From NCBI GenBank assembly GCA_021790425.1, contig JAJYEA010000002.1, positions 36,807 to 100,806 on the forward strand: 64,000 nt of DNA, in the 5' to 3' direction. Below the pieces are notes generated by a model. The model saw only the letters and a list, made by a program, of their open reading frames with translations. It did no database searches and was not told where the DNA came from. The stretch is from Thermoplasmata archaeon (GTDB lineage: Archaea; Thermoplasmatota; Thermoplasmata; Lutacidiplasmatales; UBA184). Below, in pieces: positions 1 through 64,000 of this stretch; positions within the stretch are counted from its first letter, which is position 1; every line of letters starts with the position of its first letter. Position numbers and translations under genes: made by a program.

Positions 1-19
1 GCGGCCCGCGGGCCTCTTC

Positions 20-274
20 ATGGCCGCGATCCTCCTCGAGGCCTACGGTTGGTGGAACGTCTTCTGGTCCGGGATCATCCTCTGGCGCGTGCACACCCTG
101 CCCATGAGCGTCGCCTTGGCCCGGTATCCTTCGGTCGGGGTCATCAGCATCCCCCTCTGGGAGTTCTTCCTCTCGACCATCCTGGCAATACTCCTTCCGA
201 TCGGTCTCACGCGCTACTTCGGCAAGTTCGCCCGGCGTACTCCCTCCCTGAATCGCATCCGGGAGACCTGGTAG
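20..274 (+). CDS. Hypothetical small membrane protein. Possibly the C-terminal end of a gene that starts upstream of the window.
   Basis: Hydrophobic 84-aa ORF. The frame is open to the window edge. No recognisable motif. Confidence 0.25.
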   Translation: MAAILLEAYGWWNVFWSGIILWRVHTLPMSVALARYPSVGVISIPLWEFFLSTILAILLPIGLTRYFGKFARRTPSLNRIRETW

Positions 275-300
275 CCCGCCGGGCTTCCCCGGCCGGTCCC

Positions 301-2538
301 TCAGCGGTACAGGTTGTCCTGGGGAGTGGGTGCGGGTCGCTTGAGCCGCTCCGCGCTCCCGAGGGTCTTTCCGAACTCCTCGTAGAAGCGCAGGAGATCG
401 GCCGAGACGGAGGGATGGGCGGAGCGGAGCGCCCGTTCGAAATGGGCCGTGGTGACCTTCTGGGCCTTCACGTCCTCGCGGATCGCCTGGAGCGCCGCCT
501 CCCGGCAGAGCGACGCGAGGTCGCTCCCCACGAAACCCTCCGTCGACCGGGCGAGCTCGTCGAGCGAGACCGCCTCGAGGGGCATCCCGCGGGTGTGGAT
601 CCGGAGGATCTCGAGTCGCGCCGGCAGGTCGGGGGGCGGAACGTAGACCAGACGGTCGAACCGGCCGGAGCGCAGGAGCGCGTCATCGAGGATGTCGGGC
701 CGGTTCGTCGCCGCGAGGACCAGCACCTCGTCCAGGGACTCGAGCCCGTCGATGGAGGTGAGGAGCTGGTTCACGGCGGCATCGGTCGAGGAGGCACCCC
801 CCGGGCCCATCCCGCGCCGCGGGGCGAGCGAGTCGATCTCGTCCACGAACACGATCGCCGGGGCGGCCGCCCGGGCCTTCTTGAAGACCATGCGGATGGC
901 CTTCTCGGTCTCCCCGACCCATTTGCTCATCAGCTCGGGGCCCTTGATGCTGACGAAGTTCGCCTGGCTCTCCGTGGCGACGGCCTTCGCAAGGAGCGTC
1001 TTCCCGGTCCCCGGGGGCCCGTAGAGGAGGATGCCGTGGGGCGGCGAGATCCCGAGCGCGCGGAAGCTCTGCGGGTTCGTGAAGGGCATCTCCACCGTCT
1101 CCCGCAGGGTGCGTTTGACCTCCTCCATGCCGCCCACGTCGCTCCACCGGACCCGGGGGATCTCGACGGTCACATCGCGCAGGCTCGAGGGCTCGACGGT
1201 GCGCAGGGCTTCCCGGAAGTCGTCCCGGGTCACCTTCATGCGTTCCAGGAACGCGACCGAGATGGGCTTGTCGAAATCGATGTCCGGAAGGTAGCGGCGC
1301 AGGGCGTGCATCGCCGCCTCGCGGGAGAGCGCCGCGAGGTCCGCCCCCACGAAACCGTGGGTCAGGCCGGCGAGCTCGGTCACGAAGGACTCCTTGTCCT
1401 TCTCCGTCCCCTCGATCGGCATCCCGCGGGTGTGGATCTCGAGGATCTCCCGACGGCCGGCGGTCGTGGGTACCCCGATCTCGATCTCCCGGTCGAAGCG
1501 TCCCGGGCGCCGGAGCGCGGGGTCGATCGCATCCTCGCGGTTCGTCGCGCCGATCACGATGACGCTGCCGCGGCGGGAGAGCCCGTCCATGAGCGTGAGC
1601 AGCTGCGCCACCACGCGCCGCTCGACCTCGCCCGTGACCTCGTCCCGGCGGGGCGCGATGGAGTCGATCTCGTCGATGAAGATCACGGACGGGGCGTTCT
1701 TCTCCGCGTCCTCGAACCGCTCGCGGAGGACCTTCTCGCTCTCGCCGTAGTACTTCGTCATGATCTCGGGCCCGGCGATCGAGAGGAAGTAGGCCCCGGC
1801 CTCGTTGGCGACCGCCTTCGCGATCAGGGTCTTCCCGGTCCCCGGGGGACCGTAGAGGAGGACCCCCTTCGGCGGCGAGATGGCGAGCCGGTCGAAGAGC
1901 TCCGGGTGCTTCAGCGGAAGCTCGATCATCTCGCGGATGCGCGCCAGTTTCTCCTTCAGTCCCCCGATGTCCTCGTAGGAGGTCTTGGGGGCGAGGATCT
2001 CCCGCTCCGCGACCGTCTCGGGCCGGATCGTGAGGATGGTCTTGGTGGTCACCTGCACGTAGCCCTTGGGGGACGTGGAGACGACCGTGAACGGGAGCAG
2101 TCCCCCATGGTAGGAGACCCCGGGGACGACGAAGAGGTCCCCGTGCGTCAGCGGCTTGCGCGTGACGGTGAGGGCGCGCATCAGGAAGTCGTCGAGCCCC
2201 GGCCCCATGTTGATCTGGGTCGACTCCTCCGAGATGGGCGCGATCGTCAGCCGGTCGGCCGGGACGACGTCCACCTTCCGCACCTGGACCTTGTCCCCGA
2301 TGGAGACCCCGGCGTTCCTTCGCAGCAGGGCCTCGAGGCGGATCGCGTTCCGTGGACCCGACTCCTCGTGCGCCGCGCCGAGGATCGCCGCAGTCGTCCG
2401 CTTGGGCCCCTGGATCTCGATGAAATCCCCCGCCTCGGCGTGGAGACGGGACACCACTTCGGGGGACACGCGCGCGACGTTGAATCCGATGTCGCGCTGG
2501 GCGGGTTCCGTGACCCGGAGGACGACGGAGGTCACCAT
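301..2538 (-). CDS. cdc48: Cdc48/VCP-like AAA+ ATPase (two AAA modules, N-terminal Cdc48 domain)
   Basis: Two Walker A GPPGTGKT motifs, DEIDS Walker B boxes, and a VAT-N-like N-terminus MVTSVVLRV.... The start was trimmed to the ATG at 2538; the 1400-aa track ORF is read-through. A TATA-like element lies about 30 bp upstream. Confidence 0.9.
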   Translation of the reverse strand: MVTSVVLRVTEPAQRDIGFNVARVSPEVVSRLHAEAGDFIEIQGPKRTTAAILGAAHEESGPRNAIRLEALLRRNAGVSIGDKVQVRKVDVVPADRLTIAPISEESTQINMGPGLDDFLMRALTVTRKPLTHGDLFVVPGVSYHGGLLPFTVVSTSPKGYVQVTTKTILTIRPETVAEREILAPKTSYEDIGGLKEKLARIREMIELPLKHPELFDRLAISPPKGVLLYGPPGTGKTLIAKAVANEAGAYFLSIAGPEIMTKYYGESEKVLRERFEDAEKNAPSVIFIDEIDSIAPRRDEVTGEVERRVVAQLLTLMDGLSRRGSVIVIGATNREDAIDPALRRPGRFDREIEIGVPTTAGRREILEIHTRGMPIEGTEKDKESFVTELAGLTHGFVGADLAALSREAAMHALRRYLPDIDFDKPISVAFLERMKVTRDDFREALRTVEPSSLRDVTVEIPRVRWSDVGGMEEVKRTLRETVEMPFTNPQSFRALGISPPHGILLYGPPGTGKTLLAKAVATESQANFVSIKGPELMSKWVGETEKAIRMVFKKARAAAPAIVFVDEIDSLAPRRGMGPGGASSTDAAVNQLLTSIDGLESLDEVLVLAATNRPDILDDALLRSGRFDRLVYVPPPDLPARLEILRIHTRGMPLEAVSLDELARSTEGFVGSDLASLCREAALQAIREDVKAQKVTTAHFERALRSAHPSVSADLLRFYEEFGKTLGSAERLKRPAPTPQDNLYR

Positions 2539-2565
2539 GGCGGAGCCCCACCACCGCCGGCGGAC

Positions 2566-2576
2566 ATTAAGATTTA
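2566..2576 (-). promoter_or_regulatory. AT-rich TATA-like box (taaatcttaat on the minus strand), 28-38 bp upstream of the cdc48 ATG. Implies a leaderless or short-leader transcript.
   Basis: Isolated AT island in roughly 68% GC DNA. Confidence 0.3.
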
Positions 2577-2615
2577 CGGGCGGGACCGGGTCCCCCCGTC
2601 GGACGCCCCGGGGGG

Positions 2616-5309
2616 CTAGCGCTTCTTCGCCCCCAGCGGGATCTCGGGGGCCATGGCCGCCACCCGGATCCGGGCGTCCACGATGGCGAACCCCTTGCCC
2701 TCCGGCAAGACCATCACGGGGTTGAGGTCCATCTCGGCGATGCCGTGGAGGTCGTCCGCGAGCCGGCCCACCCGGAGGAGAAGGTCCTTCAGCGCGGCCA
2801 CGTCGCAGGGGGCGCTCCCGCGATACCCCTGGAGCAGCCGGTAGGTCTTGAGGGAGGTGATCATCTCCTCTGCCTCCCGCTCCGTCAGCGGGGCCAGCCG
2901 CACGGTGACGTCCCGCAAGAGCTCGACGAGGGTGCCGCCCGCGCCGCAGGCCACCATGGGCCCGAAGGTCACATCGTGGGTGACCCCGATGAGCATCTCG
3001 ACAGCCTCCCGGATCTGCGGTTGCACCAGGAATCCCTGGACCACCGCCCCCTGGGCCTCGAGCCGGTGGGCCATCGCGCGCGCCTCGGCTTCGACCGCCG
3101 CCCGTCCTTCCAGCCCCAGGACCACGGCCCCGGCATCCTTCTTGTGCAGGACCCCGGGGGCGATCCCCTTCAGCACGATCGCTCCTCCCAGGGCCTCCGC
3201 GGCGGCCCCGGCCTCTTCCGGGGTGGAGACGACCTTGGTGGCCACGGTAGGGATCCCGTAGTACCCCAGGAGCTCCTGCACCTTCTCGGAGGGAAGCCAG
3301 GAATCGCCCCGGGACGAGGCGACGCCCACCAGGGACGCCGCCTTGGTCTTCTGGATGTCCGTGAAGGTGGGAGGGGCCTCCACGGGCCGAGCGAGCCACT
3401 TCCCGTACTCCACCGCCTTGGCGATCGCCGTCACGGCGGCCTCCGGGAACTGGTAGACGGGAACGCGGACGTCTCCCTGCGTGAGGAGCGGGGGAACGTC
3501 CGTGCTCGCCATGAGCACGGCCACGATCGGGATGCGGCGTCCGATCTTTCCGGCGGCGAAGAGGATGTCCTCGGCCACCTCGTGGGCCTTGAGGCCGAGG
3601 GGAGGGATGAAGATCACGACGAGCGCATCGACGGCGGGGTCCCTCGCCACGATCTGGGAGACGGTCCGGTAGTTCTCCCGGGTGGCCGAGGCGACCATGT
3701 CGATGGGGTTCCGGACGGACGCATCCGGGCGAAGGAAGGCCCGGAGGGCCTCCTGGGTCTTCGGGCTCATCTCGGGAACAGAGAGGCCGAGGTTCTCGCA
3801 CGCGTCGGCGGCCAGGATCCCCGCGCCGCCCGCATTCGTGACGATCGCGACGTTCGGTCCCTTGGGCACCGGCTGGCTGTTGAGGAAGACCGCCACGTCG
3901 AACATCTCCTCCAGCGTGTCCGTGCGGATCACGCCGGACTGCCGGAAGAGGGCATCCACGGTGACGGTGGAGGCGGCGACCAGGGCCCCCGTGTGGGACT
4001 GCGTCGCCCGGAAGCCGGCCGCCGACCGGCCCCCCTTCACCGCGACGATGGGCTTCTGCCGCGTCACCCGTCGGGCGATGTGGGCGAACTTGCGGGGGTT
4101 CCCGAAGGACTCGAGGTAGAGCAGGATGAGCTTGGTGTCGGGATCCGACTCCCAGTAGTTCAGGAGGTCGTTCCCGGAGATGTCGACCTTGTTCCCCACC
4201 GAGATGAAGCTCGACATCCCGTGGCCCAGGTGGTTCGCGTAATCGATGAGCGCCAGCCCGACGGCGCCGGATTGCGACAGGATCCCGATGCTTCCGGGGA
4301 CCGGGCGCTCGGGGGAGAACTGCGCGTTCAGGTTCACGGCGGGCGAGGTGTTGGCGACGCCCATGCAGTTGGGACCCACGATCCGCATCCCGTGCCGACG
4401 GCAGGTGTCGACCAGCTGTTGCTGCATCTCCCGTCCCTTCTCCCCGGCCTCCCCGAACCCGGCCGAGATCACGACGAGCGAGTGCACGCCCTTCTGCGCG
4501 CACTCCTCGGCCGTGGGAACGACCATCGCCGAGGGCACGCAGAGGATCGCGAGGTCCACCGGGCCCGGCACGTCCATCACCGACTTGTAGGCGGGAACGG
4601 ACTGCACGACAGCGGCCTTCGGGTTCACGGGGTAGACGGGGCCCGGGAATCCCGCGCTGAGGCAGTTGTGGAAGAGTTCCCCTCCGATCGTTCCGCGCTC
4701 CCGCGCCGCCCCGATGACCGCCACCGACCGGGGGCGGAGGAAGCCCCGCACGGCGGCGGCACTCGCAGCGGCCTCCCGCAGGGCGAAACGCTCGATCACC
4801 TCACGGGACAGGGAGGTCGGCTGGGTGACGCGCACGAAGCCCGGCTCGTAGTGTTGGGTGATCGGGAAGCCGAGATTGCGGATGACCGCCAGGATCCGCG
4901 AGTTGTTGGGGGAGACCAGGTGTTCCAGCGTGGAGATGCCGGCGGCACCGGCCGCTTCGGAAAGCTGGCCCAGCATGATCGATCCGAGGCCCTTCCCCCA
5001 AAAGCGTTCTGAGATGATGATGCCCGGCTCGGCGACGTCCGGAGAGATCCGGTGGTAGGAGGCCTGGGCCATGACCGCCCCCTCGTGCCATCCCAGGAGG
5101 ACGAACGTGTCGGGCGAGGGCAAGAGCCATTCCAGCAGCCGGTCGCGACTGCCCACCGGCCCGTTGAACCGGAGCTCGATCGCCTCGGAGGAGAGGCCGC
5201 CCACGAAGGTCACGATCGCCTCCCGGTCGGCCGGGGTGGCTTCCGTGACCCGAACGATCGATCCGTCGCTGAGCACCACGTCGGAGGTGAACCGTGCGAC
5301 CTCGTCCAT
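2616..5309 (-). CDS. Fusion protein: N-terminal GNAT acetyltransferase plus ADP-forming acyl-CoA synthetase (alpha CoA-binding/ligase and beta ATP-grasp domains)
   Basis: GNAT motif: ...RFWGKGLGSIMLGQL. ACD motifs: VAVIGAAR...GG, SHTGAL (phosphohistidine loop), and the ATP-grasp ...AIVLKGIAPGVLHKKDAGAV. The start was set at MDEVARF (ATG 5309) rather than the track start at 5540. Confidence 0.8.
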   Translation of the reverse strand: MDEVARFTSDVVLSDGSIVRVTEATPADREAIVTFVGGLSSEAIELRFNGPVGSRDRLLEWLLPSPDTFVLLGWHEGAVMAQASYHRISPDVAEPGIIISERFWGKGLGSIMLGQLSEAAGAAGISTLEHLVSPNNSRILAVIRNLGFPITQHYEPGFVRVTQPTSLSREVIERFALREAAASAAAVRGFLRPRSVAVIGAARERGTIGGELFHNCLSAGFPGPVYPVNPKAAVVQSVPAYKSVMDVPGPVDLAILCVPSAMVVPTAEECAQKGVHSLVVISAGFGEAGEKGREMQQQLVDTCRRHGMRIVGPNCMGVANTSPAVNLNAQFSPERPVPGSIGILSQSGAVGLALIDYANHLGHGMSSFISVGNKVDISGNDLLNYWESDPDTKLILLYLESFGNPRKFAHIARRVTRQKPIVAVKGGRSAAGFRATQSHTGALVAASTVTVDALFRQSGVIRTDTLEEMFDVAVFLNSQPVPKGPNVAIVTNAGGAGILAADACENLGLSVPEMSPKTQEALRAFLRPDASVRNPIDMVASATRENYRTVSQIVARDPAVDALVVIFIPPLGLKAHEVAEDILFAAGKIGRRIPIVAVLMASTDVPPLLTQGDVRVPVYQFPEAAVTAIAKAVEYGKWLARPVEAPPTFTDIQKTKAASLVGVASSRGDSWLPSEKVQELLGYYGIPTVATKVVSTPEEAGAAAEALGGAIVLKGIAPGVLHKKDAGAVVLGLEGRAAVEAEARAMAHRLEAQGAVVQGFLVQPQIREAVEMLIGVTHDVTFGPMVACGAGGTLVELLRDVTVRLAPLTEREAEEMITSLKTYRLLQGYRGSAPCDVAALKDLLLRVGRLADDLHGIAEMDLNPVMVLPEGKGFAIVDARIRVAAMAPEIPLGAKKR

Positions 5310-5418
5310 GGCCCGAACACATTCACGGATGGGATAAAGCCAATCCCACGTGCCAGCCGAGAGACGCAGCGACGTGCTCAAGTTCAAGTACCCCGGCATC
5401 ATCTTGCGGGGCACGAAC

Positions 5419-6036
5419 ATGTCCGGGCATCCCCATGGCCACCACGGCGAACACGCGCACGCATGGACGCGGGATGCCGTCGCCTTTCTCGACACCGCGG
5501 ACCGGAAGAAGGACCAGGACCCGGACGTGCTCTGGGACATCGCCGGTCTCGCGGAGGGCCAGACGGTCGTGGACCTCGGGGCGGGCCCAGGGTTCTTCGC
5601 CTTTCCCGCGGCAGCGCGGATCGGCTCCCGGGGACGCGTCTACGCCGTGGATTCCTCGCCCGACATGATCGAGGTGCTCAAGGAGCGGAAGCAGGCGCGG
5701 GACGTCCCGAACCTGATCCCCGTGCTGAGCACCGCCGAGCGGATCCCGCTGGACGATGCGGTGGCGGACGTGGTACTCCTGGCGAACGTGCTCCACGACA
5801 TCCCCCGTCGGACGCTGCTCGAGGGAACCCGCGTCCTCCGGCCCGGCGGCACCCTCGTGAACGTGGACTGGCACAAGCGGGAGACCGATGGGGGACCGCC
5901 GCTCGCCATCCGCCTGACGCCCGATGAAGCGTCGGAGCACCTCCGTGCGGCCGGTCTCGTCGAGACCCGACGCACCGATTTCGGGAGCCACCACTACGTG
6001 CTCCTGATGCGGAAGGGGAGCAAGCAGACCCCATGA
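5419..6036 (+). CDS. Class I SAM-dependent methyltransferase (Methyltransf_11-like)
   Basis: VVDLGAGPGFF motif I, and LRPGGTLVNVDW. The alternative start at 5350 cannot be excluded. ATGA overlap with the downstream MBL gene. Confidence 0.65.
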   Translation: MSGHPHGHHGEHAHAWTRDAVAFLDTADRKKDQDPDVLWDIAGLAEGQTVVDLGAGPGFFAFPAAARIGSRGRVYAVDSSPDMIEVLKERKQARDVPNLIPVLSTAERIPLDDAVADVVLLANVLHDIPRRTLLEGTRVLRPGGTLVNVDWHKRETDGGPPLAIRLTPDEASEHLRAAGLVETRRTDFGSHHYVLLMRKGSKQTP

Positions 6037-6647
6037 TGCTGCACCAGTATCAGGTCGGGCCGCTGCAGAACTTCACCTACGTCGTGGCGCAGGCCGAGGG
6101 AGGGGAAGGGGTCGTCATCGACCCATCGTACGAGATCTCCGGGGTGCTCGAGGAGATCGACCGGATGCACCTCAAGATCCGCTACATCCTCAACACGCAC
6201 AGCCATCCCGACCACGTGGCCGGGAACGACGACGTGAGGGCCCGCACGGGTGCGAAGGTCGGTGCCCACCGCTCGGCGGACCTGGGCCAGGACCTCTCGT
6301 TCAAGGACCGGGATACCCTCTCCGTGGGAGGCGTGGACATCCAGGTGCTGAGCACCCCGGGCCACACCCCCGACAGCGTGCTCTACGTCTTCGGGGGCCA
6401 TGTGGCGACCGGGGACACGCTCTTCGTGGGCGAGTGCGGCCGGACGGACCTCCCGGGGGGAAGCCCCGCCGACCTCTACGACAGCCTCTTCGGGACCGTG
6501 CTCAAGCTCGACGACGGCCTCGTGGTGCTACCAGGGCACGACTACGGGAGCACCCCCACCTCCACCATTGGCTATGAGCGGATGTCGAACTACGTGCTCC
6601 AGCCCCGGACCAAGGACGAATTCGTGCGCTTCATGCGCAGCCCTTGA
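6033..6647 (+). CDS. MBL-fold metallo-hydrolase (glyoxalase II / hydroxyacylglutathione hydrolase-like)
   Basis: THSHPDHVAGN (HxHxDH), later H and D ligands, and the GHTPDS motif. Confidence 0.75.
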   Translation: MMLHQYQVGPLQNFTYVVAQAEGGEGVVIDPSYEISGVLEEIDRMHLKIRYILNTHSHPDHVAGNDDVRARTGAKVGAHRSADLGQDLSFKDRDTLSVGGVDIQVLSTPGHTPDSVLYVFGGHVATGDTLFVGECGRTDLPGGSPADLYDSLFGTVLKLDDGLVVLPGHDYGSTPTSTIGYERMSNYVLQPRTKDEFVRFMRSP

Positions 6648-6746
6648 GTCGAACGGAGCTCGGTTTCCCCCGAAGGACAGGTCCGGGACAGGCGTCCCGG
6701 GGTTGCCGGGGTCTCGCTCTCAGCGTGAGGTCCGGGGGTTCCCGGT

Positions 6747-7829
6747 CTAACGGTCCTTGGAGACCCGGGGCTTGGGCATCACGGGTCGCTCCCGGCGGCG
6801 AGGCGACCCCCCGAGCTCCTGCTCGAGCGCCTGGGTGAGCTCCGGGAGCCCTTCCCCCGTCGTGCACGAGATCTTGAGGTTCGGGCTGTCGGTACGGAGG
6901 AGGTCCACCTTGTTCTCGGCAACGACGAACTTCCGGGTAGGGTAGAGCTCTTGAAGGCGTTCGTAGAGCCGCGTCTGCTCCTCGAGCGTCCATCCGCAGG
7001 TGCCGGAGGGATCGAGCACGAAGAGCACGATGCCCCGGGTGGCCTCCACTGCGGTGACCGCCTCCCGTTCGACCGCATTGTACTCGAGCCCGGGCGGGAG
7101 GCCGGACCGCGTCTCCGAGGAGCGGTCGGGTCGCATCACGAGCCCGGGAGTGTCCATCACCTGCGTGTGCAGGGTCGGCCCGATCTCCGCATGGCCGAGC
7201 GAGACCCGGAGGGTCGTGAACGGATACGGGGCGACCTTGGGGGACGCGGAGGAGAGCTCGGTGACCACGGAGGACTTCCCCACGTTCGGGTAACCGACCA
7301 CCACGACGGTCGGCTTGTCCGCCTCCAGGTGGGGGCTCTCGCGGAGCATCACACGGGCCGCGGCCAGCAGGGCCAGGTCCTCGTCCACCTCGTGGATCAC
7401 GCTGGAGGCGCGCCCATAGAACCGGCGCATCGAGTTCCGGATCTGGGGCAACTCTCCCGACTTCGAGAGCCTTCGGGTCTCCTCGGCGCGGAACCGGACG
7501 ATGCGTTCCTCGGCTACCCGGACGCGACGGAGCGACCGTTCCAGCCGGCCCTGCCCCAGCCGGGCCTCGAGGACCCGCACCATGAACTCATTGTAACTCT
7601 CCTCCGTCTCGCGAAAGGGGGAACGGGCGATGGCCAGGTGGCGCAGCATCATCCCTCCCGCTCGACCGATCTTCCTTCCCGTGAGGGAGCGCGCTCGCTC
7701 GAGCCGCGTCTTTCCGCTGGCCGTCACCTTGGCCGCACGTGCGAACGCCAGGTCCAGGATCGCCTGCGCGGGGGTCGGCGGAGCCTCGGGGGTCTCGTCC
7801 GGTCGAGGAGTGCCGCTTCGTTTGGGCAT
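6747..7829 (-). CDS. NOG1-family GTPase (archaeal Nog1 homolog)
   Basis: NOG1 N-domain followed by a G domain: VVVVGYPNVGKSS (G1), DTPG (G3), NKVD (G4). Confidence 0.8.
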   Translation of the reverse strand: MPKRSGTPRPDETPEAPPTPAQAILDLAFARAAKVTASGKTRLERARSLTGRKIGRAGGMMLRHLAIARSPFRETEESYNEFMVRVLEARLGQGRLERSLRRVRVAEERIVRFRAEETRRLSKSGELPQIRNSMRRFYGRASSVIHEVDEDLALLAAARVMLRESPHLEADKPTVVVVGYPNVGKSSVVTELSSASPKVAPYPFTTLRVSLGHAEIGPTLHTQVMDTPGLVMRPDRSSETRSGLPPGLEYNAVEREAVTAVEATRGIVLFVLDPSGTCGWTLEEQTRLYERLQELYPTRKFVVAENKVDLLRTDSPNLKISCTTGEGLPELTQALEQELGGSPRRRERPVMPKPRVSKDR

Positions 7830-7867
7830 CGTTCCCCGTTCTGAGAAGGGAACTGCTAATAACTGGG

Positions 7868-9784
7868 ATGGGAGTCGAGGACGGAAGAACCGTGGGGCGC
7901 AAGGAACGCTTCAGCACCCTCGACGTGCTCGCGCTGTCGCGGGAGCTGGGGTCGCTCGGAAGGGCCCGATTCGACAAGGCCCATGGCCTGGACGGCGACC
8001 GGTACGTCCTGACCTTCCGGGTCCAAGGCGAGGGCCGCAAGGATCTCCTGGTCGTGCCGGGAAAGTTCGCGGCCTTCCTCGCGGGGGCTGTCGAGCGCCC
8101 GGCGGAGCCGGGGCCGTTCGCGAGCGAGATGCGGCGCCTCTTGTCGGGGGCCATCCTCTCGCAGGTCGTCCAGCCCGGAGGCGAGCGACTGCTGGAGCTC
8201 TCCTTCTCGAGGGTGTCGGAGCCCGCTCCCATGCTGCTGGTCATCGAGCTGTTCCATCCCGGGAACTTGCTGGTCGTGAAGGAGGGACAGATCGTGGCCG
8301 TCGCGTCGCCCCGCACGTGGGCGCACCGGACGGTGAGGGTCGGTGCCCCGTACGCCCGCCCTCCGGCCCGGGCTGACCCGTCGCTCCTGAAGGTGGGGGA
8401 GGCGGCCAACGCCCTCTCCCGGTCCACCACCAACCTCGTCACCTCGCTGGCGACGAAGCTTTCCTTGGGGGGCCCTCTGGCCGAGGAGGTCCTCGTCCGC
8501 ACGGGGCGGTCCGGGTCCGGTCCAGCGTCCGAGGAGCCGGATGCGGTGGCGCGCGAGGTGGTGACGGAGCTCACCAAGATCCGGGGCGAGATCACGGACC
8601 CTCCCCGCGGCTTCCTCTACCGGAAGGAGGGGGAGGAGGACGCCCTCGATGTGGAACCCTTCGCCTCCCGACGTTGGTCGGCGGACCCTCAGGTGAAGGA
8701 GGAGCCCTTCCCCACGTTCTCGGCGGCGGTGATCGGGTTCTTCGGCACCGAGCTTCCGCCCCCTCCGACCCCCGAAGACCGCGAGCGGAGCCGGCTCGAG
8801 CGGCTCCGAGCACAGCAGGAGAAGGTGGTCGAGTCCGTCAGCGCCGCCGTCCAGACCCTCCAACACTCCGCGGACGCGCTCCTCATCCACTTCGGAGAGG
8901 CGGAGGAGGCGGTCCGGAAGGCCCAGGCGGAAGACCCGGAGGTCGAGAAGGTCACAGTGACGGCCGGTGAGGTCACCGTCGAGATCAAGGCTCGTCTCCC
9001 CGTCCGCCAAAGCGCCCAGGCGCTCTATGACGAGGCCAAGCGGATGCAGGCGAAGCTCGAGGGGGCGAAGAACGCCCTCCGGGAAACGGAGCGCGCGGCC
9101 GCACGGCTCGCCCCGGGGACCCTGCGCTCCCCTTCCTCCCCGACCTCCCCCGGGGCCCGACCCCGGAGGACCAAGCACTTCTGGTTCGAGAAGTCACCGC
9201 GTTGGCTCCTGACCTCCGGGGGGTTCGCGGCGGTGGCCGGGAAGGATGCCCGCACGAACGACTGGGTCGTCAAGCGGAACCTCCGCCCGGAAGACATCTA
9301 CATCCACGCGGACGTCCACGGTGCCCCCAGCGTGGTCGTGCGCTGCACGGCCGGCAACGCTCCCGTCGGGACGGAACTGGAGCAGATCTGCCAGTGGGCC
9401 GTCTGCTTCTCGAAGGCCTGGCGTGCGGGGCACGCATCGGCCGATGCGTTCTGGGTGAGGGGGGACCAGGTGACGAAGGCGGGGGCGAGCGGGGAGTTCG
9501 TGCCCGCCGGGGCTTGGGTGATCCACGGCACGAAGAACTTCCTGAAGGACCTCCCGCTCGAACTCGGGGTGGGGGAGGTCCGTTGGGAGGGGGAGGTCCT
9601 CCTCATGGCGGGCCCTCCCTCCGCGTTCACCGGGCCGGGTCGCCGCCTCCTCTGGTCCCTGAGGCCGGGAAGGGAGGATGCGCGGCGCGAGGCCGAGCGC
9701 GAGCTCTCGCGCTCGCTCGGGTGCTCGCTGGAGACCGTTCAGTCGATGTTGCCGGGCGGCGGTCTCGACCTGCGCCGCATCTGA
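7868..9784 (+). CDS. NFACT-domain protein (Rqc2/Tae2/FbpA homolog)
   Basis: N-terminal NFACT-N; coiled-coil middle region; NFACT-R motif ...KDARTNDWVVKRNLRPEDIYIHADVHGAPSVVV. The start was trimmed to MGVEDGR (7868). Confidence 0.8.
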   Translation: MGVEDGRTVGRKERFSTLDVLALSRELGSLGRARFDKAHGLDGDRYVLTFRVQGEGRKDLLVVPGKFAAFLAGAVERPAEPGPFASEMRRLLSGAILSQVVQPGGERLLELSFSRVSEPAPMLLVIELFHPGNLLVVKEGQIVAVASPRTWAHRTVRVGAPYARPPARADPSLLKVGEAANALSRSTTNLVTSLATKLSLGGPLAEEVLVRTGRSGSGPASEEPDAVAREVVTELTKIRGEITDPPRGFLYRKEGEEDALDVEPFASRRWSADPQVKEEPFPTFSAAVIGFFGTELPPPPTPEDRERSRLERLRAQQEKVVESVSAAVQTLQHSADALLIHFGEAEEAVRKAQAEDPEVEKVTVTAGEVTVEIKARLPVRQSAQALYDEAKRMQAKLEGAKNALRETERAAARLAPGTLRSPSSPTSPGARPRRTKHFWFEKSPRWLLTSGGFAAVAGKDARTNDWVVKRNLRPEDIYIHADVHGAPSVVVRCTAGNAPVGTELEQICQWAVCFSKAWRAGHASADAFWVRGDQVTKAGASGEFVPAGAWVIHGTKNFLKDLPLELGVGEVRWEGEVLLMAGPPSAFTGPGRRLLWSLRPGREDARREAERELSRSLGCSLETVQSMLPGGGLDLRRI

Positions 9785-10476
9785 GGCCCGCGGCGCTCCC
9801 GCGGTTCCCGGTCCTCCCACGACGACTCCCGCTCCATCGGCCGGCCGAAGGAGCGCGCGGGGCGTGCCGACCGGACGGGTCGGGCGTATGCCCGGCGCAC
9901 CTCGAGGGCCCGTTCCCCCTCTCCCTCCCGGTCGAGCGTCCGTCCTGCCAGGCGGATCGCGGTGATCACCACGTTCGAGCGGCCGATCCGGAGCTGGTCG
10001 CCGACCCGGATCGGGTGCTCCGGGTCCATGGTCACGAGGGCGGGGACGGTGACCGACCCCTGCCCGATGGAGACCTTCACGTGCGCGACGTCGCCGGGGA
10101 CGGCCCAGACCGTCCGGACCTCCTTCGCCAACGCCCACGGGGCGCTCGCGGACTTGGTCGTCTCGATCCGGGAGACGATGAGACGGCGCTCGGTCTCCTC
10201 GAGCCGGTCGCCGACCGCCAACCGACGGTCGGGGTCCATGGAGAGCTCGGTCGCCTGAGAGGCCCTTCCCTCGCTGACGACGACCCGGACCGTCAGGCGC
10301 CGGAGGCTCACCTCGAACGGGTGGGTGGTGTGGCATCGGGCGCAGCGCGCCACGCCGGCGGCGTGGGACCCCTCCCGGAACGCGCTCACATGGAGGACCC
10401 GGTGGGTCTCGGTGGTGCCGCACGTGGGGCAGGCCACCACGAGGGAGCGGATGACGGCGGGTGTGGGGGGCGTCAC
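9739..10476 (-). CDS. Zinc-ribbon protein of unknown function. Translationally coupled to top6A through a GTG start.
   Basis: GTG at 10476 overlaps the top6A TGA (GTGA). N-terminal CPTCG...(17)...CARCH zinc ribbon, followed by two beta-rich segments (VGDRL..., VGDQLRIGRSNVVITAIR). The first in-frame ATG would delete the zinc ribbon. Confidence 0.45.
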   Translation of the reverse strand: MTPPTPAVIRSLVVACPTCGTTETHRVLHVSAFREGSHAAGVARCARCHTTHPFEVSLRRLTVRVVVSEGRASQATELSMDPDRRLAVGDRLEETERRLIVSRIETTKSASAPWALAKEVRTVWAVPGDVAHVKVSIGQGSVTVPALVTMDPEHPIRVGDQLRIGRSNVVITAIRLAGRTLDREGEGERALEVRRAYARPVRSARPARSFGRPMERESSWEDREPRERRGPQMRRRSRPPPGNID

Positions 10477-11609
10477 AGGATGCCCATCTCGGTCAGCTTC
10501 TCCGGGAGGTACTTGTCCGTCACGTAATTGAGCCCGTACTTGGCGAGGGACTGTTGCTCGGCCTTCTTCCCGTGCTCGAGCATGAGCTGGATCTCGTTCT
10601 TCCAGAAGACGTCGTGGAAGCGGGGATCGGTGAGCTCCGCGTTGAGCGCCGCGATGTCCTTGTCGTTCAGCTTGTCGCTCGGGAGCTTGTAGTTCATGAT
10701 GTCCGAGGCGGTCACCCCGAGGAACTGCGCGGACGGGGTGGCGAGGTACGGCGACAGGTGCGCCGTCTTGATCGCCCCGTAGGCGACCGAGGCGTAGATG
10801 CGGAAGGACCAGGGGTCGCCGTCCGTGAAGACCACGACCGGGAGATGGAGCTCCTCGTTCAGCCGCTTGAGGAACCGCCGCGTGGACCGGGCCGGCTGGC
10901 CCTTCAGGTGCACGAGCAGGGCATCGTACTTCTCGTCGAACCCGTTCTCGCTCAGGCGGTCCATCATGCCACCGCACTCGATGGCCACGATGAACTTGGC
11001 CCCGGCGGAGCGGAGGGTGATCTTCTCCTTCTCCACGTTGTTGGGGAGCTGATAGCCGCCGTCCCCGACATCGTCCTTGCAATTGATCTTCATCTTGATC
11101 CCCTTGCGGTTGACTTCCTCGAGCGTGAGGTCCCCGATCACGGAAGCCCCGTTCTCCTCGGGGTGGAGACGGAAGTCCTCCCGCAGCTTCCCGCTCAGGA
11201 CCTCGAGGTCCTCCACGAGCAGGTTCGACTCGTCCTCGCTGCCGAACTTGGCCTCCTCCCACTGCTCGGAGATGTAGTAGAGCTCCCGGAGGGTCGACGT
11301 CTTCGTGTCCCGGGCCATCTCGCGGATGAAATCGACGATCCAGAACATCCGGAGGAGCATCATCGCGCCGTCCATCTTCCGCGCCGAGCGCACCCCGCTC
11401 TGCTGGCCGAGCATCCAGACCCCTTCGCGCAGGTTGAAGGCGATGTTCTGCTTCGTGCGGAGCGGGAGCCGCAGGCTGGGGATCTCCCCCGCCGTCAGCT
11501 CGTCGTAGACCTTCTCGGCCAGCGCGAGCGCCTCGCGGAGGGCCTCCTCCTCCTTGCCGGAGGGGGGTTCACTCTTCGTCTTGGACTCCTTGTTTCTTCT
11601 CGGCGGCAT
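10473..11609 (-). CDS. top6A: DNA topoisomerase VI subunit A (Spo11-like)
   Basis: Winged-helix plus Toprim domain; conserved ...FTDGDPWSFRIY..., ...AIECGGM.... Confidence 0.9.
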   Translation of the reverse strand: MPPRRNKESKTKSEPPSGKEEEALREALALAEKVYDELTAGEIPSLRLPLRTKQNIAFNLREGVWMLGQQSGVRSARKMDGAMMLLRMFWIVDFIREMARDTKTSTLRELYYISEQWEEAKFGSEDESNLLVEDLEVLSGKLREDFRLHPEENGASVIGDLTLEEVNRKGIKMKINCKDDVGDGGYQLPNNVEKEKITLRSAGAKFIVAIECGGMMDRLSENGFDEKYDALLVHLKGQPARSTRRFLKRLNEELHLPVVVFTDGDPWSFRIYASVAYGAIKTAHLSPYLATPSAQFLGVTASDIMNYKLPSDKLNDKDIAALNAELTDPRFHDVFWKNEIQLMLEHGKKAEQQSLAKYGLNYVTDKYLPEKLTEMGIL

Positions 11610-13569
11610 CGTAATCCACCTCCTCGGTCGCCTCTTCGGTCTCGGACGCCTTCGCCTGCTGGACGAGCGTCGCGGGGAGGTGCACGTCCCAGTCCCCGGG
11701 GAGCGGGTCGGCCCCGAGCAGGTGGGCCTCGTCTACCCCGGCCACGTAGACCCCCGCGTCCATGAGGTCCACCTTGAGATCGCCCGGCCAGGTGAACTTC
11801 ACCTCCGCCCGCGCGTTCGGGCGGAGGCGGAAGGTCTTCCACGTGGCTCGGCCCTGTTCGGCCTGGACCTCCTCCGGCGGAGGGTCGGCGTGGAACCCGT
11901 CCGCCAGGGCTTCCTCCGGGAGCTCGAGGAACAGTTTGAGCTCCCGATCGCGGGCCGTGAAGTTGGTGAGCACGAGCGAGGTCGAGCCCTGCTCCTCGGT
12001 CCCGACGGGCTCGAGCGCGACCACGTTCATGATGCGCGTGATGACGGGGGTGAGGTCGGGAACGGGCTTGCCGACCAGCGAGCTGGTCTTCTCGGCCAGC
12101 TTCGGGAGGATCTTCCGGACCACCAGGAACTTCTCGGAGGCCGCAGCCCTCCGGGTGCGTCGGGAGACGTGGATCGACAGCTGGCGCGCCACCGCCTGGA
12201 TGGCGAGCACCATCTCCCGGTCGATCTCCTCGGTGTCGGCGAGCGCCTCCTTGGCCTCGGACGTGAAGGGGATCTTGGTCGAAGCCACGTGCACGAGGAG
12301 GAGGACCGGCCCGATCGGGAGCGCCCCCGACTTCTGTTCGAGCCCGTACCGACGCCAGTCGACGTGGGTGACCGCTCCCGTGATCGCGCACCCGCCCTGC
12401 TGGAAGAGGAGCGGGACCCGGTTCGCGAAGCGGAGGAGCTGGATCGGCTCGTCGGCCGGAAGCCCGCCCCCGTAGACCAGCCCCGCCTCCACGACGAACG
12501 GGCACCCGGCATGGACCTTGGCGGGGCGACTGACCGGGATGGCGTAGAACTCCGGTCGGATGTCCCCGAGGACGTTCTTGAGGCCCCGCTTGATGAGCAT
12601 GGGGCCGATGGGGGAGAGGCAGTCCGTGGGCGGAGGGGCGACCGCCGCCAAGTGGAGGGCCTCCAACAGCCGCTCGACGTCCGGCGGAGGAAGACTGGGC
12701 GGGCTCTCCTTGCCGGTGAGGCGGGCGGCCTTGGCCACCTCGTCGGCCGTGCGGGGGAAGATGCCGGAAAGGTCGCCCGTCAGGAACTCCCGCAGCGAGG
12801 TTCGCTTGGAGTTCCGAAGGCGCTGGAGCAGCTCACCGAGCTCCATCCCGTGGGGGTGGGGCGCGATCTCCCGGGGCAGGGGAGGATGCTCGTCCGTGGC
12901 CCGGTCCCACAACGTGCGGGTCCCGTCCGGCTCGACAAGGGTGATCCGGGCGTGGGGGTTCACGATCGCCGTTCCCCGCAGGTACTCGTAGGGGGAGGCG
13001 CGGCCCCGCTGGTAGCGGCCCTTGAGGGTGAGCTCGATCCGGGTCCCCGACTCCCGTTCCCAGAGGAGGGGCTCCTCCTTGAGGACGCGGGCCTGGTTCT
13101 TGGAGGAGTCGATGAGGAGGTCGAGGGAGGCCGCGGTGGTCGCCTCCTTGACCTTGGAGACCACGTGAGCCGGGACGGCCGTCGTCAGCCCCGCGTAGAG
13201 GACGGCCGCCGAGATCCCGATCCCCTGCTGTCCCCGGGCCTGGCGGTTGGCATGGAACCGGCTTCCGTAGAGGAGTCGGCCGAACACGTTGGGGATCTGG
13301 CGGAGCACGATCCCCGGGCCGTTGTCCTGCACCGAGATGCGGAGGCGCTCCTCGCCCACCTTCTCGAGCTGCACGTCGAGCTCGGGGAAGACGCCCGCTT
13401 CCTCGCAAGCGTCCATCGAATTGTCCACCGCCTCCTTCACCGCGGTCAGGACGGCCCGCTGGGGATTGTCGAAACCAAGGACCTGTCGGTTCCGCTCGAA
13501 GAACTCGGCGACGGAAATCTCGCGCTGCTTGGAGGCCAGCTCCTCGGCCAGCGTCCGCTTCTCCGCCAT
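11569..13569 (-). CDS. top6B: DNA topoisomerase VI subunit B (GHKL ATPase)
   Basis: Bergerat fold: EAVDNSMDA (N box), DNGPGI (G1), GQQGIGISA (G2). The start was trimmed to MAEKRTL (13569). Overlaps top6A by 41 nt. Confidence 0.9.
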   Translation of the reverse strand: MAEKRTLAEELASKQREISVAEFFERNRQVLGFDNPQRAVLTAVKEAVDNSMDACEEAGVFPELDVQLEKVGEERLRISVQDNGPGIVLRQIPNVFGRLLYGSRFHANRQARGQQGIGISAAVLYAGLTTAVPAHVVSKVKEATTAASLDLLIDSSKNQARVLKEEPLLWERESGTRIELTLKGRYQRGRASPYEYLRGTAIVNPHARITLVEPDGTRTLWDRATDEHPPLPREIAPHPHGMELGELLQRLRNSKRTSLREFLTGDLSGIFPRTADEVAKAARLTGKESPPSLPPPDVERLLEALHLAAVAPPPTDCLSPIGPMLIKRGLKNVLGDIRPEFYAIPVSRPAKVHAGCPFVVEAGLVYGGGLPADEPIQLLRFANRVPLLFQQGGCAITGAVTHVDWRRYGLEQKSGALPIGPVLLLVHVASTKIPFTSEAKEALADTEEIDREMVLAIQAVARQLSIHVSRRTRRAAASEKFLVVRKILPKLAEKTSSLVGKPVPDLTPVITRIMNVVALEPVGTEEQGSTSLVLTNFTARDRELKLFLELPEEALADGFHADPPPEEVQAEQGRATWKTFRLRPNARAEVKFTWPGDLKVDLMDAGVYVAGVDEAHLLGADPLPGDWDVHLPATLVQQAKASETEEATEEVDYDAAEKKQGVQDEE

Positions 13570-13726
13570 CGCTCCCTCAGGCCGGAGCACGGAGGGATAG
13601 TAATGATTTCGATTCGGAACCCGCGCGCCCACCGGAAGCCCGCGCGCGGGTGGGGAGAGAGCGGCGACCCCTGCCGATACCAAAACGGGAGGGGCCAAAC
13701 GGGCCGGGCGAACGGTGGGAGGCCAA

Positions 13727-13737
13727 CGTTTTTAACC
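13727..13737 (+). promoter_or_regulatory. TATA-like box (cgtttttaacc) about 35 bp upstream of the 13769 ATG
   Basis: AT island in the top6B/13769 divergent intergenic region. Confidence 0.25.
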
Positions 13738-13768
13738 TCCGCGCTCACTCCCCCGGGCAGGTTCATCC

Positions 13769-14434
13769 ATGCCCAAGCGCAGCGAAAAGTCGGGTAGCGT
13801 AGATTCTCTCGATCCAATCACCCCCCAGGTGCTCATCGGGGACGAGGACTTTGTGGCCTCCCTGCGGCACGAGATGGAGAAGGCCCGCCACGAGGCGACG
13901 CAGAAGGTGGACGAGAACCGGCAGCTCCGGGTGGACGTCACCCGCCGGCTCCTGCAGGACTACTGGGAGGTCCACAATCTCTTCGACGAGATCGGGATCC
14001 ACATGACCATCGAGCCCGCGCACACCACCTTCGCGGTCTTCGAGGAGTTCCCCGTCAAGTGGAGCTTCAAGTCGAGCTTCGACTTCGCCTCCCTCCCGGC
14101 CGTCGAGCTCCACGACCGGACCCCGGGCTGGGTCGGCGACACGCTCCGGGCCTTCTACTACACCACCCAGGAGGGCAAGAGCCACCTGCGGATGATCTTC
14201 GAATGGTGCGAGGGCGAGACGTACCAGCGCTACTCGGGCTGGATGCGGATCATCACCCAGGTCGTGCTCTACGACGCCGCCGAGCCCGAGATCAACCTCA
14301 GCACGGTGCACGGCATCCTGAAGGACGTCGTCGTCGCCTGGCACTCCGCGCACCTCGCCCGCAACCGCGAGAAGCTCCTCTCCCACCTCCGGGAGAAGTA
14401 CCCCAAGGGAAGCACCCAGGCCAAGGGCTACTGA
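13769..14434 (+). CDS. Hypothetical protein (221 aa). No recognisable domain.
   Basis: Clean ORF with its own upstream AT box. Non-repetitive sequence with balanced composition (unlike the R/P/G-rich spurious ORFs). Confidence 0.5.
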   Translation: MPKRSEKSGSVDSLDPITPQVLIGDEDFVASLRHEMEKARHEATQKVDENRQLRVDVTRRLLQDYWEVHNLFDEIGIHMTIEPAHTTFAVFEEFPVKWSFKSSFDFASLPAVELHDRTPGWVGDTLRAFYYTTQEGKSHLRMIFEWCEGETYQRYSGWMRIITQVVLYDAAEPEINLSTVHGILKDVVVAWHSAHLARNREKLLSHLREKYPKGSTQAKGY

Positions 14435-15231
14435 ACGGGCGACTCCTTCTCGAGGGGAGAGGGTTCGCGCCGCTCGCGCTTCTCCGTGATGAGCGAGTAG
14501 ACGTAGTCCATCATCTCGTAGAACGCGTCGGACTTCCGGTCCCGGGGCCGGGGCAGCTTGACCGGGACCCCGGCGAGCACCGTCCCGGGCCGGTTCGAGA
14601 TGATGATCAGCCGGTTCGCCATGAGGAGCGCCTCCTCGATGTTGTGGGTCACGAGGATGACCGCGTCCGGGGGCAGGGTCGGCTCGCGCCAGAGCTGGAG
14701 CACCTCGTCGCGGAGGGACTCGGCCGTCAGCGGATCGAGCGCCGAGAAGGGCTCGTCCATCAGGAGGACCGTGGGTTCCATCACGAGCGCACGGGCGAGC
14801 CCCACCCGCTGGCGCATCCCCCCGGAGAGCTCGCGGGGGTAGGCCTCCTCGAACCCGCCGAGCCCCATCACGTTGATGTACCGGTCGACCGCACGCGCGA
14901 TCGCCTCCTCTTCGAGGCCCCGGGCCTCGAGGCCCAGCGCCACGTTCTCGCGGACGTTGAGCCAGGGGTAGAGGGCGAAGCTCTGGAAGACCATCGCCAT
15001 CTCGTGGCTCACCGCCCGGATCGGGTTCCCGCGGAAGCGGATGACCCCCTGGGTGACGGTGTCGAGGCCGTGGATCAGCCTGAGGATGGTGGACTTTCCG
15101 CACCCCGAGGGACCGACCACGGCCAGGAAGTCGTTGTTGTCCACCGAGAAGCTCACGTCACGGAGGATCTCGATCGGGCCGTGCGCCGTGGAGACGCTCT
15201 TGCCGACCCCCTCGAGATCGATCAGTGTCAT
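14428..15231 (-). CDS. ABC transporter ATP-binding protein (NitT/TauT / ThiQ-FbpC-like small ATPase)
   Basis: Walker A GPSGCGKST, signature LSGGMRQR, Walker B LLMDEPFSALD, and the H-loop. Confidence 0.85.
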   Translation of the reverse strand: MTLIDLEGVGKSVSTAHGPIEILRDVSFSVDNNDFLAVVGPSGCGKSTILRLIHGLDTVTQGVIRFRGNPIRAVSHEMAMVFQSFALYPWLNVRENVALGLEARGLEEEAIARAVDRYINVMGLGGFEEAYPRELSGGMRQRVGLARALVMEPTVLLMDEPFSALDPLTAESLRDEVLQLWREPTLPPDAVILVTHNIEEALLMANRLIIISNRPGTVLAGVPVKLPRPRDRKSDAFYEMMDYVYSLITEKRERREPSPLEKESPVQ

Positions 15232-15243
15232 GGTAGCCCCATC

Positions 15244-16911
15244 TCAATCGTAGCGGTACTTCTCTGTGGCCAGACGATAAAGGCGTTTCCATACGACCTT
15301 GTTGACGGCGACCACGGTGACCACGAGCGTCAGCAGCGCCGCGACCATGAGCGCCGTCCCTCCCGCGATTCCCCCGTTGGACACCGGGTATACCCCGATG
15401 TCGATGAGCTCCCCGATGCCCAGGACCTGGATCGAGTGGTGCCCATACCGAAGATACTCTGCGATGATGAGGGTGTTCCAACCTCCCCCCATGGCCGTGA
15501 TGGACCCGGTGACGAACGCGGAGAAGATGCCCGGGAATACAAGCCGGCGGTAGTACTTCCCGCCCTTAAGACCCATGGAGTTGGCGGCCTCCTCCAGATC
15601 GGGGGGGATCGTGCGGAGCCCGGAGAAGATGTTGAAGAAGAGGTACCAGATCATCCCGGTGACGATGACGAAGATGACCGCCGCCTCGGTGCCGATGTAG
15701 TTCCGCAGGTTGAAGAGGAAGAGGGGAAACAGGGCGGTCGCGGGGATGGCCGCAACGACCTGGATCACCGGAAGCCCCCAGGCCCGCGCCCGGGCATGCC
15801 GGAAGAGGAAGACCGCCAGGGGCAGTGCGATCGCCAGGGAGATCAGATAGGCGGCCACGATGCGGACGGCGGAGAGCCCGATCGCGGCGGGGACCAGCTG
15901 TACGTAGGCCATCACCGCGGGGGCGATCGGGTGGGTGTAGACGGAATAGACCGACACCGCGATGGCGATCACGATGAGCCACCCCGCCACGAGGGCCGTC
16001 CCGATGGCGATGTACCGGAGCGTGGCCGATAGGAGCGGGTGCTTGGTTCGGGCGGACCCCTCCTCGGCCCAAGAGGTCCGCGCGCTTCCGTACGAAGGGG
16101 TGGAACCCCGTCGCGCGAACGGAAGCACCACCACCCGAACGACCGAAGCTCCTCGGGCATAGGCCCGGCCCATCACCCCCGTCACCCGGCGGAAGGCGGG
16201 CCCGGAGTCCGCTTCGGTAGAGGCCGAAGGGCTCGTGTCAAAGCGGTAGCGTTCGGCCACCTTCCCTAGCGGGCGCCAGAGGAGCAGGTCGAGGACGGCG
16301 ATCACTCCCACCAGTACGATGACTCCGGACAAGATCTCGTTCCCGTTGTCGTTGCTCGCAGCGATCAGGAGGTAACTCCCGATCCCCGGGAGGGTGGTGG
16401 TGGACACCGCCGTGCTGATGATCTCCGAGGTCACGAGGTAGTACCACCCGGCCGTCCACGAGAGCACCGAGTTGTAGATCAGTCGGTTCGCCATCGCGGG
16501 GAAGAGAAGCTTACGGAACCGGAGCAGTCCCCCGAGACCCACCGAACTCCCCACTTCCGAGAGGTCCGAAGGGAGCGTCTTGATCGATTCATAGACCCCG
16601 AAGGCCATGTTCCAGGACATCGAGGTGAAGATGAGAAAGATCGAGGCGAGGTTGGGCCCAAGGAAGCTCTTGGGTCCCGTCAGGTCGATAAAGATGACGA
16701 TGACCACGGGAAAGAAGCCCAGGATCGGGACGGACTGGAGTATGTCCAGGATCGGGAGGAGGATCTTCTCCGCCACACGGTTGGTGGCGGCGATGTACCC
16801 GTAGATCACGGCGAAGGCGAGGGAGAGCGCGTACGCGAGAACCATCCGGGTGAAGGAGTAGCCCATGTACTGGAGGGCGGTGGGAAGATACGGGAGACCG
16901 ATCGACCACAT
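15244..16911 (-). CDS. ABC transporter permease with duplicated transmembrane domain (fused two-TMD permease, FbpB/ThiP-like architecture)
   Basis: 555 aa. Two BPD_transp-like halves, each with an EAA-like loop (...SMGLKGGKYYRRLVFP...). 12-nt gap to the ATPase gene. Confidence 0.8.
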   Translation of the reverse strand: MWSIGLPYLPTALQYMGYSFTRMVLAYALSLAFAVIYGYIAATNRVAEKILLPILDILQSVPILGFFPVVIVIFIDLTGPKSFLGPNLASIFLIFTSMSWNMAFGVYESIKTLPSDLSEVGSSVGLGGLLRFRKLLFPAMANRLIYNSVLSWTAGWYYLVTSEIISTAVSTTTLPGIGSYLLIAASNDNGNEILSGVIVLVGVIAVLDLLLWRPLGKVAERYRFDTSPSASTEADSGPAFRRVTGVMGRAYARGASVVRVVVLPFARRGSTPSYGSARTSWAEEGSARTKHPLLSATLRYIAIGTALVAGWLIVIAIAVSVYSVYTHPIAPAVMAYVQLVPAAIGLSAVRIVAAYLISLAIALPLAVFLFRHARARAWGLPVIQVVAAIPATALFPLFLFNLRNYIGTEAAVIFVIVTGMIWYLFFNIFSGLRTIPPDLEEAANSMGLKGGKYYRRLVFPGIFSAFVTGSITAMGGGWNTLIIAEYLRYGHHSIQVLGIGELIDIGVYPVSNGGIAGGTALMVAALLTLVVTVVAVNKVVWKRLYRLATEKYRYD

Positions 16912-17100
16912 CCGAGCTCACCCGCTTGCCCTCCCTCCGCTTCGAGGCAGGGCTTCCCTCCCGGAGGGTCGGGACCATAAAGACCTTTGGCGAGGGCGAC
17001 CGAGGGGGGGAGACTATCGCGAGGGTTTCCCTTGAGACTTGCAGTTTGATATAGTGCGACCTCTTCTCACGGGTCTGTCCCAACGGCGGAGAAGGGGGAA

Positions 17101-20100
17101 ATGCAACGCGGTTCGCGACTCGGGAGAACGTACTGGACACTGATTGCGACCGTGGGCCTGGCCCTGCTGATGGGGGTCCCGGGAAACGTCCTGGCGGGCT
17201 CGGGAACCGTTCCGGCCGGTTCACCGATCGGAGGGAGCCCGATGCTTCACGCTGCCTCTGAACACTCCCTCGGCGCGGCGCGGGACCCCTCCTCGCTCCT
17301 CCCGGCCCTGCGCCACCTCCCCGGCACGTTCCAACCGGCCTTCGATGCGCGGGTGTCGACCCCGTCGGTCAGCCCCACCATCGGGGTCAACTACGGCGCG
17401 GCTACCGAGGCGGGGGCACAGAACGAGCCCGGCATCGCGGTGAACCCGACCAATGCCCGGGATATCATCGTCTCGGGGAATGACTACAACACCGCAGCGA
17501 CCGGCGCGGGGGGCGGCTCGTGGGCCAGCGAGTTCACCAGCCTCGACGGGGGACAGACCTGGCAGTATCACCCGGCGGCGATGAACGCCACGTTCGCGGG
17601 CGGGAAACCCTGCTTTGGTGGCGACACGAACGTCTTCTTCGGTCCCGACGGCACGGCCTACTTCGCGGGACTGGGCTATCCGGATGCGCAGACGGGCAGG
17701 TGCAGCGGCACGTCCGGGCCCGCCACGAACGGCGGGCTCTTCGTGGCCCATTCGACGGATGGGGGGCAGACGTGGACGTTCGTCAAGGTGGAGCAGGATT
17801 TCGGTTCCAACTGGGTTGACAAGGAGTGGATGGGCATCAACCCGGCCAACGGGGAGATCTCCATCGACGTGATGAACTACAGCTCGACGGCATTCATCGA
17901 CTACTGGTACTCGACCGACAAGGGATCGACCTGGAACGGACCGATCGTCGTCAATCCGTCCTCGGACCAGAACATGGTGGCGGCCGGGCTCGCGGTGGAC
18001 TATCAGGGGGGCGTCGACATCGTCTGGCAGGGAGGGGCCACGCAAAACTACATCGAGTTCTCGCGGGCCACTGCCCCCGGGAGTGCCTTCTCTGCGGAGA
18101 CGAACCTCGGCTCGATCACCTGCGCCCCTGCCGGGAGCTCGGGCTTCCCCGCCATCGGGGGAGTCCAACGCATGAACTGTTTCCCCCAGATCTTCGCCGA
18201 TGACTCGCCCACGAGCCCTGACCACGGGAACCTCTACATCATCTACACGACAAATGCCACCTCCCTCCAGATCCAGCTCCTCCGGTCGACCAACTACGGG
18301 TCGACGTGGACCCCGCAGGGCTCTGCGATCGCCGTCAACAACGACCCTTCGGACGGGGCCGACCACTGGTGGCCGCAGGGCACCGTGGGAAAGAACGGCA
18401 CCGTCTACGTGGAGTTCCTGGACCGGCGCTACAACACCGGCAACCTCCTGGTCGATGCCACCATGGCCGTCTCCACGGATGGTGGGTTGACCTTCCCAAT
18501 CAACATCCGCCTGTCCTCGGTCAGCGGCAACCCGGACGTCTGGTCGGCGTTCATGGGCGACTACGAGAACACCTTCTGGAGCCCGAACGGGACCTTCGCG
18601 GTCTGGACCGACTTCCGGAACGGGGCCAGCGGAAGCACCAACGAGGACCTCTACGTGGGGCAGCTCATCTGGCTCAATCTCACGGCCAACGTGGCCGGGG
18701 TCACCGCGACGGTGGATGGGAGCTCGGCCTCTCTCCCCCAACGCGAGTTCTGGAACCACGGAACGGTCCACAACATCTCGGTCCCGGCCAGCGTGACGGT
18801 GGGACCCAACACCCTGGCGTTCCAGCACTGGGCGGGGGCGAGCGCCTCCTCGAACCCTTCGCTGTCGAACTTCCCGGCCAACGGGTCGGCGAACCTGGAG
18901 GCGGTCTATGCGGGCTCGGCTCCCCTGATCTCTTCCTTCACCGCCTCCCCCGCCTCCATTCCTTCCGGCGGAACCACCTACCTCAACGTCTCGGCCGCGG
19001 GAGGGCTCGGGCCGCTCACCTACGCCTACTCGGGCCAGCCGGGCGCTTGCCCCAGCGTGAACGCGAGCCATCTCGTCTGCTCAGCGACCGTCACGACGAC
19101 CACGACCTACACGGTCACGGTGAACGTCACGGACTCGGCGTCCCCCCCTCACTCCACCTCGGCGTTGACCTTGTTCACGGTCACCGTGCCGTCCCCGACC
19201 ATCGGCGCGTTCACGGCGGCCCCGGACCCGGTCCTCGTGAGCCACACCACGTATCTCAACGTCACGGCCTCCGGCGGCACGGGGCCGCTGGGATACGCAT
19301 ATGCGGGCCTGCCGACAGGTTGCAATTCGAGCAATCAGTCCAGCCTTCCGTGCGTCCCCTCGGTTCCCGGAACGTACTCGGTCACGGTTTTTGTGAACGA
19401 CAGCCACGGCGTCTCGGCGAACCGAGCGACGTCGGTCACGGTGGATCCGCTCCCATCGATCTCGGCGTTCACGATCTCTCCAGCCCAACTCTTCGTGGGG
19501 GGGACCACGTACCTGAACGTCTCCGCCTCGGGGGGACTGGGCAGTCTCTCGTATGCGTTCTCCGGGCTCCCTTCCGGATGCTTCTCCAGCAGTGCGGCCT
19601 CCCTCCCGTGTGTCCCCTCCGTGGCGGGCCAGTTCACAATCTCCGTCTTCGCGAACGACACGGCCGGAGACTCCGCATCGGCCAACGGGACCCTGTCGGT
19701 GCTGCTCCCGCTCCAGGTCACATTGAGCGCCGTCCCTTCCACCGTGGTGGTGAACCACCCCACCTCCATTTCCCCGGGCATATCGGGCGGGAGCGGCACG
19801 TATTCCTACGTCTACACGGGGCTCCCGGCGGGATGCTCGTCCAGCAACGTCACCCCGCTCCGGTGCGTGCCGACCAACTCGGGCACCTTCGGGGTCAGGG
19901 TCTTCGTGAATGACACGGCTCGGGAGTCCGTCTCGGCGAGCACGACCCTCACGGTCCTGCCGCCCCTGACCCTTTCCTCGTACTTGGCCGCTCCCGCCAC
20001 GGCGACCGTGGGAACCACCGTTGTCTATCTGAACGCGACCGCGAGCGGTGGCGAGGGGCTCCTCAGCTACGTGTACACGGGCCTCCCCTCCGGGTGCGCG

Positions 20101-20703
20101 TCCGCGAACGTTTCCTCCCTGACGTGCGTCCCGCAGCAATCGGGCACGTTCCTCACGAGCGTCTTCGTCAACGATTCTGTCGGAGACAGCGCGACCCTCA
20201 CGGCCGCCTTCACCGCCTACACTACCCCAGTGATCTCCTCCTTCACGGTCTCTCCCGTGCCGGTCGTTGTGAACCATACCGTCAACGTCACCGTGCTTGT
20301 TTCGGGGGGAGTAGCCCCGTACCTCTACACGTATGCCGGGCTCCCCTCCGGTTGCCTCTCCGAGAACCTGTCCGAGATCACCTGCAGTCCGTCCGTCGTG
20401 GGCAACTTCACGTTGACCGTCGCGGTGACGGACGCGAGGGGCCAGCCGGCCACCGCGTCGTCGCTCCTTCAGGTCGTCCCTAAGCCCAGCCAACCCTCAC
20501 CGGGTACCTCCGCCGGCCTCATAGGCGGCCTGGAACTGCTCGTCATTCTCCTGGTCGTGGGGGTCGTCGTCGTGGTCGCGGTCGTGCTCTCCCGACGCAG
20601 CAGGTCGAAACGCCGCCACCCACCCGTCCCCCAAACCCCACCGGGCTACCCCTACGCCCCTCCCCCCTCCTCCTGGGGACCCCCTCCTCCACCCGGCCGT
20701 TAG
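17101..20703 (+). CDS. Large secreted/surface protein: signal peptide, BNR(Asp-box) sialidase-like beta-propeller, six Ig-like repeats, C-terminal TM anchor, and a Pro-rich tail
   Basis: N-terminal signal peptide. Asp-boxes SLDGGQTW, STDGGQTW, STDKGSTW, STNYGSTW, STDGGLTF. Six ~87-aa repeats with YLNVSASGG.G.L.Y.Y.GLP.GC...C.P. C-terminal hydrophobic helix plus PVPQTPPGYPYAPPPSSWGPPPPPGR. Confidence 0.8.
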   Translation: MQRGSRLGRTYWTLIATVGLALLMGVPGNVLAGSGTVPAGSPIGGSPMLHAASEHSLGAARDPSSLLPALRHLPGTFQPAFDARVSTPSVSPTIGVNYGAATEAGAQNEPGIAVNPTNARDIIVSGNDYNTAATGAGGGSWASEFTSLDGGQTWQYHPAAMNATFAGGKPCFGGDTNVFFGPDGTAYFAGLGYPDAQTGRCSGTSGPATNGGLFVAHSTDGGQTWTFVKVEQDFGSNWVDKEWMGINPANGEISIDVMNYSSTAFIDYWYSTDKGSTWNGPIVVNPSSDQNMVAAGLAVDYQGGVDIVWQGGATQNYIEFSRATAPGSAFSAETNLGSITCAPAGSSGFPAIGGVQRMNCFPQIFADDSPTSPDHGNLYIIYTTNATSLQIQLLRSTNYGSTWTPQGSAIAVNNDPSDGADHWWPQGTVGKNGTVYVEFLDRRYNTGNLLVDATMAVSTDGGLTFPINIRLSSVSGNPDVWSAFMGDYENTFWSPNGTFAVWTDFRNGASGSTNEDLYVGQLIWLNLTANVAGVTATVDGSSASLPQREFWNHGTVHNISVPASVTVGPNTLAFQHWAGASASSNPSLSNFPANGSANLEAVYAGSAPLISSFTASPASIPSGGTTYLNVSAAGGLGPLTYAYSGQPGACPSVNASHLVCSATVTTTTTYTVTVNVTDSASPPHSTSALTLFTVTVPSPTIGAFTAAPDPVLVSHTTYLNVTASGGTGPLGYAYAGLPTGCNSSNQSSLPCVPSVPGTYSVTVFVNDSHGVSANRATSVTVDPLPSISAFTISPAQLFVGGTTYLNVSASGGLGSLSYAFSGLPSGCFSSSAASLPCVPSVAGQFTISVFANDTAGDSASANGTLSVLLPLQVTLSAVPSTVVVNHPTSISPGISGGSGTYSYVYTGLPAGCSSSNVTPLRCVPTNSGTFGVRVFVNDTARESVSASTTLTVLPPLTLSSYLAAPATATVGTTVVYLNATASGGEGLLSYVYTGLPSGCASANVSSLTCVPQQSGTFLTSVFVNDSVGDSATLTAAFTAYTTPVISSFTVSPVPVVVNHTVNVTVLVSGGVAPYLYTYAGLPSGCLSENLSEITCSPSVVGNFTLTVAVTDARGQPATASSLLQVVPKPSQPSPGTSAGLIGGLELLVILLVVGVVVVVAVVLSRRSRSKRRHPPVPQTPPGYPYAPPPSSWGPPPPPGR
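18913..20476 (+). repeat. Six tandem ~261-bp repeats encoding Ig-like domains within the 17101-20703 CDS
   Basis: Protein-level periodicity of the GLP.GC motif. Confidence 0.7.
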
Positions 20704-20939
20704 GAGGGGACGGACCTCTCCCGACCCTCCCTGAAGGGGCGTGCCGGCCCGCGGCAGGACCCCATCGGAGAACAGACCCGGGCCGCGGCCAGGACCTCCG
20801 TCCATCGCCGACGTTCCTCCGTGGGTTCGAGGAAGACGATGCCCCCAACCGACGGTACCGCAGAACGGGGGGGGCCGACGGCGCGCCCTGGCGTGACCTA
20901 CAAGCAAGCTGATACGCGGGTTCGGGCTCCTATCGATCG

Positions 20940-21980
20940 ATGGTCCCTCTTTCCATCAGCGACTCCGTCTTCCAAACCGCGCTCCGCCGCGCCCGGCGGG
21001 GAGAGGTGGACGACGAGACCGGCGGGGTCCTCCTGAGAGGGTCCCGCCGGGCCTCCCTGTGGCGCGAGCTGAGGGAGGCCGCTTCGACGGTGCGTGACCG
21101 GTCCTTGGGCCGGGAACTTCTGGTCACCGCGCATGTCCACATGATCGCCGAATGCAAACTACCCACCGCGTGCCAGTACTGCTCGCTCTCCAGTCGCTAC
21201 CGGTCCGTGTGCGCGGAGCGAGATCGGCTGACCGCCCGCGAGCTCGTGCGCGCGGTCCGGTACTCGGAGCAGAGGGGCGTCCAGTCCATCGTCTTGGTGG
21301 GAGGGTGCGATCCCGCGGGTTCCGACGCGGAAGTGCGCCGGGCCGTGGAGCGGGTGCGTCAGGTGAGCGATATCGACCTGGCGATCGACGTGGGGCCCTT
21401 CCTCTCCTCGAGCACCATCCGGTGGCTGAAGCGCCAGGGGGTGCCCACCGTCTACTGCTCGCTCGAGACCTCGAACCCTGCGGCATTCCGCGAGGCGAAG
21501 CCCGGGGACAGCCTGGAGGAGCGCATCGCGTGCATGGAGCGTGTCGAGAGGGAGGGCTCGAACCTCGGGAACGTGGTGATGAACGGTCTGGGGAACTCGG
21601 AGGACCTGTTGCGGTCGATCCTCGCCCTGCGACGATTCCGCCGCCTCTCCCACCTCTACCTCTCCACCTTCCAGCCGGTGCGCGGGACCCCATGGGCCGA
21701 CCGGCGTCCCGGCTCCATCGAAGTATCGCTCCGCGCGCTCGCCATCGCACGGCTCGCGCTCCCCGGGGTGCATCTCGGGCTCGCCGAGGTGGAAGTCGAG
21801 GACCCCGGCAGTGCGGCCCGTCTCTCCCGCCAGTTGAGGGCGGGAGCAGGGAACACGCTCGCCGGTGTGCTGGTCTACAAGCGCAAGACGGTCGACAATG
21901 TCGTGAGGATCCGAGACGAGGCAACGGCCATGGGGTTCCATCTCCCGCGGTCACGACCCGCGGCCCCCTCCCGCCGCTGA
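20940..21980 (+). CDS. Radical SAM protein, biotin-synthase-like fold, with a non-canonical CX5CX2C cluster motif (HcgA/HmdB-like spacing)
   Basis: ...HVHMIAECKLPTACQYCSLSS... = C-x5-C-x2-C. BioB-like N-terminal helical region, and a downstream GGCDP-type motif (VLVGGCDPAG). Confidence 0.6.
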   Translation: MVPLSISDSVFQTALRRARRGEVDDETGGVLLRGSRRASLWRELREAASTVRDRSLGRELLVTAHVHMIAECKLPTACQYCSLSSRYRSVCAERDRLTARELVRAVRYSEQRGVQSIVLVGGCDPAGSDAEVRRAVERVRQVSDIDLAIDVGPFLSSSTIRWLKRQGVPTVYCSLETSNPAAFREAKPGDSLEERIACMERVEREGSNLGNVVMNGLGNSEDLLRSILALRRFRRLSHLYLSTFQPVRGTPWADRRPGSIEVSLRALAIARLALPGVHLGLAEVEVEDPGSAARLSRQLRAGAGNTLAGVLVYKRKTVDNVVRIRDEATAMGFHLPRSRPAAPSRR

Positions 21981-22042
21981 CGGCGGGACCAGGGCCTTTC
22001 GCGCGGTCGCTTCTCTTCCGGTAGGCGCGCCAGGGTCCCGGG

Positions 22043-23626
22043 TCAGGCGGTCCGCACCCAGCGCACCAGGAGATCGACCACCTCGCGGAAGTACCGTGGG
22101 TCGATGCTCTCCTCGGCGTCGTGCATGTGGGCGTCCTCGTCCATCGACCCGAGGACGACCGCGGGCATGGGTCGGCCCGAGGGGGTCCGGATCTCGCGGA
22201 GCGAGCTCGCGTCGGTCCCGCCGTACTCGCCGTAGATGCCGATGGGGCGTCCCGCCACCTCCTGGAAGATGCCCTGGATCCGCGTGGCCTCGGGATCCTG
22301 CGGGGAGAGGAAATACCCCGAGCGGGCCCGCCCGGGGGGAACCACCGCCGATGCCCCGGCGACGTCCGTCTGGAGCGATCGGAAGTGTCCTTCGAAGATC
22401 CCGAATGCGTTCGCGGCCTCCATCTCCGGGGGAGATCTCAGGTCGAGGGTGAGCACCGCGTCTCGGAGCGGGTGGTCCTGCACGATCCCCTCCCGGACCG
22501 CCAACGTCAGCAGCCGGACGACCTCGGGGACGGGGTTCGAGGCGCGGTGGGGGTAGCCCCCGTGGCCCGACTTCCCGATCACGTTCACCGTCCACCCCTC
22601 CTTCGCCGGTGTGGGCTCGAGCCGGAACGGGGATGCCATGTGACCACGAAGGAACTTCTCGAGGTGCCCCAGGGATCCCGCTTCCCCCCGGAAGGTCAGG
22701 GTGACCGTGGCGGGGATCTGGTTCGCCGCCTCGGAGTTCGCGTGGACCCGGGTCAGGAGCGCCCCCTTCGGTGCCGCAGGACCGTCGCCCACGGCATCGA
22801 TCTTCGTCACCGTGGCTCGTCCCGTGATGAACTCGTGGGGGGCGGGGCCCGAGGGCTCGGGGGGCGAGCGCAGGGCCGAGGTCCAGGACTCGGCGACCGT
22901 GCGGAACTCGATGGTGCCCTGGGCGACCCGGAGGTATTGGGAGAGCGTGGACCGGGGAGGCACCGAGATCTCGGTGAAGGTGACCCCGCTCGAGCCGGCC
23001 GCCACGTAGGGCGAGCCGTCCGGGAGCACCGCCATCTCGCCGAGCAGGAGCCGCTCCGGGCTCCCCTCCGGGAGAGCGAGGTCGTGCTCCGCGACGGCTT
23101 CGATCCCGCCGGCTCCTCCCGTCTCCTCGTCACAGCACACGACCATCCGGACGTCGACCGGGAGATCCTTGACGGCGGCGAGCGCGCGGAGCGCGGCCAT
23201 GCCGGTCACGACCCCGCTACCGATGTCGTCGTTGGACCCGCGCCCGTAGAGGCGCCCGTCCTCCCGTTCGGTCAGCGTGTGCGGGGGGCTCTTCCACCGC
23301 CCGAGCTGCTCGTCGGGCACGGGAACCACATCATAGTGGGAGAGAATGAGCAGGCGCCGGGGCTTGCCCCGGTTGAGGTCGATGACCACATTTGGTCGGG
23401 GTTCCCCGAACCGGCTCGCGCCCCCGGGAAGCTCCTTGCGGGGGTCCCAGATCCGTGCCGCGAGACCGTGTCGCTTCGCCTCGTCCACCAGGAGCTCGCA
23501 CGCCTCCTGGTAGTGACGCTTCTCGACCCGCCCGTGCACGGGGTCCTCGAGGTTCGTGGTGTCGAGCCGGACCAGTCGCTCGAGCAGGTGTCGGGACTCC
23601 TCATCCATCCGGGGTAACGCGGTCAT
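22043..23626 (-). CDS. M20-family metallopeptidase (ArgE/DapE/CPG2-like dipeptidase/deacylase)
   Basis: LILSHYDVVP (His ligand), GRGSNDDIGSG (Asp), and the downstream E/H ligands typical of M20. Confidence 0.8.
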   Translation of the reverse strand: MTALPRMDEESRHLLERLVRLDTTNLEDPVHGRVEKRHYQEACELLVDEAKRHGLAARIWDPRKELPGGASRFGEPRPNVVIDLNRGKPRRLLILSHYDVVPVPDEQLGRWKSPPHTLTEREDGRLYGRGSNDDIGSGVVTGMAALRALAAVKDLPVDVRMVVCCDEETGGAGGIEAVAEHDLALPEGSPERLLLGEMAVLPDGSPYVAAGSSGVTFTEISVPPRSTLSQYLRVAQGTIEFRTVAESWTSALRSPPEPSGPAPHEFITGRATVTKIDAVGDGPAAPKGALLTRVHANSEAANQIPATVTLTFRGEAGSLGHLEKFLRGHMASPFRLEPTPAKEGWTVNVIGKSGHGGYPHRASNPVPEVVRLLTLAVREGIVQDHPLRDAVLTLDLRSPPEMEAANAFGIFEGHFRSLQTDVAGASAVVPPGRARSGYFLSPQDPEATRIQGIFQEVAGRPIGIYGEYGGTDASSLREIRTPSGRPMPAVVLGSMDEDAHMHDAEESIDPRYFREVVDLLVRWVRTA

Positions 23627-23640
23627 CGACGCGACCCCAC

Positions 23641-23946
23641 CTACGAGTTGTCCTCAGGGGCTTCGTCGATCTCGTCGTCCTCGAAGCCCTCTTCCTCTTC
23701 GGCCTGCTTGAAGCAGGTGGGGCAGAGGAAGATGATCGAGCTGTCCTCGGGGGAATTCAGCACGGCCCAGCCCGCATCGGAAAGGGCCGCGCCCTGGTAG
23801 GGCCCCGGTCCGCTGAACGTGATCTCGGTGGTGGCGCCGCACCCTTCCTCGGAGCACGCGATCCGGAACCCTCCCACCTTGGCGGGTCCCCGCTCCCCCT
23901 TTCCTGCCGTCTCCTTCCGCTCGGGCATGTCGGGGCGATGGGGCAT
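23641..23946 (-). CDS. Small Cys4 zinc-binding protein with an acidic C-terminal tail. Unknown function.
   Basis: C-x4-C ... C-P-T-C, followed by the EEEEGFEDDEIDEAPEDNS tail. 14 nt upstream of the M20 gene. Confidence 0.4.
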   Translation of the reverse strand: MPHRPDMPERKETAGKGERGPAKVGGFRIACSEEGCGATTEITFSGPGPYQGAALSDAGWAVLNSPEDSSIIFLCPTCFKQAEEEEGFEDDEIDEAPEDNS

Positions 23947-24003
23947 CCCGAGATATGCCTTTTGCGGAGGACTGTGCCACTCCGATGGGCGGGCGGCGGT
24001 CCT

Positions 24004-26076
24004 TCAGTCCCGCGTGGGGAGCAGGGCATAGCGGGCGATCAGGTCCTTGTAGACGTCGGTGACGTCCTCGCACCGGTCCGTGATCACCTCGAGTCGCTCG
24101 TAGAAATCCTTCAGTTTGATGACCTCGACCGGGTCCGGGCGATCCTCGAAGAGCCGCGAGAGGAGAACGCGGAGCAGGTCGTCCGCCTCGTTCTCCAGCC
24201 GGTTGACCTCCACGATCACCCGCTGGATCCGCTCGGTCTTTCCGTCGAGCAGGTCATCGAGGGAGTCGATCCCCTCGCTGACCCCGTCCACGCACGCCAC
24301 CACGATGGCCGCGAACTTGGAAAGCTCGGGGTTCCCCCGTTCGAGATGATACGTCACGACCCGGGCCGAGACCCCCTCGATGCCGTCCATGATGTCGTCC
24401 AGGGACGAGGCGAGCGCGCCGATGTCCGAGCGGACCGCCGTGCGCATCCGCTTGTTGTTGATCTCCACGTAGATGCGGTGGACCCGCTCGTCCGCGTCGT
24501 GCTCGATCGTTCGGATCTTGGGAACCCGGGTCGCCGACTCCGCCCCGGGGTCGTCAAGGAGCGCCTTGAGCTCGGTCGCCCCCGCCTTGAGGCACGAGGT
24601 GAGCGAGACCAGATGAGGGGAAAACCGTTCGACCACGATCTCGAGCTCGTCCTCGCGCGAGACGTCCTCCAGGGTCCTCCCCGCCGTCTCGGGCGTGAGG
24701 ATGAGGGAGATCACAAAACCCAGGAAGCAGACCCCCGCGAGCAGCCAGAAGTACTCGGGGTGAAGCACTCCGTTGGTGAAGAAGAGGAACGGCAGGAAGA
24801 ACGTGGCGATGGCGGCCCCCATCTTGCCGGAGGCGGCGGAGATGCCGTGTCCCGTGGCGCGGAAGCGGGTGGGGTAGACCTCGCTCGGCAGGACGAAGGT
24901 GGTCGTGTTCGGCCCCATGTTCGCGAAGAAGAACGTGGTCGCATAGATGACGATGAAGAGGGCCAGCGAGGCCGCGAGCAGCTCGGAGTAGAAGAGGGCC
25001 AGGAGGCCGAAGGAGAGCGCCATCACCCCGAAGCCGAGGATCTGGAGGCTCCGCCGTCCCCACCGGTCGATGAGGGCGACCGCGGCCCAGTATCCCGGGA
25101 TCGTGGCGAACAGCGCGATGAGGATGTTCCCCTCGGCGAGGTTCAGGACCAACTGGTGGGCGCCGACGCCGCTCGTGACGTACCCGATGTTCTGGAGGAC
25201 GATGGGGTTGAAGATGTTCTGGAAGTAGAAGGCCACGTCGAGCAGGAACCAGGCCGCCGCGGTGCCGAACAGGACCGGGGCATAGCTCGTGAGGAACCGC
25301 CGGAGGCCGACCCGGGCCCGCCGGGCGGGGGAGATCGTGTTCTCGACCTTCTTTCCCGTCAGGTGGGCGACCGCGTCCGCGGCCCCCTGGGCGTCCCCCT
25401 TGACCGCCAGCGTGAAGCGCGGCGTCTCGGGCATCTTGGTACGGAAGTAGATCGTGGCCAGCGCCGGGACCGCCCCGAGGCCGAGCACCGCGCGCCATAC
25501 GAGGTTGAGGCCCGCGGTCGTGGCCGGGAACGCGAAAAGCGCCCCCAGGGTGATGATCGCGCCGAGCAGAATACCGAACCCCTGCATCGCGAAGACGCTC
25601 GCCACGAGCCGTCCGCGGTTGCGTACGTTGCTGTACTCGCTCATGATCGTTGCCGAGAGCGGGTAATCTCCCCCGACTCCGAAACCGAGGACGAACCTCC
25701 AGAGCACGAGGACCATGACGGTGTTCAGCATCCCGAAGGGCGCCGAGAACGCGCTCCCCACCGCTCCGATGGCCATGACGGAGAGCGTGATCGCATAGAC
25801 CCGCTTGCGTCCGAGCCGGTCGGCGAGGAAACCGAAGACGACCTGGCCGAGGACCGCCCCGAAGAGCGCCGAGGCGGCGATGGCGGACAGCTCCAGCGGC
25901 GCGAGCTTGCCGGAGGTCCCGTAGAGGATCGCCAGGATCGGAAGGACGAGGGAGATGACGAAGAGGTCGTAGGCATCGGAGAAGAAGCCCATCCCCGCGA
26001 TGACGATGGTCTTCAGATGGAACCGCTGGCTGCGCGCGGCATCCAATTCCCGGAGGATGAGATTGCTGCCGGCCAT
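24004..26076 (-). CDS. MFS inorganic-phosphate/H+ symporter (Pho84/PHS-like) fused in-frame to a C-terminal DUF47 (PhoU-like Pit-accessory) domain
   Basis: MFS motifs GFFSDAYDLF, GGDYPLSATIMSEY; 12 TM. The ...ETAGRTLEDV tail runs without a stop into DUF47 (...EHDADERVH..., ...NRLENEADDL..., ...DRCEDVTDV...). The start was trimmed to MAGSNLIL (26076). Confidence 0.75.
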   Translation of the reverse strand: MAGSNLILRELDAARSQRFHLKTIVIAGMGFFSDAYDLFVISLVLPILAILYGTSGKLAPLELSAIAASALFGAVLGQVVFGFLADRLGRKRVYAITLSVMAIGAVGSAFSAPFGMLNTVMVLVLWRFVLGFGVGGDYPLSATIMSEYSNVRNRGRLVASVFAMQGFGILLGAIITLGALFAFPATTAGLNLVWRAVLGLGAVPALATIYFRTKMPETPRFTLAVKGDAQGAADAVAHLTGKKVENTISPARRARVGLRRFLTSYAPVLFGTAAAWFLLDVAFYFQNIFNPIVLQNIGYVTSGVGAHQLVLNLAEGNILIALFATIPGYWAAVALIDRWGRRSLQILGFGVMALSFGLLALFYSELLAASLALFIVIYATTFFFANMGPNTTTFVLPSEVYPTRFRATGHGISAASGKMGAAIATFFLPFLFFTNGVLHPEYFWLLAGVCFLGFVISLILTPETAGRTLEDVSREDELEIVVERFSPHLVSLTSCLKAGATELKALLDDPGAESATRVPKIRTIEHDADERVHRIYVEINNKRMRTAVRSDIGALASSLDDIMDGIEGVSARVVTYHLERGNPELSKFAAIVVACVDGVSEGIDSLDDLLDGKTERIQRVIVEVNRLENEADDLLRVLLSRLFEDRPDPVEVIKLKDFYERLEVITDRCEDVTDVYKDLIARYALLPTRD

Positions 26077-26100
26077 TCCCACGGCGACGGAACTCTCAGC

Positions 26101-26150
26101 CCATAAATGGTTTGGCAGCGTTGCCGCTGGCTGAGAGACCCGCTTTAAGC
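26101..26150. promoter_or_regulatory. Divergent promoter region with two TATA-like boxes: ccataaatgg for the minus-strand MFS gene, and gctttaagc for the plus-strand 26173 gene
   Basis: Each box lies 23-33 bp from its ATG. Confidence 0.3.
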
Positions 26151-26172
26151 TGCGGAGCCTCGGGAAAGGCCG

Positions 26173-26691
26173 ATGGATCTTCCGCTCGCGTTCTATGTCG
26201 CGGGGCTCATCATCGTCCTCCTGCTCCTCTACTTCTTCTTCGGCTCCTTCCTCCACGGGGCCGGATACCAGCCGACGCCTCCGGACGTAGCGGACCGGAT
26301 GCTGGAGCTGGGTGCGGTGGCTCCCCGGGAACGGGTCTACGATCTGGGCGCCGGCACGGGGGCCCTCCTGTTCCTCTCGGCCGAAAAGGGGGCGAGCGTC
26401 GTCGGCTACGAGATCGAGCCGATCCGCTACCTGGTACTGCGCCTACGGCGTTGGAGGCACCCGCAGGGACGGTCCGTAACGCTCCGGCGGGGAAACTTCT
26501 TCGACGCGGACCTCCGCCCGGCCACCGTGGTGCTCACCTTCCTGTGGCCCGGTGCCATGGCCCGGTTGAAGGAGAAGTTCGAACGCGAGCTGGTCCCCGG
26601 CACCCGGGTCGTGAGCTACTGGCACCCGATCCCCGGGTGGACCCCCCAAGAGGTGGACCGGCGACTGCGGGTCTACCTTTACATCCGTTGA
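26173..26691 (+). CDS. Small membrane-anchored class I SAM-dependent methyltransferase
   Basis: N-terminal TM helix, then VYDLGAGTGALLF (motif I), and an acidic residue after beta2 (VVGYEIEP). Confidence 0.55.
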   Translation: MDLPLAFYVAGLIIVLLLLYFFFGSFLHGAGYQPTPPDVADRMLELGAVAPRERVYDLGAGTGALLFLSAEKGASVVGYEIEPIRYLVLRLRRWRHPQGRSVTLRRGNFFDADLRPATVVLTFLWPGAMARLKEKFERELVPGTRVVSYWHPIPGWTPQEVDRRLRVYLYIR

Positions 26692-27587
26692 ATCGAGAAC
26701 CGGGCCCCCGGATAGAGCCCGAGCACGTCGCGCGCACGGCCACGGTTGACCGCCACCTCGATCAGCCCGAAGCTCGACCCGACCACGCCGAGCACTCCCT
26801 GGGGGATGCTCTCGTAGTGGCGCGCCACCTCGGCCCGGTAGCTCTTGTCGTGGGCACGCACGACGACGAACGAACCGGTCCCGGCGACCCGGTTGTGGAA
26901 CTCCGAGGTGGGAAGGTTGGTGATGGCGTTCCCGAAGGGATCGACGTGAAGGACGATGACGTGGGCCAGTCCCGGCTCCACACTGGGCAAGGGTAGCTGG
27001 AAGGGCGAGTAGCTCGTCTCGGTCCCCAATTCGCTGACGGGGGTTCCCATGGCCAGGCGAGCGGCCGCGGGGGCGAACAGGTCCCGGCCCTCGAACGTCG
27101 GGCTCACACTCCCTCCGGGGGCGACCTTCTGCGGGTCGAGATGGTAGGTCTTCGGTTCTCCCAGATGCTCGGCCAGCGGCACCAGGAGCCCGTTGTCCGG
27201 CCCGAGCAGTGTGGTGCCGCCGCGGCAGGCGATCGCGATGGGGCGACGCTCGCCTCCGACACCGGGGTCGACGATCCCCACGTGGATCGTCCCGGGGGGA
27301 TACCACGCGGCGCATTGGCGTAGGAGGAACGCTCCCTCCAGGATCTGGTGGCTCGCGATCTCGTGGGTCATGTCCACGATGCGGGCCCGGGGGGCGTTGC
27401 GGAGAATGGCTCCCTTCATCTGGCTGGCATAGCTCCAGCCGACGTCCGTCGTGAGCGTGATGAGGGGTGGGTCCGGCTCGCGCACGGGGGGCGCCACCAA
27501 GAGCGCCACCGCTGGGGGAGGCGCACTAGGAACGGTCGCGGGGGCAGGTGTGGATCGGCTTGGAGGATGCGACTTCCTTACCGGCAC
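26679..27587 (-). CDS. SAM hydroxide adenosyltransferase / SAM hydrolase (DUF62, SalL-FlA family)
   Basis: ITLTTDVGWSYASQMKGAIL matches the DUF62 N-terminal motif, and the C-terminal barrel is present. The 41-aa Pro-rich N-terminal extension has an uncertain start (a GTG start is possible). Confidence 0.7.
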   Translation of the reverse strand: MPVRKSHPPSRSTPAPATVPSAPPPAVALLVAPPVREPDPPLITLTTDVGWSYASQMKGAILRNAPRARIVDMTHEIASHQILEGAFLLRQCAAWYPPGTIHVGIVDPGVGGERRPIAIACRGGTTLLGPDNGLLVPLAEHLGEPKTYHLDPQKVAPGGSVSPTFEGRDLFAPAAARLAMGTPVSELGTETSYSPFQLPLPSVEPGLAHVIVLHVDPFGNAITNLPTSEFHNRVAGTGSFVVVRAHDKSYRAEVARHYESIPQGVLGVVGSSFGLIEVAVNRGRARDVLGLYPGARFSIQRM

Positions 27588-27588
27588 A

Positions 27589-27927
27589 TCACGACTTCAT
27601 GATGGCGACGAGGAAGAGCCCCACCGCGATCACGGCACCGACGACGGCGGCGATAAGGACCAGTGCCGCCTCCTCGATCATCTCGAAGAGGTGGTGGTGC
27701 GAGACAACGGAGTACTCGTAGGCGGAAAAGATACCGACAACGAGCCCGACTACCAGCAGGACCACTCCGATCGTCCGGCTCTTCCCGCTGCCGAAGTACG
27801 CGGTGAAGAGGCCCGCGAGGATCATGAAGAGGGCAAAGATCAGGGCAACGATCACCAAGAACTCGATCAGGCCGATGCCCTGGCACGCCCACGCGCTCCC
27901 GCCACTGTAGACACATTCCGTTGTCAT
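27589..27927 (-). CDS. Small 3-TM membrane protein, unknown function
   Basis: 112-aa hydrophobic ORF, 2 nt downstream of the DUF62 gene region. Confidence 0.4.
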   Translation of the reverse strand: MTTECVYSGGSAWACQGIGLIEFLVIVALIFALFMILAGLFTAYFGSGKSRTIGVVLLVVGLVVGIFSAYEYSVVSHHHLFEMIEEAALVLIAAVVGAVIAVGLFLVAIMKS

Positions 27928-27937
27928 GGATTTCCCA

Positions 27938-28171
27938 TCAGAACTTGATGCCGGTCAAGGTCTTCGTGTCGATGACGCCCTTGACAGCACGGATCTTGTC
28001 GACTACAACCTGGCCGAGGGCGTTGAAGTCCTCCGCCTCGACCTTCGCGATGAGGTCATACTCACCGAAGAGGGGGTGTAGCTCCACGATCTCCTTCACC
28101 TTGAGGAGTTCCGAATAAACATCATGCTCTTTGGCGGGTGCGGTGCTTATCAAGACAAAACCCGTTGCCAT
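27938..28171 (-). CDS. Stand-alone RAM/ACT-like Lrp/AsnC C-terminal (ligand-binding) domain protein
   Basis: MATGFVLI...EHDVY...LFGEYDLIAKVEAEDF...KIRAV.GV.DTKT. The start was trimmed to ATG 28171 (77 aa). There is no HTH. Confidence 0.65.
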   Translation of the reverse strand: MATGFVLISTAPAKEHDVYSELLKVKEIVELHPLFGEYDLIAKVEAEDFNALGQVVVDKIRAVKGVIDTKTLTGIKF

Positions 28172-28203
28172 TGTGAAATCCCTTGGCCCCGAGAAGACCG
28201 CTC

Positions 28204-28213
28204 CTTTATAAGT
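28204..28213. promoter_or_regulatory. Shared TATA box (ctttataagt) between the divergent RAM-domain gene (ATG 28171) and rrp4 (ATG 28236)
   Basis: 24-41 bp from either start. This is the only AT island in the 64-bp intergenic region. Confidence 0.35.
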
Positions 28214-28235
28214 TTTCGGACGGTGGGGGGGCTCC

Positions 28236-29057
28236 TTGAGAGTCATGGAAGAGCAACGCGAGGGTCGGCGACCCCGACGAGAGGGCCGGCGCCCGGATCA
28301 TCACCGCCATCACGACCGCCGTCCCGACCACCGTTCGGAGCACCGCGGGGGCCCGCCGTCGCCCGCCTCCCACGGCACGGGACCCGAGCTCACCAACGAG
28401 CGCATCCTCGTGCTCCCGGGTGACGAGATCGATGCCCGGGGATTGAATCCTGGATACGGCACGTACCGGGAGGGAGGGAAGGTCTTCGCCTCCGTGATGG
28501 GCATCGTGAGCTTGCGACCCCCGATCGCGCGGGTGATCCCCTTCTCCGGACCCTACGTACCGACCGTGGGGGACATGGTCATCGCGATCGTCATGGACGT
28601 GGGTCCGACCTACTGGCTCGTCGACCTCCGCGCTTCCCACTACGCCCCGCTCCACCATTCGGGGACCCCGTGGAAGATCGAGTACGGGGAATGCGGGGAA
28701 TACCTGCGACCCGGCGACTCCATCGTGGTCCAGATCGAGGGGATCGACCCCACGAGCCGCATCATGGTCACGATGAACGGAGATGGCCTTGGGAAGCTTT
28801 CCGGGGGCATCCTCCAGATGGTCTCCCCCACCAAGGTGCCGCGCATCATCGGCAAGGCGGGCAGCATGATCAAGATGATCCAGCAGTACACCGGCGTGAA
28901 GGTGGTGGTCGGTCAGAACGGCCGGATCTGGCTGGACGGTTCGCCCGAGGGAATCCTCAAGGCCCGCAAGGCCCTGCAGATCATCGACGTGGAAGGCCAG
29001 CGCCATGGCCTCACGGATCACATCAAGCTCTTTCTAGAGGGAAAAGAAGATGGGTAG
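28236..29057 (+). CDS. rrp4: Exosome complex RNA-binding subunit Rrp4 (S1 + KH), with a ~45-aa R/H/D-rich N-terminal extension
   Basis: S1 and KH domains (...RIIGKAGSMIKMIQQYTGVKVVVGQNGRIWL...). Low-complexity extension MEEQREGRRPRREGRRPDHHRHHDRRPDHRSEHRGG. Confidence 0.85.
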   Translation: MRVMEEQREGRRPRREGRRPDHHRHHDRRPDHRSEHRGGPPSPASHGTGPELTNERILVLPGDEIDARGLNPGYGTYREGGKVFASVMGIVSLRPPIARVIPFSGPYVPTVGDMVIAIVMDVGPTYWLVDLRASHYAPLHHSGTPWKIEYGECGEYLRPGDSIVVQIEGIDPTSRIMVTMNGDGLGKLSGGILQMVSPTKVPRIIGKAGSMIKMIQQYTGVKVVVGQNGRIWLDGSPEGILKARKALQIIDVEGQRHGLTDHIKLFLEGKEDG

Positions 29058-29799
29058 TGTAGGAGCGAAGGACGTCCCGCAACTGCTGGACGCGAACGGA
29101 AAACGGATCGACGGAAGGGGATTGGAGGAACTCCGCCCCCTGAAGATCGAGGCGGGGGTCCTGACCCGCGCCAACGGAAGCGCATACGTGGAATGGGGCG
29201 AGAACAAGGTGATGGCCGCCGTCTACGGGCCACGCGAGGTCCACCCCCGCCACATGCAGGAGAACACGAAGGCCGTGGTCCAGTGCCGGTACAACATGGC
29301 CTCCTTCTCCGTCGATGAACGCAAGAAGCCCGGACTCGACCGCCGGTCCCAGGAGATCAGCAAGGTCATCTCGGAGGCATTTGAATCGGTCCTGTTCGTG
29401 GAGGAGTACCCCCGCACGTCGATCGGGATCTACATCGAGATCCTCCAGGCGAACGCCGGGACCCGGTGCGCGGGCATCGTGGCGGCCTCGGTCGCCCTGG
29501 CCGATGCCGGCATCCCGATGTCCGACCTCGTGCCCGCCATCGCGGTGGGCAAGGTGGGCGGCAAGCTCGCGGTCGACCTCCGCAAGGAGGAGGACAACTA
29601 CGGCGAGGCCGACATGCCGATGGCCCTGGTGCCGAAGAGCGGTCGCCTCGTGCTGCTCCAGATGGAAGGCCATATGACCGCGCCGGAGATGGCGCAGGCC
29701 TTGGAGATGGGCGTGCGCGGCTGTCAGCAGGTCTATGAGGTCCAGAAGGATGCCCTTAAGCGGCGGTATGCGATCCAGCGCCCCACGGAGGCCGTATGA
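29050..29799 (+). CDS. rrp41: Exosome catalytic subunit Rrp41 (RNase PH domain)
   Basis: RNase PH fold, DGR/phosphate-binding ...RIDGRGLEELRP..., 8-nt overlap with rrp4. Confidence 0.9.
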   Translation: MGSVGAKDVPQLLDANGKRIDGRGLEELRPLKIEAGVLTRANGSAYVEWGENKVMAAVYGPREVHPRHMQENTKAVVQCRYNMASFSVDERKKPGLDRRSQEISKVISEAFESVLFVEEYPRTSIGIYIEILQANAGTRCAGIVAASVALADAGIPMSDLVPAIAVGKVGGKLAVDLRKEEDNYGEADMPMALVPKSGRLVLLQMEGHMTAPEMAQALEMGVRGCQQVYEVQKDALKRRYAIQRPTEAV

Positions 29800-30584
29800 C
29801 GAATGAGGTCACGACCGAGATCCTGGCGACCCACGTGATGGAGCTCGCCAAGTCGGGCAAGCGCCTCGATGGCCGCGCCCTGGACGAGTATCGCCCCGTA
29901 AAGATCACCCCGGGGTATGTCACCAGCGCCGACGGGAGCGCCCTCGTCGAGCTCGGGGACACCAAGGTGCTCTGCGGGGTCAAGCTCGAGCCGGGAACCC
30001 CGTACGCGGACACCCCGAACGCGGGGACCCTGACGACCAACGCCGAGGTCGTGCCGCTCTCCTCACCGGACTACGAGCCGGGACCGCCGAGCCCCGCCGC
30101 CGTGGAGCTCTCGCGGGTCGTCGACCGGGCCATCCGGGCCGCGGAGACCATCGACCTGAAGGAACTGGTCGTCACTCCGGGCGAGAAGTGCTGGACCTGC
30201 TTCGTGGACATCCACATCCTGGACGACTGCGGGAACCTGATCGACGCCGCGCTCCTCGCGGCCGCCGCGGCCCTCAAGAACGCGGTGCTGCCGGCGAAGC
30301 GCTTCGAGGTCGGCGAGGATTCCCCGCTCAAGGTCCACCACATCCCCATCGAGACCACCTTTGTCCGGCTGGGCGATGCGATCGTGGTCGACCCGACGAG
30401 CGAGGAAGAGGGAACCACGCAGGGACGCCTCACCATCGCGACGGACGAGACCGGCAACGTGGTCGCGATGCAGAAGGGGAAGGTCGGTGCCTTCTCCCCA
30501 CAGGACGTCGTGAGCCTCGTGGACCGGGCCCTAGCCCATGGGAACAGGCTAAGAACCCTTCTGCCTGGGGGAAACCACCCATAG
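29796..30584 (+). CDS. rrp42: Exosome subunit Rrp42 (RNase PH-like, non-catalytic)
   Basis: RNase PH-like. ATGA overlap with rrp41. Confidence 0.9.
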   Translation: MTNEVTTEILATHVMELAKSGKRLDGRALDEYRPVKITPGYVTSADGSALVELGDTKVLCGVKLEPGTPYADTPNAGTLTTNAEVVPLSSPDYEPGPPSPAAVELSRVVDRAIRAAETIDLKELVVTPGEKCWTCFVDIHILDDCGNLIDAALLAAAAALKNAVLPAKRFEVGEDSPLKVHHIPIETTFVRLGDAIVVDPTSEEEGTTQGRLTIATDETGNVVAMQKGKVGAFSPQDVVSLVDRALAHGNRLRTLLPGGNHP

Positions 30585-30587
30585 ACC

Positions 30588-30860
30588 ATGTCGCGAAGGA
30601 CCAAGAAGGTCGGCTCCACCGGATGGATGGGGCCGCGCTACGGCATCAAGATCCGGCGCCGCGTCCAGGACATCGACCGGACGATGAGGGCCGACTATGC
30701 CTGCCCGAAGTGCTCGACGCTGACCGTCCGCCGGGTGGCGAGCGGTCTCTTCGAATGCCGCCGGTGCGAGCGAACGTTCGCCTCGGACGCCTACGCCTTC
30801 CGCCCCGCCCCCTCTATCTTCCGGGTAGAGGAAGTGGCTGAGACCGGGGAGAAGGCCTAA
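30588..30860 (+). CDS. rpl37ae: Ribosomal protein L37Ae (eL43)
   Basis: C4 zinc ribbon CPKC...CRRC; typical 90-aa length. Confidence 0.9.
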   Translation: MSRRTKKVGSTGWMGPRYGIKIRRRVQDIDRTMRADYACPKCSTLTVRRVASGLFECRRCERTFASDAYAFRPAPSIFRVEEVAETGEKA

Positions 30861-30881
30861 ACGGGGAGGAAAGCGGGTCCA

Positions 30882-31022
30882 TGACGATGTTCCGGTGCGT
30901 GCGGTGCGGAGAACCTCTCCCCGCCGACTACAACAACTATGGCGTTCGATGCGACTACTGCCACTCGAAGGTGTTCCGCAAGGAGCACCCCAACGTCAAG
31001 AAGACCCTGAAGGCGAAGTAGC
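30882..31022 (+). CDS. rpoP: DNA-directed RNA polymerase subunit P (RpoP/Rpb12/RPC10), 46 aa. Missing from the ORF track (<60 aa).
   Basis: MTMFRCVRCGEPLPADYNNYGVRCDYCHSKVFRKEHPNVKKTLKAK: CxxC...CxxC ribbon, in the canonical position after rpl37ae in the exosome superoperon. Confidence 0.75.
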
Positions 31023-31025
31023 CTG

Positions 31026-31050
31026 GGACCGGGGCGCGGCCCCGATCCCT
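31026..31050 (+). terminator. GC-rich hairpin (gggaccgggg-cgcgg-ccccgatccc) 4 nt after the rpoP stop. No oligo-T tract.
   Basis: 10-bp stem with one mismatch. A terminator role is speculative, because archaeal terminators are normally T-rich. Confidence 0.2.
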
Positions 31051-31266
31051 CTCCCTCCCCGACAGGGACGCCGCGTCGGTGCCTGAGCGGGATTCCCTTG
31101 CTCGACAAGGGTTCTCTGGGTCGGGACGCTCACCCCGTTGACGGGGTACTCGAGCAGGGAACGTCGGGTTTCACCCCGAAAGGCCGTCCTCTCTATTGGC
31201 TGGGGGCATCGCGGTGCCCCAAAGGAGGCGCCGGTTCCCACGCGCAGAGGCTGAGCGCGGCCCGGT

Positions 31267-31809
31267 TCAGACCAACGGGGTCGAGTACGAGATCGTTACC
31301 GAGGCGGTCCCCACCCCGAACTCGGTGTAGCACCAGATGGCGTACGTCCCCCCCACGCTCTGGAAGGATCCGCTGCCGCTTCCGGAATATCCAGGCACGT
31401 TCGAGTAGCCCGGAGAGTTGGAGTACGGGGTAGAGCCCGAGGCGACCCAAAGCTGGGTGTACGCACTGCTGCCCGTCCAGGTGACGGTCGTAGCCCCTGC
31501 CGGGATGATGGTGTCCTGGTAGTTCGCGGCACCGTTCGTCAAGCGGTTGCAGGCGACGGTCATGGACTTCGACTGCGGAAACGGCACCACGACCAGCAAC
31601 AGCAGGATGACGATGAGGACGACCGCTACCACGACGGCGATGATCGCGGGGCTGTGCTTGTGGGGCGGGGGATACCCGTAGGGCGTAGACGCCACGGCCG
31701 GACTCCCCGGAGCTGGGAGGGCCCACGGGAGCGTGCGACCGCAGGAAACACAGGTGGGGGAACCCATCGGGCTCGTCTGACCGCAATGTGGGCATGCCTG
31801 TGATGCCAT
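31267..31809 (-). CDS. Membrane protein with an N-terminal double CxxC zinc ribbon, one TM helix and a Ser/Thr/Gly-rich extracellular domain
   Basis: CPHCG...(13)...CVSCG; TM IIAVVVAVVLIVILLLLVVV; C-terminal S/T/G/Y-rich region. TATA-like tcatataaacg lies 30-40 bp upstream. Confidence 0.5.
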   Translation of the reverse strand: MASQACPHCGQTSPMGSPTCVSCGRTLPWALPAPGSPAVASTPYGYPPPHKHSPAIIAVVVAVVLIVILLLLVVVPFPQSKSMTVACNRLTNGAANYQDTIIPAGATTVTWTGSSAYTQLWVASGSTPYSNSPGYSNVPGYSGSGSGSFQSVGGTYAIWCYTEFGVGTASVTISYSTPLV

Positions 31810-31972
31810 GATTTACCGAAAAACGAAACTCCTTCGTCTCATATAAACGTGAGCCTTGGGTCCCGGGGGGTCTGACGGGTATTCCGGCAGGGCGAAGCCC
31901 GACGAATCGTCACAAGAAGAGCTATATACTCCGCGTATAGTTGCGCCCACCGAGAGTAGGAGCCGGAACGCT

Positions 31973-32683
31973 ATGTACGTGGATCCTGTCAAGAGCGAGC
32001 TAGATGCGTCGGAAACCCTGATACTGATCGCTTGGATCTTCTCGATCCTTACGATCGTAGCCTTCGTGCTGTGGGGGCTGTCGGCGGTGGCATCCTACCT
32101 TGCCATCTCGGCGCTCTGCAACGCGTACACCGCGGGTACGTGTCCCTACTACCTCGGCGGATACATCGTCTGGTTCATCGTCCCCTTCATCTTCGCCGTG
32201 CTCGACGTCTTCGTGTTCCTCAAGGTGCACGAGCTCCGCAACGCCGTTAAGGCCGGAGACGCCGTCAAGGCGGACACCATCAACTCCGTGATGCTCGGGG
32301 TCATTGCCCTGATCTTCGCGGGGGTTATCTCGGGGATCCTCCTGCTCATCTCCCGCGAGCACACGGTGAAGGCCGGTCAGATGGCCCGCGCCCGGGGCTA
32401 CGGCGCGACCCCGGGGCCCGCCCCCTACGTGGCTGCGGCACCCACCGTGATCATGGCCGCCCCCGCCCCGGTCTACGCCGCTCCTCCCCCGGCAGCCGCT
32501 CCTCCGCCCGCGGCGAGCCCTCCCCCCGCAGCTTCCCCTCCTCCGGCAGCCGCCCCCGCCGCGGCGCCGGCCCCGATGGCCCCCCCTCCCGCGGGCCCGG
32601 CCTGCCCCCGCTGTGGACGCCCGGCGACCTTCGTGCCCCAGTACAACCGGTACTTCTGCTACACCTGCAACCAGTACCTCTGA
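31973..32683 (+). CDS. Polytopic membrane protein with a Pro/Ala-rich linker and a C-terminal zinc ribbon
   Basis: 4 TM segments, the ...PPPAAAPPPAASPPPAASPPPAAAP... linker, and the terminal CPRCG...CYTCNQYL ribbon. Start set at MYVDPVK; gctatatact lies 43-52 bp upstream. Confidence 0.55.
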   Translation: MYVDPVKSELDASETLILIAWIFSILTIVAFVLWGLSAVASYLAISALCNAYTAGTCPYYLGGYIVWFIVPFIFAVLDVFVFLKVHELRNAVKAGDAVKADTINSVMLGVIALIFAGVISGILLLISREHTVKAGQMARARGYGATPGPAPYVAAAPTVIMAAPAPVYAAPPPAAAPPPAASPPPAASPPPAAAPAAAPAPMAPPPAGPACPRCGRPATFVPQYNRYFCYTCNQYL

Positions 32684-32882
32684 GGTCGCCCGTACCGCGC
32701 GGAGCCTGGTAGCCCGGGGCGACGAGCCCCGGTGCCAGGGGACAGGGTCACGCCGCTTCCGGAGGCCCTGCTGACGTGGAAACGTCGGCGGCCCCCGGGG
32801 GAACGCTGAGAACCGACCGAAAACAGCAAGTACTCGCTCCGGTTCATGAGGTCCGGAGAGAAAGCTCGACGATTTCGAGCTG

Positions 32883-33599
32883 TTGAGTACGATGAAATCT
32901 CCCACTTCGATCACGGGCGATGGGCCGACCTCCGGTGTGCTCGCTGCGCGCCTGATCCTCCCGATCCCGCCCGAGTTCCAGTGTCCGTTCGGCGACCTGA
33001 GCCGTGGGCAGCCCCGCTTTCAGATACAGGTGTTGAGCGCCATGATCCTCGATAGCCGAGAGGTCGTCGAGGATGTGCGTCTGGTGGGCTCCCCCCCGTT
33101 CCCGTCGCCGGAGGAGGCCGCCCCTCCGAGCCCGTACACCCTGCGGGTAGAGATTCTGCGGCAGTCTCCGCGGACCCGGGTGTACCGCCGGCACGGGACC
33201 GAGTGCCCGCTCATGGCCTCCTTCCAGGAGCACGGGCTTCTCCCGAACTACCCGTTTCGCATCGAGAACGGCCGCTACAACATCCTGGTGACGGGCACCT
33301 CCGGTCAGGTGCAAGCGCTCTATCTGTCCCTCAAGAAGGAATGGCCCGACATTTCGATCGAGTCCATCCACCACCTGTCCGGTGACGGCAACGGCTCCCT
33401 GCTGACGCCCCACCAGGCGGATATCTTCCGCACCGCACTGTCGGCCGGGTACTGGGATGTGCCCCGTCGCACGAACCTGAGCGAGCTGTCCCAACGGTTG
33501 AGCGTGACCCGCTCGACCCTATCCCATCTGCTGGCCCAGATCGAGAGCAAGCTCCTGCACGAGGCGAGAGAGGTCGGCAACGGGTTGCCGCAGACCTGA
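32883..33599 (+). CDS. HTH_10 (bacterio-opsin-activator-type) transcriptional regulator
   Basis: C-terminal LTPHQADIFRTALSAGYWDVPRRTNLSELSQRLSVTRSTLSHLLAQIESKL matches the Bat-type HTH. Confidence 0.6.
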   Translation: MSTMKSPTSITGDGPTSGVLAARLILPIPPEFQCPFGDLSRGQPRFQIQVLSAMILDSREVVEDVRLVGSPPFPSPEEAAPPSPYTLRVEILRQSPRTRVYRRHGTECPLMASFQEHGLLPNYPFRIENGRYNILVTGTSGQVQALYLSLKKEWPDISIESIHHLSGDGNGSLLTPHQADIFRTALSAGYWDVPRRTNLSELSQRLSVTRSTLSHLLAQIESKLLHEAREVGNGLPQT

Positions 33600-33707
33600 T
33601 CGCGGCCCCCTGGGGATCACCCGGTGGCGCGCAGGCCCGTGTCCTAAGGAGGGGGCGATGGCCCCCTCCGGCGAGGGCGGGTGCGGCCGCTCGGTCGGGT
33701 GAACGAT

Positions 33708-34172
33708 CTACGCGGCGGGGGCGCTCTTCTTGCCCATGAAGGTCGGGAGGAGCTTCATCAGAGCCACGAGGATGAACCCGACCCCGACCAGGAGGAACCC
33801 GGCTTCGACCGTGCCGAAGGCGCTTCCGACCTGGGAGTAGTACGTCTGGAAGGCGGCCCCGTTCGTGGTGGCGCTCGAGAGGGTGGAGTTCGCGCTCGCG
33901 AAGCCCCCGAATCCCACTCCGACGACGAGGAAACCGACGCCCACGATCATCCAGGAGAGCGTCTCGATCAGGCCGAACACGGCGCCCAGGTTCATGGGGG
34001 TCTTCGGCGCGCGGGGCGGTGCCTGGTACTGCGGCTGAGCGGGCGGCTGGTAGGCCTGCTGCGCCGGGGGCGGCGCCGTGTAACCCGGGGGAGGTGGATT
34101 GTAGCTGGGCGGCGGGTACGTTCCCGGCGGTGGCGGGTACTGTCCCTGAGCCGGCTGCGGTGGGGCGCTCAT
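33708..34172 (-). CDS. Membrane protein with a Pro/Tyr/Gln-rich N-terminal region and 3 TM helices. Unknown function.
   Basis: YPPPPGTYPPPSYNPPPPGYTAPPPAQQAYQPP...; the hydrophobic C-terminal half is G-rich. TATA tatttaaatg lies 25-34 bp upstream. Confidence 0.5.
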   Translation of the reverse strand: MSAPPQPAQGQYPPPPGTYPPPSYNPPPPGYTAPPPAQQAYQPPAQPQYQAPPRAPKTPMNLGAVFGLIETLSWMIVGVGFLVVGVGFGGFASANSTLSSATTNGAAFQTYYSQVGSAFGTVEAGFLLVGVGFILVALMKLLPTFMGKKSAPAA

Positions 34173-34232
34173 AGCGGCGGTAGTAAGGAGGGTCGGTATT
34201 TAAATGCCCACGCGGGGCCACACCGGCGGTTC

Positions 34233-35483
34233 TCAGAACCCGGGCTCCTGGCCGGACAGGTAGACGGCGGCCGGGGGCCCGTGGCCCAGCCGGTACGCCA
34301 CTTGCTCGGCCGACGGCACGTCCATCACCACGATATCCGCCGGGAGGCCCGGTACGAGGCGGCCCCGGTCCGGGAGACCGATGGCGTGGGCCGAGTTGAC
34401 CGTGGCCGCCGTGAGCGCCTCCTGCGGGGTCAGGCGAGCGCCGTACACCGCGTGCGCCAGGACGAGCGGCATGGCCTCGACCCACGAATTGGGGGAGAGG
34501 TCGGTCCCGAGGGCCACCGCGACCCCTTCGTCGACCATCTCCCGCCCCGGCGGGCGACGGGCGGAGAGCGAGGCGAACGGGGTCACGGGGAGGAGCACGG
34601 CGGGGACTCCGGCCCTGGCCAGGGCCTTCCGTCCCTCGACGCCCGCTTCCAGGAGGTGGTCCGCGGAGTCGGCCCGCAGCTCCGCCGCCAGGCGGGCTCC
34701 GCCGCACTCGGTGAACTCGTCCGCGTGGATCTTCACTCCCATCCCCAACCCCTGCGCCGTTCGCAAGAGGCGACGGGACTCACTCGCGGAGAAGAAGCCC
34801 TTCTCGCAAAAGACATCGCAATATCGCGCCAGCCTCCGCCGTGCCACCTCGGGCAGCTGGGTCGTGATGAGCTCGCGCAGGTACTCCTCGTGCCGGTCCG
34901 CATACTCGGGGGGATAGGCGTGCCCTCCCAGGAAGGTCGGCACGATCGTCGGCCCCCCGATCCGGCCCAGTCGCCGGATGACGTTCAGGAGGCGTTGCTC
35001 CGTCTTCCAGTTCAGGCCGTAGCCGCTCTTCACCTCGAGAGAGGTGGTGCCCCACCGCACCATGCGGCGCAGGCGGTCGAGCGCCTGCTCGTAGAGGGAA
35101 GCGGGGGATGCCGTCCGCGTGGCCCGCACGGTCTGGAAGAGCCCACCCCCCGATCGGGCGATCTCGAGGTAGGAGACCCCCCGCACCTTCTGTTCCACCT
35201 CCCGTTCGCGGCTGCCGGCGAAGACCAGGTGGGTGTGGGCGTCGACCAGTCCAGGAAGCGCGACCCCTCCGGGGAAGTGCCGCGTGGCACCCCCGTGGCG
35301 TAGCGTCACCGACGCCCGGGCGCGTGCCGCGGGTCCCACCCACAGGACCTTGCCCTGCGCGATCGCGATGGCCCCCCGGTCGATCCGGCCGAGCTCGGAC
35401 ATGGCGGGTCCGGTCCGGGGGATCGGACCGTCGGCCATCGTGACGACCTCCTCGAATCCCGTGAGGAGAAGATCGGCCTTCAC
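34233..35483 (-). CDS. hutI: Imidazolonepropionase (HutI, amidohydrolase superfamily)
   Basis: GLVDAHTHLVFAGSRERE, ...VSYLEIARSGGGLFQTVRATRTAS..., ...GVKIHADEF..., ...ALGTDLSPNS.... Confidence 0.7.
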   Translation of the reverse strand: MKADLLLTGFEEVVTMADGPIPRTGPAMSELGRIDRGAIAIAQGKVLWVGPAARARASVTLRHGGATRHFPGGVALPGLVDAHTHLVFAGSREREVEQKVRGVSYLEIARSGGGLFQTVRATRTASPASLYEQALDRLRRMVRWGTTSLEVKSGYGLNWKTEQRLLNVIRRLGRIGGPTIVPTFLGGHAYPPEYADRHEEYLRELITTQLPEVARRRLARYCDVFCEKGFFSASESRRLLRTAQGLGMGVKIHADEFTECGGARLAAELRADSADHLLEAGVEGRKALARAGVPAVLLPVTPFASLSARRPPGREMVDEGVAVALGTDLSPNSWVEAMPLVLAHAVYGARLTPQEALTAATVNSAHAIGLPDRGRLVPGLPADIVVMDVPSAEQVAYRLGHGPPAAVYLSGQEPGF

Positions 35484-35487
35484 GGTC

Positions 35488-36393
35488 TCACCGCTGTCGG
35501 ACGAGGTGCGTCAGGAGGTCGTGGGCCGCTGTCGTGGAAGGAAAGATCTCGCGGGCCTCCTCCTCGAGGGGAGCGACATCCTGGTAGCGGGAGGAGAAGT
35601 GGGTGAGGAAGAGGTGGGACACCCGGGCCTCCTGGGCGATCTCGGCCGCCTGGAGGGCGGTGGAGTGCCCCCATTCGTTCGCCTTCTCCGCCAGCTCGTT
35701 GAGCGCCGAGGCCTCGTGGATCAGCACATCCACCCCGTGGGCGAGGCGGGTCATCTCCTCGCTCGGGGCCGTGTCCCCGGAATAGGCGACGGACCGTCCC
35801 GGCCGGGGGGGGCCCATGACCATCTCGGGCGTCACCCGGTTGCCGTTGGGGAGGGTCACGGCGTCCCCCCGCTCCAACGTGGCAAAATCGACTCCCCGGC
35901 ATCCCAGCTCACGGGCCTTCTCTCCGTCAAAGCGGCCGCGCTTGGTCTTCTCCTGTATCCGGAACGAGAGCGCGGGTACGGGATGGTCGGCGCGGGATGC
36001 CCGCAGGGTGTATCCCCCCAGGTCGACCTCGTCCCCGGGGGCGACCTCATGGGGGATGACGTCGAACTTGCGGGTGAAGTAGCCCATGTTCATCACGAGA
36101 TCGACGAACTTGCGCGCGTCGCGGGGCCCGTAGATGTCGAGCGGCTCCGAGCGATTGTTGAGGCCCATGCTCTGGATGAGGCCGGGCAGGCCCAGGAAGT
36201 GGTCGCCGTGGAAATGGGTGATGAAGATGCGGCGCACGCGCATGAAAGAGACCTTGCTCTGGAAGAACTGGCGCTGGGTCCCCTCCCCGCAGTCGAGGAG
36301 CACTACCTCGCTCTCCATGTCGAGCGCGATCGCGCTCGCGTTCCGCTCCTTGGTGGGCCAGGACCCGGCCGTGCCGAGGAACGTGATCTCCAT
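35488..36393 (-). CDS. rnz: Ribonuclease Z (short-form tRNase Z, MBL fold)
   Basis: MEITFLGTAGSWP, ITHFHGDHFLGLPGL (HxHxDH), ...SGDT...; 301 aa. The start was trimmed to ATG 36393. Confidence 0.85.
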   Translation of the reverse strand: MEITFLGTAGSWPTKERNASAIALDMESEVVLLDCGEGTQRQFFQSKVSFMRVRRIFITHFHGDHFLGLPGLIQSMGLNNRSEPLDIYGPRDARKFVDLVMNMGYFTRKFDVIPHEVAPGDEVDLGGYTLRASRADHPVPALSFRIQEKTKRGRFDGEKARELGCRGVDFATLERGDAVTLPNGNRVTPEMVMGPPRPGRSVAYSGDTAPSEEMTRLAHGVDVLIHEASALNELAEKANEWGHSTALQAAEIAQEARVSHLFLTHFSSRYQDVAPLEEEAREIFPSTTAAHDLLTHLVRQR

Positions 36394-37034
36394 CAGGACC
36401 ACTGGACGGGTTCGACGCGCTTCGCTTCCGTGAGGATCTTCCCCACCTTCTCCGGGAGCAGGACGACGTCCTCCTTGTGCAGCTCGACCGTGTCCCCCTC
36501 GCTCACGACGAACGGGAGACCGTCGGCGAGGACCCGCACGACCACCTGGGGCGGGGGGGTCGCGAGAGGGGCGGGCTCCGGGGCCCGCGGGCTCGGGGCG
36601 GACGCCGTCGCGTTTCCGGGCACGGGAGGGGGCGGTGCCGCGTGATGGCTCTCGAGATAGGGGGTCATCCGTTCTCGGAAGGCGGTGAGCTCCTGGACGG
36701 ACTTGTCGAACAGCATCTGCTCCTCCGGGAGGAGGTTCTCGGGCTCGGTGCCCACCACCACGGCCTGGACCGCGAGGGTGGCGACCTTGCTCATCCTCCA
36801 ATCCATGATGTCCCGGGCATGGGCCTTCGCCCGCTGGTACTGGGAACGGTAGAACTCGACCTTCTTCGAGGTCGGGTTCGTGTGGAGCTCCTTCTCGAGC
36901 ATTTCCCGGAGCTCCCCCAGGAACTGCTGGGTGGAGGTGTAGAAATCGGGGGAGATCTTCGAGAGGCCCTTCGTGCTCCCTTCGAGCCGACGCTGATCGA
37001 GCAGCCGCGGGTAGTAGTCATCGGAACCGGCCAT
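36393..37034 (-). CDS. gins51: GINS complex subunit Gins51 (Gins23-type A+B domains)
   Basis: A-domain: ...L...ISPDFY...LREMLE.... C-terminal B-domain: VVVRVLADGLPFVVSEGDTVELHKEDVVLLPEKVGKILTEAK. The TGA overlaps the rnz ATG by 1 nt (TGATG). Confidence 0.65.
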   Translation of the reverse strand: MAGSDDYYPRLLDQRRLEGSTKGLSKISPDFYTSTQQFLGELREMLEKELHTNPTSKKVEFYRSQYQRAKAHARDIMDWRMSKVATLAVQAVVVGTEPENLLPEEQMLFDKSVQELTAFRERMTPYLESHHAAPPPPVPGNATASAPSPRAPEPAPLATPPPQVVVRVLADGLPFVVSEGDTVELHKEDVVLLPEKVGKILTEAKRVEPVQWS

Positions 37035-37222
37035 GGAAAGGAACGAAGGGAGGGGAGGAGCGGGGGCGGTAAAAGGCTGTCGCCAGCCTCGCGTGGAGTT
37101 GCCCTCCACGCCCGCGGCTCGACACGCTGGGAGGTCGTCCGCCCGTCGGGAACGGCCGGAGACAGCCTATATAGCCCCGCTGACCCCTTCCAGGAGTCTC
37201 GGGGAACCTCCCGGAGCGTCTG

Positions 37223-37666
37223 ATGGTCGACCGCGAGTCATTTCGCCAATTCGTGCGGCTGCTCTCCTCGATCGAGGACCGGGTCCGGGGAGGCCGGGTG
37301 CTCATCCTCGTCGAAGGGGAGCGGGACCGGACCTCCCTGCTCGCGTTGGGCCTGCCCCACCATGGGATCCGGGTCCTGAACCAGGGGGTGTCGCTGGCGT
37401 CGCTCGCGGAGTCGCTGTCCGAGGAGGGTAACGAGGTGATCGTGCTCACCGACTGGGACTTCACGGGAGGCCGCCTCGCACGCCGCCTCTCCGACGTCCT
37501 CCACGGGTGCGGGCTCAGGGTGGACACCGAGACCCGTCGACGGATCGCGCGGGCCACCTGGCGGGAGGTCCTCGAGGTCGAGAACCTCTCGGGATGGGCG
37601 GAGCGGGAGTCGGCTTCCCTGAAGGAGCCTCTCATCGCCGGCCCGCTCGATGCGGGCGGGCCCTGA
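37223..37666 (+). CDS. Small Toprim-domain protein (COG1658-like primase/RNase M5-like Toprim)
   Basis: VLILVEGERDRTSL...VIVLTDWDFTGGRLARRL (E...DxD Toprim signature). Confidence 0.6.
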   Translation: MVDRESFRQFVRLLSSIEDRVRGGRVLILVEGERDRTSLLALGLPHHGIRVLNQGVSLASLAESLSEEGNEVIVLTDWDFTGGRLARRLSDVLHGCGLRVDTETRRRIARATWREVLEVENLSGWAERESASLKEPLIAGPLDAGGP

Positions 37667-37687
37667 GCCGCCACCGGGACCCGTGGG

Positions 37688-38380
37688 TCAGCGACGCAGA
37701 ACCTCTTCCAGGAGCTCCGGGAAGGAGCGCACGATCGTACAGCCGCCACCGGCCGCGAACTCCCGCTCTCGTTCCGGGACGTTCTTCCCGGGCCAGACGA
37801 CCCCGACGAAATCCACGGAGGCGTCGCGCGCGCAGGTGAGGTCCAGGGCCCGGTCCCCGATGTAGGCCGCCCGGTGGCCCGGGACCCCCATCCGCTCGAG
37901 GACGTTCCAGAGGCTCCGGGGATCGGGCTTGCGGGGGCCCGGGGTGTTGCGGGTGCTGACCACCGGGAAGAAGCGTCGGAGCCCGGTCTGTTCGAGGGCC
38001 GCCGTCGCGAAGGGCTCACAGCTGCGGGTGAGCAGCCCGAGAGCCAGTCCGGCCCCTGCCATCTCGGCGAGCGTCTCTTCGGCGCCGGGGAGCACGTGCA
38101 CCCCCGATAGCGCTGCGAGCTCGATCCGGTCCAGCCGCTCCTCGAGCTCCTCCTCGTAGGTCCGGACCTTCTCTGGGGCCCGGGGGCCAAGCCACTCGTG
38201 GACGGCGGCCGACATCTGGTAGAGGAACCGCTTCCCCTCCAAGCTCTCCGTGGGAACTCCCAGCCCCGCGGCGATCTCCCGGGCGGCCTGATGCATCGCC
38301 GCGAAGTCCATCGGGGAGTCGATCAGCGTCCCGTCCATGTCGAAGACCAGCCCCGCGTAGCGCGCGCCGTTCCCGCCCAT
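37688..38380 (-). CDS. HAD-superfamily hydrolase (subfamily IA-like)
   Basis: LVFDMDGTLIDS (motif I) ...LLTRS... (motif II) ...K...GDRALD (motif III/IV). Start trimmed to ATG 38380. Confidence 0.7.
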   Translation of the reverse strand: MGGNGARYAGLVFDMDGTLIDSPMDFAAMHQAAREIAAGLGVPTESLEGKRFLYQMSAAVHEWLGPRAPEKVRTYEEELEERLDRIELAALSGVHVLPGAEETLAEMAGAGLALGLLTRSCEPFATAALEQTGLRRFFPVVSTRNTPGPRKPDPRSLWNVLERMGVPGHRAAYIGDRALDLTCARDASVDFVGVVWPGKNVPEREREFAAGGGCTIVRSFPELLEEVLRR

Positions 38381-38492
38381 GGCCGATACCCCCGGGTGCG
38401 TCAGCGGAGGCGAGCAGATGAGCCTTCCCGGAGGTCCGAGGAGAAGCCTCGGGCAGGCGAAGTGGCTTGCCCCCCTACGGGTAGAGCTTCCC

Positions 38493-39107
38493 CTACGGGA
38501 CGGCCTTGACGTGCACCCGCAGTCCGAGCTTGCGGTTCGCGCGGCGGGAGGGGCGCATCCGTTCGGCACCCTTACCCTTCCAGCGGAGCCCGCGTCCCTT
38601 GCGGCCGGCGCTGGTCAGGCCACGGTAGGCGCGCCCTCTCTGGGCCGGGTTCAGGATCCAGTTGATCCGGGGGTCGGCCTGGATCGAGGGGTTCGAGCGG
38701 TCCACGAGGATGACCTCGTAGAACCGGTCCTTGCCGTCCTCTCCAACCCAGTACGAGTTGAGAACTTCGAGGTTCGGGTAGTGCTTCTGGGCGCGTTCCT
38801 CGGCGATGCGCTGGATCGACTTCTGGAGCGTCATCCGGAGGATACCCTTGTGCTTGGGCCGCCGTCCGGCGATGATGTGCCGCTTGCGCTGGCCGCCACG
38901 GCGCACGCGCACCCGGCTCATGAGGTAGCCCGGCTTGGCCCTCCATCCGAGGGCGTGGGCTCGGTCCAGGCGGGTGGGGTGCTCGAGCCGGATGACGGCG
39001 GGGAGCTGGCGCCAGGTGAAGACGCGTTCCCGGCGGCGGGCCGCGGCCTCGTCGCCCAAGGTCTTCTGGAACGTCTCGGCGTACCGTTTGAACGTGGAGG
39101 TGCTCAT
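38493..39107 (-). CDS. rpl15e: Ribosomal protein L15e (eL15)
   Basis: ...HPTRLDRAHALGWRAKPGY...RVRVRRGG..., ...QRIAEERAQKHYPNLEVLNSYWVGEDG.... Confidence 0.9.
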   Translation of the reverse strand: MSTSTFKRYAETFQKTLGDEAAARRRERVFTWRQLPAVIRLEHPTRLDRAHALGWRAKPGYLMSRVRVRRGGQRKRHIIAGRRPKHKGILRMTLQKSIQRIAEERAQKHYPNLEVLNSYWVGEDGKDRFYEVILVDRSNPSIQADPRINWILNPAQRGRAYRGLTSAGRKGRGLRWKGKGAERMRPSRRANRKLGLRVHVKAVP

Positions 39108-39154
39108 GGAACTGATGCTGGAGCGGGGGGGCGAATCACGCTCGGGTTAAAACC

Positions 39155-39931
39155 TTACCTCTCCCCCCATCCGGGCGTTCCGGGGTGAAGCTCGGGCCGC
39201 CCCTCGGGCCCGAAGAGCGTGGGGGATGCGACCACCTTGGGCCGGGTCAGGCGGTCGATCGCCGACCGCAGGCTCTCGCCGGCGTCCTTCGTGATCGGCG
39301 CCCCGTGCCCGGGGAAGACCGCCTCCACCTTGAGACCGGTGAGCTTCCGGAGCGACCGCGCGGCCGCCTCCGGGTCGTAGCTCGTGGAGGGCTTGGAGAG
39401 GGCCAGTCGTCCGGACGGGCTCGTGACGAGGGCGTCGCCCGTGAAGAGCAGGCCCCGTGCCTTGTGGTAGAAGGCGACGCTTCCCGGGGTGTGGCCGGGC
39501 AGGTGGTACACGGTGAACGGGCCCACCGTGGTCCCATCCTCGAGCTTGGTGTTCACCTGGACCTTGTGCGGGTGGAAGAGGATGCGCACGAAGAGGGGCG
39601 CGACCGCGGGCGCGTGAGCCTCGATCGAGGGGGCGTCCATGCGGTGGGCGGCCACCGGCGCCTCGGAGAGCCAGCGGAGCTTCGCGGCCCCTCCGATGTG
39701 ATCGGGATGCTGGTGGGTGATCAGGATCCCCCGGATTCCCTGGGGCTTTACGCCGGCGCGCTCGAACGCCTGCAAGACGGGCCGGGCGTTGCCGGGGAAA
39801 CCGGTATCGATCAGATAGTGCCCCTCCGCTTCGTGAATGACGTAGGCGTTCGCCACGCTGTGGATCACTCCCACACTGTCCAGGACGGGGGATCCGACCA
39901 ACTTGGAGGGGGGCGAGGGGGTAGCCTGCAT
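39155..39931 (-). CDS. MBL-fold metallo-hydrolase
   Basis: ITHQHPDHIGG (HxHxDH), ...LPGHTPGS..., ...FTGD.... The start (39931 vs 39970) is uncertain. Confidence 0.7.
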   Translation of the reverse strand: MQATPSPPSKLVGSPVLDSVGVIHSVANAYVIHEAEGHYLIDTGFPGNARPVLQAFERAGVKPQGIRGILITHQHPDHIGGAAKLRWLSEAPVAAHRMDAPSIEAHAPAVAPLFVRILFHPHKVQVNTKLEDGTTVGPFTVYHLPGHTPGSVAFYHKARGLLFTGDALVTSPSGRLALSKPSTSYDPEAAARSLRKLTGLKVEAVFPGHGAPITKDAGESLRSAIDRLTRPKVVASPTLFGPEGRPELHPGTPGWGER

Positions 39932-40074
39932 CGGGACCTCTGTCGGGCCCGATGCAAGAGAGGTTTTCAACTTTCGGATGGACCGTCCGGGGGTGGGGGG
40001 GGCCGCCTTCCTTCGCGTCCCCGCCCAAAAACCGGAAGAGGGCGGATGTACTATCCCCGACCAGCAGGTCGGAG

Positions 40075-41043
40075 ATGGCTCCCATATCCCCCCGTAAGTT
40101 GGAGACCCGCAAGTTTGGGAAGACCGGACTCGAGATCACCCGCATCGGCCTGGGTACCTGGGCGATCGGGGGAGGTGGTTGGGCGTTCGGCTGGGGCCCC
40201 CAGGCGGACAAGCCCTCGGTGGAGGCGATCCACCGTTCCCTGGAGTCGGGGATCAACTGGATTGACACGGCCCCCGTCTACGGGACGGGCCACGCGGAGG
40301 AGGTCGTGGGGGGGGCCATCGCAGGGCGCTCCCCGGCCCCGTACGTGTTCACCAAGGTCTCGCTCCTGTGGGACTCCCGGCGGAGGGTCCGGTCCTCGTT
40401 GAAGGCGGAGTCAATCCGCCAAGAGGCCGATGCCAGTCGACGGCGCCTCGGTCTCGACGTGCTCGACCTCCTTCAGGTGCATTGGCCCAATCCCGAGGAG
40501 GACATCGAGGAGGGATGGCGCGCGCTCGCCGGGCTCAAGGACGAGGGCAAGGTGCGCCACATCGGCGTCTCGAACTTCTCCGTGGAGCAGATGGAACGGG
40601 CGGCGGCGATCGCCCCCGTGGAGACCCTCCAGCCTCCCTACTCCCTAGTCCACCCCGAGGTCCAGGACGAGATCCTCCCCTACGCGAAGCAGCACGGGAT
40701 CGGGGTGATCGTCTACTCCCCCATGGCATCGGGACTGCTCGGCGGCACGATGACGGCGGAGCGGGTCCAGGCCATGGCTCCCGACGACTGGCGGCGCAAG
40801 GACCCCGAGTTCAAGGGCGCCCGGCTCCAGCGCAACCTCGCCTTGGCGGCGTTGCTCGCGGAGATCGGAAAGGAGCACCACGCCTCCGCCGGAGAGGTGG
40901 CCATCGCCTGGACCCTCCGGAACCCGGCCGTGACGGCCGCCATCGTGGGCGCGCGGAGCGCGCCGCAGGTCGACGGCTTCCTCCACGCGAGCGAGGTCCG
41001 GTTGACCCAGACCGAGGTGGACCGGCTGGTCTCCTTTCCGTAG
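40075..41043 (+). CDS. Aldo/keto reductase family oxidoreductase
   Basis: ...LGTWAIGG..., ...IDTAPVYG..., ...IGVSNFS...; (alpha/beta)8 AKR motifs. Start trimmed to MAPISPRK. Confidence 0.8.
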   Translation: MAPISPRKLETRKFGKTGLEITRIGLGTWAIGGGGWAFGWGPQADKPSVEAIHRSLESGINWIDTAPVYGTGHAEEVVGGAIAGRSPAPYVFTKVSLLWDSRRRVRSSLKAESIRQEADASRRRLGLDVLDLLQVHWPNPEEDIEEGWRALAGLKDEGKVRHIGVSNFSVEQMERAAAIAPVETLQPPYSLVHPEVQDEILPYAKQHGIGVIVYSPMASGLLGGTMTAERVQAMAPDDWRRKDPEFKGARLQRNLALAALLAEIGKEHHASAGEVAIAWTLRNPAVTAAIVGARSAPQVDGFLHASEVRLTQTEVDRLVSFP

Positions 41044-41120
41044 CGACCTCGGTCGCACCTGGCGGCCCACCCCCGAAAAGGACAATAAGCGGGCTCCCTA
41101 GAGGGGACCCGGTATCTCCG

Positions 41121-43019
41121 GTGAAGCTCCTCTTCGTCCACGCAGACCACCTGGCCTTCGAAGCGCGAAAGCCCGCCATCAAGTCCCCCCCTCCGCTCAC
41201 GCCCGAGACCGCCCGGGGCGAGGCCAAGGAGGCCCTGGTGGTCTTCTTCTCGGTCGAGGAGCAGGACGCCACGGGAGGGGATGAGCTCGCCCGGAAGGCC
41301 ATCGCCGAGGTGGCGGACGTCCTCTCGCAGGTCAAGGCGGAGCGGGTCGTCCTCTATCCCTACGCCCACCTCTCGAACCGTCTCGCGAAACCCCCGGTGG
41401 CGCAGGACATGGGCGAACGCCTCCGGAACGCGGCCTCCAGCCTCGGGGTGCCGGTGTCCTCGGCCCCCTTCGGGTACTACAAGGCCTTCACGCTCCAGGC
41501 GAAGGGGCACCCGCTCTCCGAACTCTCGCGAACGGTCTCCCTGGACTCCCCGGCAGCTCCCGCCCCCCCGGCCGGGGCTCCCAAGTCGGTCCAGAAGGAG
41601 AGCGAGGCGCTCACCCAGGAGAAGAAGCTGGTGAGCTCCTGGCACATCCTCACCCCGGATGGTACGCTCCACAAGGCCTCCGAGTTCGACACGTCCCAGG
41701 ACCCCGGGTTCCGTGCCTTCTTCGCCTACGAGACCGAAGGGAAGCGGGCGGTGGGGGAGGAGCCTCCCCACGTGCGGTTGATGCGGTCGATGGAGCTCGT
41801 CGACTACGAGCCCGGCTCGGATGCGGGCAACTTCCGGTGGTACCCGAAGGGCCAGCTGGTCAAGCGGCTCCTCGAGGAGAAGGTGTCGAGCGTCGTCAGC
41901 CAGCTCGGCGGGATGCGGGTCGAGACCCCCATCATGTACGACTACGAGCACCCGGCGCTGAAGAAGTATCTCAACCGGTTCCCCGCGCGGCAGTACGTCC
42001 TGCAGTCGGACGACAAGGACTTCTTCCTCCGCTTCGCCGCCTGCTTCGGACAGTACCTCATCTTCCACGACATGGTGATCGGCGAGCGCGATCTCCCCGC
42101 CCGCCTCTACGAGCTGACGCACTACTCCTTCCGCCGGGAGCAGTCGGGTGAGCTCTCCGGGCTCCGGCGTCTCCGGACGTTCACCATGCCGGACATGCAC
42201 ACCCTCGTCTCGGACGTGGAGGGGGCGAAGGCCGAGTACCTTCGCCAGTTCGAGGCATGCAAGCAATGGGTGGACGACCTCGGGATGCAGTTCCACGTGG
42301 CCATCCGGTTCGTGCGTTCCTTCTTCGACGAGAACCGGGAGTTCGCCACCTCGCTCGCGCGCATCATCGGGCGACCCATCCTGCTCGAGCTGTGGGAGGA
42401 CCGTTTCTTCTACTTCGTCATGAAGGCCGAGTTCCATCCCCTCGACACCCAGGGACGGGCCGCGGCGCTCGGCACGGTCCAGATCGACGTGGAGAACGCG
42501 GAGCGCTTCGAGATCCACTACTCGGCGAGCGACGGGACGCGGAAGACCCCGATGCTCCTCCATGCCAGCATCTCGGGGGCGATCGAACGCAACGTCTACG
42601 CCCTGCTCGAGGACCAGGCGGGGAGGATGGCGAAGGGCGCGAAGGCGCAGTGGCCCTTCTGGCTGGCTCCCACCCAGGTCCGTTTCCTTCCGGTGAGCGA
42701 CCCGCACAACGCCGGGGCGGAGAAGCTGATGAACGAGCTGGTCGCCCGCACCGGCGTCCGGGTGGACCTCGACGACCGCGTCGAGGGGATCGGGCGCAAG
42801 ATCCGCGACGCGGAGCGGGAGTGGGTCCCGCTGGTCTGCGTCTTCGGGGAGAAGGAGGAGGCGAGCGGCAAGCTCGCCGTCCGGTCGCGGGATGGGCCCC
42901 AGGTGGAGATGTCCCTCGACGAGCTCTGCGCGGCCGTCACCCAGCGGCAGGGACACAACCCGATGTTGCCGCTGGCCCTCTCCGCTCGCCTCTCGCAGCG
43001 CCCCATCTTTCGCGGGTGA
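41121..43019 (+). CDS. thrS: Threonyl-tRNA synthetase, archaeal type, with an N-terminal D-aminoacyl-tRNA-deacylase-like editing domain (GTG start)
   Basis: (M)KLLFVHADHLAFEARK editing-domain N-terminus, class II core motifs (...FRREQSGELSGLRRLRTFTMPDMH...), and an anticodon-binding C-terminus. There is no in-frame ATG between the upstream gene and this GTG. Confidence 0.8.
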   Translation: MKLLFVHADHLAFEARKPAIKSPPPLTPETARGEAKEALVVFFSVEEQDATGGDELARKAIAEVADVLSQVKAERVVLYPYAHLSNRLAKPPVAQDMGERLRNAASSLGVPVSSAPFGYYKAFTLQAKGHPLSELSRTVSLDSPAAPAPPAGAPKSVQKESEALTQEKKLVSSWHILTPDGTLHKASEFDTSQDPGFRAFFAYETEGKRAVGEEPPHVRLMRSMELVDYEPGSDAGNFRWYPKGQLVKRLLEEKVSSVVSQLGGMRVETPIMYDYEHPALKKYLNRFPARQYVLQSDDKDFFLRFAACFGQYLIFHDMVIGERDLPARLYELTHYSFRREQSGELSGLRRLRTFTMPDMHTLVSDVEGAKAEYLRQFEACKQWVDDLGMQFHVAIRFVRSFFDENREFATSLARIIGRPILLELWEDRFFYFVMKAEFHPLDTQGRAAALGTVQIDVENAERFEIHYSASDGTRKTPMLLHASISGAIERNVYALLEDQAGRMAKGAKAQWPFWLAPTQVRFLPVSDPHNAGAEKLMNELVARTGVRVDLDDRVEGIGRKIRDAEREWVPLVCVFGEKEEASGKLAVRSRDGPQVEMSLDELCAAVTQRQGHNPMLPLALSARLSQRPIFRG

Positions 43020-43023
43020 CGCC

Positions 43024-43815
43024 GTGCCGGAAGACCCCCCCCCGCCGGAGGCTTTCTTCGGAAAGCACGCCGCGGACTACCGGGTCAACCCGAGCCACGC
43101 CCACGGGTCGGACCTCGCGATCCTCCTCGAGCGGCTGAAGCCGTCACGCCACGAGCGCCTCTTGGACGTCGGTACGGGGACCGGGCACACGGCGCTGGCC
43201 CTCGCACCCCTGGTGAAGGAGGTGGTGGGGGTCGACGTCACGGAGGAGATGTTGCAGGAGGCGCGGGGACTGGCCCGGGAGCGCGGGATCACCAACGTGG
43301 TCTTCGAATCCGGGAATGCGGAAGAGCTCCGCTACGGCCCGGACACCTTCGATCTCGTGACGACCCGCCGGGCCGCTCACCACTTCTCCTTCCCCGAGCT
43401 CTTCGCGCGGGAGGCCCGCCGGGTCCTGAGGCCCGGGGGGCGTCTCGGCGTGGTGGACATGTGCCCGCCGCCGGGCGGGGAGGATCTCCTCAACCGGCTC
43501 GAACGGTTGCGCGACCCGACCCATCGCCGCGCATTGACCGACGGGGAGTGGCGTGACGTCCTCACCCGGAACGGCTTCGAGGTGGCGAGCCTCGACATCC
43601 AGCAGGAGCACCTTCCCCTCGAGGCCTGGCTCCGCCCCGTGGCCCTGGGAGGGGTGGAGGAGCAGGCGGTGCGGCAGGCGCTGGCGGGTGCCACGGCGGC
43701 CGAGCGGGCCGCGCTCGAGGTTCGCGAGGTGGCCGGGAAGGTGGAGGGATTCGTCAAGCGGCGCGTCATCCTGATCGCCCATCCTTCCGGGCTCCGCGCC
43801 CAACCTGCCGGGTGA
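43024..43815 (+). CDS. Class I SAM-dependent methyltransferase (UbiE/Methyltransf_11-like). Probable GTG start 5 nt after the thrS stop.
   Basis: LLDVGTGTGHTALAL (motif I), ...LRPGGRLGVVDM.... Confidence 0.6.
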   Translation: MPEDPPPPEAFFGKHAADYRVNPSHAHGSDLAILLERLKPSRHERLLDVGTGTGHTALALAPLVKEVVGVDVTEEMLQEARGLARERGITNVVFESGNAEELRYGPDTFDLVTTRRAAHHFSFPELFAREARRVLRPGGRLGVVDMCPPPGGEDLLNRLERLRDPTHRRALTDGEWRDVLTRNGFEVASLDIQQEHLPLEAWLRPVALGGVEEQAVRQALAGATAAERAALEVREVAGKVEGFVKRRVILIAHPSGLRAQPAG

Positions 43816-43825
43816 GTCCGCGCTC

Positions 43826-44590
43826 CTAATCCTCCCGCGGTCCGTCCTTGAGGTGCAACCGCCCCAGGTCCGTGCCGTCGAGAAGGTAGGCCCTCGCTTC
43901 GCCGGTGGAAAGGAACCGGTGCACGAGGAACGTCCGGCTCCGCCGCGGGCGCTCCTGGTTCAGCGCCTCGCTGGAGCAGAGCGGGTTGAAGGCGGGAAGG
44001 ATGATGACCTCGGTGGCCCGGAAGGGCCGCGGGCCGCCCGGCTTGACCCGGACCCAGCAGGGCACCTTGCCCGGGGCCAGTCGGTATCCCGGATGGAGAT
44101 GGCCGGCCACCAGGGTGGCGGCCCCCTCGAGGATCTCCGGGGACGGCCAGGCGTGTCCGTGGAAGTAGCCCACCCCGTCGCGCAGGAGTCCCCGGCTCAG
44201 GGTCAGGCCGACCGAGGAAGGGAGCCATCGCGAGAGACCGATGTCATGGTTGCCGGGACAGACCTCGACCCGCAGCCCGGCCCCGAGCAGGGTATCGAAG
44301 AAGAGGCGGAGCTCCCGTCGCGTCTGCGGCGGTGCGCCGAGGATGGGTTCCTTGAGGTCGCCCAGGAGTAGCACCCGGCCGGACCGCGTCTGGCGCGCCG
44401 CCCCGATCAAGCGCTCCGCGAGGAAGGTGGGGCCCCCCACCATCTCGACCCCGGTCTGGCCCTCCGCCCGGGACAGGCCCACGTGCACGTCCGAGGCCAC
44501 GAGGGTCCTCGGCTTCCCCTCGACCACCAGGACCGGCATCCCCGGCAGGGGTCGGACCCGAGGTGCCTTTCCCGAGATCTTCTGAGCGCT
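43826..44590 (-). CDS. Calcineurin-like metallophosphoesterase (MJ0037/TIGR00024-like)
   Basis: SDVHVGL...LLLGDLKE...PGNHD...GHLHPG; start ambiguous (44539/44590/44620). Confidence 0.6.
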   Translation of the reverse strand, partial: SAQKISGKAPRVRPLPGMPVLVVEGKPRTLVASDVHVGLSRAEGQTGVEMVGGPTFLAERLIGAARQTRSGRVLLLGDLKEPILGAPPQTRRELRLFFDTLLGAGLRVEVCPGNHDIGLSRWLPSSVGLTLSRGLLRDGVGYFHGHAWPSPEILEGAATLVAGHLHPGYRLAPGKVPCWVRVKPGGPRPFRATEVIILPAFNPLCSSEALNQERPRRSRTFLVHRFLSTGEARAYLLDGTDLGRLHLKDGPRED

Positions 44591-44755
44591 CATCTCCTGT
44601 GCTCGGACAGAGGGGACCATGGTCCGCCCGTCGCTGTCCCCACCGAGACCCTGGCCCCTATTCATCGTGAACGGCCCACCTCGGAGGCTCCCATGCCGGG
44701 AACCGTCGCACGGTTCTCGGAGACAGGGGAGCCCGTTCGCATCCCTCGCGCGAAC

Positions 44756-45679
44756 TCACGGACCATCGGGGGGGCGATACGCCAGCGTAAGGAGGTGTCC
44801 CCCCTCGCGAATGACCCGGGCATCGCTCCCGAGCCGCTCCTCCCAGAGCAGCAGGGGCTCTATGCCGACCTTGCTGCGCGACGACAATTCCGCGATGCGT
44901 TCGGGATCCCCTCCCAGGAGGGGTGCCACCACCTCTTCCTCCATGATGTGGAGGCCGGTGTTCTCGAGGCTCGATCGAACGACACCGATGTCCAGGAGCC
45001 GGAAGTGTGAGGCCTTCGCGCGGGCTGGGGGAGGGGGCGCGAAACCTGCGGCGAGGACTTCCTCGACACGCTGCGGGGTGGGTGGCTGGAGGAGCCATCT
45101 CTCGAGCTCGTGGGAGTCCCGCGAGGACGCGACGAGGGTCCGGAGCACCGGTGAAGTGGTCTCGAGCACGAGGTATCCTCCCTTTCCGACCGCATCGCCC
45201 AGGTTGGACAGGATCCGTCCCGCTCCCTCCTCCCCGAATCCCAGGACGTTCCCCAGAGCAACGACCGTCGCGAAGGCGCCGCTCTGCAAGGGGAGCCAAC
45301 GGGCGTCCCCTACGACATAATGGATGCTCCGCCGGGAGTCGCGCCCGAGTCCGCGGTCGCGCGCGGAATCCAGCATCCCCCGGGACGCATCGAGCAGCAC
45401 GAGCGGGTCGGCGCGGGGAACGAGCAGCGGGGTGAAACGCCCGGGCCCGGGGCCGACCTCGAGCGTGGCGCCTCCCGGTCCTGCTTGCCGCTGGAGGGCC
45501 CGCTGGAGGAAGCGCTCCCGTAGCCGGCGCAGGAGGTCTCGGTGAGGGGTCCCCTCGTACCGGTCCCACTCCCGACGCACCTCGAAGTCTCCGAAGGAGC
45601 GAAAGCGGGAAGGTCCCTGGGCGGGTCCCGGAGCGCTTCGTTCGACCCTCCGGACCGGCGGCCTTCCTCCCCTCGACAT
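44756..45679 (-). CDS. SAM-dependent methyltransferase
   Basis: ...ATLEVGPGPGRFT... (motif I), ...LVLLDAS... (acidic loop). Rossmann-fold MTase core; substrate unknown. Confidence 0.55.
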   Translation of the reverse strand: MSRGGRPPVRRVERSAPGPAQGPSRFRSFGDFEVRREWDRYEGTPHRDLLRRLRERFLQRALQRQAGPGGATLEVGPGPGRFTPLLVPRADPLVLLDASRGMLDSARDRGLGRDSRRSIHYVVGDARWLPLQSGAFATVVALGNVLGFGEEGAGRILSNLGDAVGKGGYLVLETTSPVLRTLVASSRDSHELERWLLQPPTPQRVEEVLAAGFAPPPPARAKASHFRLLDIGVVRSSLENTGLHIMEEEVVAPLLGGDPERIAELSSRSKVGIEPLLLWEERLGSDARVIREGGHLLTLAYRPPDGP

Positions 45680-45732
45680 TCGCCGAAGCTAGCCAACAAC
45701 TCCAAATAGCCATCGGTACCTCACTTAAGACG

Positions 45733-46716
45733 ATGCGCTCCCACGCGAACCCCCGCCAGGAAACGCTCGAGCGGACAGCAGACCTGCTGCGGAAGTCCGG
45801 GTTCTACCTCCTCGACCTGCAGACGTTCCGCCCGCGTTCCTTCGATCTCCTCGGACGTAGGGACTCCCTCCTGCTCCTCATCAAGGTCCTGAAGAACGTC
45901 GACGCCCTCGGAGAGGAGGGCGCGGCCTCCCTGCAGAACATCGCCTGGATGATGCGCGGTTTCCCGCTGCTGGTCGGCACCACGTCGGGGAGCCAGCCAC
46001 TCGAGAACGGGGTCGTCTACAACCGCTACGGGCTGTGCATCATGACCTTCGAGACGATGGAGGACTACCTCATTAACGGGGTCCCCCCGTTCCTCTTCTC
46101 CAGCCCGGGCGGCATCTTCGCGCGGATCGACGGGCGCCGGCTGAAGGCCCTGCGGGAGGAGCACCTCGTCTCGCTCGGGGCGGTCGCGGACGCCGTGGGC
46201 GTCTCCCGCCGCACGATCCAGCTCTACGAGGAGGGTGCGGGCGCCGAGGTCGAGGTCGTCGAGCGCCTGGAGCGCTTCTTCGGAGCACCCCTGGCCACTC
46301 CCATCAACCCCTTCGGCGATCGCGGCTCCGGTCGGGCACGGGAAACGTCCGAATCCGAACCCGGACAGGAGGAGACGACGGACCGCATGACGGAGTCTGT
46401 GGTGGCCGAGCTGGGAGGACAGGGGTGGAGGGTCCGCCTCGTCTCCCGCGGTCCCTTCGACGCGCTCGCGCGGCCGGAGCATCATGCGGCCGAGCTGCTC
46501 GTCATGGGGGTGGGCGACCTCGAGAATGCGGCCCGGCGTGCCCGGTGGCTCCACGACATCGCCCGGGTCGCCGAGGGCTGGTCCCTCTTCGTGGTCCCCG
46601 AGCTCCGATCCCATGAGAGCATCGAGGGAACGCCCCTGGTCGCGGTCAACGAGCTCAAGCGCCGGCGCGATCCGGAGAGCCTCTTCGAGCTGATCGAGGA
46701 GCGCTCGGACTGGTAG
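45733..46716 (+). CDS. Archaeal COG1395-type transcriptional regulator with XRE-like HTH
   Basis: ...LVSLGAVADAVGVSRRTIQLYEEG... is an HTH_XRE. The N- and C-terminal domains are typical of this conserved archaeal family. Confidence 0.55.
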   Translation: MRSHANPRQETLERTADLLRKSGFYLLDLQTFRPRSFDLLGRRDSLLLLIKVLKNVDALGEEGAASLQNIAWMMRGFPLLVGTTSGSQPLENGVVYNRYGLCIMTFETMEDYLINGVPPFLFSSPGGIFARIDGRRLKALREEHLVSLGAVADAVGVSRRTIQLYEEGAGAEVEVVERLERFFGAPLATPINPFGDRGSGRARETSESEPGQEETTDRMTESVVAELGGQGWRVRLVSRGPFDALARPEHHAAELLVMGVGDLENAARRARWLHDIARVAEGWSLFVVPELRSHESIEGTPLVAVNELKRRRDPESLFELIEERSDW

Positions 46717-46723
46717 GGGCGCC

Positions 46724-47350
46724 GTGCGGGTCGCCCTTCTTCCGGGCCTGGTGCTCATCGGCGCCGTCCGTGGTCCGGTCGAAGAAGGAGAGGCCGTGGT
46801 CGCGGAGATCGAGCGCCGGGACCCGCGTCGGATAGCGCTCGATCTCGCCCCCGAGGAGCTCTACGGGCTGAAGGAGCATTTCGGCACGGGCGATTCCGAG
46901 CCACTTGCCCCGTTGCTCCAGACGGAGGTGGCCCTCGCCGTGGCCCTCACCGCCTACGGAGAAGTACGGATGCCCTCCCCTTCCTTCGTCGGCCCCGTGC
47001 AGTGGGCCCTGGCCCGGGGACGCGAGCTCCTGGCCCTCGAGCCCGACGAGGAGGAGTATTCCTCCCTCTTCCTGGAGAACGTGCGCTACCTCGACCTGGT
47101 CCGGAGGGCCCGCGCCGAGCGGTCGCTCCGCCGTTCGCCCCCCCCGGTCGACTCTCCGGAGGCGCTCGCCCTAGCTTGGGAGGACCGCCTCCATCGGACG
47201 AAGGGGACGCGGAGAATGCAGGAAGAGCGTCGGACGCGGCTCGCGGTCCGTCTCGCAGCGCTCCGTGCCTCCGCGGGGTCCCAGCCCCTGGTGGCCGTGC
47301 TCGACGCGGAGCACTGGGAGCCCGCCGTACAGAGTCTTCGCCGGACGTAG
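46724..47350 (+). CDS. Divergent TraB/GumN-like protein (degenerate)
   Basis: N-terminal ...VLIGAVRGPVEEGEAVVAEIERRDPRRIALDL... vs the TraB GTAHVS...PD.VAVEL pattern. C-terminal ...LVAVLDAEHW... vs the TraB ...AVVGAGH.... The catalytic-looking residues are not conserved. Confidence 0.35.
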   Translation: MRVALLPGLVLIGAVRGPVEEGEAVVAEIERRDPRRIALDLAPEELYGLKEHFGTGDSEPLAPLLQTEVALAVALTAYGEVRMPSPSFVGPVQWALARGRELLALEPDEEEYSSLFLENVRYLDLVRRARAERSLRRSPPPVDSPEALALAWEDRLHRTKGTRRMQEERRTRLAVRLAALRASAGSQPLVAVLDAEHWEPAVQSLRRT

Positions 47351-47557
47351 CTCCAGATCCTGAAGCCGCCGCCGGCAGATGTCGGAATGGAGCGGGACGT
47401 CCCACATCGGAGAGGGAAGGCGCATCTCCGCACGACGACGGTGCCTGAGTGCAATCTCCCCGCTCGAGCTATCCCTGCCCCCCAGTTGCCTTCTGCCCGG
47501 CGTTCGAGCGCCGGTAACCGTTCCGAGGGGGAGCGAGGTCCTCCGGGGTGGGCCCCC

Positions 47558-48655
47558 CTAGAGGATTCCGCCCAAGGTGGCCTGGTCGAGGAAATCGTTG
47601 TCGATCGCCCGGATGCCCCGCTCGATGTCCCGGGGGCGGAGGGTCTGCCATGGGGAACCTTGCAGGGCCGCGCGGAACGCGCTGCGGGCCATGGCCTGCA
47701 CGGCCAGCTCGCGCAGGATCTCCCGCACCATCTCCTCCAGCGTCGCCTCCTCCTGGGCTTCGAGCTCCCGGTAGGCCAGCCAGAAGAGGAAGTCCCGGTG
47801 GAGGTTGTACACCAGGTAGCCCCGGAGCAATTCCCGGGCATCCTCGGTCAGGTGGGGCATGGCGCCCAGCGGCGGGATCAGCCCGAGGGAGTGCCGCGGC
47901 CCCCCTTCCTCCCGCATCGAGAACGCCTCCCAACCTTCCGTGCGCGACAGGAACGTGACCGGGCCGTGCTCTTCATCGAAGTAGAGCGGGAGCGCGTCCC
48001 ACCCTTCCGAGGAGTCGGGGGGATCCTCGGCCGGAAAGTCCTCCTCGGACGGCCATGGGAGGTCGGAGATGACCCGGGCCCGGAGGTCCTCCGCGGCGTC
48101 CCAACGATGTGCCCGGAGCAGCCGGGACCGGGTCCGGTCCTCGATCCGGCGTCCTTCCTTCAGCCACTGGTCCAGGGGCTGTCGGGTCGCCTCGGCCAGC
48201 ACCCGCTCGATCTCACTATCGAGCCCCTGGGGGGGAGCGGACGGAGGTCCGCCGTGGGACCATTGGGAGAGCGGGGCGAGGGAAATCCCGGGACAGGCGA
48301 GCACTAGCGTGGCTTGGGGCCGGGACCCGATGTGGACGGAAAGGGGGTACTCCCGGCAGGGGAAGGGACGCGCGGTGTAGACTCCGCATCGGCGATGGTG
48401 AAGGTAGGTGCAAGCGCCTCCCTGAGGTCGGGAACGGACGTTGGTGGCTTGCCCGCCCTCATCCTCCAGGAACGATCCCGCGGGGCGGATCTGCAGGAGG
48501 TCACGGTGCTCCTGGGGGCTGATGCTGGGGGAGGCGAAGCAGCAGAGCGAGCAGTCCGGGCGGCATGTGAACGCGAACCCGTTCAGGAGCGAGAGCTCCA
48601 GCGGCTGGGGGATGCTCAGGACCGCCGCCGATAGCTTCGAGGGATGGGCGCTCAC
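47558..48655 (-). CDS. CxxCxxCC (YkgJ/FliB family, PF03692-like) putative Fe-S/zinc-binding protein with an uncharacterised ~200-aa C-terminal domain. GTG start overlapping the upstream stop.
   Basis: FAFTCRPDCSLCCF...(34)...CTYLHHRRCGVYTARPFPCREYP. GTG at 48655 overlaps the TGA of the methyltransferase gene (GTGA). Confidence 0.55.
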   Translation of the reverse strand: MSAHPSKLSAAVLSIPQPLELSLLNGFAFTCRPDCSLCCFASPSISPQEHRDLLQIRPAGSFLEDEGGQATNVRSRPQGGACTYLHHRRCGVYTARPFPCREYPLSVHIGSRPQATLVLACPGISLAPLSQWSHGGPPSAPPQGLDSEIERVLAEATRQPLDQWLKEGRRIEDRTRSRLLRAHRWDAAEDLRARVISDLPWPSEEDFPAEDPPDSSEGWDALPLYFDEEHGPVTFLSRTEGWEAFSMREEGGPRHSLGLIPPLGAMPHLTEDARELLRGYLVYNLHRDFLFWLAYRELEAQEEATLEEMVREILRELAVQAMARSAFRAALQGSPWQTLRPRDIERGIRAIDNDFLDQATLGGIL

Positions 48656-50031
48656 GGTCGTTCCCCCGTGTCCTTCCGGATCACGACGATCCGGTTGGTG
48701 TTCGTTCCCTTCCGTCCGTTGTCGACCCCCCAGACCTGGGCGGTCTTGGTGAACTGCTGGCGGTTGATCATGACGAGGCGGGGTCGCAACGATGCCCTCT
48801 CGGCGGAGGCCACCACGGCCTCCTCCAGGGGAAGCGCGCCCCCGCGGATCTCTCCCACCTCGAAGGCGATGTGTCCCCCGGGGCGAAGCACCCGGCGCAG
48901 CTCGGAGAACGTGTCCGTCATCTTCTGCATCCAGGAGTCGAGGTCGGGGGTCATCGTCAGCGGGATCGAGGCCGGGTCGATCCCGCAGAACCAGAGGCGG
49001 AGCCAGTTGTCCTGGGCGTAGTTCACCACATCGAGGAAGGGGGGCGAGGTCACCACCAGCGACACCGAGGAGGAAGGTATCTCCGGGGTGTGGGCCGCGT
49101 CCTGGGTCCAGAGCCGGGCACCTCCGGACATCTTCTCCAGGGTCGCCCGGGTGGGCGCGTCCAAGTCTCGAAGGAGCGCCCGGGTCTTGCGGAGGATCCG
49201 GGGCCGAATCTCCCGGTACGGGGGAGTCTGGCCCCGGAGCTTGTTGATCCGCTCCTGGGACCGGACCGACACCGCCTGGTTGGGGGGCAAGGTGTACACC
49301 GAGAAGAAACCGGGCGAGTGGCCCGTCAGCCGATTCACCGCGACCATGCGGATCCACTGGTCCACGGCGTCCAGTGTCCCCCTCCGTTGCCGACCCAGCA
49401 GGTAGTGGCGGAGCGCGAGGATCTCCCGCAAGGTGTCCGAGTGGTAGAACGCGAGCAGGTCGTCCCGGAGCTCCCCGTCCCACTCCATAGGGATCCGCTC
49501 GAGCCGTGCGCGGACCTCCTCGAACGTGGGAGGATGGAGCCGGGGCCCGACGAGCACGGCACCCAGCGGATTGATGTCACACCCGGCGGGGACGCGGCCG
49601 CGGAGCGCCGCTTCGATGAGGGTCGTTCCCCTCCCCATGAAGGGGTCGTACACGATGTCCCCGGGTCGGGACAGGCGGTCCAAGAAGAATCCCGGGACCT
49701 CGGGCTTGAAGCAGGCCCGGTAGGAGATCTCGTGGAGGCTGTTGCCCGCGCGCTGGCGCGAGGTCCAGAACTCGTTCGCGTAGGCAGGGACCGCACCTCG
49801 GGAAGCGACCGTCGAAGGCGTCCCCGGCAGAACGGCCGTCGGCCGGCGGAAGGCCTGGAACCGCGCGAGGTCCCGTTCGAGGGCGCCCGGGGCCGCGAGG
49901 AGCGGGATCTGTGAGGACAGCGATGAGGTGACGGGAGGCGACGTAGCGGGCATCGGATCGGGATACTCGAGGGGGAGGTTTCCTACAATGGGATAAGGGT
50001 ATGGGGGCGGATAAGCGAGAGGGATGCGCAC
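48652..50031 (-). CDS. DNA methyltransferase (amino-MTase; motif I DPFMGRGTT then motif IV SPPF, i.e. alpha-type order; SPPF suggests N4-cytosine or N6-adenine)
   Basis: IVYDPFMGRGTTLIEAALRGRVPAGCDI (PF01555-like FxGxGTT block), and ...LVVTSPPFLDVVNYAQDNW (motif IV). About 200 aa between them could be a target-recognition domain. Confidence 0.6.
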   Translation of the reverse strand: MRIPLAYPPPYPYPIVGNLPLEYPDPMPATSPPVTSSLSSQIPLLAAPGALERDLARFQAFRRPTAVLPGTPSTVASRGAVPAYANEFWTSRQRAGNSLHEISYRACFKPEVPGFFLDRLSRPGDIVYDPFMGRGTTLIEAALRGRVPAGCDINPLGAVLVGPRLHPPTFEEVRARLERIPMEWDGELRDDLLAFYHSDTLREILALRHYLLGRQRRGTLDAVDQWIRMVAVNRLTGHSPGFFSVYTLPPNQAVSVRSQERINKLRGQTPPYREIRPRILRKTRALLRDLDAPTRATLEKMSGGARLWTQDAAHTPEIPSSSVSLVVTSPPFLDVVNYAQDNWLRLWFCGIDPASIPLTMTPDLDSWMQKMTDTFSELRRVLRPGGHIAFEVGEIRGGALPLEEAVVASAERASLRPRLVMINRQQFTKTAQVWGVDNGRKGTNTNRIVVIRKDTGERP

Positions 50032-50103
50032 TCCTCCAACGCCCCACCCGGCGCTGCATGGGGCGCCCTCCGCGCCGGTCCGACCCAGGACGCGGTCACG
50101 CGT

Positions 50104-51198
50104 TCAGAGGATGCTCTTCCCGTCGATCTCCAGATGGGCCCCCGCGTTGACGACGAATCCGAAGTAGCGGGACGTGTTCTTCCCGCCGGGAAGATGGCCG
50201 TTCCCTCCGACGGAGACCGTGATCGCCCCCGCCTCGATGTCCTCGAGCTGGGGGGTGTCGTGGAGCTTGGGGTTGAGGCCGATGCGGAGCTGCCCCGGCT
50301 GGTCGCGTCCCTTCCCCCCTCGGCGGTAGGGGCCCTCGAAGAGCGACCCACCCGTGTCGAATTGCTGCGCCACGAGCCGGCCATTCCGGAACTCGAGGAC
50401 CCCGCCGGTCGCCTTCCCGTCGTCGAGGTAGCTGGATCGGTTCGCCGAGATCCGCCCGTCGGCCACCGACTCGTCCAGCGCGACGCTCACCGCTCCCGAG
50501 GGCAGCGAGGTCATCATCCCGTACGGGCGTTTGCGTTCCTCGGGAGTGATGAGCCCGGCGTTGACCCGGACCGGGCGTCCGAGGAGTCCCAGCGTCAGGT
50601 CGGTCCCTTGGTTGTCCCAGATCCGGACCCTGCGACCGCCTTTCAGCGCCTTGGCGATCCGGTCCCCCGTCGTCCGGAGCTTCTCGGGGTCGACCATGGA
50701 TGCGGCCATCACCTGGTCCCTCCAGCCCTCTTCGTCCACCCCGTATACCTTGGCGAGGCTCGGGTACGGTCGCCCGACCTCCAGCCGTGCTCCACGGAGG
50801 CCCGCCTTGGCGGCGGCCTTGTACCAGGCTCCGTTCCACGCGAGGATGCGCTCTTGGCGCTTCACGGGCAGGGTCCCCAATCGCACCTTGTCCCCGGGTC
50901 CCCACATGTGGATGTACACGTCGGTCTTGGCGAGGGCGGCCCACTCGTGGCTCGGCGAGGCACCGAAGCTCGCCTCCTCACGGTGGTCCACGGCGTCCCA
51001 GAACGACTCCTCGTCCTCGTAGAGCACCAGCGGGTGGGCCTTCAATCGCCGGGCCTCGCGCGCGAGGGCGACGGCCCAGGGCAGCGCGTGGCTCCACCCC
51101 TCGATGGTCACATTCTCGCCAGGTCGGACCTTGAGGTTACGGGTCAGTATCGAACGAGCGAACCGCGCCGCTTGCTCCGAGGAGGTGTCTCGCGCCAT
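50104..51198 (-). CDS. Aminopeptidase (M29 / AmpS-PepS-like)
   Basis: Overall M29 architecture: ...KTDVYIHMWGPGD..., ...LPSGAVSV..., C-terminal ...GGNGHLPGGKN...NAGAHLEIDG.... Moderate certainty on the family. Confidence 0.5.
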   Translation of the reverse strand: MARDTSSEQAARFARSILTRNLKVRPGENVTIEGWSHALPWAVALAREARRLKAHPLVLYEDEESFWDAVDHREEASFGASPSHEWAALAKTDVYIHMWGPGDKVRLGTLPVKRQERILAWNGAWYKAAAKAGLRGARLEVGRPYPSLAKVYGVDEEGWRDQVMAASMVDPEKLRTTGDRIAKALKGGRRVRIWDNQGTDLTLGLLGRPVRVNAGLITPEERKRPYGMMTSLPSGAVSVALDESVADGRISANRSSYLDDGKATGGVLEFRNGRLVAQQFDTGGSLFEGPYRRGGKGRDQPGQLRIGLNPKLHDTPQLEDIEAGAITVSVGGNGHLPGGKNTSRYFGFVVNAGAHLEIDGKSIL

Positions 51199-51403
51199 GC
51201 TCCGCGGAGCCCGAGGGAATATTTAGGTTAGTTAGTGGCAATATTGGGTGAGGGCGGCCTCGCCCCTTCGGCTGAGCGTCATCCCCTCTGAGCCCCTTTC
51301 CTTCTCCGTGCGTTTGGGTCTGGGACGCTCCGCAGACCCGGGTTTTGCCCGGTCTCGCGGGGGAAAACACGTCAAAGTGCGGCGGAAATCAATGGGCAAA
51401 CTG

Positions 51404-51413
51404 TTTTAACATA
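51404..51413 (+). promoter_or_regulatory. TATA-like box (ttttaacata) 26-35 bp upstream of the surface-protein ATG at 51439
   Basis: AT island in the 240-bp intergenic region. Confidence 0.3.
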
Positions 51414-51438
51414 GGAAGTCCATCGACTCCGCGAATCT

Positions 51439-54234
51439 ATGTCACGATTGGGCGTAGCACAGCGTGCGGAACCGACCGACGACGGCGCGACCGCCAGACC
51501 GCGGACCTGGAGCAAGCGGGCCCTCCGGCTGACCCCTGTGGTCCTGACCCTGCTGCTCGCCGCCATCTTCGTGTCCCCCAGTGGGAGCCTCCTCTCCTCC
51601 GGGGCCCTTCCTGGTGCCGCCGACCACCCGGCCGTTCCCGCCACCTTCCTCGGCTACAATGTGACGTTCCGGCAGACGGGTCTCCCGTTCGGCACCAACT
51701 GGAGCGTGACGCTCAACGGGAGCACGCTCTACTCCACCTACGGTCGCCTCCGTTTCCCGGAGATCCCCAATGGGACCTACCCCTTCACGGTGGTAAACGC
51801 TTCTAACGGATACGTTCCCACCCCGAACAACGGCACGGTCACGGTTGCGGGGGTTAGTCCGCCGAACGTCAACATCGCATTCGCTGCTCCGCCGGGTGTC
51901 TACTCGGCGACCTTCACCCAGACCGGCCTGCCCTTCGGCACCGCCTGGGGTGTGACCTTCAACGGAACGTACTACGTCTCGAACCGCTTCGGTAACGTCG
52001 TGGTCAGCCCGGTGAGGAATGGAAGCTATCTTTGGAACACCTCTGTGTTCGCGGGTCTCTATCCTGTCCCTCCCAGCGGGACCATGAACATCAGCGCGGC
52101 GAGCAACACCACCAACGTCGTGTTCGGACCCCTGCCTGGCCACTACACCGTAGCGTTCGCCGAGACCGGGCTGCCGTTCGGTGTCACGTGGTGGGTCACG
52201 TTCAACGGTACGGTTTACTCTGGGAACACCTTCACGGGGATCACCATCAACAGTGTGGTCAACGGGACGTACTCGTGGAATGTCTCGTATACCGGCTATT
52301 CCGCGGTGCCTTCCACAGGCCCGATGGTCATCAACGGGACGGGGAACAACACGAACATCGTCTTCACCCCCATCCCCGGGGAGTACGCGGTCGCATTCAC
52401 AGAGGGCGGGCTTCCCTTCGGGGTGACCTGGTGGGTCACCTTCAACACCACCGTCTACTCCGGGAACACCTTCACGGGGATCACCATCAACGGCGTGGTC
52501 AACGGCTCGTACTCCTGGAACGTCTCGTACGCGGGGTACACTGCGACCCCCGCCAACGCCACGATGTCCATCAACGGGACGGGCACCACCACGGCGATCA
52601 CCTTCACCGCCATACCCGGAGAGTACCTTGCCTCGTTTACCGAGGGCGGTCTACCCGGGGGCACCACCTGGGCCGTCGTCTTCAACGGGACGACGCACTC
52701 CGCCACCTCGCCCGGAGCGGTGCAGATCACCGGAGTCAAGAACGGATCCTACGCGTGGAGCGCCGTCCCCGTCCCGGGCTACTCGGCTGCCCCCGCGAGC
52801 GGGACCATGAACATCACGGGAGTGGACAACACCACGAGGATCACCTTCACCGCGCTCCTTCCCGGACAGTACTCCGTCGTCTTCGGTGAGATCGGTCTTC
52901 CGAGCGGGACCGCCTGGTCCGTGACGTTCAACGGCACGACCCTGTCGTCGAGCGCACCCACCTCGATGATGTTCACCTCCGGCAACGGCAACTGGGGATT
53001 CACCGTCGGGAGCGTCACGGGATACTCGGCCTCCCCTGCCTCCGGGACCGTCGCGGTCAGCGGCAAGACGGCGTGGCAGAACATCACCTTCTCCTCGGGC
53101 CCGCCCACCTACTCCGCCACGTTCACGGAGAAGAACCTCGCCACCGGCACGAACTGGTCGGTCACCCTCCAGAGCACGACACTGTTCTCGACGACCGCCA
53201 GCATCGTCTTCTCGGGGCTCGTGGACCAGACCTACTCCTTCACCGTGGCCTCCTTGGGACGGTGGGCTCCCACGCCCGCCTCGGGGTCGCTCACCATCAA
53301 CGGCGCCAACGTGCAGCAGGCGGTGAACTTCACCCTGGGACCGATGTCGTACAGCGTCACCTTCGTGCCCAAGGGGTTGCCGGCCGCCCAGAGCTGGTCG
53401 CTGAGCCTCAACAAGGTCAGCCAGACCTCGGCCAACGCGGGCAACATCGTGTTCTCCGAGGCGAACGGGACGTTCCCCTTCGTCGTGACGTCGATCACCG
53501 GATTCGTCCTCTCGCCCGCCAGCGGCAACGTGACGGTCAATGGGGCCAACCTCCAGCAGAACATCACGGCGGATCGGGCCTACGGCGTGACCTTCACTGA
53601 GAGCGGCCTGCCCGCAGGGGGAAGCTGGACCGTCGTCCTGAACGGGGTCTCCACGCCTTCCACCGCGACAACGGCCGTCTTCTCCATGGTGAACGGGACG
53701 TACGACTTCACCGTCGCCGGCCCCTCGGGCTACACGGCCACACCCAGCTCCGGCAAGGTCACGGTGAACGGGGCTTCGGCCACTCAGGCGGTCAGCTTCG
53801 CGAAGTCGAACTCCGGCACGACACAGAAGTCGACCAACCCCCTCGCCTCGGGCTGGGGATTGTTCGCGGTCATTGCCGTGGTCGTGATCTTGGTGGTCGT
53901 CTTGCTCGCCCTGCTCCTGTTGCGGCGGCGGAAGTCCGGCTCGTCGGGACCCTCCGGGCCCTTCACCGAGGACGCCGCGGCCGGTGCCGCGGTGGCGGGC
54001 AGTGCGTCCGAGTCTCCGCCCTCGGCTTCCGACGACAACCCCCCCGCTCCGGAGGAATCCAGCTCCGAGACGCCTGCGGCCGAGAGCTCGGACTCCTCCG
54101 CCACTCCCTCCGAGGGTGAATCCTCGAGCGAGCCCTCCTCCTCCGGCGACTCCCCTGCCTCCTCGGAACCCAGTTCCGGAGAGGGCCAGTCCTCGGCCGA
54201 CTCGTCGGAGGACTTCCACGAGTCCAGCCCCTAG
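51439..54234 (+). CDS. Large surface (S-layer-like) glycoprotein candidate: signal/TM N-terminus, nine ~80-aa tandem domains, C-terminal TM helix, and a ~95-aa Ser/Glu/Pro-rich cytoplasmic tail
   Basis: Repeats of Y.V.F.E.GLP.GT.W.VTFNGT...NG.Y.W.V...GY...P.SG...I.G with very many N-x-S/T sequons. TM AVIAVVVILVVVLLALLLL plus RRRK. Tail SESPPSASDDNPPAPEESSSETPAAESSDSS.... Confidence 0.8.
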   Translation: MSRLGVAQRAEPTDDGATARPRTWSKRALRLTPVVLTLLLAAIFVSPSGSLLSSGALPGAADHPAVPATFLGYNVTFRQTGLPFGTNWSVTLNGSTLYSTYGRLRFPEIPNGTYPFTVVNASNGYVPTPNNGTVTVAGVSPPNVNIAFAAPPGVYSATFTQTGLPFGTAWGVTFNGTYYVSNRFGNVVVSPVRNGSYLWNTSVFAGLYPVPPSGTMNISAASNTTNVVFGPLPGHYTVAFAETGLPFGVTWWVTFNGTVYSGNTFTGITINSVVNGTYSWNVSYTGYSAVPSTGPMVINGTGNNTNIVFTPIPGEYAVAFTEGGLPFGVTWWVTFNTTVYSGNTFTGITINGVVNGSYSWNVSYAGYTATPANATMSINGTGTTTAITFTAIPGEYLASFTEGGLPGGTTWAVVFNGTTHSATSPGAVQITGVKNGSYAWSAVPVPGYSAAPASGTMNITGVDNTTRITFTALLPGQYSVVFGEIGLPSGTAWSVTFNGTTLSSSAPTSMMFTSGNGNWGFTVGSVTGYSASPASGTVAVSGKTAWQNITFSSGPPTYSATFTEKNLATGTNWSVTLQSTTLFSTTASIVFSGLVDQTYSFTVASLGRWAPTPASGSLTINGANVQQAVNFTLGPMSYSVTFVPKGLPAAQSWSLSLNKVSQTSANAGNIVFSEANGTFPFVVTSITGFVLSPASGNVTVNGANLQQNITADRAYGVTFTESGLPAGGSWTVVLNGVSTPSTATTAVFSMVNGTYDFTVAGPSGYTATPSSGKVTVNGASATQAVSFAKSNSGTTQKSTNPLASGWGLFAVIAVVVILVVVLLALLLLRRRKSGSSGPSGPFTEDAAAGAAVAGSASESPPSASDDNPPAPEESSSETPAAESSDSSATPSEGESSSEPSSSGDSPASSEPSSGEGQSSADSSEDFHESSP
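51637..53780 (+). repeat. Nine tandem ~240-bp coding repeats. The exact 30-mer gggaacaccttcacggggatcaccatcaac occurs at 52222-52251 and again at 52462-52491.
   Basis: Direct DNA identity with a 240-bp period, plus protein-level periodicity. Confidence 0.8.
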
Positions 54235-54279
54235 GCGAACGAACGTCCTGCGGATCGACCCACCGCGCGGGCGCCCGGC

Positions 54280-55674
54280 TCAGAGGCCGGGACCGCGATG
54301 GTGGCTCATGCGCCGGGGACCGGCGGGCGCCAGCCCGGAGCGACGATAGAGATGGATGGTGTGCTCGAAGATCCTCCGGAGACGGGGGGCCGCGCGGCGC
54401 ACCGAGCACTGGCGCGCCGTGAGCGCGCCGGCCTCGCCCATGCGCTCCCCCTGTTCGGGATGCGCGAGGACCTGGGCCATCCGGGCCGCGAGGGCCGGCG
54501 CTGACCCGGAGCTCACGGCGTAACCGTTCACGCCGTCGTTGACCAGTTCGGAGACGCCTGCGCCCCGGGTGACGATAACGGGCCGGCCGTGGAGCCAGGC
54601 CTCGACCGCCACCAGCCCGAATCCCTCCCAGGGAGCGGGGTGGACGAAGAGCGTGCTGGCCCGATAGGCGGCGTGGAGCTCCTCGGTGTTGAGATTCCCG
54701 GTGAAGACCACCTGGTCCTCCAGGTGGAGGTCGTGGACGAGCTTCTGGAGATACGCGGACCACGTGGCCGCCTTGGTGGCGCGCCGGCCGTGCCCCAGCG
54801 CCTGGGTCGAGAAGCTTCCCCCTCCCGCCAGCACGAGGCGATGGTCGGGGAACCGCCGGCACACGAGCGCGAAGGCCTTCAGCAGCACGTCCTGCCGCTT
54901 CACCGGGTCCATCCGGGAGATGGAGAAGACGAAGGGTGAGGCATCGAGCCCGTACTTCTCCCGGAACCGGCGCACCGCCCCGGGGGGCGGGGCACGGTAC
55001 TCATCCGGATTCAAGTAGGGGTAGACCTGGTAGGCCCGGCCGAGGAACCCCACCCGGATCAGGTCCTCGAGGCCCTGCCGGGTGCTGACCACGATGGCAT
55101 CGTAGCCCTCCATCATCTTGAGGAAGAAGCGACGCACCGGCTCGGGGTAGCCCCGGAAGTCCATCGGGATGTGCCATCGCAGGAGCGAGGGGGCCGCCGA
55201 CCCCAAGAGCATCCCCGTCAGGATCTGCTGGAAATCGTTGATGTAGTAGAGGTCGTACTCGCCGAGATGCTCGAGCAGCGGGCGCGCGGCCGTGTAGCTG
55301 TAACCGACGAAGGCCCGATACTCGTCCGGGAGCAACCGGGAGGCGCCGGGCCCGTGGAAGGAGCTCCAGACCGACTCCTTGAACCGGCTGTAGAGCTCTC
55401 GTTCCGAGGGGTTGAGCTGCACGGTTTCGACCACGTACCCCTCCGAAGTGCGCACCTCGGGAGGGATCCCTGGCCCTCGGAGCGCCACCCATCGAGGGTT
55501 GGGGGCGATCCAGTTCCCGGCCCCTTCCGCGAGCAGCGCCCGCATCATGGGGACCACCCCGCCGAACTGAGGCACGTAGTCCTCGCCCAGGCGCCAGATC
55601 CCGTCCGGGTGGTGAGGAGCACCCGGGAGGGGGTTGATGGGGGGGGTCTGCGAGCTAAGGCAGAGCTTGATCAT
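54280..55674 (-). CDS. GT-B fold glycosyltransferase (GT4-like C-terminal domain)
   Basis: C-terminal ...EGFGLVAVEAWLHGRPVIVTRGAGVSELVNDGVNGYAV... (E-x7-E-type GT4 motif); the N-terminal Rossmann half is present. Start trimmed to MIKLCLS (55674). Confidence 0.7.
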   Translation of the reverse strand: MIKLCLSSQTPPINPLPGAPHHPDGIWRLGEDYVPQFGGVVPMMRALLAEGAGNWIAPNPRWVALRGPGIPPEVRTSEGYVVETVQLNPSERELYSRFKESVWSSFHGPGASRLLPDEYRAFVGYSYTAARPLLEHLGEYDLYYINDFQQILTGMLLGSAAPSLLRWHIPMDFRGYPEPVRRFFLKMMEGYDAIVVSTRQGLEDLIRVGFLGRAYQVYPYLNPDEYRAPPPGAVRRFREKYGLDASPFVFSISRMDPVKRQDVLLKAFALVCRRFPDHRLVLAGGGSFSTQALGHGRRATKAATWSAYLQKLVHDLHLEDQVVFTGNLNTEELHAAYRASTLFVHPAPWEGFGLVAVEAWLHGRPVIVTRGAGVSELVNDGVNGYAVSSGSAPALAARMAQVLAHPEQGERMGEAGALTARQCSVRRAAPRLRRIFEHTIHLYRRSGLAPAGPRRMSHHRGPGL

Positions 55675-56053
55675 CGTGCTCCGGGGCGGTGCCGTTAGCC
55701 GTCGAGAGGGTTGGGAATCGACCTCTGCTCGGCCCGGATCCCCATCCAGCATGGGCAGTCCCCACCGTCGTTTGCTGGCATGACTAGGAGAAGGTTTTCC
55801 CGGTCAATAGCCTTTCGGAGGAAGGGGTCAAAGCCTCGGTGCAGAGCGCCGCCGCAACCCTTGCGATCCGGTCGCTTCGGCTGGTGGTATCGTAGGCGAG
55901 GGAATGTCTGCCGCGAGTCCGCCCGGCACCCGGCCCGCTCTCGCTCCCCAGGGTCTGCTTGGGCCTGCGGTTCGGCGGATCCGGGGCAGCGTAGGGACTC
56001 GGCCCCACCCGGTTGGAAGGGGGGGAGGGGGGGTCCCTGACCTGTTCGGTACA

Positions 56054-56070
56054 AGTTATATGTGCTAATT
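56054..56070 (+). promoter_or_regulatory. AT-rich box (agttatatgtgctaatt) 42-58 bp upstream of the 56112 ATG
   Basis: The only AT island at the 3-prime end of a 437-bp GC-rich intergenic region. Confidence 0.25.
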
Positions 56071-56111
56071 CCCAATCCTTCCCGTCGGGACAGAGGCCCC
56101 GGGGGGGAAAC

Positions 56112-57536
56112 ATGTATTCCTACGCGAACAAGAGGATCAAGATCGACGAAGAGTCACCGCGCATCCGGACGGGGGACTTCGGAGAGATCCTGCATTCCTA
56201 CACCCCTGAACAGGCGATCCTCGAGGCCAAGCGATGCAATCAGTGCCTCATCCCGTTCTGCGCCGAGGCCTGTCCGATCGCCCAGGACGCCCGGGGGTAC
56301 GTGGGGTTGATCTCGGAGGGCAAGTTCGACGAGGCCGCCCAGATGATCCTGCAGGCGAACCCGCTCGCCACCAGCCTCTGCAAGTCCTGCTACCACTACT
56401 GTGAGACCGCCTGCATCCGCGGCAACCGCGCCCTTCCGGTGGCCATCCGCCACCTGAAGCGCTCCGCGCTGGAGTACGGTCGATCGGACCTTTCCTACGC
56501 GCCGCAGGCCCCGCTCCACCTCAAGATCGCGGTCATCGGAGGGGGCCCCGCGGGCATCATGGCGGCCTGGGAACTGGGCATCCGCGGCTACACGGTGACG
56601 GTCTTCGAGCAGGATGAGCTCCTCGGTGGCCAGATGGGAGCCATCCCGCGCTACCGCCTCGACGGGTCCGAGCTCGACACCGACGTCGCCCGCCTGCGCA
56701 ACCTCGACGTGACCTTCCTGCGGGGACAGAAATCGGGGGTCGACTTCACCCCCGAAACGCTGCTCCAGGATGGCTACGAGGCCGTCTACGTGGCCATCGG
56801 GACGAGCGCCCACCGCGACCTCAAGGTCCCGGGGGAGGAGCTCCCGGGGGTCTATCCCGCTCTCGAGTTCCTCAAGGACACCAACCGCGGGCTCAACGTA
56901 CCGGTGGGCAAGCGGGTGGTGGTCATCGGCGGAGGTGACGTTGCGATGGATGCGGCGCGGACCGCCAAGCGGCTCACGCAAGGCGGCGAGGTGATCGTCG
57001 CGTACCGGCGGAGCCGCGAGGAGATGCCGGCCGAGAAGGAGGAGGTTCACGAGACGGAGACGGAGGAGGTCCCCTTCCTCTTCCTCCACGCCCCCCTCCG
57101 GATCATCGGGAAGGGCCATGTCGAGGGGATCGTCATGCAGAAGCTCAAGCTGGGTCCGCCGGACGCTTCCGGCCGCCGGGCCCCCGTGCCCATCCCGGGC
57201 TCGGAGGTCACCATCGCCTGCGACGCGGTCATCTCCTCGGTCGGGCAGATCCCGGACCTCGCCGGGTTCTCCAAGAAGTTCGATTTCACGGTCGGTTCCC
57301 AGGGTGCGCCCGAGGGAAAGGGAACCGGATTCGCGACCGGGGTCGAGGGAGTCTTCGCCTCCGGAGGCAAGTCGATCGTGTTCGCCATGGCCGCGGCGAG
57401 CCGCGCCGCGGAGCAGATCGACCTCTACGTGAGCCAGAAGCATGGCCTCAGCCCCCACCCACGCCCGGACCCCTTCGGGGGCCCCCAGCCGGTGCCCCGT
57501 CCCTCGGGCTTCGAGGGCGCGAGCTGGCACTTCTAG
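56112..57536 (+). CDS. Glutamate synthase small-subunit-like / PreT-like FAD-NAD(P)H oxidoreductase with N-terminal [4Fe-4S]-binding domain
   Basis: N-terminal Cys clusters (CNQC...C...C, CKSCYHYCETAC). Two dinucleotide folds IAVIGGGPAG and VVVIGGGDVAMD. Start trimmed to MYSYANK. Confidence 0.75.
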   Translation: MYSYANKRIKIDEESPRIRTGDFGEILHSYTPEQAILEAKRCNQCLIPFCAEACPIAQDARGYVGLISEGKFDEAAQMILQANPLATSLCKSCYHYCETACIRGNRALPVAIRHLKRSALEYGRSDLSYAPQAPLHLKIAVIGGGPAGIMAAWELGIRGYTVTVFEQDELLGGQMGAIPRYRLDGSELDTDVARLRNLDVTFLRGQKSGVDFTPETLLQDGYEAVYVAIGTSAHRDLKVPGEELPGVYPALEFLKDTNRGLNVPVGKRVVVIGGGDVAMDAARTAKRLTQGGEVIVAYRRSREEMPAEKEEVHETETEEVPFLFLHAPLRIIGKGHVEGIVMQKLKLGPPDASGRRAPVPIPGSEVTIACDAVISSVGQIPDLAGFSKKFDFTVGSQGAPEGKGTGFATGVEGVFASGGKSIVFAMAAASRAAEQIDLYVSQKHGLSPHPRPDPFGGPQPVPRPSGFEGASWHF

Positions 57537-57560
57537 GCGCCCTTCCCCGAAGGAGGTCGC

Positions 57561-58886
57561 TCAGCCCTCGAGCTGCGCGAGTGCGGCGTCCAGGACCGCG
57601 ATCCCGCGGTCGATCTCTTCCCGGGTGACGATCAGCGGGGGGGCGATGACGAGGTGGCTCACCCACCCCATCACGTAGATCCCGCGCTCGAGTGCGAAAC
57701 GGGTGATGTTGTCGATCGCGAGGGGTCGGCCCCGGAACTTGTCCTCCTCGGTGTTGAGCGGCTCGCGGGTGGTCCGGTCGCGGACGAGCTCGAGGGCCCA
57801 GAAGAGTCCCATCCCGCGGACCTCGCCCACGGAGGGATGCTTCGCTTGGAGGTCGCGGAGCTTCTGCCCAAGATACTCTCCCATCTCCCGGGACCTCTTC
57901 ATCAGATCCAGCCGCCGGTACTCGGCGACCGCGGCGGGGACGGCCGCCAGGCTCACGGGGTGGGCCTCGTAGGTGTGGCCGTGGGGGAAGTAGTGCTCCT
58001 CGAAGTGCTCCGCGATGGCCCGGCTGGTGGCCGTGATGCCCAGGGGGGTGTAGGCGGCGGTCGAGCCCTTGGCGGTGGTCAGTATGTCCGGCACGACGCC
58101 CCAGTGATTGGCGGCGAACCACTCCCCCGTGCGCCCCCAGCCCGTCATGACCTCGTCGAGGATCAGGAGCACGCCGTGCTTCGCGGTCACTTCGCGCAAC
58201 CGGGGCAGGTAGCCGTCGGGCGGCACGATCACGCCGTTGGTGCCGACGATGGGCTCGACGATCACCGCCGCGACGTCCGACTCGTGCGCGATCATGTACT
58301 CGATGTAGTCGGCGCAGGCGAGGTCGCAGGCGGGATAGGTCTGCTTGAGGGGACAGCGATAGCAATAGGCGTCAGGCGCGAAGATGACCCCCTCCGCCTT
58401 GCTGGAACCCTCGGCGGGCCAGCGCCGGAAATCCCCCGTGGCGGCGATCGAGCCCGCGGTGGACCCGTGGTAGCTCCGATACCGGGAGATGATCTTGCGC
58501 TTTCCCGTGTACGCCCGTGCAATCTTGAAGGCGGCCTCGTTCGCCTCCGTCCCCGAAGTGGAGTAGAAGAACTTGTCCAGCCCGGGTGGCATCACCCCGA
58601 GCAGGGCCCGTGTCGCCTCGGCCCGGACGGCCAGGGTGAACGACGGGTTCAGGTAGGGGAGGCGTCGGACCTGCTCTGCAACGGCGTCCGCCACCGCCCG
58701 GTTGCTGTGGCCGAGGTTGGAACAGACGAGCTGAGAGGAGAAATCGAGATAGTCTTTCCCCGCGGCATCGGTGAAGGTGCATCCCTCGGCCCGGACGATC
58801 TCGAGCGGGGTCCAGCCCTTCTGTTTGCGCCAGGTGCCGTAGGTGTTCTTGCGGGTGATCTCAACAGTGTCGTTTGCGGGGTTCAT
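57561..58886 (-). CDS. Class III (omega/acetylornithine-type) PLP-dependent aminotransferase
   Basis: ...GSTAGS..., DEVMTGWGRTGEWFA (PLP-Lys region ...TTAKG...), ...YSTSGTEANEAA.... The start ATG at 58886 overlaps the upstream small ORF stop (ATGA). Confidence 0.85.
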   Translation of the reverse strand: MNPANDTVEITRKNTYGTWRKQKGWTPLEIVRAEGCTFTDAAGKDYLDFSSQLVCSNLGHSNRAVADAVAEQVRRLPYLNPSFTLAVRAEATRALLGVMPPGLDKFFYSTSGTEANEAAFKIARAYTGKRKIISRYRSYHGSTAGSIAATGDFRRWPAEGSSKAEGVIFAPDAYCYRCPLKQTYPACDLACADYIEYMIAHESDVAAVIVEPIVGTNGVIVPPDGYLPRLREVTAKHGVLLILDEVMTGWGRTGEWFAANHWGVVPDILTTAKGSTAAYTPLGITATSRAIAEHFEEHYFPHGHTYEAHPVSLAAVPAAVAEYRRLDLMKRSREMGEYLGQKLRDLQAKHPSVGEVRGMGLFWALELVRDRTTREPLNTEEDKFRGRPLAIDNITRFALERGIYVMGWVSHLVIAPPLIVTREEIDRGIAVLDAALAQLEG

Positions 58887-59197
58887 GGCTGCCCGCGCCC
58901 GACACCTCCTTTGACTATGACCATTTCGAAGTGACCATCCTCGCGGACGTCCGAGTCGATGCGGTGTCCCCTGCGCTCCGCCCAGGCCCGGACATCGATA
59001 CGGCTGGGGACGTCCGCCACCCAGGCCCGGACACGAGACCCGTTCGGCATGGGCCCCAGGACGGTCTCGAGAACTGCCAAGACCCCCTTGCACTCCTTCT
59101 TCGTGCCGTCGATCAGGCGGAGGGGTGCTTCGCCCGCACCCTCGGCGGGCCCCGGTTCACGCAGCTTTGGCGGTTCCGCGGGCCTTCGAGAAGACAT
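58883..59197 (-). CDS. TusA-like (SirA/YedF fold) small protein with a variant Cys motif. Start uncertain.
   Basis: ...PLRLIDGTKKECKGVLAVLETVLGPMPNGSRVRAWVADVPSRIDVRAWAERRGHRIDSDVREDGHFEMVIVKGG closely parallels E. coli TusA (...LRCPEPV...[45 protein letters not shown]). The stop overlaps the aminotransferase ATG. A start at ATG 59197 would overlap the mfnB 3-prime end by 41 nt; the longer start at 59308 is also open. Confidence 0.4.
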   Translation of the reverse strand: MSSRRPAEPPKLREPGPAEGAGEAPLRLIDGTKKECKGVLAVLETVLGPMPNGSRVRAWVADVPSRIDVRAWAERRGHRIDSDVREDGHFEMVIVKGGVGRGQP

Positions 59198-59918
59198 CGA
59201 TCTCTCCGCTGAGGCGTTGCTCGAGGGCCTGCTTGATCCGCTCGACCGCGGGCGCTGCCACCTTGCCGCCGTACCGGTCCCCGTTGGTGCAGACCGCACC
59301 GCGGACACCGACGATATCCGGGTTGATGCGGGCCAGGGCGTCCATGTCGGACATCTTGAGATGGCCGGAGAGGGCGGTGCTCATGCCCGCCTCCTTGCCT
59401 TCCAGCACGAGGGACTTCAGGGTGGGCTCGTCGATGAAATCGAACAGGTTCCGTCCGTCCTTCGTGAGGGTGTCGATGAGGACGCCGTCGCTCTTGCTCT
59501 CCTTCCCGAGCTTGATCACGAGCTTCGGGTCGATGCCGCCGGGGAAGAGGACGCTGTCCGCGAACGTGGCCGCGATGAGCTTGGTCTGCGAGCCTTCGAG
59601 TGCCCGCCGGCTCTCCTTGAGGATGTCGAGCGCCATCCGGTAGTCCGACTGCACGAAGCCCACCTTGACGGAGGTCGCCTTCAGCATGGCGGCTCCGTAG
59701 ACGGCCATCGCCACGGTGCCCGGCTGGTTCGGAACGACACCCAGCGTCACGCTGACATGGATCTTCTTAGGGAATGCCTTGCGGACCTCACGAACGACCG
59801 GGGGAAAGTTCGACCCCACGAGCGCTTCCTGCAGGTTTTTGACATCGACAATGTCCGCACGCCCCTTGACGGCTTCTCGGGCCTCGGCCAGCTCCTGGAC
59901 GCTCACCATCAGCATCAT
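59157..59918 (-). CDS. mfnB: (5-formylfuran-3-yl)methyl phosphate synthase MfnB (DUF556; 4-HFC-P synthase of methanofuran biosynthesis)
   Basis: The catalytic residues known from MfnB align exactly: ADIVDVKNL (Asp25, Lys27), TSVKVGF (Schiff-base Lys85), and NPDIVGVRGAVC near the C-terminus. Confidence 0.8.
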   Translation of the reverse strand: MMLMVSVQELAEAREAVKGRADIVDVKNLQEALVGSNFPPVVREVRKAFPKKIHVSVTLGVVPNQPGTVAMAVYGAAMLKATSVKVGFVQSDYRMALDILKESRRALEGSQTKLIAATFADSVLFPGGIDPKLVIKLGKESKSDGVLIDTLTKDGRNLFDFIDEPTLKSLVLEGKEAGMSTALSGHLKMSDMDALARINPDIVGVRGAVCTNGDRYGGKVAAPAVERIKQALEQRLSGEIDVFSKARGTAKAA

Positions 59919-60072
59919 ACCCGGCGACCTTGGGAGTTCACGGTAGCTTATCTGTATAAAGCTTTGGGAGACCGTGCCTCTTCACCCTGAAAACGGTGGG
60001 CAAAACCGCGTGCGGGAGAAGCCCTCCGGGCGGTCATTTTCGCACAGCGTTTCCCCCTCGGATGGGGACGAA

Positions 60073-60095
60073 GACGCCCGATGCGGACGGGCGTC
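60073..60095. other. Perfect 8-bp inverted repeat (gacgcccg-atgcgga-cgggcgtc) just 3-prime of the FtsX permease gene
   Basis: Hairpin-capable. No T-tract. Confidence 0.2.
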
Positions 60096-60128
60096 TTGCT
60101 TCGCCCTCGGTGCGCATCCGGGATCCGT

Positions 60129-63100
60129 CTACTCGGAGTAGCGGAGGGCCTCGGCCGGAGGGAAACGGGAGGCGCGGTAGGAGGGACCCCCCGTCGCGAC
60201 CAGCGTGAGCGCGTAGCTGAGTCCCACGATCAGCGCGAGGTTCTCCCAGGGGATGGCGAACGTGAAGAAGCCCCCGGCGACCTGGGAGATGTCGTAGGAG
60301 AGCAAGAGGCCGAGGAGCACGCCGATACCGATCCCAAGGAGCGCGAGGAAACTGTACTCCATCAGGAAAGCGGCCAGGACCTGGCTCCGCCGGAAACCCA
60401 TGGCCCGGATCATCCCGATCTCGCTCCGACGTTCGACGATCGCCCGCAGGGAGAGGATCCCGATCGCCGCGATCCCCACGATGAGCCCCAGGGCCACGAA
60501 GATCTCCAGGAGGTCGAGGAAGGCAAGGAGGAACTGGAGACCCGAGCTGAAGACCTGCTGGAAGTCGAGGAGCTGCAGCCCGTAGGGATAGAAGGCCCGC
60601 TTGAGGTCGTAGATCACCTGCTGCGGATTCGCGCTGGACTTCGCGGTGATGAGAAAGAGGGAGTCCTGGGTCGAGTGGAGGGTGGAGGTCATGGTGGTGG
60701 GATTGAGCAGGATGACGGAGAGGACCGTCTCGGCGAGAACTCCGATGACCTGCACGCTGGCCGTCGCATTCCGCACGCCCAGCACGGAAATGTTCAGGGT
60801 GTCCCCGGGGGTGATCGCGGAGTGCTGCGGTCCGAAGCTGAATCCCGAGGCCCCGTAGTCCCCGGAAACCACCGCCACGCCCGGGTCGGTCTCGAGCTTC
60901 TGCCAGATCTCACCGGCGGACATCCCGTCGAGCGTCGCGCTGAAGTTGTAGTGGTTCGAGGTGTAGAAGTCCTCGTTCGCGGGGACCCCGGAGGGGGCGG
61001 CCGCGATCTTGGATTGGAAGTAGCTCGGTCCTCCCGGGGACCCGACGGAGATGGAGGCCAACGCGGAGGCGAAGGGGACGGCGGTCTCGATCTCGGAGGA
61101 TAGGGTGGAGTTGTTCTGGATGTCCCCCATGAAATCCGGGATCGGCGTGGAGGTGGTCCCCGCCATGGTGTACCCTCCCGACTGGGAAGTGACCTGGCTG
61201 TTGACGTTCACCGCGATCCCGTTGCCGATCGAGGCGATCACGACGATGGTGAAGAGGACCATCGCGAAGATCGAGAGCGTCATCGCCGTCCGGAAGGGCT
61301 TGTGCGCAGGGTAGGAGAAGGCGACCATCACCACCGGGACGCGCTTGGGTCGCCGGCCGAGGATGCGGCTCAGGGCGCGCATCACGAGATCCGCGTTGAA
61401 CAGGTAGACCAGGATGGCCCCGAGGATGAGGAAGATGCCCTCGAGGAAGAGGATGAAGATGGACCCCGGGTGGTCGGTGCCGAAGAGCCAGTTGCGGAGG
61501 GAGAGATCCCCCCAGAAGAGCAGGAACGCGGCCCCCACCGCCGTCAGCGCGTATCGGCTCCGAACGAACGCGGTGGCGATCAGGCCGGCCCCGAGGATGA
61601 CGAACGAGGACCCGACGAGCACCACCGAGATGTCCACGGAATCGGGGAGCCCGAGCCGGACCAAGAGCAGCCCGAGGAGTACCACGCCCGCCCCGAAGAG
61701 GGCGATCTTGCGGTACGACTTCCGAGTGAGCGGGGGCTCCGGGAGGCTCCGGATGGCCCGGACGATGTTCAACCGGGAAACGTAGGTCACCGTCGCGATC
61801 ACCGTGGCGAGCGTCAGCAGGAACCCCGTGATGTACGCGGTCAGGAGGGACGACGGGAGCACGGTGAACGAGTCGTACACGGCCTGGGAGGAAGCCCCCG
61901 GGGCGACCGTGCTCACCAGTACTTCCACCAAGAGGAAGGCCATCCCCACCCCGATGAAGGTCCCAAGGAGCGCGGACCCCATCGAGTAGGCGAGGCCCTC
62001 GAAGTAGTAGGACTTGAGGAGCTGGCGGCGGGTCATGCCGATCGCCCGTGCCACCCCCATCTGCCCGCGCCGCTCCTCCGAGAGGAGGACGAAGATGCCG
62101 ACCACGAGAATGCTCCCCGAGACGATGGAGAAGAGCCCGATCACGAGGAAGAGCGTCGTGAGTTGCGAGGAGGTCTTCGCGGCCGAGCTCACGTCCGCGC
62201 CCAGGACGTCGTGGGCGGTGATGCCGGCGGGAAGCATCCCGGCCGGGAAGGAATCGAGGATCCCGGGCAGGCTCTCATTGATCTCCTTCCAGACCTCGGA
62301 GGTGTGCGCGATTCCGCCGCTCGCCCCGCCCACGTTGGTCACGGCGACGTAGTTGATCGCGCCGGGCGTGCCGAGGAGGAACTGGGCGTTGGCAATCGTC
62401 ACGAAGACATTGCCCTGCCCGTTGTCCTGGAAGCCGCCGCGGCCGTCGGCTTGGACGATCCCGAGGACGGTGACGTTGAGGCTCCGCTCGTTCGGCCCGG
62501 TGAGCGTGAGGTGGTCCCCGGTGTGCGCGTCGAGTTCCTGCGCGGACGTGGGATTGAGGAGTACCTTGCCGGCCAGGGGGCCCGGGAGGCTCTTCCCTCC
62601 CGTGGTGGTGAACGGACCGAGCGCCAGGCTCGCGTTCGCATCGGTCCCCACCAGGTTCATCCCCGTTTGGGGGACACCGCTCTCCCGATCCATGCCGGCG
62701 GCCGCACCGGCCGCCAACAAGAGCGGACTCACCCCTTGGACGCCGGGCTGGCCCGTGAGCGAACGGTTGATGTCGGAGTACAGCGAGTAGGGGAACGGGG
62801 AGTACCCCTGGATCCCCTGGGCATAGATCGCCTCGTGGACGTTCCCATCCGAGATGTAAGCGAAGTGGGTCACGAGCGTCCCGACGGTATCCCCCACCAC
62901 CAGACTCGAGGAGATGATCGCGGTGCCCACGAGCAGGCCCAAGAGCAGCACCATCGTGCGCCGCCGCCCGCGCACGAAGTTCCGGAACCCGATCTTCATC
63001 GTGACCGGGTCCCTCCAGGCGAGGAAGAGCGAGCCGACCAGGACCGCGATCAGGAGGAGGATCAGGAGCCCTGTGGGGCTCGAGAGGAGCGACCCAAGCC

Positions 63101-63191
63101 CGTGGAGATCGAAACCGAAGCCCGCGCGCTTCCCCGCACCCGTCAGGGAGAGATCCACGTCCCATCCCTCATCTTGAGCACCCGGTCGCAT
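60129..63191 (-). CDS. ABC transporter permease with two FtsX-like (MacB-type) modules and large extracytoplasmic domains (1020 aa)
   Basis: Two 4-TM FtsX modules separated by long soluble regions. 49-nt overlap with the upstream ATPase gene. Confidence 0.75.
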
Positions 63192-63847
63192 GAGCGGGAG
63201 ACCTCCGCGTCGTGCGTCACGACGATGAAGGTCTGATGGTGCTTCTCATTCAGCGAGCGGAGGAGGTCCATCACCTGCTTGGAGTTCTCCGCATCGAGAT
63301 TGCCGGTGGGCTCGTCGGCCCAGACGATCGCGGGCTCGCTCACGAGCGCCCGGGCGAGCGTGACCCGCTGCTGTTGGCCCCCGGAGAGCGCCAACGGGCG
63401 GAACCCTTCCTTTCCCCGAAGGCCGAGCTCCTCCAGCCAGTGCATGGCGCTCTCTCGCGCCTGCTTGGGGGGGATGCCCGACACTAGGAGCGGCAGTTCC
63501 ACGTTCTCCACCGCGCTCAGGACGGGTAGGAGGTTGTACGACTGGAAGACGAATCCCATCCGCCGCGCTCGGTACTCGCTCTTCTTGTTGTCCGACATGG
63601 CGTGGATGTCGGTGCCTTCCACGGTCACCGTTCCCTTGGTGACGTCGTCCAGCCCGGAGAAGCAGTTGAGGAAGGTCGTCTTGCCGCAGCCGGAGGGTCC
63701 CATGATGGCCACCATCTCCCCCTCGCGAATCTCGACATCGATTCCCCGGAGGGCCTCGACCGGCCCTGCCTCGGACTCGTAGATCTTCCAGACATCCGTG
63801 CCTTGGACGATGACTTCCCCGGGCATGTGGTGAGATGGCAAGGGCAT
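63143..63847 (-). CDS. ABC transporter ATP-binding protein (MacB/LolD-type)
   Basis: GPSGCGKTT (Walker A), [15 protein letters not shown] (signature), [11 protein letters not shown] (Walker B), VTHD (H-loop). Confidence 0.85.
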
Positions 63848-64000
63848 TTCGGGCGGCTACTTGAGTTGCATGGAAGGCGTGGCGGTACTCTTGGGGGTGC
63901 ACCGAGGGCGGCCGGCGAACTTATCGCGCCGGGCCCTTGGCAAGGGGCGTGAAGCGGCCGACCCCATCCCCCAGCGCTCCGCGGACCCCGCCGCTGGTCC

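Follow-up and report, generated by a model that had tools for sequence, protein, structure and literature searches.

A stand-alone radical SAM protein with a CX5CX2C motif from Thermoplasmata, probably distinct from HcgA and biotin synthase

The gene and its locus

The window, a stretch of 64,000 nucleotides from a Thermoplasmata archaeon, encodes a radical SAM protein of 346 amino acids. The upstream gene ends at position 20703, leaving a gap of 236 bp. The downstream gene (22043-23626, minus strand) is convergent, with a spacer of 62 bp. The description of the gene as monocistronic with a 236-bp upstream gap and a convergent neighbour, given in an earlier note on this DNA, is thus correct. 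The reading frame has a GC3 of 0.86, which is usual for coding sequence in the host genome. The features of the gene are:

20704 to 20939, plus strand: upstream intergenic region of 236 bp, presumed promoter of the monocistronic gene, read directly from the sequence
20940 to 21980, plus strand: radical SAM gene, complete reading frame with ATG start, from the ORF list
21153 to 21182, plus strand: C72-K-L-P-T-A-C78-Q-Y-C81, the CX5CX2C motif, predicted [4Fe-4S] SAM-cluster ligands, invariant in the family
21300 to 21311, plus strand: G121-G122-C123-D124, counterpart of the 'GGE' SAM-binding motif (family consensus GGTD), from the HMMER alignment and conservation
21456 to 21470, plus strand: C173-S-L-E176-T177, the other conserved cysteine followed by the E-T of the ribose-binding strand, from the alignment
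21576 to 21593, plus strand: V213-M-N-G-L-G218, glycine-rich strand motif, counterpart of GxIxGxxE, from the alignment
21777 to 21803, plus strand: G280-L-A-E-V-E-V-E-D288, family-specific signature, from the alignment

A regulatory RNA was not detected by Rfam at E<=1 across 20300-22300. A promoter scan found no sigma-70-like site upstream of the gene, which is uninformative for an archaeal host.

The window carries archaeal housekeeping genes and has a GC content of about 68%. The host seems to be an aerobic soil archaeon of the Thermoplasmata, similar to Lutacidiplasmatales, an aerobic soil order (PMC9287336); GC and gene content of the window fit this order. tblastn searches with genuine HcgB, HcgC, HcgD, HcgE, HcgF, HcgG, Hmd and McrB gave no match in the window at E<0.01. 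Together with the gene content of the window, this confirms that hcgB-G, hmd and methanogenesis genes are missing nearby. An mfnB gene had been reported 38 kb away; an MfnB-family homolog is indeed located at 59157-59918 on the minus strand, but its 210 bits fall short of the equivalog cutoff (341), so the label is confirmed in part only. With this score and an aerobic soil Thermoplasmata-like host, the proposal of a second methanogen cofactor signature in the window is weak.

Cluster motif, SAM-binding residues and fold

Residues 71-81 read ECKLPTACQYC and have the spacing C72-x5-C78-x2-C81, as the earlier note had stated. The motif is retained in 107 of 107 full-length homologs with 52-65% identity. 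The homolog set comprised 115 clusters; the eight without the motif are N-terminally truncated fragments. Because the motif is invariant in all full-length relatives, a sequencing error or chance as its source is ruled out. Compared with CX3CX2C proteins, the alignment places a two-residue insertion, mostly with a conserved proline. The CX5CX2C motif is often taken as unique to HcgA. HcgA is the sole characterised enzyme with this motif in the HydE/BioB fold group; it carries a [4Fe-4S] cluster and catalyses SAM cleavage (PMC10100467).

Pfam detected Radical_SAM (PF04055) alone, with 48.9 bits against a cutoff of 29.5. The family alignment of 83 sequences has 43 invariant columns, including the positions of the cluster and SAM-binding motifs. 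Invariant counterparts of SAM-binding residues are G121/G122, E176, G216/G218, F244/P246/T250 and R271. The GGCD stretch matches SGED of HydE in the HMMER alignment, and G122 is conserved in both CX5 and CX3 groups. E176-T177 matches the 'hETaNP' stretch of HydE. In the glycine-rich strand, M214, G216, L217 and G218 are invariant and G216 is conserved in all groups. N215 is specific to the family; other groups have isoleucine or valine at this position. The signature GLAEVEVED, with invariant L281, A282, E283, V284 and E287 (family alignment A1), has no counterpart in genuine HcgA or CX3 proteins, which have different residues there.

Only four cysteines are conserved in the family: three within the CX5CX2C motif and C173. 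C173 is conserved in at least 90% of the sequences of family alignment A1, in which E176 is invariant. The alignment for the tree holds 16 family sequences, of which 11 have cysteine, four serine and one leucine at position 173. The residue is cysteine in all four sequences of the HcgA branch and leucine or methionine in CX3 proteins. Since a single cysteine is conserved beyond the SAM-cluster motif, an auxiliary [2Fe-2S] or [4Fe-5S] sulfur-donor cluster cannot be ligated. The check for auxiliary ligands suggested in the earlier note was thus negative, and the protein is predicted to have no auxiliary cluster.

The AlphaFold2 model has high confidence (pLDDT 94.2, pTM 0.92). It has the full HydE/BioB-type (beta/alpha)8 barrel, with Foldseek TM values of 0.70-0.80 to HydE, type II BioB, PylB, ThiH and HydG, in agreement with the biotin-synthase-like architecture proposed before. 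Domain score, three-cysteine motif, barrel and SAM-binding motifs place the protein in the radical SAM HydE/BioB/PylB/ThiH fold group.

Relationship to characterised families

The best NCBIfam match was HmdB (TIGR03957) with 103.2 bits, far below the equivalog cutoff of 320.9. A control HcgA (P0162) had 559.6 bits on this model. The protein scored 72.5 bits on BioB (TIGR00433; E = 3e-20, cutoff 225), 66.2 bits on HydE (TIGR03956; cutoff 254.6) and 63.1 bits on PylB (TIGR03910; cutoff 348.2). LipS1 and LipS2 models gave 37 and 30 bits. The identity to a genuine HcgA is about 24%. The label HcgA/HmdB-like is therefore right insofar as HcgA is the nearest characterised family; the protein is not an ortholog. 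The PylB reading was rejected by its score.

A neighbour-joining distance tree was calculated from 76 sequences and 324 columns with 100 bootstraps; the deep branching within the CX5 clade was poorly resolved. CX5 proteins and the canonical CX3CX2C proteins of the HydE/BioB type were split with 100% bootstrap support. The family of the window protein formed a clade with 94% support. This phylogeny, which had been proposed as a check, places the protein with HcgA in the CX5 clade and outside the genuine HcgA branch (P0162/P0176).

An exhaustive search with the family profile extended this result. All full-length matches with an intact cluster motif above 108.1 bits were CX5CX2C proteins, and the first canonical CX3CX2C protein appeared at 108.1 bits. 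Genuine HcgA scored 116 bits, a small margin to the best CX3 protein with 108 bits. About 40 other CX5 representative clusters outscored genuine HcgA. The motif was present in 54 of the 150 top representative clusters, and 30 of the 31 CX5 representatives scanned with NCBIfam were below the HmdB cutoff. The spacing had been called the hallmark of HcgA: HcgA has it, but so do these many proteins below the cutoff. On the sequence evidence, CX5CX2C marks a large monophyletic clade in which genuine HcgA is one branch. The clade comprises the HcgA branch, an importer-linked radiation and a third group with the window protein. The clade is possibly Megacluster-4-10 of RadicalSAM.org (PMC9477430). 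No publication on HcgA-like proteins beyond the FeGP pathway turned up in a literature search.

A divergent biotin synthase was considered, as was a sulfur-inserting enzyme of another kind (for example LipS1/LipS2). Many relatives carry the automatic JGI name 'biotin synthase', the fold matches BioB and the BioB model gives a significant E-value. These observations are outweighed by scores far below the BioB cutoff and lower still for LipS1/LipS2, by the single conserved cysteine beyond the motif, by the 100% separation from CX3 proteins of the BioB type and by the lack of bio genes in the family contexts examined. A sulfur-inserting enzyme is very unlikely. The HydE reading was rejected on the score below the cutoff, the 100% split from CX3 proteins and the absence of hydA, hydF and hydG in the family contexts examined.

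Gene context and distribution

In L027, the locus of the control HcgA with 559.6 bits, hcgA is the first gene of an operon with hcgB, hcgC, a NIF3 gene (hcgD), hcgE, hcgF and hmd, adjoining hcgG and mcr genes. Homologs of HcgB-G, Hmd and McrB were absent at E<0.01 (tblastn) from the window and 25 other loci, 21 of them with family members, covering 511 kb in total. If the protein were a true HcgA ortholog, it would supply an [Fe]-hydrogenase (Hmd), encoded at another site of the genome, with the pyridinol precursor of its FeGP cofactor. In favour are the shared motif and the best curated match to HmdB, and HcgA is the one characterised enzyme with this motif in the fold group. However, bit score, identity, a separate clade, the CX5 clusters with better profile scores than genuine HcgA and many barrel positions unlike those of HcgA stand against it, as do the missing partner genes in the window and 21 other family loci, in contrast to the operonic genuine hcgA, and non-methanogenic, largely aerobic soil hosts. 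Score, identity, clade and context largely refute this reading, which is extremely improbable.

The family gene was always a stand-alone gene. An all-against-all BLASTP of flanking reading frames revealed no neighbour conserved across the 21 family loci, only synteny at the subclade level. Other apparent neighbour clusters in the family loci are shadow reading frames in high-GC DNA. Tightly spaced same-strand neighbours were annotated by Pfam as hemerythrin, agmatine deiminase, Dph6-like protein, GvpD/KaiC, MFS transporter, GDSL, GNAT, SCP2 and iron-containing alcohol dehydrogenase (Fe-ADH), with no common theme. Rfam detected no riboswitch or other regulatory RNA in seven family loci. In the loci examined, neither gene context nor a riboswitch nor a fusion named a pathway.

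The family is almost confined to uncultured, mostly high-GC Thermoplasmata. A genome scan with the pattern GLAEV[EG]VE[DN] recovered 16 archaeal metagenome-assembled genomes, including UBA184, and no others. Fourteen were labelled Thermoplasmata or Thermoplasmatales and two Nitrososphaerales. In L022, one distant copy from Thermoplasmatales, the middle cysteine is gone and the gene contains an in-frame stop. This copy and the stand-alone position in varied contexts could suggest that an ancestral HcgA-like gene persists here as a relic that is decaying or without function. A relic is very unlikely: the window gene and over 100 relatives have an intact reading frame, the invariant columns include the cluster and SAM motifs, the GC3 is typical of coding sequence and the structure is modelled with confidence.

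The importer-linked sister radiation

The sister clade has a different context. Of 12 loci sampled independently, nine have a Peripla_BP_2 gene next to the CX5 gene, compared with 0 of 16 CX3 controls (p = 3e-5). Peripla_BP_2 was also present in five of six further outgroup contexts; the sixth (L026) has an ECF-type importer instead. The CX5 protein of this locus (P0120) is the nearest outgroup of the window family, and its importer operon is located beside narGHI. One sister operon (L025) is preceded by a Moco riboswitch detected by Rfam and includes MoeA, and another locus (L030) holds MoeA and FmdE. The remaining sister loci gave no Rfam match at a threshold as loose as E<=0.5.

By analogy, the window enzyme may make or remodel a metal-binding small molecule or a part of a cofactor, for instance related to molybdenum/tungsten or iron, with partner genes dispersed in the genome. 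The importer, MoeA and riboswitch associations of the sister genes and the nearest outgroup point in this direction. HcgA offers a precedent, as its product is a hydroxypyridinol which ligates iron (PMC10100467). In contrast, Peripla_BP_2, FecCD, DUF364, MoeA and methyltransferase genes were present within 8-10 kb in none of the 15 family loci, the window included. A counterpart of the small membrane protein encoded upstream of P0120, a lead for an ECF S-component, was not found beside family members, and Rfam detected no riboswitch around the window gene or in the seven family loci. The signature residues of the family are unlike those of the sister branches, and the analogy rests wholly on relatives with about 25-35% identity. 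This role is a tentative possibility.

Proposed function

The protein is probably a functional single-cluster radical SAM enzyme of a distinct, nearly Thermoplasmata-restricted subfamily within the CX5CX2C clade, acting neither in FeGP cofactor and [Fe]-hydrogenase biosynthesis nor as a biotin synthase. It is likely an active enzyme on a polar small molecule. A [4Fe-4S] cluster would be held by C72, C78 and C81, with SAM bound at its fourth iron, and on reduction would cleave SAM to the 5'-deoxyadenosyl radical. The substrate, a polar small molecule within the (beta/alpha)8 barrel, may then lose a hydrogen atom to this radical. The barrel is predicted to be lined with family-specific histidine, arginine, aspartate, asparagine, glutamate and tyrosine residues; H65, H67, R94, D150, N215, E283, E287 and Y313 are predicted to form the pocket. 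The substrate would be rearranged or closed into a ring. Sulfur insertion is not expected, as the protein is predicted to lack an auxiliary cluster as a sulfur source. These steps follow established radical SAM chemistry and HcgA biochemistry (PMC10100467).

The most likely kind of product may be a heterocycle of the cofactor or metal-ligand type. This speculative proposal is favoured because HcgA makes a hydroxypyridinol iron ligand and genes of the sister radiation lie in operons with importers of metals or cofactors. A more specific version is doubtful: in aerobic non-methanogenic soil Thermoplasmata, the enzyme would serve to make a heterocycle of the pyridinol or pyridone type, either a metal ligand or the core of a new cofactor. 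If it were true, the whole CX5CX2C clade could be seen as 'metal-ligand heterocycle synthases' and FeGP biosynthesis as one specialised offshoot.

The CX5CX2C motif defines a clade that is much larger than HcgA and mostly uncharacterised, so the automatic labels 'biotin synthase' and 'HmdB' on its members are unreliable. The window gene represents a well-conserved stand-alone branch from abundant uncultured soil archaea. Identification of the substrate could reveal new radical chemistry and could aid work on the HcgA substrate, which was open in a 2022 study. The practical importance is moderate, as the gene context gives no pathway from which a function could be read.

Comparison with known enzymes

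The best match among solved structures is HydE (PDB 3ciw, 3iiz, 5fep; sequence E = 1e-16, Foldseek TM 0.79). Both proteins have the full barrel and their SAM-binding motifs align. HydE has the canonical CX3CX2C motif and a C-terminal CX7CX2C auxiliary site, and the window protein has neither. BioB of types I and II (PDB 1r30, 8vcw, 8vdw) has a similar fold, with TM values of 0.70-0.80. In contrast to the window protein, BioB has the canonical motif and ligands for a sulfur-donating auxiliary cluster: three cysteines and an arginine in type I, and cysteines in type II.

The importer-linked CX5CX2C proteins, for example WP_052835336.1 from Syntrophaceticus schinkii, share the CX5CX2C clade with the window family and are its closest sister radiation in the tree. 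Both groups are uncharacterised, and many members carry the automatic 'biotin synthase' label. The sister genes are located in Peripla_BP_2/FecCD/ABC or ECF importer clusters, many of which include a SAM methyltransferase, DUF364 or MoeA, whereas none of the 15 family loci has any of these neighbours.

HcgA and the window protein have in common the CX5CX2C insertion, the fold group, the clade and a cysteine at position 173. HcgA also has no sign of an auxiliary cluster. The barrels differ at H65/H67, S82-L83-S84-S85, R94, D150, N215 and the GLAEVEVE stretch. Genuine hcgA is located in an operon with hcgB-F and hmd, whereas the family genes never adjoin hcgB-G or hmd in the loci examined. Unlike the hosts of HcgA, the host of the window gene is a non-methanogenic member of the Thermoplasmata.

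The gene and its motif

The radical SAM gene and its neighbours are arranged as follows.

17101-20703, plus strand: surface protein of 1200 aa with repeated domains, the immediate upstream neighbour
20940..21980, plus strand: radical SAM gene, a complete ORF with an ATG start, 346 aa
21153-21182, plus strand: CX5CX2C motif in ECKLPTACQYC (residues 71-81), with cysteines C72, C78 and C81
22043-23626, minus strand (opposite): M20-family peptidase, the downstream neighbour
26679-27587, minus strand: homolog of the SAM hydroxide adenosyltransferase/(R)-SAM hydrolase family (152.8 bits, cutoff 470)

The ORF list and the sequence bear out the ORF, the CX5CX2C spacing and the 236-bp gap after the end of the upstream gene (20703). 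The description in the earlier note was accurate. The GC3 of 0.86 is usual for coding sequence of the window (65-72% GC).

A search of 5.8 billion proteins yielded 115 clusters with 52-65% identity to the window protein and one further copy, 99% identical, on a 33.9-kb ENA contig. C-x5-C-x2-C is located at the same position in 107/107 full-length relatives, which rules out a sequencing error or chance; correction to a canonical motif had been considered in the earlier note. The eight relatives without the motif are N-terminally truncated fragments. The alignment of 83 family sequences has 43 invariant columns. Conserved cysteines number only four, namely C72, C78 and C81 of the motif and C173 (at least 90%).

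The upstream surface protein carries a signal peptide, some six repeats of ~90 aa each (one with a weak match to PKD), a Pro-rich tail and a transmembrane helix at the C-terminus. Its N-terminal region appears BNR/sialidase-like, judged from sequence only. A comparable giant Ig-repeat protein comes after the family homolog in locus L004; this proximity in both places is probably a coincidence. Between the radical SAM gene and the (R)-SAM hydrolase family homolog further downstream there are about 5 kb, an arrangement shared by the ENA contig of near-identical sequence (L001).

Fold and active site

Pfam matched Radical_SAM alone. The best curated NCBIfam match was HmdB (103.2 bits; equivalog cutoff 320.9), followed by BioB (72.5; 225), HydE (66.2; 254.6) and PylB (63.1; 348.2). 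The protein is far below the cutoff of all four families. The closest solved structures by sequence are HydE (E = 1e-16), PylB and BioB; no HcgA structure was among these matches. An AlphaFold2 model from the family alignment was very confident (pLDDT 94.2, pTM 0.92). It superposes on HydE (TM 0.79) and type II BioB (0.80), and also on PylB, ThiH, HydG and type I BioB. By its modelled fold, the protein thus belongs with those radical SAM enzymes that have a full (beta/alpha)8 barrel.

The SAM-binding motifs have conserved counterparts: GG(T/C)D for 'GGE', S-x-E176-T177, a V-M-N-G-L-G strand, F244-x-P246-x3-T250 and R271. The earlier note proposed to look for ligands of a second cluster. C173 is the lone conserved cysteine beyond the motif and cannot by itself ligate an auxiliary Fe-S cluster, which speaks against sulfur insertion of the BioB or lipoyl synthase type. 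The window protein combines an intact, conserved radical SAM core, CX5CX2C and a HydE-like barrel with the lack of auxiliary cluster ligands. Within a known kind of enzyme, it represents a new and uncharacterised form.

HcgA, which has the CX5CX2C motif, carries a [4Fe-4S] cluster, splits SAM to give 5'-deoxyadenosine and makes a hydroxypyridinol from a small molecule (PMC10100467). The window protein would have a single [4Fe-4S]-SAM site. A 5'-deoxyadenosyl radical may take hydrogen from a polar small molecule, with C173 as a possible hydrogen-atom relay. The outcome would be a rearrangement or ring closure, not sulfur insertion. The leading guess for the product, itself rather improbable, is a metal-ligand or cofactor-type heterocycle.

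Gene context of the family

The genuine HcgA (P0162) served as positive control. Its operon reads hcgA-hcgB-hcgC-NIF3(hcgD)-hcgE-hcgF-hmd and adjoins hcgG (Fibrillarin_2) and mcrB/mcrD. The proteins of this locus were compared by tblastn with 511 kb, comprising the window, 21 other family loci and four outgroup loci. HcgA alone gave matches; HcgB-G, Hmd and McrB had none at E<0.01. The claim that hcg and hmd genes are lacking near the window gene was confirmed. Across 21 family loci there was no conserved neighbour or functional theme, and Rfam detected no regulatory RNA upstream of the window gene or the genes of the scanned family loci. Neither source gave a pathway clue. The family gene is a genuine stand-alone gene.

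In one subclade, the radical SAM gene is followed, on its own strand, by a gene for a hemerythrin-domain protein (L010 2510-3205, L014 11101-11979). Homologous ORFs are present in L013 and L016; in the family as a whole this neighbour is not conserved. A connection with oxygen or iron sensing is possible. The homolog in the Thermoplasmatales MAG DRTY-16 (L022, ~9977-10841) has a tyrosine for the middle motif cysteine (CNLFPKYNYC) and an in-frame stop; this gene is probably either decayed or misassembled.

Hosts and methanogen cofactors

The family was found in 16 GTDB species genomes, all uncultured archaeal MAGs. Fourteen are labelled Thermoplasmata or Thermoplasmatales, UBA184 included. The other two are SPRUCE peat MAGs (L007, L009; family members 58-59% identical) with the submitter label Nitrososphaerales, reflecting either a taxonomic mislabel or lateral transfer. 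Housekeeping proteins of archaeal type are encoded in the window: Topo VI A/B, exosome Rrp4/41/42, L37ae, NFACT, a ThrRS with archaeal editing domain and an ADP-forming acyl-CoA synthetase. Its GC content and relatives fit Lutacidiplasmatales/TMEG, described as soil organoheterotrophs with an aerobic or facultatively anaerobic metabolism and ~69% GC (PMC9287336).

The proposal of a second methanogen cofactor signature found no support. Methanogenesis genes are absent from the 64-kb window. Two other genes are of interest here.

57561-59093, minus strand: class-III aminotransferase, directly adjoining the next gene on the same strand
59157-59918, minus strand: MfnB-family homolog ((5-formylfuran-3-yl)methyl phosphate synthase), 210 bits against an equivalog cutoff of 341

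With their predicted functions, the two genes may form a furan-amine (methanofuran-like) module in an organism that is not a methanogen.

Importer-linked sister branches

Six outgroup contexts of CX5CX2C (CX5) genes were inspected singly, and all six contained importer clusters.

L023: Peripla_BP_2/FecCD/ABC and Nik/Opp-type genes
L024 5229-11050, plus strand ('Halobacteriota archaeon' MAG): five tandem CX5CX2C radical SAM genes
L025 (Syntrophaceticus schinkii MAG): three Peripla_BP_2 genes, MoeA, methyltransferase, CobW, ABC ATPase
L025 5671-5807, plus strand: full-length Moco/Wco riboswitch RF01055 (75.2 bits, gathering score 36)
L026 1042-4709, plus strand: 6-TM ECF S-component-like protein, radical SAM gene (P0120), duplicated ECF-type ATPase, CbiQ/EcfT
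L029: Peripla_BP_2 immediately upstream of the radical SAM gene
L030: TonB/ExbBD, two Peripla_BP_2/FecCD/ABC sets, DUF364, FmdE, methyltransferase, MoeA

In L024, Peripla_BP_2 and a methyltransferase precede the tandem genes; FecCD/ABC and a CobN-like chelatase gene follow. The L026 operon adjoins a narGHI-type molybdoenzyme operon. Its S-component-like protein (190 aa, ~6 TM helices) has no Pfam match, and P0120 is the nearest outgroup of the window family.

In an independent metagenome sample, Peripla_BP_2 was located within 8 kb in 9/12 CX5 sister loci, against 0/16 control loci with canonical CX3CX2C (CX3) proteins, drawn from the same scan (Fisher p = 3e-5), and 0/15 loci of the Thermoplasmata family (p = 5e-5). 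Several of the 12 loci are near-duplicates and represent ~6 independent contexts in all. The Peripla_BP_2/FecCD/ABC association is strong for CX5 genes outside HcgA and the family (L023, L024, L025, L029, L030, L031, L033-L040). Frequent additional neighbours are SAM methyltransferase, DUF364, MoeA, CobW, CobN and TonB-ExbBD. Such a set of genes resembles a so far undescribed metal- or cofactor-related pathway.

The L025 riboswitch lies upstream of the string Peripla_BP_2-MoeA-...-CX5CX2C rSAM-Peripla_BP_2-methyltransferase-CobW-ABC. It suggests regulation of this HcgA-like enzyme by the molybdenum or tungsten cofactor. There are hints that the importer-linked radiation is involved in traffic of Mo/W or another metal.

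Relation to HcgA

An exhaustive search of 1.84 billion representative proteins with the family profile gave 1005 matches at E<=1e-3, of which 43 reached E<=1e-30. The highest-scoring canonical CX3CX2C match had 108.1 bits; above this score, every full-length match with an intact motif was CX5CX2C, usually as C-x3-P-x-C-x-Y-C. The top 150 matches comprised 54 CX5, 77 CX3 and 19 fragments or degenerate sequences. HmdB was the best NCBIfam match for all 31 CX5 proteins scanned (30 representatives and the window protein). P0162 alone passed the cutoff, with 559.6 bits; the others had 75-286 bits. Against the family profile, P0162 scored only 116 bits (rank ~47th).

P0278 (L023 10001-11035; representative P0132) carries the NCBI name 'HmdB'. 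The representative has 286 bits, below the cutoff of 320.9, and within 10 kb of P0278 there are ABC importer genes and no hcg or hmd genes. The name is probably an over-annotation.

A bootstrapped NJ tree was calculated from 76 sequences and 324 columns. Pairwise omission of gap positions kept the two-residue insertion from determining the outcome. CX5 and CX3 proteins separated with 100% support, which places the window protein in one clade with HcgA. Within it, the family, P0105, P0116, P0117, P0120 and two low-GC Thermoplasmatales homologs form a separate clade (94%); genuine HcgA (P0162, P0176) is on a different branch, grouped with P0132/P0278. The earlier reading as HcgA-like therefore holds for the resemblance in motif and best HMM, but not for membership, given 103.2 versus 320.9 bits and the separate clade.

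The control operon, the importer contexts and the lone family loci define three contextual types in the CX5CX2C clade: HcgA in hcg-hmd operons, the importer-linked radiation and the stand-alone Thermoplasmata family. The window protein shares 24% identical amino acids with HcgA (P0162) over 334 aa (93 bits, tblastn). HcgA differs from the family at the signature A-H65-x-H67-M, at S82-L83-S84-S85 after C81, and at R94, D150, N215, G-L-A-E-V-E-V-E and Y313.

Follow-up and report, generated by a model that had tools for sequence, protein, structure and literature searches.

The enzyme MfnB (MJ1099 of M. jannaschii; PF04476; PDB 4RC1 and 4U9P) has so far served as an indicator of methanofuran biosynthesis, and annotation pipelines name the genes of its family in that way. 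The aldehyde made by this 4-HFC-P synthase is converted to an aminomethyl group by MfnC (MJ0684), a 4-HFC-P:alanine aminotransferase that belongs to the class I/II enzymes of the aspartate aminotransferase family (PF00155). Three other described groups of proteins are related to the genes discussed below: TusA, SirA and YeeD (TsuB) (PF01206; PDB 3LVJ, 3HZ7 and 8K1R), the pyruvate-dependent class I aldolases of the DHDPS/NAL superfamily (PF00701, including DapA, NanA, KDG aldolase and YagE), and Toa (taurine:2-oxoglutarate aminotransferase, PDB 6JIX) with related omega-transaminases. We compared these systems with a locus from a Thermoplasmata archaeon, located in a window of 64 kb (the whole stretch of DNA that was analysed).

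Gene order and the MfnB-like and TusA-like proteins

The locus consists of three genes in a row on the reverse strand: a gene for an MfnB-like protein (59157..59918, 253 aa; a class I aldolase-type TIM barrel of PF04476, the 4-HFC-P synthase family or UPF0264), a small ORF with a predicted TusA fold (58883..59197, 104 aa) and a gene for a class III aminotransferase (57561..58886, 441 aa; a PLP enzyme of fold-type I, omega-type, PF00202). This order, with the ATG of the aminotransferase gene and the TGA of the small ORF sharing an ATGA overlap, is exactly as given in the preliminary description. The start of the small ORF, which had been treated there as provisional, is the ATG at 59197 according to public gene callers as well as our own reading (stop at 58885-58883), so that its 5' part overlaps the end of the MfnB-like gene by 41 nt; an identical 104-aa gene has been called in public assemblies. 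Upstream of the MfnB-like gene we read from the sequence an archaeal TATA-box-like hexamer (TTTATA, 59955..59960, reverse strand), preceded by an A-rich BRE-like element (CCAAAGC) and located 37 nt from the ATG, which is probably the promoter of the three-gene unit.

The MfnB-like protein scored 197.8 bits against PF04476 (gathering threshold 22.4) and aligned over its full length with MJ1099 (PDB 4RC1; 163 bits, phmmer). The residues Asp25, Lys27 and Lys85, on which the family assignment had been based before, are indeed identical in this alignment, as are D149 (Asp151 of MJ1099), K153 (Lys155) and the GDR loop with the equivalent of Arg217, so that the fold, the family, the Schiff-base lysine (Lys27), the other catalytic residues and the arginine of the capping loop are shared with the methanogen enzyme. 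The roles of these residues in MJ1099 have been described (PMC11365854, and Wang et al. 2015 cited therein), and they are invariant in 16 members of the subfamily to which the protein belongs. Since all of them are kept, a furan aldehyde like 4-HFC-P is a likely intermediate. On the other hand, all NCBIfam equivalog cut-offs for (5-formylfuran-3-yl)methyl phosphate synthase were missed (best model NF002573, 210 bits vs a cut-off of 341; NF002575, 189 bits vs 304), and the same activity as that of MfnB is therefore not guaranteed. With its homologues in Thermoplasmata, Marsarchaeota and Dehalococcoidia the protein shares 62-85% identity, and it falls in a separate subfamily that is highly conserved and occurs in non-methanogens. 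Unlike MfnB proper, the members of this subfamily always have a TusA-like partner, encoded beside them or fused to them, are nearly always accompanied by a DHDPS-like protein (see below) and, in the loci examined, are never clustered with mfnC, mfnD, mfnE or mfnF.

For the small ORF, a position-by-position likeness to E. coli TusA had been proposed. The likeness in fold was borne out by an AlphaFold (AF2) model (pLDDT 82.7), of which the top Foldseek match was E. coli TusA (3LVJ_C; TM 0.83, rmsd 1.6 A) and in which Cys36 is predicted to lie at the N-terminus of helix 1 (helix 36-47), within the two-layer alpha/beta sandwich that is typical of TusA, SirA and YeeD (TsuB). The agreement position by position was overstated, the structure-based identity being only about 14%, and the score against Pfam TusA stayed below the gathering score (25.0 vs 28.6 bits, covering profile positions 3-70 of 70), while no match was found in NCBIfam. 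The family is narrow (22 representatives at E<=1e-3 among 1.84 billion) and carries the motif D-G-x4-C-[KAT]-G in place of the CPxP of TusA; in the window the motif reads ECKG, as had been recognised earlier. Its cysteine, which is invariant in 86 distinct sequences, is at the position of the TusA persulfide. The partner of the protein is an aldolase-type enzyme and not IscS, TusBCD, DsrE or YeeE, as for TusA and its relatives, and no cysteine desulfurase or rhodanese was found linked to the gene. Given this lack of a linked sulfur donor, the missing CPxP and the Pfam score below threshold, a role as sulfur carrier is tentative.

A conserved trio with a DHDPS-like aldolase

We assessed 165 loci, 86 from genomes (80 of these being GTDB genome loci) and 79 assessable ones from metagenomes, in Thermoplasmata, Marsarchaeota, 'Micrarchaeota' and Dehalococcoidia/SAR202. 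In every one of them (86/86 and 79/79) the MfnB-like gene is directly followed by a TusA-like gene or joined to it in a fusion, and the TusA-like ORF is therefore no chance ORF. A third gene, encoding a DHDPS-like aldolase, adjoins the pair in 81 of the 86 genome loci and 67 of 80 metagenome loci and is often fused to it. Besides two-domain MfnB+TusA fusions (P0114 and L060) there are triple fusions of DHDPS, MfnB and TusA domains of about 700 aa, frequent in SAR202 and represented by at least 120 protein clusters (676-776 aa, without a fourth domain). One example of such a protein is P0263 (699 aa), and closed SAR202 chromosomes such as OZ244811.1 and OZ242299.1 also encode the fusion. Genomes of at least 555 GTDB species contain a member of the MfnB-like subfamily, as do hundreds of metagenome contigs. 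On the source contig of the window the DHDPS-like orthologue (68% identical to an archaeal representative) is located about 8 kb upstream, just beyond the window, which is why this third partner was missed in the preliminary description.

No conserved neighbour was found beyond the trio, neither by sequence clustering nor by Pfam counting: no Pfam family was enriched directly beside the module, the most frequent ones being counted at most 4 times among 135 neighbours in archaea and 9 times among 89 in bacteria, and all were housekeeping families. Likewise, the window itself consists of archaeal housekeeping genes (Pfam scans of about 45 likely genes). Genes for UbiA/UbiD, pheA and spermidine synthase near the module are shared between loci of the same subclade only. 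The conserved unit is thus formed by the MfnB-like, TusA-like and DHDPS-like genes, and the aminotransferase gene of the window is a local add-on. In the literature searched we found neither a description of the trio, nor a report on MfnB and TusA together, nor 4-HFC-P outside the methanofuran/methylofuran field; one literature match to 'DUF556' in fact concerned DUF5565.

The DHDPS-like protein (PF00701, 105 bits) shares with the DHDPS/NAL superfamily the Schiff-base Lys161 and Tyr133, both invariant in 80 sequences. Unlike DapA, it lacks Arg138 (Gln in 80/80 sequences), Thr44/Thr45 (replaced by [N/G]M, with Met at position 45 in 80/80) and Tyr107 (M, I, F or L), and in SAR202 it often forms one polypeptide with the MfnB-like and TusA-like domains. 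The family has invariant motifs of its own (W[NG]MGEFW, YNSPQF and FANTSDWRFD) and a divergent C-terminal third, and its members are 55-74% identical across Archaea and Bacteria, all three proteins of the trio being unusually well conserved between these two domains. No NCBIfam equivalog cut-off was reached (e.g. TIGR00674 for dapA, 85 bits vs a cut-off of 206), and by these features the third partner is a divergent Schiff-base aldolase of the DHDPS/NAL family and not DapA. Genes for aspartate kinase and aspartate-semialdehyde dehydrogenase were found a few kb off the module in the loci L003 and L005 and in about 11 loci of bacteria, which could suggest that the gene is dapA after all and that the MfnB-like and TusA-like proteins are auxiliary to the synthesis of lysine and the aspartate family. 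We regard this as very improbable: apart from the failed dapA model and the substitutions at positions 44, 45 and 107, the arginine that binds the carboxylate of aspartate semialdehyde (ASA) is absent, and aspartate kinase was counted in only 2 of 135 nearest neighbours, with no enrichment of it or of asd near the module; a link with lysine or ASA was thus rejected. An arylidene-pyruvate hydratase-aldolase of the NahE type, which would suit a furan aldehyde, was considered as well and set aside, as DapA and NanA were at the top of the PDB profile search and no hydratase-aldolase was among the 60 matches listed of 136.

The class III aminotransferase

The aminotransferase has PF00202 as its sole Pfam match (class III, 298.9 bits) and narrowly missed the cut-off of the NCBIfam subfamily model PRK06062 ('hypothetical protein'; 445 vs 472 bits). 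Its closest solved relative is Toa (PDB 6JIX; 275 bits, full length), to which the PLP-lysine motif TTAKG and the aspartate motif LDEVMTG align; its orthologues are named taurine--2-oxoglutarate transaminase by JGI. It is not a homologue of MfnC in the family sense, the latter being a class I/II enzyme of PF00155, although it would carry out the same conversion of an aldehyde to an aminomethyl group if its substrate is a furan aldehyde. The order MfnB-TusA-aminotransferase was found in five contigs only (the window, L087, L091, L092 and L093, with 72-100% identity of MfnB), where the last gene overlaps the TusA-like gene by 4 nt in three cases and follows it after a gap of 24-25 nt in the other two. 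None of the 86 genome loci has the aminotransferase beside the pair, and the single instance among the 80 metagenome loci is again the L093 contig. At the same time, its family, which consists of omega-transaminases of the taurine:2-oxoglutarate type, is broad. Members with 63-73% identity occur in Sorangium, Bathyarchaeia, Caldarchaeum and other groups, in contexts as unrelated as a solitary gene in Sorangium and a position beside an aldehyde dehydrogenase gene in Conexivisphaerales.

These observations bear on the idea, put forward in the preliminary description, that the locus makes the head group of methanofuran or a methylofuran-like compound, with the MfnB-like enzyme forming 4-HFC-P, the class III aminotransferase replacing MfnC to yield F1-P and the TusA-like protein serving as an accessory. 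The conserved catalytic residues of MfnB and the tight operon, which with its ATGA overlap recurs among the five contigs, are in line with this idea, and so is the fact that omega-transaminases aminate furfurals in biocatalysis. Moreover, in methylotrophic bacteria the transaminase that corresponds to MfnC has still to be identified (PMC8141765), so that non-orthologous MfnCs are to be expected somewhere. The rarity of the aminotransferase next to the pair and the breadth of its omega-transaminase family speak against a replacement of MfnC, as does the near-universal presence of TusA-like and DHDPS-like partners that have no role in methanofuran synthesis. As stated before on the basis of the sequence, the window holds no other mfn or methanogenesis gene: Pfam scans of its likely genes detected none of mfnA/C/D/E/F, fwd, ftr, mch, mer and mcr, and other methanofuran or H4MPT genes were absent also from the 6 kb beyond it and from the genes next to the module in about 70 related loci. 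A gene of PF00155 that lies beyond the window, 5.5 kb upstream, was considered as MfnC and rejected, as it is presumably Kbl (2-amino-3-ketobutyrate CoA ligase), judging from its sequence and its position beside a zinc-ADH-family gene that we take, from its sequence, to be threonine dehydrogenase. SAR202 and methanofuran were not found together in the literature searched, and the paper on Lutacidiplasmatales genomes makes no mention of methanofuran or methanopterin. Taken together, synthesis of a methanofuran-like head group appears improbable, even though genes linked to H4MPT or methanofuran have been attributed to some Thermoplasmatales and Chloroflexi in an opinion paper (PMC5020050), which counts against an explanation outside methanofuran. 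The other option raised earlier, that the furan pathway is one other than that to canonical methanofuran, agrees with the observations, with the TusA-like and DHDPS-like proteins as partners that fall outside methanofuran biosynthesis.

The same observations raise the question whether the aminotransferase is related to the module at all. It could be an unrelated passenger, namely a general transaminase for omega-amino acids, taurine or beta-alanine, which is merely co-transcribed and arrived downstream of the pair after the DHDPS-like gene had been displaced. The enzyme is absent from most loci with the trio, the neighbourhoods of which are otherwise random housekeeping genes, its best PDB match and its JGI label both point to taurine, and since the family is conserved to the same extent everywhere, nothing in the sequence marks the operon-linked copies as specialised. 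Nevertheless, the gene order has been kept in five contigs over 72-100% identity of MfnB and is more persistent than usual for a chance neighbour, which makes a functional link to the module plausible within the sublineage of the window. We therefore consider a passenger possible but rather unlikely.

Proposed chemistry and its implications

The explanation that we prefer, and to which we give about an even chance, is that two genes of the window belong to a conserved, self-contained and uncharacterised three-gene module, the aminotransferase being a lineage-specific addition, and that the product is something other than canonical methanofuran. In this module, the Schiff-base TIM barrel of the MfnB type would most likely condense two molecules of glyceraldehyde-3-phosphate to 4-HFC-P or another phosphorylated furan aldehyde much like it, given that all catalytic and phosphate-binding residues of 4-HFC-P synthase are kept. 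The TusA-fold protein would probably serve this enzyme as donor or acceptor of a sulfur atom, or of an intermediate bound to a thiol, and the DHDPS-like aldolase would probably couple pyruvate or another 2-oxo acid to the aldehyde. The outcome would be a metabolite or cofactor, probably with a housekeeping function, of aerobic Thermoplasmata, Marsarchaeota and SAR202. In the close relatives of the window, the omega-transaminase placed in the operon may turn an aldehyde or ketone of the pathway into an amine; this chemistry, MfnC-like but performed by a non-homologous enzyme, is the least certain step. Routes to PLP, quinolinate, aromatic amino acids (DKFP/ADH), the thiazole of thiamine and cysteine (via 3-mercaptopyruvate) were considered for the module and rejected, because their carbon skeletons do not fit or because genomic support is lacking.

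A more specific and distinctly doubtful proposal is that the trio makes a novel small molecule or cofactor that combines a triose-derived, furan-type ring with sulfur. For instance, a persulfide or thiolate on the cysteine of the TusA-like protein might trap the Schiff-base intermediate, an electrophile, on the MfnB-type enzyme; the resulting thio-substituted furan, or thiophene ring, might then be extended with pyruvate by the DHDPS-like aldolase. If true, a sulfur-furan compound would be made by SAR202, a bacterial group that ranks among the most abundant in the deep ocean, as well as by aerobic Thermoplasmata and Marsarchaeota.

With respect to annotation, it is important that a sister subfamily of MfnB occurs in organisms without known use of methanofuran, bound to two partners that are superfluous for methanofuran. 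An 'mfnB' in a metagenome-assembled genome should therefore be taken with caution as evidence for C1 metabolism linked to H4MPT or methanofuran. The fusion of the three activities in a single polypeptide in SAR202 opens the question of the product to a direct in vitro test. The conservation of the module, its fusions and the housekeeping genes around it are signs of an important metabolite or cofactor that has gone unrecognised in SAR202 and in archaea of soil and acid habitats.

The three-gene locus and its MfnB-like protein

With a G+C content of about 68%, the window is archaeal in character, encoding topoisomerase VI A/B, the exosome proteins Rrp4/Rrp41/Rrp42, NOG1, L15e and an archaeal-type ThrRS. 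Three genes follow each other on its minus strand: an MfnB-like gene (59918..59157, 253 aa; PF04476, 197.8 bits), a small TusA-like ORF (104 aa; start ATG at 59197 by public gene calls and our own reading, thus overlapping the end of mfnB by 41 nt) and a class III aminotransferase gene (58886..57561, 441 aa; PF00202, 298.9 bits), the ATG of which forms an ATGA overlap with the TGA of the small ORF. A TTTATA box precedes the first ATG, that of the MfnB-like gene, by 37 nt. The sequence, the family scores and public gene calls all confirmed this arrangement as laid out in the preliminary description, and its statement that the window holds no other mfn or methanogenesis genes held as well: Pfam scans of about 45 likely genes revealed neither mfnA/C/D/E/F nor genes for methanogenesis.

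The MfnB-like protein aligned with the solved MfnB of M. jannaschii (4RC1; 163 bits) over the full catalytic set, i.e. Asp25, Lys27, Lys85, Asp151, Lys155 and the capping-loop Arg (for the roles of these residues see PMC11365854), and missed all NCBIfam MfnB equivalog cut-offs (best score 210 vs a cut-off of 341). The best 120 database matches were 64-100% identical to it, and the named ones among them were MAGs of Thermoplasmata, Marsarchaeota and Thermoprotei. Scanning GTDB with each species represented by a single genome yielded at least 555 MfnB-like loci, the best 80 of which were 69-80% identical in Thermoplasmata, Marsarchaeota and 'Micrarchaeota' and 62-67% identical in Dehalococcoidia/SAR202 bacteria; a metagenome scan added a further 533. 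Judged by these comparisons and by a mean column identity of 74% in the alignment, the protein belongs to a separate, unusually conserved subfamily with relatives other than the methanogen MfnBs. A role of the locus in canonical methanofuran synthesis seems to us improbable.

Elsewhere in the window, a protein of 931 aa (51439-54234, plus strand), for which the public gene calls give no Pfam match, consists of some ten repeats of about 85 residues, very rich in N-x-S/T sequons, followed by a C-terminal transmembrane helix and an acidic tail rich in Ser, Glu and Pro; these features resemble those of archaeal surface proteins with N-glycosylation. One stop-to-stop frame of 812 aa (24007-26442, minus strand) combines a sugar/MFS transporter domain with a C-terminal PhoU_div (DUF47) domain, an unusual pairing. 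The product of 2619-5639 (minus strand), in which a GNAT acetyltransferase is joined with CoA-binding, succinyl-CoA-ligase-like and ATP-grasp_5 domains, has the architecture of a Pat-type protein acetyltransferase / ADP-forming acyl-CoA synthetase.

Association with TusA-like and DHDPS-like proteins

By tblastn, all 86 loci carry a homologue of the TusA-like gene immediately after the MfnB-like gene and in the same orientation, as do 78 of 80 metagenome loci; of the other two, one is on a contig that stops 129 bp past mfnB and one has the TusA domain fused in frame. The Pfam TusA match of the small protein (25.0 bits) lies below the gathering score of 28.6 while covering profile positions 3-70 of 70. 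Its AlphaFold model (pLDDT 82.7) was closest to E. coli TusA (3LVJ_C; TM 0.83, rmsd 1.6 A) and places Cys36 at the N-terminus of helix 1; with an identity of only ~14%, the earlier claim that it follows E. coli TusA position by position was overstated. The cysteine is invariant in 86 distinct sequences (motif D-[GAS]-x4-C-[KAT]-G). The family is narrow, a phmmer search returning 22 proteins at E<=1e-3 among 1.84 billion representatives.

The pair is adjoined by a divergent DHDPS-family protein of ~327 aa in 81 of 86 genome loci and in 67 of 80 metagenome loci, most of the other metagenome loci being cut by contig ends. Lys161 and Tyr133 are kept in 80 of 80 sequences compared; Gln stands in place of Arg138, Met in place of Thr45, and Met, Ile or Phe in place of Tyr107. 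These replacements, together with a score of 85 bits on the dapA model TIGR00674 (cut-off 206), rule out DapA; a profile search of the PDB with the family gave only generic DapA and NanA matches (64-90 bits). The preliminary description could not include this gene because it lies beyond the window end: the orthologue, which shares 68% identity with the archaeal representative, is likewise encoded on the minus strand, at 870-1997 of contig L088 (equivalent to window ~67.9-69.0 kb), ~8 kb upstream of the MfnB-like gene. The window locus was also found on the 165.6-kb contig ERZ27233562 k141_715775 and the 96.5-kb GCA_027340385.1 DAHWRD010000071.1. Between the two genes are putative kbl and tdh genes and then those of a MacB-type ABC transporter, the latter filling window 60129-63847. 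On contig L092 the DHDPS-like gene is on the other strand, 3.4 kb downstream of the aminotransferase gene and 4.8 kb beyond the TusA-like gene. It was not found within the available flanks of the pair in the Marsarchaeota-type loci L003/L004/L013, L097, L098 and L101, where the pair is followed by an 82-aa ORF and the gene for a rhomboid protease.

The order is MfnB, TusA, DHDPS in archaea and DHDPS, MfnB, TusA in Dehalococcoidia. MfnB+TusA fusions occur in an archaeon (P0114) and in SAR202 (L060, with the DHDPS-like gene and the fusion at 8994-9977 and 10001-10972), and all three parts form one ORF of ~700 aa on L072, also of Dehalococcoidia/SAR202 (8924-11023, plus strand; Pfam DHDPS + 4HFCP_synth + TusA). 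Such triple fusions make up at least 120 protein clusters (676-776 aa), none with a fourth domain, and source databases name them solely by their three COG parts. Sequence clustering revealed no conserved neighbour beyond the trio and Pfam counts of the nearest genes only housekeeping functions (at most 4/135 around archaeal and 9/89 around bacterial modules); the module is self-contained.

The aminotransferase as a lineage-specific addition

MfnC is a class I/II aminotransferase, whereas the enzyme of the window is of class III and not an MfnC homologue. The class and the ATGA overlap given with the proposal that it takes the place of MfnC were confirmed, and the gene order recurs in five contigs: besides the window, the gene follows the pair in L087 and L091 (MfnB identity to the window 85% and 77%; 4-nt overlap with TusA) and in L092 and L093 (72% and 75%; gaps of 24 and 25 nt). 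Based on this identity, and for L092/L093 also on gene order shared with the window, we take these four contigs, all from metagenome assemblies, to be from Thermoplasmata. The replacement itself fared less well: of the 86 loci examined that have a TusA-like gene (80 of them GTDB genome loci), none had the aminotransferase gene next to the pair, and of 80 metagenome loci only L102, the L093 contig again, had it after the pair. The family, labelled taurine--2-oxoglutarate transaminase by JGI, is broad and evenly conserved (63-73% identity in Sorangium, Gemmatimonadota, Planctomycetota, Bathyarchaeia, Caldarchaeum and Conexivisphaerales), and its genes are elsewhere solitary or beside an aldehyde dehydrogenase gene; among proteins of solved structure, Toa (6JIX) gave the best match (275 bits). 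Since the pair usually lacks it and the family occurs in other contexts, the aminotransferase is a lineage-specific addition to the operon rather than one of the components that define the system. That it has been kept there, its start codon overlapping the preceding stop, over a range of 72-100% MfnB identity speaks for some functional tie, while the breadth of the family would equally suit a mere passenger, which we consider rather unlikely and which is compatible with a module of the other genes. The MfnC-equivalent transaminase of methylotrophs is still unidentified (PMC8141765), so non-orthologous solutions are conceivable in principle.

A GltD-like Fe-S flavoprotein gene (Fer4_20 + Pyr_redox_2; 56013-57536, plus strand) is convergent with the aminotransferase gene, with 24 bp between the stop codons. 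In L087 the same gene is found downstream too, but separated by two additional genes, and it is thus probably not a member of the unit. The amidohydrolase, HAD, L15e, metallo-beta-lactamase and ThrRS block (34236-43016) is syntenic with L092 1-7190 and L093 1-7193. There it lies directly upstream of the operon, whereas in the window other genes occupy ~16 kb between ThrRS and the operon, indicating rearrangement of the surroundings within the lineage.

A possible function of the module

Both barrels, MfnB-like and DHDPS-like, retain their Schiff-base lysines. If the trio acts as an enzyme unit, to which we give an even chance, the MfnB-like enzyme would convert triose phosphate to 4-HFC-P or a close analogue, the DHDPS-like enzyme would add or remove a pyruvate-type unit at an aldehyde and the TusA-like cysteine would carry sulfur or a thiol-bound intermediate; in close relatives of the window organism the omega-transaminase may aminate a pathway carbonyl. 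In the literature searched, MfnB and TusA are not treated together, nor are SAR202 and methanofuran, and 4-HFC-P is not treated outside the methanofuran/methylofuran field; the paper on the Lutacidiplasmatales genomes makes no mention of methanofuran or methanopterin. The component families are known; what is new is their obligatory combination, its phyletic spread and its conservation.
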